Shown: one piece after another, positions 1 to 24,497 of the stretch | How positions within the stretch are numbered: position 1 is the stretch's first letter | How the letters are laid out: each line of letters opens with the position of its first letter | Position numbers and translations under genes: made by a program | Source of the DNA: Gemmatimonadota bacterium | GTDB taxonomy: Bacteria; Gemmatimonadota; Gemmatimonadetes; Longimicrobiales; RSA9 | Length of the DNA stretch: 24,497 bases | NCBI GenBank assembly: GCA_040905425.1 | Contig: JBBDRO010000002.1 | Span: 39,731 to 64,227 of the forward strand | Reading direction: 5' to 3' | The notes under the pieces: model-generated | Database searches by the model: none | The model's input: the letters and a program-made list of their open reading frames with translations, nothing else | Told to the model about the DNA's origin: nothing

Positions 1-150
1 ACCTCGCGGTCAAAGGGCTCTGCCGCAAGGTGGCGCGGGGCCGGCCCTGGCGTCACGGATGCGCCCGCGAGCTGTGGCGACGGGGCGGCGAGTGGCTGTG
101 GGGGGCGGTGACCGGTGCTGGAGCAAGTGGGCCTCGACGCGTGACGCCTC

Positions 151-1509
151 TCAAGGCCTCAACGGCAGCACCAACCGCGCCTCGCAGCCAACGCCACCGG
201 GACGGTTCTCCAGGGTGAGACTGCCTTCGTGCGCCTCCGTGATCTGGCGCGAGAGTGCCAGGCCGATCCCCGTTCCATGGGGCTTGGTGGTGAAGAAGGG
301 CACGAAGAGATTGGCGGTATCCGCCACGCCCTGACCTTCGTCTCGCACCCGCACCACCACCGTGCCGTCGTGCCGCTCCCACCCCACGCTCACCTCGCCG
401 CCCGTCTCCAGGGAGGCGTCCACGGCGTTGCGGATGAGGTTGATGAGCAGCTGGTCGAGCTGGTCCCCGTCCGCGCGGATCTCCACGGGCGGCCCCTCCT
501 CCACGTGTACCGGCAGCCGCGTTTCCAGCCGGGCTACCCGGCGGACCCACGCGGCCACCTCGAGCGGTGCCAGCTCCGGCGCGGGCAGGCGGGCCAGGTG
601 CGCATAGGACTGCATGAAGCGGGAGAGGGACTCGCTCCGCCCGGCAATGACGGCCAGCCCCTGGCGGAGGTCCAGCTCCGCGTCGGCGGGACGTTCGGAG
701 CGGGCCAGCAGCTCCTGCAGACTGCCGGCAATGGACTTGATCGGGGCCAGGGAGTTGTTGATCTCGTGGGAGAGGACCCGGATGAGGCGCTGCCAGGCCA
801 GCAATTCCTCCTCCCGCAGCGTCCTGCTGAGATCGGAGACCACCAGGAGACGGTGGGGGGCACCGCCCTGCCGGAAGGTGGAGCGCCGGACCTCCCAGCG
901 GCCGCTGCCGCCCGGGAAGGTGGCGTCGATGGTGCGCTGCTCCTTCTCCGCGAGGCAGTCCGCCAGCCCCACCGCCTCGGCCGTGCGTCCCCGCAACCGC
1001 TCCTCCGGCTGCTGGAGGAGATGCGCCCCCGCCCGGTTGACGAGTCGCAGACGGTTTTCCGCGTCGAAGGCAAAGACCGCCACGTCGATCTCCTCCACGA
1101 CCGTGCGCAGCAGGGCCGTGGCCTCGAGGGCACCCAGCCGCTGCTCCCGCAGCGTCTGGCTGAGGGCGTTCACCTCCAGCCTGGCCAGCCCCAGGGCGTC
1201 GTGCGTGCCGGCGCCCCTGGAGCGGATGGAGTAGTCCCCCTCCAGCAGGGCGGCCAGGAGGTTCGAGAGCGTCTGGATGGGGCGCACCACACGCTCGCGG
1301 AGGGCAAAGCCGAACCACCACCACGAGCCCACCACCAGGAGCCCGAAAGTCCAGCGCACCCGGGGCGAATAGTCGCCCAGGAAGAGGAGCGCCGTGGCCA
1401 CGAGCACACCTGGGAGTCCCGCCAGGAGGGCCAGGAGGAGGAGGCGTGCCTCGAAGCTGAGGCGGGGGCGCCGGGTGCGGCCGGCGGAATCAGGTGGTGG
1501 GGATGTCAT
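151..1509 (-). CDS. Two-component sensor histidine kinase (2 TM, HAMP, PAS-like, DHp, HATPase; NtrY/NtrB-like)
   Basis: H-box RVLSHEINNSL, N-box QLLINLIRNAVDA, G1 VRDEGQG, F-box LFVPFFTTK, G2 GTGIGL. Two N-terminal hydrophobic helices. Overlaps the response regulator stop by 20 bp. Confidence 0.95.
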   Translation of the reverse strand: MTSPPPDSAGRTRRPRLSFEARLLLLALLAGLPGVLVATALLFLGDYSPRVRWTFGLLVVGSWWWFGFALRERVVRPIQTLSNLLAALLEGDYSIRSRGAGTHDALGLARLEVNALSQTLREQRLGALEATALLRTVVEEIDVAVFAFDAENRLRLVNRAGAHLLQQPEERLRGRTAEAVGLADCLAEKEQRTIDATFPGGSGRWEVRRSTFRQGGAPHRLLVVSDLSRTLREEELLAWQRLIRVLSHEINNSLAPIKSIAGSLQELLARSERPADAELDLRQGLAVIAGRSESLSRFMQSYAHLARLPAPELAPLEVAAWVRRVARLETRLPVHVEEGPPVEIRADGDQLDQLLINLIRNAVDASLETGGEVSVGWERHDGTVVVRVRDEGQGVADTANLFVPFFTTKPHGTGIGLALSRQITEAHEGSLTLENRPGGVGCEARLVLPLRP

Positions 1510-2860
1510 ACTGCTGCAGCCGCCGGTAGAGGGCGCTGCGGGAGAGCCCCAGCGCCTCCGCCGCGCGGCTCACGTTCTTCTGACAGCGGTCCAGGGCCTT
1601 CTGGATGAGGTAGCGCTCCGCCTCCTCCAGCGTCATCTCCTCGAGCCGCTCCGCTCCGTCCACCCGGCCGCGCAGCCCCAGGTCCTGCACGCGTACCCGC
1701 GGCCCCTGCGCCATGAGTACGGCCCGCTCCACGACGTGCTCCAGTTCCCGCACGTTGCCCGGCCACGTATACTCCCGGAGCGCCTGCAGCGCTTCCCGGT
1801 CGAACTCGGCCACGTCCTTCTTGTAGCGCACCGCCTGCCGCCTGAGAAAATGCAGCGCCAGCACGGCCACGTCGTCCGGCCGCTCGCGCAGCGCGGGGAC
1901 GTGGATCTCCACCGTGTTCAGGCGGTAGAGGAGGTCCTCCCGGAAGCGGCCTTCCACCACCTCCAGACCGATGTCCACGTTCGTGGCGGAGAGGACGCGG
2001 ACATCCACGGCGCGGGTCTTAGAGGAACCCACGCGCTGGAACTCCCCCGTCTGGAGGACGCGCAGCAGCTTGGCCTGCTGCGAAGGGGGCATGTTCCCCA
2101 CCTCATCCAGGAACAGGGTGCCGCCGTCCGCCAGCTCGAAGTAGCCCACTCGGTCCGTCTTGGCGTCGGTGAAGGCGCCCTTCACGTGGCCGAATAGCTC
2201 GCTTTCGAAGACGCCCTCGGAGAGCCCGCCGGCATTCACGATGACCAGCGCCTTCCGCGCGCGCGCCGAGAGGGCGTGGAGGCGCCGTGCCACCAATTCC
2301 TTCCCGGTGCCGTGCTCCCCCGTCACCAGCACGTTGGCCTCGGATGGGCCCATTCGCTCGATGAGGTGGAGGACCGGCTGCATGGCGCGGGACTCGGAGA
2401 TCATCTCCGGCAGCCCCTCCGACCGGAGCATGCGGTTTTCCGTCTCCAGGAGCTGGCTCTCCCGGATGACCCGCCCCAGCTCCACGTGCGTGCGCAGGGT
2501 GGCCAGGAGCCGGTTGTTGTCCCACGGCTTTTCCACGTAGTCCCGCGCGCCGCGTCGCATGGCTTCCACCGCGCCCTCGATGCTGCCCCATGCCGTCATG
2601 ACAATGACAGGCAACGTGCTGTCCAGGTCCTTGATCTCCAGGAGGAGGTCGAGCCCCTCCCGGCCCGACGTGGTGTCCCGGGTGTAGTTCAGGTCCATGA
2701 GGATGGCATCGAAGTCCCGGGCCTCCAGGGCGGCCAGGACCCCCTGCGGGGACTTCACGGACTCCGTCTCGTAGTCCTCTCCCTTGAGCAGGAGGCGGAG
2801 GGCCTCCAGCACGTCGGCCTGGTCGTCGGCTATCAGGATGCGGGCTTTCGGGTCGCTCAC
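1490..2860 (-). CDS. Sigma54-dependent response regulator (NtrC family: REC, AAA+, Fis-type HTH)
   Basis: REC motifs ILIADD and ILMDLN, Walker A GEHGTGKE, ESELFGHVKGAFTDA loop, Walker B TLFLDEVG, RFREDLLYRL, WPGNVREL, C-terminal HTH AAEALGLSRSALYRRL. Confidence 0.96.
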   Translation of the reverse strand: MSDPKARILIADDQADVLEALRLLLKGEDYETESVKSPQGVLAALEARDFDAILMDLNYTRDTTSGREGLDLLLEIKDLDSTLPVIVMTAWGSIEGAVEAMRRGARDYVEKPWDNNRLLATLRTHVELGRVIRESQLLETENRMLRSEGLPEMISESRAMQPVLHLIERMGPSEANVLVTGEHGTGKELVARRLHALSARARKALVIVNAGGLSEGVFESELFGHVKGAFTDAKTDRVGYFELADGGTLFLDEVGNMPPSQQAKLLRVLQTGEFQRVGSSKTRAVDVRVLSATNVDIGLEVVEGRFREDLLYRLNTVEIHVPALRERPDDVAVLALHFLRRQAVRYKKDVAEFDREALQALREYTWPGNVRELEHVVERAVLMAQGPRVRVQDLGLRGRVDGAERLEEMTLEEAERYLIQKALDRCQKNVSRAAEALGLSRSALYRRLQQYDIPTT

Positions 2861-2945
2861 GGTGCGCGCTCTCGGGGTGGCGGTGGCGGTGCCTTCAATC
2901 TAGGTGGCGGGGCCGCAGCCGCCACACGTCGGCCGCCAGCGAACG

Positions 2946-3749
2946 CTACACCTCCCCCGGCGTGTGCCCCCCGTGGTGCATGTCGAAGCCGCTCTCCTCC
3001 AGCTCCTCGGCGCGCTGGCTGTCCTCGTCCCGCACGATCTGGCCGTCGAAGAGATGGACGGTGCGCTCGGCGTGCCGGGCGTAGCGGGGGTCATGCGTCA
3101 CGATGCAGATGGTGGCCCCGTCGGCGTGCAGCTCCCGCATCAGGTCCATCACCGCCTCGCCGTTCTTGGAGTCCAGGTTTCCCGTGGGCTCGTCGGCCAG
3201 GAGGATGAGCGGCTTGCCCACGATGGCGCGGGCCACCGCCACACGCTGCTGCTGACCGCCGGAGAGCTGGGACGGATAGTGCTTGGTGCGGTGGCTCATG
3301 CCCACGCGCTCCAGCGCCTCGTGCACCCGCTCCTTGCGCTCGCTGCCGGCCATGCCGCGGTACGTGAGGGGCAGTTCCACATTCTCGTAGACGTTCAGGT
3401 CCCCGATGAGATTGAACGCCTGGAAGATGAAGCCGATCTCACGGTTGCGGACGCGGGCGCGGTCCGACGCGGACAGGTTGGACACGTCGTTCTCGTCCAA
3501 CGAGTACGTCCCCGAGGTGGGGGAGTCCAGGAGCCCGAGCAGGGAGAGCAGCGTGGTCTTCCCGCAACCGGACGGACCGGCGATGGAGATGAATTCCCCC
3601 CGCTTGATCTCGAGCTGGATGCCGCTCAACGCGTGGGTCTCCACCTCGTCCGTGTAGAAGACCTTGGCCACGTTGTCCAGGTGGATCAGTACGTCGGACA
3701 TCACGGCCGTGCCGCCCGCCGGGGGACTCGCCTGCGTCGCTTGCGCCAT
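2946..3749 (-). CDS. ABC transporter ATP-binding protein, LolD/MacB-type, stand-alone
   Basis: Walker A GPSGCGKT, GFIFQAFNLI, signature LSGGQQQRVA, Walker B/D-loop LLADEPTGNLD, H-loop VTHD. Start moved to ATG 3749, which follows an AGAGGAG RBS. Confidence 0.95.
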   Translation of the reverse strand: MAQATQASPPAGGTAVMSDVLIHLDNVAKVFYTDEVETHALSGIQLEIKRGEFISIAGPSGCGKTTLLSLLGLLDSPTSGTYSLDENDVSNLSASDRARVRNREIGFIFQAFNLIGDLNVYENVELPLTYRGMAGSERKERVHEALERVGMSHRTKHYPSQLSGGQQQRVAVARAIVGKPLILLADEPTGNLDSKNGEAVMDLMRELHADGATICIVTHDPRYARHAERTVHLFDGQIVRDEDSQRAEELEESGFDMHHGGHTPGEV

Positions 3750-3860
3750 GTGGAACTCCTCTTTGTTTGCGGCTCCCGCCATGAGAACCGGATGATCGGC
3801 CGCGCGAGCGGCTCGCTGACGGCGTGAATGGAGCACCGGCCCAACCCCTGCCCGGTGCTG

Positions 3861-5111
3861 CTAGTTACTGATGCGGATCCGGTCGCTGTCCTCCACGCGG
3901 TCCGTGCCGGTGAGGATGACCACGTCCCCCTCCTTCAGACCCTCCAGCACCTGCACCTCGCTGACGGAGGCCTCACCCAGGCGCACCTGGACACGGCGGG
4001 CGGTGTTGCCGTCCGGCTCCAGCACGAAGAGGCTGATGGTGCTGTTGGCTCCACCGTAGGAGGGACGGGCCACGAAGAGCACATCGTCCATCCTGGTGAT
4101 CTCGATGTAGCCGTCCACCGTCTGCCTGGGACGGGCGCCCGAGGGCAGGGCACTCTCGAAGGCCACGTCCACGCCCACGTTCCCCACATCGGCCGAGGGA
4201 TCGATGCGGGTGACCGTGCCCCAGACGGTGTCCGGACGCAGCTCGATCATGGCACGCTGGCCCACCACCACTTCCCGCACCTGCGCTTCCTGGATGCGCA
4301 GCTCCGCCTTCAGCCGCGGCGGGTCCTCCACCACGCGAGCCAGCTCGGTCCCGGCGGTGACGTACTGCCCCACTTCCAGGTCCAGATCCTCCAGCACGCC
4401 CCGACCCGGCGAGGTCACCATCATGTCCCGCACCTGCCCGTCGCGGAACTCCACGATGCGCTGCAGCTGGTCCACCTGCGCCTGCTGCGCTCGCACCTGC
4501 GGCTCCTCCGTGCGCTCCATGAGCTCCAGCCGCTGCCGCTCCGCCTCCAGCCGCTGCCGCAACTCCTCCACGAGCGCCGCGGAGTTGGCCGCTTGGTTTG
4601 TGGGGATGAGTCCCTTCTCCAGCAGTTCCCTGTCCGAGTCGGCCTGGCGCACCGCCTCGTCGTACTGGCGCTTCACGGACGCAATGGCGGCGCCCTGCTG
4701 AATGCGGACGCTTTCCAGGTTCGTCTGCAGCTGCACCAGGTTGGAGCGGGCCTGGGAAAGCTGGCTGAGCGCCTCCAGGTGCGCATTGTCCACGTCCGGA
4801 TTGCTGAGGCGCACGAGCGGCGTCCCCGGCTCCACCTGAGCGCCCGGCAGTTCGTAGACCTGCTCCACGCGCCCCGTCACGACCGCCGTGATGAGACGGA
4901 TGTTTTCGGGTACCAGCGTACCGTTGCCGCGGACCGTCTTGACGAACGTGCCGCGCTGCACGGTGTCCGTATACAGGCTGGCCCGGTCCACGCTGGGCGG
5001 CGCCGGCTCCAGCCGCGCCAGTGCCACGGAAATGGCCACCACCGCCACCACCCCCGCGCCGATGTACAGCGGCCCACGCTTCTTCTTCGGATTGGCTCTC
5101 GGTTTGTCCAT
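3861..5111 (-). CDS. Efflux periplasmic adaptor / membrane fusion protein (HlyD/MacA family)
   Basis: Basic N-terminus plus one TM anchor, lipoyl half-motifs (GRVEQVYELPGAQVEPGTPL and SPGRGVLEDLDLEVGQYV), long coiled-coil hairpin, C-terminal EVLEGLKEGDVVI-type motif. GGGAG RBS. Confidence 0.93.
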   Translation of the reverse strand: MDKPRANPKKKRGPLYIGAGVVAVVAISVALARLEPAPPSVDRASLYTDTVQRGTFVKTVRGNGTLVPENIRLITAVVTGRVEQVYELPGAQVEPGTPLVRLSNPDVDNAHLEALSQLSQARSNLVQLQTNLESVRIQQGAAIASVKRQYDEAVRQADSDRELLEKGLIPTNQAANSAALVEELRQRLEAERQRLELMERTEEPQVRAQQAQVDQLQRIVEFRDGQVRDMMVTSPGRGVLEDLDLEVGQYVTAGTELARVVEDPPRLKAELRIQEAQVREVVVGQRAMIELRPDTVWGTVTRIDPSADVGNVGVDVAFESALPSGARPRQTVDGYIEITRMDDVLFVARPSYGGANSTISLFVLEPDGNTARRVQVRLGEASVSEVQVLEGLKEGDVVILTGTDRVEDSDRIRISN

Positions 5112-5159
5112 GGTCTCCCTGACCGATGGGGATGGTCCGGCTCACTGCCCATCGGACTA

Positions 5160-5176
5160 TTAAAGGGCCGTGCCAG
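5160..5176 (-). promoter_or_regulatory. Putative sigma54 promoter of the MFP-ATPase-RR-HK operon
   Basis: Minus strand reads CTGGCACGGCCCTTTAA. The -24 box TGGCACG is consensus and TT is conserved, but the -12 box reads TTTA instead of TTGC. About 50 bp upstream of the MFP ATG. Confidence 0.65.
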
Positions 5177-5259
5177 CCCTGCTCATTTCGAATTCCGTTC
5201 CTGCACAATACCTTTCAAGCGACGTCCCCCTTCAACTCCCACGCCCGCCGACCGTCTCC

Positions 5260-5286
5260 GGGAGCCTCGGTCCCGGGATCGGACAC
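5260..5286. promoter_or_regulatory. Putative enhancer (activator binding site), copy 1
   Basis: GGGAGCCtcggTCCCGGGATCGGACAC, 22/27 identical without gaps to 7123-7149. Starts 86 bp from the -24 GG. Confidence 0.65.
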
Positions 5287-5354
5287 CCGTCCAGGGCCCG
5301 GTCGCCAGAGCGGCTGCCCCTCGGCGCTTGCCAGAGGGCCGGGTCAGGGCTGGC

Positions 5355-6899
5355 TCAGCGCAGCGGCTGCCCCACGGCGCTTTCCAGCGCGGCCAGGTTG
5401 TCGAAGAACGCGTAGCGCGCCGCCAGCAGCGCCTGATCAGCGCGGGCGGCGCCCTCCTGCGCCTGGGACAGCTCCACGATGGAGCCCACGCCCACGCGGT
5501 AGCGCTCCTGCGCCAGCTCCAGTTGTTCCGCCGCGGCCGCCGCCGTCCTCTCCTCCAGCGCCACCGTCCGGTACGTTGCTTCCAGCGCCAGGTAGGCGCC
5601 CGTCACCTGCGAGCGCCGGTTCAGCTCCTCCGTCCGCACGCTCATGCGGGCGTCCTCCGCCGCGGCCGCCGCCTGCTGCACCTGCAGCTCGCGGTTGAAG
5701 CCATTGAAGATCGGCAGCGAGACGTACATGCTCACGGAGGGCGGGCGGCCCGTGAAGTCGAAGGGGAAGAGGCTGTTGGCCGCCAGCGCGGTGGCCCTGT
5801 CCTGATCCGTGAACACGAATCCGGAGCAGTCCTTGGGATAGCCCGGAAGCGGGGAAGTTAGGCGCGCGTTCAGTTCGTTGTTGGCCTCGCAGCTAGATCG
5901 CCGGCTTTCGATGGAGCTGCGCGCGGAGCCGATGGCCACGCTGTCGTCCGCCACGGCGCGCGTGGAGCCGCTCCAGCCCGCCTGAATGTTCACCGTGGGC
6001 AGGTAGGACATGCGTGCAGCCCGGGAGCTGGCCGTGGCGGCAGCCTGGCCCCGGCGGGCCGCCACGATGCGCGGATGGCCGCGCTGCGCCTGCTCCAGCA
6101 GCGTCTCGAGCTCCCAGGTGGGCTCGAATACCTGGAACTGGCTCGTGAGCTGGATGTCCCGATCCAGCTCCACGCCCACGCCCTGCAGGAGGGCCAGCTT
6201 GGCCGTCTCGAACGCGTGCTCCGCCTGGATGAGGGCCACCTCGGCCCGGCCGTGGGTCACCTCCGCCTGCGCCACGTCCAGGCGCATGCCCTCACCCACC
6301 TCCATGCGCGCCTCCGCAAGACGGAGGGCGTCGGCGGCGGTCTCCAGCACCTGGAGCTGGAGTTGGACGGCGTCCTGCGCCCGGCGCGCGGCCAGGTAGA
6401 GCGTGGTCACGGTGGCAGCCAGATCGTAGCGTGCGGCGCTTATACGGGCGTCGGTGGCGGCCCGGGCGGCGCGCTGGCCAGCCATGTTGAAGTAGGTTGC
6501 GCCGCTCAGCCCCAGCTGCAGGCTCAGCCCGTAGCTGGAGGAGAGGTAGGCCGGCGTGGCGCTGATGCCGAAGTCCGCGGCGTTGAGCCCGCCCGCGAGC
6601 TCCGGCTTGCCCGCCGCCTGGTAGCTGGCGCCCATCCCCACGGAGAAGCGAGGCAGCAGGTTGGCGTACGCCTCGCGCACCTGCCAGTCCGCCACCCCGG
6701 CATCGTTGGCCGTGGCGCGAAAGGCCGGGTTGTGGCGCGCGGCCAGCTCCACGGCCTCCTCGAGCGTCAGCGTGGCGGGAGGCGCCTCCTGGGCGTGCAG
6801 GGCGGAGGGCGGTGCGAGCAACGCCCCCGGCAACGCGAGCAGTGCCGCGGCCAGCAGCAGCGGCAGCCGGCAGCGGCGGGATCCTGGTACGGCGATCAT
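5355..6899 (-). CDS. TolC family outer membrane efflux protein
   Basis: Signal peptide ending ALHA|QE, LTLEEAVELA N-terminal motif, two OEP-like repeats (LLPRFSV and YLPTVNI), SLPIFNG, RYRVGVGSIVELSQAQ. Start moved to ATG 6899 after a GAGGAG RBS. Confidence 0.92.
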   Translation of the reverse strand: MIAVPGSRRCRLPLLLAAALLALPGALLAPPSALHAQEAPPATLTLEEAVELAARHNPAFRATANDAGVADWQVREAYANLLPRFSVGMGASYQAAGKPELAGGLNAADFGISATPAYLSSSYGLSLQLGLSGATYFNMAGQRAARAATDARISAARYDLAATVTTLYLAARRAQDAVQLQLQVLETAADALRLAEARMEVGEGMRLDVAQAEVTHGRAEVALIQAEHAFETAKLALLQGVGVELDRDIQLTSQFQVFEPTWELETLLEQAQRGHPRIVAARRGQAAATASSRAARMSYLPTVNIQAGWSGSTRAVADDSVAIGSARSSIESRRSSCEANNELNARLTSPLPGYPKDCSGFVFTDQDRATALAANSLFPFDFTGRPPSVSMYVSLPIFNGFNRELQVQQAAAAAEDARMSVRTEELNRRSQVTGAYLALEATYRTVALEERTAAAAAEQLELAQERYRVGVGSIVELSQAQEGAARADQALLAARYAFFDNLAALESAVGQPLR

Positions 6900-7020
6900 G
6901 AAACGGCTCCTCGGTGTGCTTGACGGAGTGACCCTACGGAGCGCCGCGCGCCAGGATTCACCGGGTGCGCCGCTGGCCTGCATCCGGGAACCACCCAGGG
7001 CGCGGCCTGTCCGTACTTGA

Positions 7021-7037
7021 GGGAAGCTCCGTGCCGC
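7021..7037 (-). promoter_or_regulatory. Putative sigma54 promoter of tolC
   Basis: Minus strand reads GCGGCACGGAGCTTCCC. The -24 box GGCACG and TT are conserved and the -12 box is non-canonical (TTCC). Same architecture as 5160-5176. Confidence 0.55.
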
Positions 7038-7122
7038 CCGACTCGCGGGACAAAATCCCCTGGGAGAGTAAGGGGATCGTCGATGCTGGCCTGCGGAGGT
7101 CGGGTCGACGCTGACCGGGGAT

Positions 7123-7149
7123 GGGAGCCCGTATCCCGGAATCGGACAC
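7123..7149. promoter_or_regulatory. Putative enhancer (activator binding site), copy 2
   Basis: GGGAGCCcgtaTCCCGGAATCGGACAC, near-identical to 5260-5286. Starts 88 bp from the -24 GG. Confidence 0.65.
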
Positions 7150-7222
7150 TGCATAATCCCGCTGGGGGCCGGCAACGGTATTTACGAGCGGGTCCGCGCA
7201 CAGGCATCGGAAAGCAACAAGC

Positions 7223-7278
7223 TTGACGTACGCCCACCCACGCTGCACCTTCCATACAGACTCTTAAACAAAGACTCT
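7223..7278 (+). promoter_or_regulatory. Putative sigma70 promoter and operator of padR-1
   Basis: TTGACG-17 bp-CACCTT (7223-7251), followed by a direct repeat AGACTCT-N7-AGACTCT just before the GGAGGA RBS. Confidence 0.4.
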
Positions 7279-7292
7279 GGAGGAAGAAGCTC

Positions 7293-7631
7293 GTGAACGC
7301 TCCGCTGCCGCTGCTGAAGGGCACCCTGGACACAGTGGTGCTGAAGGCCCTGGCCGAAGCACCCATGCATGGATTCGAGATCACGACGTGGCTCGAGGCG
7401 CGCGCCGGGGGGCCGCTCGACGTTACCGATTCGGCACTCTACCAGGCGCTCTACCGCATGGAGGAGAGGGGCCTGGTGGAGGCGGAGTGGGGCACCTCCG
7501 ACCACAATCGCCGCGCCCGCTATTACCGCCTGACGGGGGTGGGCCGTCGGCATCTGAAGGAGGAGACGGCGCGGCTGGTGCGCTTCACCCAGGCGCTGCA
7601 CCGCATCCTGCTGGCCCCCGGAAAGGCGTAG
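7293..7631 (+). CDS. PadR family transcriptional regulator (acidobacterial/ADOP-associated type)
   Basis: LLKGTLDTVVLKAL, MHGFEI, SALYQALYRMEERGLVEAEWG, NRRARYYRLT. GTG start with GGAGGA RBS. Confidence 0.93.
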   Translation: MNAPLPLLKGTLDTVVLKALAEAPMHGFEITTWLEARAGGPLDVTDSALYQALYRMEERGLVEAEWGTSDHNRRARYYRLTGVGRRHLKEETARLVRFTQALHRILLAPGKA

Positions 7632-10307
7632 GTGGCGCGCATGCCCCGGGATGCCATACGCCGGCTCTTTCGCCTGCCGCTGCGGCGCAGGGATCTAACG
7701 GAGGCCCGGGTGGAGGAGGAGATCAGCTTCCACCTGGAGCAGCGCACCGAGCGTCTGATTGCGCAGGGGCTGCAGCCGGAGGCGGCACGCAGGGAGGCGC
7801 GCCGCCGCCTGGGTTCGGAGCACGAACTGCGCAGCGTCCGGCGCGCGGCGCTGCGGCGCGAGCGGCGGCTGCGGGTCCGGGACTGGACGGCGGACCTGAT
7901 GCAGGATCTCCGGCACGCCGGACGACGTCTGCGCGGCACGCCCGGGTTCACCACCGCCGCCCTGCTGACCCTGGCCCTGGGGATCGGCGCGGCCACGGCC
8001 GTGTTCACCGTGGTGGAAGGCGTGCTGCTGCGCCCCTTGCCCTTCCCCGAGCCGGACCGCCTCGTCCGCGTCTTCGAGGTGAACCCGGAAGGTGACGATC
8101 ACAACGTGGTGTCCCCCGGGAACTACCTGGATTGGCGGGGCAGCGGTGCGTTCGCGGTCCTGGGTGCCCACCGCTATCCCTACGGCGTCTCGCTCACGGG
8201 GGAAGGGGAGGCAGCCCGCGTTCGCATCCTGGACGTGGCGCCCGCGGTCATGGAGGCGCTGGGCAGGGACGCCCTGCTGGGGCGGCGGCTACTCCCGGAG
8301 GACGCCGCGGGTGACGGTCTCGTGGCCGTCCTCAGCCATGGCTTCTGGCGCAGCCGGTTCGGCGCGGACCGGGAGATCATTGGACGGAAGCTCCTGCTCA
8401 ACCAGCAGAGCGTGGAGGTCGTGGGCGTCATGCCGGAGGATTTCCGCCTGCCCACGCCCGAGCCGGACCTGTACCTGCCGCTCACCAACGGTGATCTGGA
8501 CCCGGACGAGCGCCGCGGCCACATGCTCTATGTCATCGGGCGCCTGGCGCCAGGCGCCCCGGTGGCGTCCGCGGAGAGCGAACTCCAGACGCTCGCCGCG
8601 GGACTGGCCACGAGCTATCCCGAAGCCATGAGCGGGTGGAGCGTGAACGTGGAGCCGCTCCAGGGGGACATGGTGGCCGAGGCCCGCCCGCTGCTGGTGG
8701 CGCTCATGGGCGCCGTGGCGCTCATCCTGCTCATTGCATGCGCCAACGTGGGGAACCTGCTCCTGGCCCGGGCGGTGGGTCGCGACCGGGAGATGACGGT
8801 GCGGGCCGCCCTGGGCGCGGGGCGCGGACGCCTGGTCCGGCAGCTCCTAGCCGAGGGTCTCCTCCTGGGTACGTTGGGAGGCGCTCTCGGCCTGGGTGCG
8901 GCCACGGTGGCCATGCCCCTGCTGCTGGCCCTGGCACCGGCGGACATCCCCCGCATCGAGACCGTCGGGCTGGGATCCGCAGCCATGGCCTTCGCGCTGG
9001 CCGCCACGCTGGCCAGCGTGCTGCTCTTCGCGCTCCTGCCGGCTCTGCGGATCACCCTGCCGGCAGGGCGCACGGGGCTGGGCACGCGGGACGCGGGCGC
9101 GGGCAGGGTGCAGGCTCGCCTCCAGTCGGCGTTCCTGGTGGGGGAGATAGCCCTCTCGCTGGTCCTCCTGGTAACGGCGGGGCTCCTGGTGCGCTCCGCC
9201 GCCCGGCTCCACCAGGTGGAGCTGGGCTTCACCAGCGGGGCACTGGCTGCGGCGTCCCTCGACCTGCCCGGGGCCCGCTACGGAGGGATCGAGCCCGCCA
9301 CCCGCTTCTATGCGGAGCTGACGGAGCGCGTGCGGGCCATCCCCGGCGTGGCGGCGGTTACCGGCACGACGGAGCCGCCGGTGGTCGGATTCGGGATGAC
9401 CTTCTCCTTCGCCATCCAGGGACGACCGGCCGGCACCGCCTCCGGACGGGAGGATGATGACAACCTGCGCGTGGTGCTGCCCGGCTATTTCGAGACGATG
9501 GGCATTCCCGTGCTCCGCGGTCGCGGCTTCATGCCCCAGGACCGTGCGGGCACCACACCCGTGCTCATCGTCAATGAGACACTAGCCCGCAAGCACTGGC
9601 CGGACGGCGGTGCCGTCGGGGCGCTCGTGAGCTTTGCCGGGCCCGACGAGGGTCCTTGGTGGGAGATCGTGGGGGTGGTCGGGGACACCCGGCTCGCCAG
9701 TGCGGCGGAGGCGCCCATCCCGGCCATCTACATGCCCCATGCGCAGCGCACCTGGGCGTGGATGTCCTGGCTGTCCCTGGTGGTCCGGACGGATCCTAAC
9801 GTGGATCCGGGCGGTCTGGGGGGCGCGATCCGGTCGGTGCTGCGCGAGCTGGATCCTGACGTTCCGCTGCACAGTCTGGAACCGGTGGAGGGTCTTTACG
9901 AGGACAGCCTGGCCCCGCGACGATTCGCCACGCTGCTCCTGGGCAGCTTCGCCGCCTTCGCCATGCTGCTCGGCGCGATCGGGCTGTACGGCGTGGTTTC
10001 CTACAACGTGGCGCAGCGGCATCGGGAGCTGGGCATCCGGAAGGCCCTGGGCGCCAGGGAGGGGGCGCTGGTGCGTCTCGTGCTCGCTCAGGGACTGCGC
10101 GTGGCCGTCCTGGGCATGGCGCTCGGCGCCATCCTGGCGCTGACGGGGACCCGCCTGGTCCACTCGCTCCTCTACGGCGTGTCCGCGACCGACCCCCTCA
10201 CATACGCAGCGGTCAGCGGGCTGCTCCTGGCGGTGGTGCTGGGCGCGTCCCTGGTACCGGCGCTGCGGGCGGCCCGCACGGATCCCGCCCGTGTGCTGCG
10301 GGAATAG
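7632..10307 (+). CDS. Duplicated ABC permease (ADOP type; two MacB/FtsX-like halves) no. 1
   Basis: N-terminal EEEISFHLEQR...EAARREARRRLG prefix, QDLRHAGRRL..PGFT..LTLALGIGA, LIACANVGNLLLAR, RAALGAGRGRLVRQLL, GLYGVVSY..RELGIRKALGA, PALRAARTDP. Start could be ATG 7641. Confidence 0.94.
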   Translation: MARMPRDAIRRLFRLPLRRRDLTEARVEEEISFHLEQRTERLIAQGLQPEAARREARRRLGSEHELRSVRRAALRRERRLRVRDWTADLMQDLRHAGRRLRGTPGFTTAALLTLALGIGAATAVFTVVEGVLLRPLPFPEPDRLVRVFEVNPEGDDHNVVSPGNYLDWRGSGAFAVLGAHRYPYGVSLTGEGEAARVRILDVAPAVMEALGRDALLGRRLLPEDAAGDGLVAVLSHGFWRSRFGADREIIGRKLLLNQQSVEVVGVMPEDFRLPTPEPDLYLPLTNGDLDPDERRGHMLYVIGRLAPGAPVASAESELQTLAAGLATSYPEAMSGWSVNVEPLQGDMVAEARPLLVALMGAVALILLIACANVGNLLLARAVGRDREMTVRAALGAGRGRLVRQLLAEGLLLGTLGGALGLGAATVAMPLLLALAPADIPRIETVGLGSAAMAFALAATLASVLLFALLPALRITLPAGRTGLGTRDAGAGRVQARLQSAFLVGEIALSLVLLVTAGLLVRSAARLHQVELGFTSGALAAASLDLPGARYGGIEPATRFYAELTERVRAIPGVAAVTGTTEPPVVGFGMTFSFAIQGRPAGTASGREDDDNLRVVLPGYFETMGIPVLRGRGFMPQDRAGTTPVLIVNETLARKHWPDGGAVGALVSFAGPDEGPWWEIVGVVGDTRLASAAEAPIPAIYMPHAQRTWAWMSWLSLVVRTDPNVDPGGLGGAIRSVLRELDPDVPLHSLEPVEGLYEDSLAPRRFATLLLGSFAAFAMLLGAIGLYGVVSYNVAQRHRELGIRKALGAREGALVRLVLAQGLRVAVLGMALGAILALTGTRLVHSLLYGVSATDPLTYAAVSGLLLAVVLGASLVPALRAARTDPARVLRE

Positions 10308-10396
10308 CGCGGCGGCCCCCGGAGCCTTCCCTTCGCTCTTGTGCCTTTGCCTGGCCCGATAGCGGCGGTGCGCCCCACGTCAGGGGCGCACCCCGC

Positions 10397-13063
10397 CTAC
10401 TCCGCCCGCATGGTCTCCATGGGACTGACCCTCGATGCCCTCAGCGACGGCAGGTAGCTGGCCGTCCACGCCGCGCCCGCCAGCACCAGCACCATGGCGG
10501 CGAAGGTGAGCGGATCCGCGGGCGCCACCCCGAAGAGCAGCGCTTCCAGGAGCCGCGTCAGCCACAGCGCCGCGGCACCCCCTACCAGCAGCCCGATCGC
10601 TGTGGCTCCCAGGAAATGGCGGCGTACCAGGCGGCGGACCGCCACCGGCTCCGCGCCCAGCGCCATACGGATGCCGATTTCCTTGGTGCGCCGCTCCACC
10701 GCGTAGGACACCACGCCATAGATCCCCACGCACGCCAGGAGCAGCGCCAAACCGGCAAAGCCGAGCAGCAGCGTGAGCGTGAAGCGCCGTTCCGTCAGGG
10801 CGCCCGCCAGCCGCTCTTCGATGGTGCTGAAGCCGAGCGGTACCTCGCCGTCCACCCGTGCCAGGGCCTGCCGCACGGCCGGCGCGAGCGCGACGGGCGG
10901 CCCAGCGCTGGCGGTGAGCACCACGCTCATGCTGCGGGTGCGCTGCAATCGCTGCCCCAGCGGGAAATAGTACGTCAGCTCCGGGTCGTCGGTGAGGGCG
11001 CGCTGGCGGACGTTGCCCACCACGCCGATGACCGTGGCCCAGCGGTCCTGCTCGTAGTATTCGTCCATGCCGCCGCCGGTGAGGCGCTTGCCGATGGGAT
11101 CCTCCCCCGGCCAGACAGCGTCGGCAAAGGCCTGGTTCACCAGCGCCACGTGCGGCTGGTCCGGCACCTCCCCGCCGTCGAACATGCGCCCCCGCACGAG
11201 CGGGATCCCGAGCACGTCGAAGTAGCCAGGCGTGACCAGCTGGTAGTAGCCGGTAGCGAACGGCGTGGCGGCCTGGCTCACGTCCACGCGGCCGTTGCCG
11301 AGCTGCGCGATCGGTGCGGCGCTCGCCAGCCCAACGCGCGCAACGCCGGGAACCGCCTCCGCGGTCTCCAGGACCGCCTGGAAAAAGCGCGTGCGGGTGG
11401 CCCCGTCCGGGTAGCGCCCCGCCGGTGGCGAGATGGAGACGGTCAGGACGTCCTCCGTGACGTAGCCCGGGTCCACGGCCAGCACCGACCAGAAGCTGCG
11501 CAGCAGCAGCCCCGAACCCACCAGGAGCGTCAGGGCCAGGGCCACCTCCAGCGCCACCAGGCCGGACCACACGCGGTGCTCGCGGCGTCCGCTACCGCCG
11601 CGCGCGCCGCTGCGCAGCGTGCCGGCCAGTTCGCCGGCGGAGTCGCGCAGCGCCGGGAGTAGACCCGTCAACACAGCGGTCAGGACGGCCGCCGCCACCG
11701 TGAAGGCCAGTACCGAGCCGTCCACGCGGACCTGGTCCAGTCGGGGGAACCCCTCCGGTGCCAGGAGCGGCAGGAGGCGCACCAGCCAGACGGCCAGGCC
11801 CGTGCCCAGCGCCGCGCCCAGGACGGCCAGCATGAGGCTCTCCGTGAAGAGCTGCCGGATCACCCGTGCGCGCCCCGCTCCCAGGGAGCGGCGCACGGCC
11901 AGTTCGCGGACCCGTGCCGTGCCGCGGGCCAGCGTGGTGCTCGCCAGGTTCGTGCACGCCACCAGCAGCACCAGCCCGGCCGCGCCGAGCAGAATCAGGA
12001 GCGCGCGGCGGGTGTTGCCCACCATGGCCTCGCGGAGACCAACCACCTCCGCCTGAGCCGGCCAGAACGCGGAGGTGCCGTCCACGTTCGCGGCGGAGCT
12101 CACCTCCAGGAAGGAGGCGGTGATCGCGTCCAGTTCAGCATCCGCCTGCGTGATGCTGGCCCCAGAGGCGAGCCGCCCGAGGGTGCGCCAGTTGTGGGCG
12201 GTGCGCGACTGCGTCTGCTCGAAGATCTCCATCGGCACCCAGAGGTCCGTGCCCTCCGGGTAGGAGAAGCCCGCCGGCGCCACGCCCACCACCGCCACGT
12301 CCAGGCCATCCGCGTTCAACCGCAGCCCCTCGAGCGGAGCGGCACCGAGCCTGGTGGTCCAGAAGGCGTGGCTCACCACCACCACGGGCGCGGCACCCAG
12401 CACCTGCTCCTCGGGCGCGAAGTCCCGCCCGACCGCTGGCACCGCGCCCAGCACCTCGAAGAAGCCGCGACTGACCAGCACCGACCGCGCCCGCTCCGCG
12501 ACGCCCCCAGCCACCACGCTGATGGTTCCGCCCCCGTTGTCGTGGGCCACCAGCGCGTCGAAGGACTGTGCCCGGTCGCGCCAGTCCGCGAAGTTGCGCC
12601 ACGCGCTGCCCATGCGATCCCCGGCGGGATTGACCTCCCACACCCGCACCAGCCGCTCCGGCTCGGGGTAGGGGAGCGGCCGCAGCAGTACGCCGTTGAC
12701 CACGCTGAAGACGGCGGTGTTGGCGCCTATGCCCAGAAGCAGCGTCAGGAGCGCCACCAGCGTGTAGCCCGGACTCCGCCGCAACGTCCGCCCGGCGAAC
12801 TTCAGGTCCTGCAGTACCGATTCCAGCATCCCCGCCCTCCTCCGCGCCCGTCGGGACGCGCGTTCGATGGTCTGCATCTCACTCTCGATGGCCACCCGGT
12901 TGCCCAGGAGGCGCTCCGCCTCGGCCCGCGCCGCGTCCGGCGCCCAGCCGGCGGCCACCAGCTCCATGGCCCGCTCCTCCACGTGGTGGTGAAGCTCCCG
13001 GGCCACGTCCTCCCGCACGGGCACGGCATGCAGCACGGGGCGCGTCAGACGGCGCCGCCTCAC
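10397..13063 (-). CDS. Duplicated ABC permease (ADOP type) no. 2
   Basis: Prefix RELHHHVEER...DAARAEAERLLG, QDLKFAGRTLRRSPG, LGIGANTAVFSVVNGVLLRPLPY, GIYGVVSYAVERRTKEIGIRMALGA. Start placed at GTG 13063, overlapping the padR-2 stop (GTGA). Confidence 0.94.
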   Translation of the reverse strand: MRRRRLTRPVLHAVPVREDVARELHHHVEERAMELVAAGWAPDAARAEAERLLGNRVAIESEMQTIERASRRARRRAGMLESVLQDLKFAGRTLRRSPGYTLVALLTLLLGIGANTAVFSVVNGVLLRPLPYPEPERLVRVWEVNPAGDRMGSAWRNFADWRDRAQSFDALVAHDNGGGTISVVAGGVAERARSVLVSRGFFEVLGAVPAVGRDFAPEEQVLGAAPVVVVSHAFWTTRLGAAPLEGLRLNADGLDVAVVGVAPAGFSYPEGTDLWVPMEIFEQTQSRTAHNWRTLGRLASGASITQADAELDAITASFLEVSSAANVDGTSAFWPAQAEVVGLREAMVGNTRRALLILLGAAGLVLLVACTNLASTTLARGTARVRELAVRRSLGAGRARVIRQLFTESLMLAVLGAALGTGLAVWLVRLLPLLAPEGFPRLDQVRVDGSVLAFTVAAAVLTAVLTGLLPALRDSAGELAGTLRSGARGGSGRREHRVWSGLVALEVALALTLLVGSGLLLRSFWSVLAVDPGYVTEDVLTVSISPPAGRYPDGATRTRFFQAVLETAEAVPGVARVGLASAAPIAQLGNGRVDVSQAATPFATGYYQLVTPGYFDVLGIPLVRGRMFDGGEVPDQPHVALVNQAFADAVWPGEDPIGKRLTGGGMDEYYEQDRWATVIGVVGNVRQRALTDDPELTYYFPLGQRLQRTRSMSVVLTASAGPPVALAPAVRQALARVDGEVPLGFSTIEERLAGALTERRFTLTLLLGFAGLALLLACVGIYGVVSYAVERRTKEIGIRMALGAEPVAVRRLVRRHFLGATAIGLLVGGAAALWLTRLLEALLFGVAPADPLTFAAMVLVLAGAAWTASYLPSLRASRVSPMETMRAE

Positions 13064-13407
13064 GCGGCCGCCGGCGCGGTGGCATAGAGCACCCGGCCCA
13101 TGGCCTCCACGTAGCGCCCCCAGTCGCGCACATCGCGGCGCAGCGCTGCCTTTCCTTCCCGGGTGAGTTCGTAGAAGCGGGCGTCCCGGCCCGTCTCCGT
13201 CGTGGCCCACTCGGATTTCAGGAGCCCCTTCTTCTCCAGGCGCCGGAGGGCCGGGTAGAGGGCGCCCTCCTCCACGCGGAAGGCCTCCTCCGTGGCGGAG
13301 CGGATGGTCCGTGAGATGGCGTAGCCGTGCAGGGGTCCCCAGGACACGGTCTTGAGGATGAGGACGTCCAGCGTGCCCTTGAGCAGTTCCATGGACCGGT
13401 CGGTCAT
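13060..13407 (-). CDS. PadR family transcriptional regulator (ADOP-associated type) no. 2
   Basis: ELLKGTLDVLILKT, LHGYAI, VEEGALYPALRRLEKKGLLKSEW, RFYELT. ATG 13407 follows GGAG. Confidence 0.94.
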   Translation of the reverse strand: MTDRSMELLKGTLDVLILKTVSWGPLHGYAISRTIRSATEEAFRVEEGALYPALRRLEKKGLLKSEWATTETGRDARFYELTREGKAALRRDVRDWGRYVEAMGRVLYATAPAAA

Positions 13408-13452
13408 GTGCAGCTTCTCCGGCGGGCGTGAGGGATCCGGCCACGATGGCCG

Positions 13453-13500
13453 TTGACACATAAGACAGCGATGGGTAACAGAACGTTGCATCGGTGTCAA
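13453..13500 (-). promoter_or_regulatory. Putative sigma70 promoter / operator of padR-2
   Basis: Perfect TTGACA -35 on the minus strand at 13500-13495, with a weak -10 at 17-bp spacing. The region is bracketed by the inverted repeat TTGACAC (13453-13459) ... GTGTCAA (13494-13500). Confidence 0.45.
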
Positions 13501-13523
13501 GAATATGGTCGTCGCCCGGCCGG

Positions 13524-16217
13524 CTACTCCCCCTCCAGCACCACCCGCACCTCGGTCCGCGCCGCCCGGAGCGCCGGCAGCAGAGACGCCGCCAGCGCGG
13601 CAAGCGCCAGCAGCGCCGCCGTGCCGGCCAGCAGGCGCGGGTCTCCCGGGGAGGTGCGGTAGACCAGCGCCGCCAGCACCCGCCCCAGCGCCAGCGACCC
13701 GGCTATCCCCAGCACCAGCCCGCCAGCCGTCAGGGCAAGCCCCTGCCGCACCACCAGCCCCGCCACCTGCGCGGCGCGGGCGCCCAGCGCCAGGCGGATG
13801 CCGAGCTCCCGGCGCCGCATCCCCACGGCATAGGCCAGCACGCCGTAGAGCCCCAGGAGCGCCAGGGAGAGGGCCAGCCCCGCGAAGACCGCCGTCAACA
13901 CGAAGGCAAAACTCCGCTGGCTCCGGCCCCGCCCCAGCACGTCGGCCAGCGGCGCGGGCTGATGCACCACCAGGAGGGGATCCGCCGCGGCGATTTCCCG
14001 TCGCACCGCCGGGAGGAGCGTCATGGGGTCCTCCCCCTCGGCCCCTACCAGATAGTTCATGGTCCAGAAGCGCTCGGCGTACTCGTCATGCAGGTGGTAG
14101 AGGTGGGGCATGGGCTCCCCCTCGGTGTCCCCGGCCACGTCACGCACCACGCCGATCACGGTACGGTTCTGCCCGCCCCCCCGCGTGCGCTGGCCGATGG
14201 CCGAGGTGCCGGGGAAGAGGGCCTCCGCCGTGGAGCGGCTGATGATGGCCACCGTGTCGGGGCTTGCCACGTCGCGGGCATCGAAGAGCCGGCCCTCCAG
14301 CAGCTCGATGCCCACCACGCGGAAGTAGTCTCCCGCCACCACGCGCTGGTCCACGGGGAAGAAGGACGGCTCGTCGCTGGCCAGCGGCCCGGTGAGGGGA
14401 AAGGTGCCCCAGTTGTAGGCCATCCCGGTGGCGGGGAGCCAGGTGGTGGCGCCCGCGGCGCGCACCCCCGGGAGCGCCGCCAGGCGCTCCGTCATCCGGC
14501 GGTGGAACGCCGCCCGCGCGGGACCGTCGTAGCGCGCGGCGGGAAGATTGAGCTCGAAGGTGAGCACGGCGTCGTCGCTTAAACCAAGGTCCACATCCAG
14601 GAGCCGGTGCATGCTGGCCCCCAGCACGGCGGCGCCGGAGAGGAGCATCACCGCCAGCGCCACCTGGCCCGCCACCAGGAAGGCCCGGACCCGGGCATAG
14701 CCGCGTCCCGCGGAACTGCCGCGGCCCCCGTCGCGGAGCGCCTCACCGGGCCGCGTGCCGCCCAGGCGGAGCGCGGGGGCCAGGCCGAACGCCGCCCCGG
14801 TGAGCAGCGTCACGGCCGCGGCGAAGGCCAGCGCCGCCGGGTCCACGCCCACCTCGGCAGCGCGGGGCAGGGCGCTGCCACCCAGCGCCAGGAGGCCGCG
14901 GACGCCCAGCACCGCTACGCCCAGCCCCGCCGCGCCGCCCACCGCCGCCAGCAGCAGGCTCTCCGTCATGAGTTGCCCCGCGATGCGCACCCTCCGCGCC
15001 CCCAGCGCCGCCCGCACCGCCATCTCCCGCCGCCGCCCCAGCGCCCGCACCATCTGCAGGTTGGCCACGTTCACCACGGCAATGAGGAGCACGATGCCCA
15101 CCGCACCCGCCAGGAGGAGAAGCCCGGGGCGGGCCGCCCGCACCACGTCCTCGTGCAGGGGGCGCAGATGGAAGTGGGTGTCATCCGCCGCGTCGGGGAA
15201 GCGCTCGGCCAGCGCCCGATCCAGCGACGCCATCTCAGCCCGGGCCGCCGCCGGCGTCACGCCGTCACGTAGCCGGCCGATCATCCCCAGGTAGTGGTTG
15301 CCCGGACTCTGCTCCCTCACCAGGTCCTCGGGAATCCAGGCCTCCACGGCGCCCATCAGCGGGTCCTCGAGGTCCGCGGGCATGACCCCCACCACCGTGC
15401 GCCGCGTGCCGTCCATTTCCACCGTTGCGCCGGGGGCGCCATCCGGACCCAGCCGCCGTTGCAGCCGCTCCGAGATCACCACCACGGGTGCGGGCGCTTC
15501 ATCGGCCCGCGTGAAGCCGCGCCCCGCCCGGGGCGGCACGCCCAGCACGTCGAAGTAGTCCCCGCTCACACGCAGCACGCGAATGCGCTCCGCCTGCCCG
15601 CCCACCATGAGATCGGCCGCCGTCTCGTCGTAGGCGTAGACGGTGGCCACGCCCGCGAAGGAGGCCGCGTGCTCGCGGTAGTGGAGAAAGTGGGGCTGGG
15701 TGACGCTGCCGAACGCGGTGGGGTCCTCGATGTCATACTGGTAGAAGCGCACCAGCTCCCGCGGCTCCGGATAGGGCAGCGGCTCCACGAGCACCGCCCG
15801 CACCACCGTGTAGACCGCCGTGGTGCCGCCGATGCCCAGCGCCAGGGTGACGAGCACCACCAGGGTAAAGGCCGGCGTGCGGAGCAGCCCGCGCGCGGTG
15901 TGGCGGAGGTCCGTTGCCGTCATGATCTGCCTCTTTTCCGGTAAGCGACGATGCCCGTCCGGCGTCCATGCCACACGCTCCCCCTGCGCCGTGTCCTCCC
16001 GTTCCCGCCACGCGCCCGGGGCATTGCCCAGCAGTGCGGCGGCCGCGCGGGGCAGCCAGAGGAGGGCGTGGAGCGCGCCGCGCTCCCGCACGAGCGCGTC
16101 GGCACGGAGACGGTGCGCCTCCACCACTTCCGCTCCGGCCTCCCGGCGGAAGGCGGGCGGATAGAGGAGGAGGAGGGCCCGGGCCATGCTGGCGGCGGCG
16201 CGGCCGGCGAGGCTCAC
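13524..16217 (-). CDS. Duplicated ABC permease (ADOP type) no. 3
   Basis: Different N-terminal prefix (ALLLLYPPAFRREAGAEV), DLRHTARGLLRTPAFT..TLALGIGG, NVANLQMVR..RAALGA, GLYGVLAYAVGMRRRELGIRLALGA. The start is uncertain (GTG 16217 or the ATG ten codons later). Confidence 0.92.
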   Translation of the reverse strand: MSLAGRAAASMARALLLLYPPAFRREAGAEVVEAHRLRADALVRERGALHALLWLPRAAAALLGNAPGAWREREDTAQGERVAWTPDGHRRLPEKRQIMTATDLRHTARGLLRTPAFTLVVLVTLALGIGGTTAVYTVVRAVLVEPLPYPEPRELVRFYQYDIEDPTAFGSVTQPHFLHYREHAASFAGVATVYAYDETAADLMVGGQAERIRVLRVSGDYFDVLGVPPRAGRGFTRADEAPAPVVVISERLQRRLGPDGAPGATVEMDGTRRTVVGVMPADLEDPLMGAVEAWIPEDLVREQSPGNHYLGMIGRLRDGVTPAAARAEMASLDRALAERFPDAADDTHFHLRPLHEDVVRAARPGLLLLAGAVGIVLLIAVVNVANLQMVRALGRRREMAVRAALGARRVRIAGQLMTESLLLAAVGGAAGLGVAVLGVRGLLALGGSALPRAAEVGVDPAALAFAAAVTLLTGAAFGLAPALRLGGTRPGEALRDGGRGSSAGRGYARVRAFLVAGQVALAVMLLSGAAVLGASMHRLLDVDLGLSDDAVLTFELNLPAARYDGPARAAFHRRMTERLAALPGVRAAGATTWLPATGMAYNWGTFPLTGPLASDEPSFFPVDQRVVAGDYFRVVGIELLEGRLFDARDVASPDTVAIISRSTAEALFPGTSAIGQRTRGGGQNRTVIGVVRDVAGDTEGEPMPHLYHLHDEYAERFWTMNYLVGAEGEDPMTLLPAVRREIAAADPLLVVHQPAPLADVLGRGRSQRSFAFVLTAVFAGLALSLALLGLYGVLAYAVGMRRRELGIRLALGARAAQVAGLVVRQGLALTAGGLVLGIAGSLALGRVLAALVYRTSPGDPRLLAGTAALLALAALAASLLPALRAARTEVRVVLEGE

Positions 16218-16293
16218 GCTGCCACCGTCGTGCGGGGCATGCCGCGGCGGCGCGGGCCGGAGCCGACGTGCACTGGCGGACGGCGGAGCCGCC

Positions 16294-16650
16294 TCATGCG
16301 CTCGCCTCCGCCACGCGCGCCCGGCCCGCGGCCAGCAGCACCTCCAGACGCCGGAGTTCGGCCGCCAGCACCCGCCCCCCCAGCGCCGTGGCCTGCCAGT
16401 ACTCCCGCCGGGCGTCCTCCTCCGCCTCCGCCGGCGGCGCCTTGGCGGGGCGGATGAGCCCGTCCTTCCGCATTCGCCGGAGCGCCCGGTACAGGGTGGG
16501 GATCTCGAAGCCCGGCCGACCGCCGCTCCGTTCATCCGCCTCCTGCAGGATGGCGTAGCCGTGCCGGGGGCGGTCCACCACGGAGAGGAGGACGCTGAGC
16601 TCCACCTCGCGGAGGGGGAGATGGGCGTATGGGTCGTGGTGTGGGTTCAT
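16294..16650 (-). CDS. PadR family transcriptional regulator no. 3 (different subtype)
   Basis: LPLREVELSVLLSV..RPRHGYAILQE, PTLYRALRRMRKDGLI, RREYWQATALGGRVL. Confidence 0.9.
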   Translation of the reverse strand: MNPHHDPYAHLPLREVELSVLLSVVDRPRHGYAILQEADERSGGRPGFEIPTLYRALRRMRKDGLIRPAKAPPAEAEEDARREYWQATALGGRVLAAELRRLEVLLAAGRARVAEASA

Positions 16651-16685
16651 GGCGGTGCGCGTGGTGGGGTTCGTTGCTCTTACTT

Positions 16686-16719
16686 ACGCCACGTTAGTAG
16701 ACTAGTCGCGTGGCGTCAA
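16686..16719 (-). promoter_or_regulatory. Sigma70 promoter of padR-3 overlapped by a palindromic operator
   Basis: Minus strand TTGACG (16719-16714), 17 bp, TAACGT (16696-16691). A perfect inverted repeat ACGCCACG (16686-16693)-N15-CGTGGCGT (16709-16716) overlaps both boxes. Confidence 0.65.
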
Positions 16720-16767
16720 TAGCTGGGCGGTGAACCCGGCGGGCCGCGGGGCGGGGTCGAGTGGGCG

Positions 16768-17139
16768 GCGCATCCTGGCCTTCAACACCGACCCCTAGTC
16801 ATCTTGGCCATCGTGCGCCATCTCGACCAGACGCCCGCCTTCGATGCCGCCGAACCGGACCCCACCCAGGACTTCGACTTCGATCAGAGCCAGAGCTGAG
16901 GCGCATGAGGGCGGAGTCGCGCCCGTGCCACTCGAGCCCGAGCCACCTGGCACGCCTCCCCCCGGCACCTGGCCCGCCTTCATCCCCCTGGCTCCGCGCT
17001 TCACCACGCCGTGCCCCATCCGCCATGGCGCACGGCCCACCCTCCCAGCTTCGCTCCATGCCCGACAGCACGCTTGCCCGCCGAGGAGTCCGCGCAACCT
17101 TGGGTCAAGGACGAAAAGGTGGGTTGGAATTACTATCCC
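16768..17139 (+). mobile_element. IS91/ISCR-like 3' remnant with putative oriIS end, copy 1
   Basis: Degenerate RILAF.TDP...AIVRHLDQTPAFDAAEPD..DFDFDQS C-terminus, direct-repeat homology to 23953-24410, terminus GTGGGTTGGAATTACTATCCC resembling ISCR/IS91 oriIS ends. Confidence 0.7.
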
Positions 17140-17469
17140 CCCAGCCGCCCGCCCATCCCTCCAGGGTAAGCGACCCAGCTCCACTCTAGATGCGCGCACC
17201 TCCGACCGCGGCCACGCGCCAGCCAACCGCCACCCAATACCGGGCCGCGAGCGCACCGAGCGCCGCACATGAGCGCTCCCAGCAAGCAGCACCTTGACGC
17301 AGCCGCCTCCACTCCCCATGTTGCAATCCTGCTCTTATGGGTTCCGCGCCCATCCGCCCCGCGAATGCCCCGCCACCCTTCCACCCCGGGGCAGGTTGAC
17401 CCCCGGAGGGCGAGCGGTCGGGAGACGAGGCTGCCAGTCAGCCGGGCGCCACGTACATAAGACAAGCGG

Positions 17470-18661
17470 TTGCCGCCTTGGCGGGTCGAGCGCTCCGAGA
17501 TTGATGCTGATGCCAAACGCCTTGATGTCCATATCGACTTCCAGCCGGGCGGCACGTTCTCCTGCCCGGATTGCGGTACGGGCGGCTGCAAAGCGTACGA
17601 CACCACGGAAAAGACGTGGCGGCACCTGAACTTCTTCGAGCACCAAGCCTACCTTCACGTGCGCACGCCGCGTGTGTCGTGTAAGCAGTGTGGTGTGAAG
17701 CTGGTCGAGGTGCCTTGGGCGCGGCACGGCAGCGGCTTCACGCTGCTGTTCGAGGCCTATTTGCTGACCCTGTGCAAGGCGTTGCTGGTGGCGGCCGATG
17801 CGCGCTTGGCCGCTGAGCACGACACGCGGCTCTGGCGGGTGCTGTGCCACTACGTTGAGGTGGCCCGAACTGAGGCGGATCACTCGCAGGTGGTCCCCGT
17901 GTCGGCGTGGATGAGACGAGCAGCCGCCGCGGGCACAAATACGTTAGCCTCTTCATGGATATGGATGAGCCGCGCATGCTCTTTGCTACGCCCGGACGGG
18001 CCTAGGAGACGTTCGAGGCATTCCGCGAGGATCTGGTCGCGCATAGGGGCGTACCTGAGCAGATCGAAGAGGTCTGCGTGGACATGTCACCAGCCAATCT
18101 GAAGCGTGCCCGCGATCATTTCCCGGAGGCGAGTGTCACGATTGACAGGTTCCACGTCATGAAGCTCCTGAATGATGTCGTCGATCAGGTCCGCCGGGAG
18201 GAACAGAAGGAACAACCCGAGCTGAAGCGGACGCGCTGGATCTGGCTCAGGAATCCTCACCTACTGCGACGTTCAGCACAGGATCGAGGCGCTCCTCCCA
18301 GAAGAGGTCGGACTGCGAACTGCGGAGGCGTACCGCATCAAGCTCGCGTTTCAGAAGTTCTGGGATCAGCCATCCTGGGAGCACGCCTTTATCTGTACCG
18401 CTGGTACAACATGGCCGTGAAGAGCGCTCTGCCTCCGGTGGTGCGCGTGGCTACAACGCTACTGGAGTTCCGGGAGCAGCTGATCAATTGGTTCCGGTCC
18501 AAAGCCAGCAACGGACTACTCGAAGGCACATCGAGCCTCATCCAGGCGGCCAAGGCAAGGGCACGCGGCTATCGGTCCGTGGAGAACCTCATCACAATGA
18601 TCTACATGCTGACGGGCAAGTTCAGCTTGCCGGGCCTACCCATTTGAAGTAGCGGGGAGCC
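17470..18661 (+). pseudogene. ISL3 family transposase, decayed, with right end
   Basis: Zinc finger CPDCG...WRHLNFFEHQAYLHVRTPRVSC..CG..VPWAR, GVDETS, DMS..IDRFHVMK, SNGLLEG..IQAAKARARGYRS. Frameshift near 17897, in-frame TAG at 18003-18005, further frameshifting about 18270-18385. Ends in AGCGGGGAGCC at 18661. Confidence 0.9.
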
Positions 18662-19067
18662 AGAATTGCCTTTCGCCGAAAGAGGAGCGGCTCACAAGCA
18701 TGAAATGCCTTGGCTTAGCCCCAGAACGCGACGTTCAAGCTGGGACGCCAACTCCTGATCGTCGGCAAGGTTGGGCGAACATGATTTTTCCGAGATCCTG
18801 GCCTGAGATGCCAGAATACCCGTTGCGACCTCGGTTGTGGCTCCTGCATTGGGTGTCAATCCGCTCGGTTGGGTGCATGAACGCGCGTGGAACCGAATCC
18901 CAGGCGAGCGAGGAGACAACGGTTGTCAACGGCGAGTCGGCTGCTGTCTTCGCGTCGGTTATGTCTCTTAGCACACACGCTGCCGGAAAGCTCCACGTAC
19001 CCTGCGTGGAAATGCAAGACGGTACGATCGCACTGCTTGACGTGGTTCGTTCAGGGAGTGTGGGTCG

Positions 19068-20069
19068 GTGAAGGGCGCCAGCGGCCGGGGGCCTGTCGGC
19101 CCGGCCAACGAATGGCCGCAGTCCGCGCACGTGCGAAAGTTCATCGCAAAGGCAGCGGCAGCGATCTGGCTATGCGTGCTGCTGGAGGGCGAGACCGGCA
19201 CGGGAAAGACGTATGTCGCGCGCGCCATCCACGACCGGGGACCGCGGGTTAAGGGTCCGTTCGTGGGCGTCAACAGCGCCAGCCTTTCCGAGACGCTGCT
19301 CGAGTCCGAACTTTTCGGGCACGAGAAAGGTGCGTTCACCGATGCGAAGAACACGCATCACGGGCTCATCGATCACGCGAGCGGCGGCACGCTCCTCCTC
19401 GACGAGATCGGGGAGATGTCCCCAGGGCTCCAAGCGCGGCTCCTGACGCTGCTGGGCGATAACCGCGTGTATCGCCGCGTCGGCGGTGTCGGAGACCTGC
19501 GTACTGACGCTCGGTTTATTTTCGCCACCAACATGAATCTGCTCGAGCTGATGGCACGAAAACTGTTCCGGGCAGATCTCTACCACCGCATCAGCCCGCT
19601 GCGCATCACGCTCCCACCTCTCCGGCAGCGCCTCCACGACATTCCCGCGATGGCCCGCATCCTCCTGGAGCGTCACATGGTGGCAGCCGGCGCCAGCGGA
19701 GCCGCCCCAATCCTGTCGCCGCAGGCCCTCGACGCCTTCCGTGCGTACCCATGGCCCGGGAACATCCGGGAACTGGCGAACGCGCTCGCCAGCGCGCTTC
19801 TGGCAGCCGACGGAGCACCCGTTCTTCAGCCCGACCACCTACCGAGCCACATCCTGAGCGGGACGCCCCCCGCGCCTGATGCGTCGCCTAAACCGAGGCG
19901 GCAAAGGTACGTTCCGCCTCAGGATCCCGCCGAGGAGAGGCGCATGATCATCGAGGCCCTCCGGCTGACGGGCTGGAACCGAACGAAGGCGTCCGCGGCC
20001 CTCGGAATGTCGCGCCGGACGCTCTGGGAGCGGATGCGCCTCTACCGAATCAAAGAATCGGATGCATAA
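19068..20069 (+). CDS. Sigma54-dependent transcriptional activator lacking an N-terminal sensor domain (AAA+ plus HTH)
   Basis: Walker A GETGTGKT about 40 aa from the start, [70 protein letters not shown] upstream of the GTG. Confidence 0.9.
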
Positions 20070-20237
20070 GGCTGCTAAACTTGCGGGACATGCGTGTCTA
20101 CAGCGTGAACACGCCTGTATCCACGATGTCCAAGATGAGAGATCGACCTCGGTGGCCCAGTTCGGAGAGTGATGGAAGTGCATGATTTGCAAGGCCTTGG
20201 ACACCCAGCGTCGACGCGGACGTTGAAAGCGACAGAT

Positions 20238-20253
20238 CGGTCCACGAATTGCA
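20238..20253 (+). promoter_or_regulatory. Putative sigma54 promoter of the Cys-rich peptide gene
   Basis: CGGTCCACGAATTGCA: GG (20239-40)-N10-GC (20251-52) with a consensus TTGCA -12 box, 57 bp upstream of ATG 20310 and directly downstream of a sigma54 activator gene. Confidence 0.6.
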
Positions 20254-20309
20254 GCAGCGAAGTGACCCGTCGCTAATTGGCAACCGCTCTTTAACAAGCA
20301 GAGGCGACC

Positions 20310-20594
20310 ATGCGCAGGAAGAATCGTTTGAGCGAAACCACGCGCTGGATCCGGCTAGCCGCCGTCACGGCGATGCTGCCAATCGCGGTCAGTAGTTTCA
20401 CGTCACAAGCCGTTGCCGGGCAGGAGGATGATTGCCCCGCAGATCATTACCAGAGTTGCATGGCGTGCACCACCCCCGATTTGGCCTGTAGTTGGAAAGA
20501 GGGGGAGACCTGGTGCCACGGCACCCAAGAATGTCGGGATTGCCCCACCAACCCTCAGAGCGATGCGACATATTGCGTGACGGAGCCGACTTGA
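20310..20594 (+). CDS. Small secreted cysteine-rich protein / putative peptide precursor
   Basis: AGAGG RBS, basic N-region, hydrophobic core, AVA cleavage motif, then an acidic about 58-aa mature part with 8 Cys (C-x7-C-x2-C-x6-C-x8-C-x5-C-x2-C-x10-C). Confidence 0.75.
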   Translation: MRRKNRLSETTRWIRLAAVTAMLPIAVSSFTSQAVAGQEDDCPADHYQSCMACTTPDLACSWKEGETWCHGTQECRDCPTNPQSDATYCVTEPT

Positions 20595-20652
20595 ACAGAC
20601 GCATTAGCTTCTGCGCGGCTGACATCGTTTTCGGATTCACGTGACCGTTGGA

Positions 20653-20691
20653 CGCGGAGCGCGAGGCAGTCGACAGCCCTCGCGCTCCGCG
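20653..20691. repeat. Perfect 14-bp GC-rich stem-loop downstream of the peptide gene
   Basis: CGCGGAGCGCGAGG (20653-20666) pairs with CCTCGCGCTCCGCG (20678-20691), 11-nt loop, no U tract. Confidence 0.85.
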
Positions 20692-20849
20692 GATCGAGCA
20701 ACGCCGTTGTAGTTGTCTGCCTCCGGGTAGTCATAGCCTTTGCGCGATGCCAAGGTGTCAAATAACCTGGAGTGCATTTCGGAGTTGAGACAAGCGTAGC
20801 GTGACTGGTTTTAGAGCGAGGTGAGGACCGGCGGTACGATTGACGATGA

Positions 20850-21493
20850 AGCGTTCTTGAGCGGGAAACTCGGCTGCGTGCGGTTGGGGGCTTTGATCTG
20901 ACTTTTCTCGCCGAAGGAGAAGACGATCACCCGTTCGGGAGGTACTATATAGAGCCCGACCACATCCAGCAATTTCTCCCGGGGATCCTTGGACAGCTTA
21001 AAATACTGGACTCGATGGGGTTTGGTGCCGTGAGCCTTCCAGACTCGTCCTACCTGGCTTTGATGAAGCCCCACCTGCTGAGGCATCAGCCGCTGGCTCG
21101 GGTCAGGGCCTGACGGTGGCTTCTCATGAACGATGCGCCGAACACGTCCGTCGCAATCTCATCGGGGACGGTTCGGGGACGTGCTGGGCACGGACGGTCC
21201 TCCTTGATTCCAGCAATTCCCTCGGCCTCGGACTGGTCGAGCTACCGCTGCACCGTGAGTCGGCTCGTACCCACCCAGCGGCTGATGAGGTGGGCGGGCT
21301 TACCTTCGGCCGAACTGAGAACGATACGCGTTTGCTCGACCAAGCGCCGCGGCATCTTACGCGAGCGAATCCACTGCTCAAGGGTAGCCTCGTCGTCGCG
21401 GTACAACGGGATCTGTCGTGCTGGTTTGGGCCGGCCATGGAAAAACAACCCAATAAACTATATAAATATAGACATAGTCCGCCACTACACTAG
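20850..21493 (-). pseudogene. IS630 family transposase remnant (5' half)
   Basis: LEQWIRSRKMPRRLVEQTRIVLSSAEG..TVQR*, RVWKAHGTKPHRVQYFKLSKDP..KLLDVVGLY..PPERVIVFSFGEKSQI..NRTQP. Stop at 21242-21244 plus frameshifts. Terminus CTAGTGTAGTG (minus strand) near 21493. The C-terminal catalytic half is missing. Confidence 0.85.
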
Positions 21494-21504
21494 CGAGGAC
21501 GACC

Positions 21505-22194
21505 ATGACGAAGCGTGATATATGGGAGATTGCTTCGACCGCTATTATTACCATTTCTGTAATCGGCATGCTTGGCATGTATTTGTATGATCGGCGATCG
21601 CGGGTGACGGGCTCACCGGAGCAGCACGAGCCGGACTGGCAGACTTGGGCCGAAACGGGCATCCGGATCGGACCTGACAACGCCGGAATGGTAATTGCTC
21701 AATTTGTCGATTTCAGGTGCCCGTATTGCAGTGGCTTTGCGCCCGTTCTTGACTCGGTTCTGGCCGCATTCGATGGAGAAGTGGCCCTGGAGATCCACCA
21801 TTTCCCATTGGCGAGTCACGAGCTTGCGGTCCCAACAGCAGTTGCCGCCGAATGCGCAGATCGACAAGGAAAGTTCAGACAGATGTACAATACTTTATAT
21901 GAGCAGATGGACTCTGTGGGCCGAAAAACATGGCGCGAACTTGCGGCCGACGCCGAGATCGGGGATATACCGGCGTTCGAAGCGTGTATACAACTCCCGG
22001 CGGAGCAATTCAGCCGAATCGCGGCGGGCCGCGCTCTTGGTGAGCGAATCGGCATTACCGGAACGCCGACCATCTACGTGAACGGCACACTTTCGAGAGA
22101 AAGGTCATTTGTCGGGTTTCAGGACATAGCGCAAGAACTGGGAGTATCTCCTTCCAAATCGACGCCGCTCGTCCCGTCGGATGGTGCTGGCTGA
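21505..22194 (+). CDS. Membrane-anchored DsbA/thioredoxin-fold disulfide oxidoreductase
   Basis: N-terminal TM helix, FVDFRCPYC active site, HHFPL..H, AAECADRQGKF, cis-Pro loop GITGTPTIYVNG. GAGG RBS. Confidence 0.9.
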   Translation: MTKRDIWEIASTAIITISVIGMLGMYLYDRRSRVTGSPEQHEPDWQTWAETGIRIGPDNAGMVIAQFVDFRCPYCSGFAPVLDSVLAAFDGEVALEIHHFPLASHELAVPTAVAAECADRQGKFRQMYNTLYEQMDSVGRKTWRELAADAEIGDIPAFEACIQLPAEQFSRIAAGRALGERIGITGTPTIYVNGTLSRERSFVGFQDIAQELGVSPSKSTPLVPSDGAG

Positions 22195-22269
22195 ATTGTG
22201 GCCATTGTAGTTTTGGCGCCCGGCCTACGGGGTTTTCCGATAACGTTTCGGCTACGGCCGAGGCCGCCT

Positions 22270-23478
22270 GTGCGACTCGGATTGCTGCTGTGCTTGATTG
22301 CCGCGTGCGCCGAACACTCGCAAACGGAGCCTGGCACGGTGCAGCAGCGCGACAGCGCAGGCATTGTCATCATCGAGACCCCGAGCTCGGTCGCCAGAGC
22401 CCCCATCGGCTGGACCATTGGCAAGGTGCCTGAACTCCAACTCGGCGGTGCGGCTGGCCAGGGTTCGGTGTATTTTCACCAGATAGATGGGCGGATTCGG
22501 GGAGGGATGACGGGGTTCCCGGACGGGCGCATCGTAGTGGTGAACGCTGGTACTGGAGAGCTGCTCGTCTTTGACCGGGAAGGACATCTTCTGAACCGCA
22601 GGGGAATCCAAGGGGATGGCCCTGGCGAGTTTCGACGGACCCCAATCCTGGTGCCTTACGTCTCGAATGACTCACTGTTGGTTCGCGAGGATGGACACCG
22701 ACGCTACACGCTTTTTTCGGGCGACGGGCAGATGCATCGCAGTTTCATGCCCGACAGGCCCGGCGTCATCGGCAACGGGGGCGGAGCGTCGGAATCGGAA
22801 ATAGTCCTAACAACTGTTCTCGCGCCACCTCCCATGGTTGAAGGACAACATGTGTGGCCGCATGGTGTTAGCTGGATCAGTGTCGAATCCGGCCGCGCGG
22901 ACACTATCGCCCGATTCAACACACATTTGTATGTGTATTTCGCGGAGAGCCTAGGCGGAGCCCCCTATGGATTCAACGTTCCGTTTACCACGAGTCCTTC
23001 CGTGGCGGTCGGTACCCTGGGTTCTTTCGTGACTGGCGGAGATACCCCGGATGTGCGCGCGTTTGATAACGGTGGCAGACTGGTCCGGATTTTCCGTTTG
23101 ATGGAGGCCCCTCGACCCGTAACGGACGATGACGTCGAGGGCGCGATTGACTCGCTTGTGGCGGGGTTCACCACGGCCATGGCGCGGTCCGAGGCGCGCC
23201 GTGCCTACGAGCGTGTGGATATTCCGAGCCACTGGCCCACCTTTAAGTCTGTGCGCGTCGACCGTCTCGGCTGGATCTGGGCAGAACTGTACCGCCCACC
23301 GCATCACCTGACACCACAGTGGATGGTCTTTGATTCCAGCGGTGTCGCGCGCGGGGTTGTCGACCTACCATCCGGACTCGAGGTGCACGATATCGGTCCC
23401 GACTACGTGCTGGGACGGTGGCTTGATGACCTGCGAGTAGAATATGTCCGACGCTATCGCCTGGAGCGCAGCCGCTGA
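22270..23478 (+). CDS. Putative lipoprotein, 6-bladed beta-propeller (NHL-like)
   Basis: Lipobox-like LLCLIAAC after a GTG at 22270 (the ORF is open from 22198), RDSAGIVII, blade motifs DGRIVVV, LLVFDREG, GDGPGEF, VRAFDNGG, VDRLGWIW, WMVFDSSG, ending VRRYRL. Confidence 0.75.
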   Translation: MRLGLLLCLIAACAEHSQTEPGTVQQRDSAGIVIIETPSSVARAPIGWTIGKVPELQLGGAAGQGSVYFHQIDGRIRGGMTGFPDGRIVVVNAGTGELLVFDREGHLLNRRGIQGDGPGEFRRTPILVPYVSNDSLLVREDGHRRYTLFSGDGQMHRSFMPDRPGVIGNGGGASESEIVLTTVLAPPPMVEGQHVWPHGVSWISVESGRADTIARFNTHLYVYFAESLGGAPYGFNVPFTTSPSVAVGTLGSFVTGGDTPDVRAFDNGGRLVRIFRLMEAPRPVTDDDVEGAIDSLVAGFTTAMARSEARRAYERVDIPSHWPTFKSVRVDRLGWIWAELYRPPHHLTPQWMVFDSSGVARGVVDLPSGLEVHDIGPDYVLGRWLDDLRVEYVRRYRLERSR

Positions 23479-23809
23479 CGTTCGGCTGAACCTCATCGGA
23501 TCTGTCGCATCGCAACGTTGGTGTGCTCATCCACTCGCATCGGGTATCGTGGCGAGGGAAGACCCTGACATCCTCGTCAAGCAACCGCCGGATGAAACGG
23601 ATGTGGCGCTAGTGCTGCGGCAGCCGTCAGGGAGCTACCATGGCCACGCTCGCCGAGGTCGATGGGTCGTGGTATCCGTGGTGGCGCTGGCCAAGGAGCA
23701 CACGGCGGCCCTTGAGAATCCAGCGGCAGCCGCCGGGATTATCGTCTCTGACGAAGTGGCTGAGGAGGTGACCGGGACGCGCGGGGTGCCCGCAGTACGC
23801 GGGATGTGC

Positions 23810-24410
23810 GGCGCCGACGCCCCGGACGATCCGCCCGGCGAAGTCGCACCGCTCGATCCCGCCCGGCGCGCCGCCCGCTCCCGCTGGGCCCGCCTCATCG
23901 CCCGCATCTACGAGGTCTCGCCTCTCACCTGCCCCAACTGGAGCGCCCAGATGCGCATCCTGGCCCTCCTTACCGACCCCCCAGTCAACGTGGCCATCCT
24001 GGGCCACCTGGACCTGCCCACCCGTCCGCCCGCGCTTTCCCCGGCCCGCGGGCCGCCTCAGCCCGACCTCCCCCTAAACACCGAGGCGCCCGATCACCTC
24101 GACCAGACGCCCGCCTTCGGTGCCGCCGAGCCGGACCCCATCCCGGACTTCGACTTCGACCAGAGCTGAGGCGCCGGAGGGGGGAGCCACGCCTGCACAC
24201 CTCGGGACAACGCCGCCGGGCGCCCTTCCACCCCGCGCCTGGCCCGTCCCCACTCCCCCGACCCCGCGCTTCGCCACGCCGTGCCCGCTCCGCCATGGCG
24301 CACGGCCCACGCTCGCAGGTTCGCTCCCCGACCGACAGCACGCTTGCCTCCGCCGAGGAGCCCGCCCTGCCTTGGGTCGGGGAAGAAAAGGTGGGTTGGA
24401 ATTACTTCTA
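23810..24410 (+). mobile_element. IS91/ISCR-like transposase C-terminal fragment with putative oriIS end, copy 2
   Basis: RWARLIARIYEVSPLTCPNWSAQMRILALLTDP..ILGHL..PP.LSPARGPP, typical of IS91-like C-termini (second Cys lost). Stop at 24169. Terminus GTGGGTTGGAATTACTTCTA at 24391-24410. The left boundary is approximate. Confidence 0.75.
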
Positions 24411-24497
24411 TGGGGCAGGCTGTCAACACGCACCTCGACTAAACCCAAGTTCCAGGGTGGAATCTCTTGTGAACTGTTGTGGCGCAAGGCCGTACCC

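Follow-up and report, generated by a model that had tools for sequence, protein, structure and literature searches.

The window, the whole 24,497-nt stretch of DNA that was analysed, carries four intact, co-oriented open reading frames on the forward strand: a sensor-less sigma54 enhancer-binding protein of 333 amino acids (19068..20069), a 94-amino-acid cysteine-rich peptide (20310..20594), a membrane-anchored DsbA-like oxidoreductase (21505..22194) and an NHL-type beta-propeller lipoprotein (22198..23478, with a likely start at 22270). The catalytic motifs are also intact, and two sediment runs that may be the source of this DNA give the same letters in their longest assembled pieces (16937-20657 and 20687-23706). 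As an earlier note made from the sequence alone had described, the segment is flanked by decayed insertion sequences, identified here by profile matches as a broken ISL3 transposase in two pieces (17470..18647, forward strand) and by repetition as IS91/ISCR-like ends. The left 3' end (16768..17134, forward strand) is a direct repeat of the right copy, a transposase tail and end (23683..24406, forward strand; weak ISCR_clade_Ia match, E = 0.007), and copies related to the right end lie on several other contigs.

The four-gene block reported in the earlier note is real, intact and co-oriented but not contiguous, as a frameshifted IS630-family remnant on the reverse strand (20811..21493; NCBIfam transpos_IS630, E = 8e-7, and a six-frame reading) takes up most of the 910 nt separating the peptide gene from dsbA. 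One end of this remnant seems to sit 11 nt upstream of the dsbA start, judged by what we take to be the IS630 end motif; an end search did not find the other. Among the listed contig pieces from the two sediment runs, none skips the remnant, which may uncouple dsbA and the propeller gene from the peptide transcript.

The hairpin after the peptide gene (20653..20691, forward strand) has perfect 14-nt arms (20653-20666/20678-20691), but it has no U tract, it is absent from the intrinsic-terminator listing of the window, and the 126-nt stretch containing it is only a little more stable than its shuffled versions (z = -1.9, 8 of 200). We infer that an mRNA-stabilising or partial-stop stem is likelier here than an intrinsic terminator. 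Stems of similar strength lie 3' of the peptide gene at two other loci (C74 and L108), with weaker ones in six of the nine loci folded. The similar translation starts of the peptide gene and dsbA are both present; the five letters before ATG are common to 3 of the 3,117 GAGG..ATG strings of the genome, two of which are these, and the resemblance is a post-hoc curiosity.

A cysteine-rich peptide beside a DsbA-like oxidoreductase

The peptide begins with a hydrophobic leader of about 36 amino acids ending in AVA, Sec-type by inspection and by a hydrophobicity heuristic and probably cleaved after Ala36, as predicted by eye. No double-glycine site is found in this peptide (P0001) or its homologues. 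Inspection of the translation places all eight cysteines after the leader, with spacing 7-2-6-8-5-2-10, in a mature part of net charge about -9. Typical antibacterial peptides are cationic, and the acidity of this one counts against reading it as an exported effector. Its homologues P0005 (62-63%), P0006 (41%) and P0007 (35%) keep all eight cysteines on inspection, and six of the eight form invariant columns in a MAFFT alignment; by these comparisons the peptide belongs to a real gene family. Pfam and NCBIfam contain no family for it and gave no above-cut-off name to any of 16 peptides, an ESM Atlas search gave no usable match, and its AlphaFold2 model on a four-row alignment reached a pLDDT of 42.

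The neighbouring gene product is DsbA-like, as proposed, with a CPYC motif and a Pfam Thioredoxin_4 match (E = 7e-20); Thioredoxin_4 and DSBA scores are 72.3 and 48.3 bits against cut-offs of 23.2 and 25.6. Residues C72, P73, C75, T187 and P188 are invariant in 11 homologues, with Thr preceding the cis-Pro motif, and C117 and C161 form a second conserved cysteine pair. The cassette DsbAs come on top of two DsbAs flanking the genome's single VKOR gene; no DsbB was found in this 96.7% complete genome.

Across related loci, 44 of 46 peptides carry an even number of cysteines in the mature part, as do 27 of 29 peptide clusters, whose spacings are unrelated. This anatomy and cysteine parity lend good support to the prediction that the peptide is exported by Sec and folded by an oxidase specific to the cassette. 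The peptide would very probably leave through Sec and lose its leader, and the membrane-anchored enzyme would then quite probably set four disulfides, with re-oxidation probably by the host's single VKOR. The sequences could also be read as metal or redox buffering, with cysteines that bind metal and a DsbA-like protein that, in the manner of copper-resistance thioredoxin-fold proteins, maintains them in the reduced state. The solved sequences nearest to the DsbA profile are annotated as DsbA, thioredoxin-domain and copper-resistance proteins, with copper- and metal-resistance proteins among the ten closest, and copper-binding, Sec-exported cysteine peptides do exist, as described for bufferins (PMC11626156). 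The even cysteine counts, the fast change of non-cysteine residues and the lack of an MNIO enzyme in the window's cassette all speak against buffering, which we regard as very improbable.

The propeller lipoprotein

The lipobox cysteine of the propeller (22306-22308) is nearly invariant among 31 homologues. The beta-propeller fold claimed for this protein was upheld by a confident AlphaFold2 model (pLDDT 90), whose best match was the NHL domain of Brat (Z 19.0, rmsd 3.6, 260 aligned); the Bacteroides DUF4221 structure 3s9j was also among the best (Z 16.9, rmsd 4.7, 299 aligned). NHL domains were also the top matches by Foldseek, VIA-align and profile search (E = 1e-38), and from its match to six-bladed NHL domains the model is assigned an NHL-type six-bladed fold. 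The DUF5128 (PF17170) match is weak (E = 3e-4; 20.6 bits, below the Pfam cut-off of 22.9), a cut-off passed by 2 of 10 propeller homologues, and Atlas clusters carry the DUF5128 family on 31-46% of members.

The earlier note suggested a receptor, an immunity protein or a maturation factor. Since only glycine and proline columns are invariant in the 31 propellers, a maturation enzyme would be the least likely of these roles. A catalytic propeller like peptidyl-glycine amidating lyase, to which there is a weak match, was disfavoured because no polar residue is invariant. The 4.1-Mb genome holds 114 propeller-profile hits, only 10 of which lie within 2 kb of such a peptide gene. No peptide is found near this propeller's closest orthologues (65-68%; L001 and L002), and L001 retains only a 3' remnant of dsbA.

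Recurrence of the cassette

The linkage of peptide, DsbA and propeller, on which the proposed system depended, proved strongly recurrent in a scan of other loci that used four profiles and a peptide filter only. Among 45 close DsbA homologues elsewhere, a co-oriented cysteine-rich signal-peptide ORF lay within 2 kb of 36, a propeller of 37 and both of 32, whereas all 25 distant DsbAs had neither beside them. The cassette recurs in 27 of 35 genomes or records under 12 genus labels, with five copies in this organism's own genome. The peptide, the DsbA-like oxidoreductase and the NHL-type propeller lipoprotein are thus a recurring cassette. A plasmid collection searched with the propeller and DsbA gave no match.

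The closest DsbA (L019) is accompanied by a true homologue of this peptide, and among 35 cassettes that locus is the nearest neighbour of both proteins; the L019 propeller is just 34% identical to the one here.

A sensor-less activator and its candidate promoter

The activator matches Sigma54_activat (residues 27-180) and HTH_8 (290-324, a Fis-type helix-turn-helix), has Walker A and B motifs in its AAA+ domain and reads GAFTDA in its loop, as does another activator of the window. Its true start may lie near residue 22. A homologue (P0028, 79%, 315 amino acids) is sensor-less too and shares the same odd N-terminal residues, so a double frameshift at the N-terminus was dropped as an explanation.

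The activator did not hold up as a fixed cassette member, being present at only 1 of 45 DsbA loci; two of three activator-profile matches beside external DsbA cassettes were OmpR-like and LytTR-like by sequence and were discarded. In a quick tree it falls beside a 43-row, mostly sensor-less clade. This sister clade precedes small peptide genes at 22 of 37 new loci, and a sigma54-like motif emerged there without supervision. Other gene sets found behind the activator's relatives are double-glycine-leader peptides together with CAAX-protease genes (L157 adds HlyD and C39 exporter genes) and combinations of peptide, lipoprotein and ABC genes; both layouts are typical of bacteriocin loci.

The GG-N10-GC promoter claimed before the peptide gene exists as a site (20238..20253, forward strand) and is the best in its intergenic region, but it has three consensus mismatches and scores at chance level. 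The window contains 107 such sites against 96.7 expected, and on the clade's own promoter matrix this one scores -2.5 bits, a value reached by 264 of 300 shuffles. Consensus sigma54 sites were not enriched before 46 cassette peptides (6 versus 4.1 expected). The genome does encode rpoN, and we give roughly even chances to the activator driving the peptide gene via sigma54, in which case its own level, or a partner in trans, would set its activity.

Adjacency of regulator and peptide, here and at the 22 sister-clade loci, together with the unsupervised motif, would also suit a signalling role for the peptide, as a pheromone-like ligand that is perceived via the propeller and acts back on the activator. 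Allelic variation within the P0007 cluster, concentrated in one loop, fits that idea as well. We nevertheless consider signalling improbable, given an activator without an input domain and a propeller without a membrane-spanning part for signalling; the ORFs of the window's cassette include neither a kinase nor an anti-activator.

Polymorphism and co-variation

Among close cassettes, dN/dS was highest for the mature peptide (0.64), followed by the propeller (0.43), leader (0.41) and DsbA (0.21), and was never clearly above 1. Peptide similarity tracked the propeller more than DsbA in 10 cassettes (Spearman 0.85 versus 0.46). Partial Mantel tests on 35 cassettes gave 0.16 for peptide versus propeller (p = 0.001) and 0.01 for peptide versus DsbA (p = 0.47), a small signal from kin that are not independent and with some tandem cassettes probably mis-paired. 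A complex prediction for the mature peptide and propeller scored 0.02 and is uninformative either way.

Against the nearest orthologues with DNA, pN/pS was 0.19/0.47 for the propeller, 0.23/0.66 for DsbA and 0.41/0.63 for the peptide. That pN falls below pS in all three argues against decaying or chimeric cargo, in which the family would be real and this copy's activator, peptide and dsbA-propeller pair would have been joined or uncoupled by insertion sequences, with the unit lost. The intact frames and catalytic motifs, and the shared nearest locus of peptide and DsbA, point the same way. Such decay, which we judge unlikely, would account for the IS630 remnant inside, the ISL3 and IS91/ISCR-like remnants around, the chance-level promoter, the peptide-less propeller orthologues and the GC content (0.606 versus 0.705 for the genome). 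The cassette is best read as a single mobile copy of a polymorphic cassette for exported peptides that belongs to Gemmatimonadota-like bacteria.

A possible role in recognition

The account we tentatively prefer, at somewhat less than even confidence, is a polymorphic exported disulfide peptide whose propeller serves as cognate receptor or immunity protein. Recurrence, cysteine parity, peptide-propeller co-variation and the bacteriocin-like layouts of the activator's relatives count in its favour. Binding of the folded peptide by the propeller, not as an enzyme, is slightly better than an even bet. Deployment of the pair in cell-to-cell competition or kin discrimination is the weakest step; there the fast-changing peptide would be the effector and the propeller its cognate immunity or receptor protein, and the propellers without a peptide, which are many, would represent orphan receptors or immunity genes. 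The acidity of the peptide, the lack of a dedicated outer-membrane exporter in the cassette, the dN/dS values, the peptide-less orthologues, the divergent L019 propeller, the activator's single occurrence, the promoter score and the IS630 remnant stand against this account.

Co-variation fits equally well with an envelope-resident recognition module, a less probable reading in which nothing is released: the disulfide mini-protein would remain periplasmic or surface-bound as a variable subunit of the propeller lipoprotein, and the pair would bind outside ligands (phage, predator or polymer). No dedicated outer-membrane exporter accompanies the Sec leader in the cassette; the genome encodes two secretins, with GspK matched below threshold only. 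The peptide is acidic, and in the LDL receptor an acidic disulfide module docks on a six-bladed propeller; the 114 propeller hits suggest a diversified binding repertoire. On the other side, the activator's sister clade also precedes clearly exported double-glycine peptides, and the stem 3' of the peptide gene would suggest peptide in excess over propeller.

A broader and rather unlikely extension is a polymorphic ligand-receptor code, in which dozens of unrelated acidic disulfide mini-proteins would each be read by their own NHL propeller lipoprotein, the roughly 100 propellers per genome would form a library recognising own and foreign peptides, and the sensor-less activator clade would be a dedicated switch for peptide cassettes. 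If true, bacteria would have a self/non-self recognition system of a new class, and the peptides with their propellers would amount to a natural collection of disulfide scaffolds and matching binders. Most known disulfide-rich mini-proteins come from animals and plants; in this small sample the bacterial ones form 29 sequence clusters, and a propeller partner and a dedicated folding enzyme usually accompany them. Should the propeller bind the peptide, a very large unannotated lipoprotein family, with 114 hits in one 4.1-Mb genome, would gain a function. Tandem paralogues make it possible to compare cognate with non-cognate peptide-propeller pairs, and the activator clade points to more peptide loci that lack annotation, some of them bacteriocin-like.

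Comparison with known systems

A literature search, with subscription papers and supplementary tables largely outside it, found no description of this cassette and no papers under NVEALA, DUF5128, DUF4221, DUF4934 or PF17170. In the main text of the MNIO landscape paper (PMC12452194), the terms propeller, thioredoxin, DsbA and Gemmatimonad never occur. No radical SAM, YcaO, LanM or MNIO enzyme is among the cassette ORFs (activator, peptide, DsbA, propeller and IS pieces), in agreement with the earlier note.

In PMC6671954, bacteroidetocins (class IIf) are small cysteine peptides encoded with their own thiol oxidoreductase, which the authors suggest forms the disulfides; they have double-glycine leaders of 15-16 amino acids and an ABC transporter/peptidase, and A and B have four cysteines. 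Both systems place a thiol oxidoreductase gene near a small cysteine peptide gene. By comparison with that description, the present peptide differs in its Sec-type leader, eight cysteines, charge, propeller lipoprotein and lack of an exporter; no ORF for an ABC transporter with a C39 peptidase lies between the flanking IS remnants. Bufferins (PMC11626156) resemble it in being Sec-exported small cysteine peptide precursors from compact operons, but depend on an enzyme of the MNIO (DUF692) type with a DUF2063 protein as partner, both absent from this cassette's ORFs, and carry thiooxazoles. A bacteroidetocin, a bufferin or an enzyme-modified RiPP was ruled out by the leader, the missing ABC transporter/C39 and the missing modifying enzyme in the cassette.

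The DUF5128 (PF17170)/DUF4221 six-bladed propellers of Bacteroidota (3s9j, 4raa) are similar in fold, exported and annotated without a function, with a weak profile match that leaves this propeller under the Pfam cut-off. Propellers of Bacteroides have been associated with NVEALA peptides. Lantibiotic-type immunity uses a LanI lipoprotein and an ABC transporter, and sublancin has the disulfide enzymes BdbA/BdbB in its peptide cluster. The likeness, a lipoprotein beside a peptide gene and dedicated disulfide enzymes, is a comparison of workings only, and this cassette differs in having no modifying enzymes. The activator resembles PspF and HrpR/S, which combine AAA+ and helix-turn-helix domains without an N-terminal regulatory domain; it scores 200.7 bits on the PspF model, far below the cut-off of 443.55, with no pspA-like anti-activator in the window, and its clade is a separate one, mostly found ahead of peptide genes.

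Recurrence of the cassette in other genomes

A profile built from 11 close DsbA homologues was run against 401 genomes of the order, with no more than 7 candidates scored in each; 32 of them, the source genome among these, contained a match at an E value of 1e-45 or better. All 41 matches outside the source genome, together with four loci from other searches, gave 45 DsbA loci, of which 37 had a co-oriented propeller gene within 2 kb, 36 a signal-bearing, cysteine-rich ORF and 32 both, bearing out the linkage predicted for the window's DsbA (21505-22194) and propeller lipoprotein (22198/22270-23478), both on the forward strand. Peptides were found at 30 of the 35 loci having at least 2 kb of upstream sequence, and four of the nine loci with no peptide call have less than 2 kb. 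Both partners occurred in 27 of 35 genomes or records (12 genus labels). Distant DsbA controls, mostly short metagenome contigs and probably from other taxa, had a partner of either kind at 0 of 25 loci (0 of 12 with 2 kb upstream). The order peptide-propeller-dsbA prevailed among 35 cassettes (21, with 7 peptide-dsbA-propeller) and is also that of locus L019, the nearest neighbor of the window cassette for peptide and DsbA alike, where a window-type peptide is followed by a propeller and a DsbA 59% identical to the window's. Another cassette type, at loci L143, L148, L153 and L154, pairs a secreted, Thr-rich peptide of ~110 aa and two cysteines with a DsbA, in most cases joined by a propeller.

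Within the source genome (52,454 six-frame reading frames), 114 frames, some fragmentary, matched a propeller-paralogue profile. Of eight DsbA paralogues, six have a propeller no more than 200 nt away. Upstream of five of them (contigs C2, C47, C52, C74 and C100) lies a peptide with eight mature cysteines, and none was found at the sixth, on C62; the remaining two DsbAs flank the sole VKOR gene. A strict peptide filter, set post hoc with the data already seen, returned 10 ORFs, eight of them with a co-oriented propeller at 2 kb or less versus a 6.1% background, and only 10 of the 114 propellers had such a peptide within 2 kb. Exported Cys/His proteins of 144-189 aa, a second kind, lie directly downstream of propellers (C9:1079-1573, C32:156394-156963, C59:8190-8624, C100:154624-155121 and C110:15-461).

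Properties of the peptides

The window peptide (20310-20594, forward strand) has a hydrophobic leader and the eight cysteines ascribed to it, and its gene is real because homologues P0005, P0006 and P0007 (63, 41 and 35% identity) retain all eight. P0006 and a 71% DsbA homologue, P0011, each come from a Logan contig of 1749 bp; if, as this equal length (the one basis for it) suggests, the contigs are the same, peptide and dsbA adjoin there. Mature cysteine counts are even in 44 of 46 cassette peptides with at least six cysteines, and throughout 27 of the 29 clusters that these form, which favors disulfides over metal thiolates; metal buffering appears very unlikely. All 46 are neutral or acidic, although the filter required acidic residues, so cationic members would escape.

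Ten related cassettes, with 15 of 45 pairs retained (DsbA pS <0.35), gave dN/dS of 0.64 for the mature peptide (non-Cys positions), 0.43 for the propeller, 0.41 for the leader and 0.21 for DsbA, with pN roughly equal to pS in four pairs involving one tandem copy. Judged from these alignments, mature peptides change fast, at rates that fall short of proving positive selection. Peptide similarity tracks the propeller more than DsbA, a weak signal from non-independent data points. Tandem cassettes at L014, L077, L087, L088 and L089 combine near-identical leaders and DsbAs with diverged mature peptides (37% identity in the L013/L014 comparison) and are natural pairs for specificity tests.

Genomic setting

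The window spans positions 39731-64227 of contig C2. The nearest named orthologues of the window propeller are Longimicrobiales and Gemmatimonadota records. The cassette (GC 0.606 versus 0.705 for the genome) is probably mobile cargo, since it is flanked by a broken ISL3 and by two IS91/ISCR-like ends in direct repeat. Its four reading frames are open, as the earlier note had stated, and a frameshifted IS630 remnant, absent from that account, separates the peptide gene from dsbA, with one apparent end 11 nt upstream of the dsbA start, its edge placed using what we take to be the element's end motif. A decayed or chimeric copy at this locus seems unlikely. The hairpin after the peptide gene was confirmed, though it lacks a U tract. 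Genes named by eye at positions 151-16650 form a cluster: long ABC-type permeases, three PadR-like regulators, an efflux adaptor, a TolC-like protein, an ABC ATPase and a two-component pair of NtrC type.

The sigma54 activator

Like its 79% homologue, the window activator (19068-20069, forward strand) has no sensor domain, and rpoN is present in the source genome. Its proposed place as a regular member of the DsbA cassette did not hold: one true activator occurs at the 45 loci (1 of the 24 having 4 kb of sequence on both sides).

Seen from the activator's own side, the link to peptide genes is strong. With eight sensor-less relatives as its seed, a profile found matches in 41 of the family's 72 genomes, and 37 of the 39 loci then collected had at least 1 kb downstream. 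The first co-oriented downstream gene, counted by eye, was a small leader-bearing peptide at 22 of the 37; an automatic cysteine filter found a peptide at 13 of a differently defined 37. At the 15 loci without such a gene in the count by eye, the activator preceded a cNMP-lyase gene in 4, a gene for a probable outer-membrane barrel in 8 (all from one genus and named by eye) and other genes in 3. Among the peptides are 4-Cys, 2-Cys and double-glycine types, with genes for lipoproteins, ABC transporters, CAAX proteases or a C39 exporter behind them. A signalling role of the window peptide is, in our view, quite unlikely.

Unsupervised motif search in 23 activator-peptide intergenic regions returned GG-N10-GC at 12.6 bits (9.4-9.7 shuffled), and a held-out paralogue region on contig C91 scored 17 bits, reached by 0 of 300 shuffles. 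The GG-N10-GC site reported before the window peptide is present but at chance level (-2.5 bits; 264 of 300 shuffles). A quick tree places the window activator outside the peptide-linked clade, in its sister group (support values of 97 for the whole and 87 for the group containing it), where the activator is followed by a redoxin, a propeller and a 4-Cys peptide at L141, and by two small genes and a CAAX protease at L136. On this evidence, regulation of the window peptide by this activator is plausible. At L136:8444-9399, the two small genes behind the activator most similar in sequence to that of the window look related and have no Pfam family. A perfect 8-bp inverted repeat seen by eye between activator and peptide (20127-20134/20196-20203) offers candidate activator sites.

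Further peptide loci behind sensor-less activators

An unannotated conserved set follows the activator at L145, L146, L149-L152, L165, L169, L176 and L178: a secreted 67-80-aa peptide with two Cys-x6-Cys motifs, then a lipoprotein of 330-350 aa (three were scanned and matched no Pfam family) and, at most of these loci, an ABC ATPase with a permease; a sigma54-like motif lies upstream. At L157, L159, L166 and L139 the activator precedes a double-glycine-leader, bacteriocin-like peptide and CAAX proteases, with HlyD and a C39 exporter at L157 and redoxin-like and C39-like exporter genes at L139. A cNMP-binding domain fused to a fumarase/aspartase-type lyase (L143, L145, L158, L160-L162, L166 and L168) follows the activator directly or beyond a peptide cassette; this arrangement suggests that exchangeable cargo may occupy the gap.

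Predicted function and known systems

The predicted propeller structure, confident at pLDDT 90, resembles NHL domains as well as functionally uncharacterized Bacteroides proteins. Homologues almost always keep the lipobox Cys, and their invariant propeller columns are Gly and Pro only, which argues for a putative binding scaffold. Strict peptide-propeller pairing is disfavored because the two closest orthologues of the window propeller have no peptide within 5-6 kb on either side and the L019 propeller is just 34% identical. An envelope-resident recognition pair is somewhat unlikely, though not far-fetched. The reading we rank first, and hold tentatively, is that the peptide would be Sec-exported, oxidized by its own DsbA-like enzyme and recognized by the propeller lipoprotein, in competition or kin recognition; folding by the cassette DsbA, taken by itself, is quite probable.

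No published description was found in the literature searched, nor by term search of the main text of the MNIO landscape paper (PMC12452194). The cassette is real, recurrent and undescribed, with a function predicted from sequence. It was rejected as a bacteroidetocin cluster or a bufferin, the defining features of both, as given in those reports, being missing; it has in common with the former a dedicated thiol oxidoreductase (PMC6671954) and with the latter Sec export (PMC11626156).
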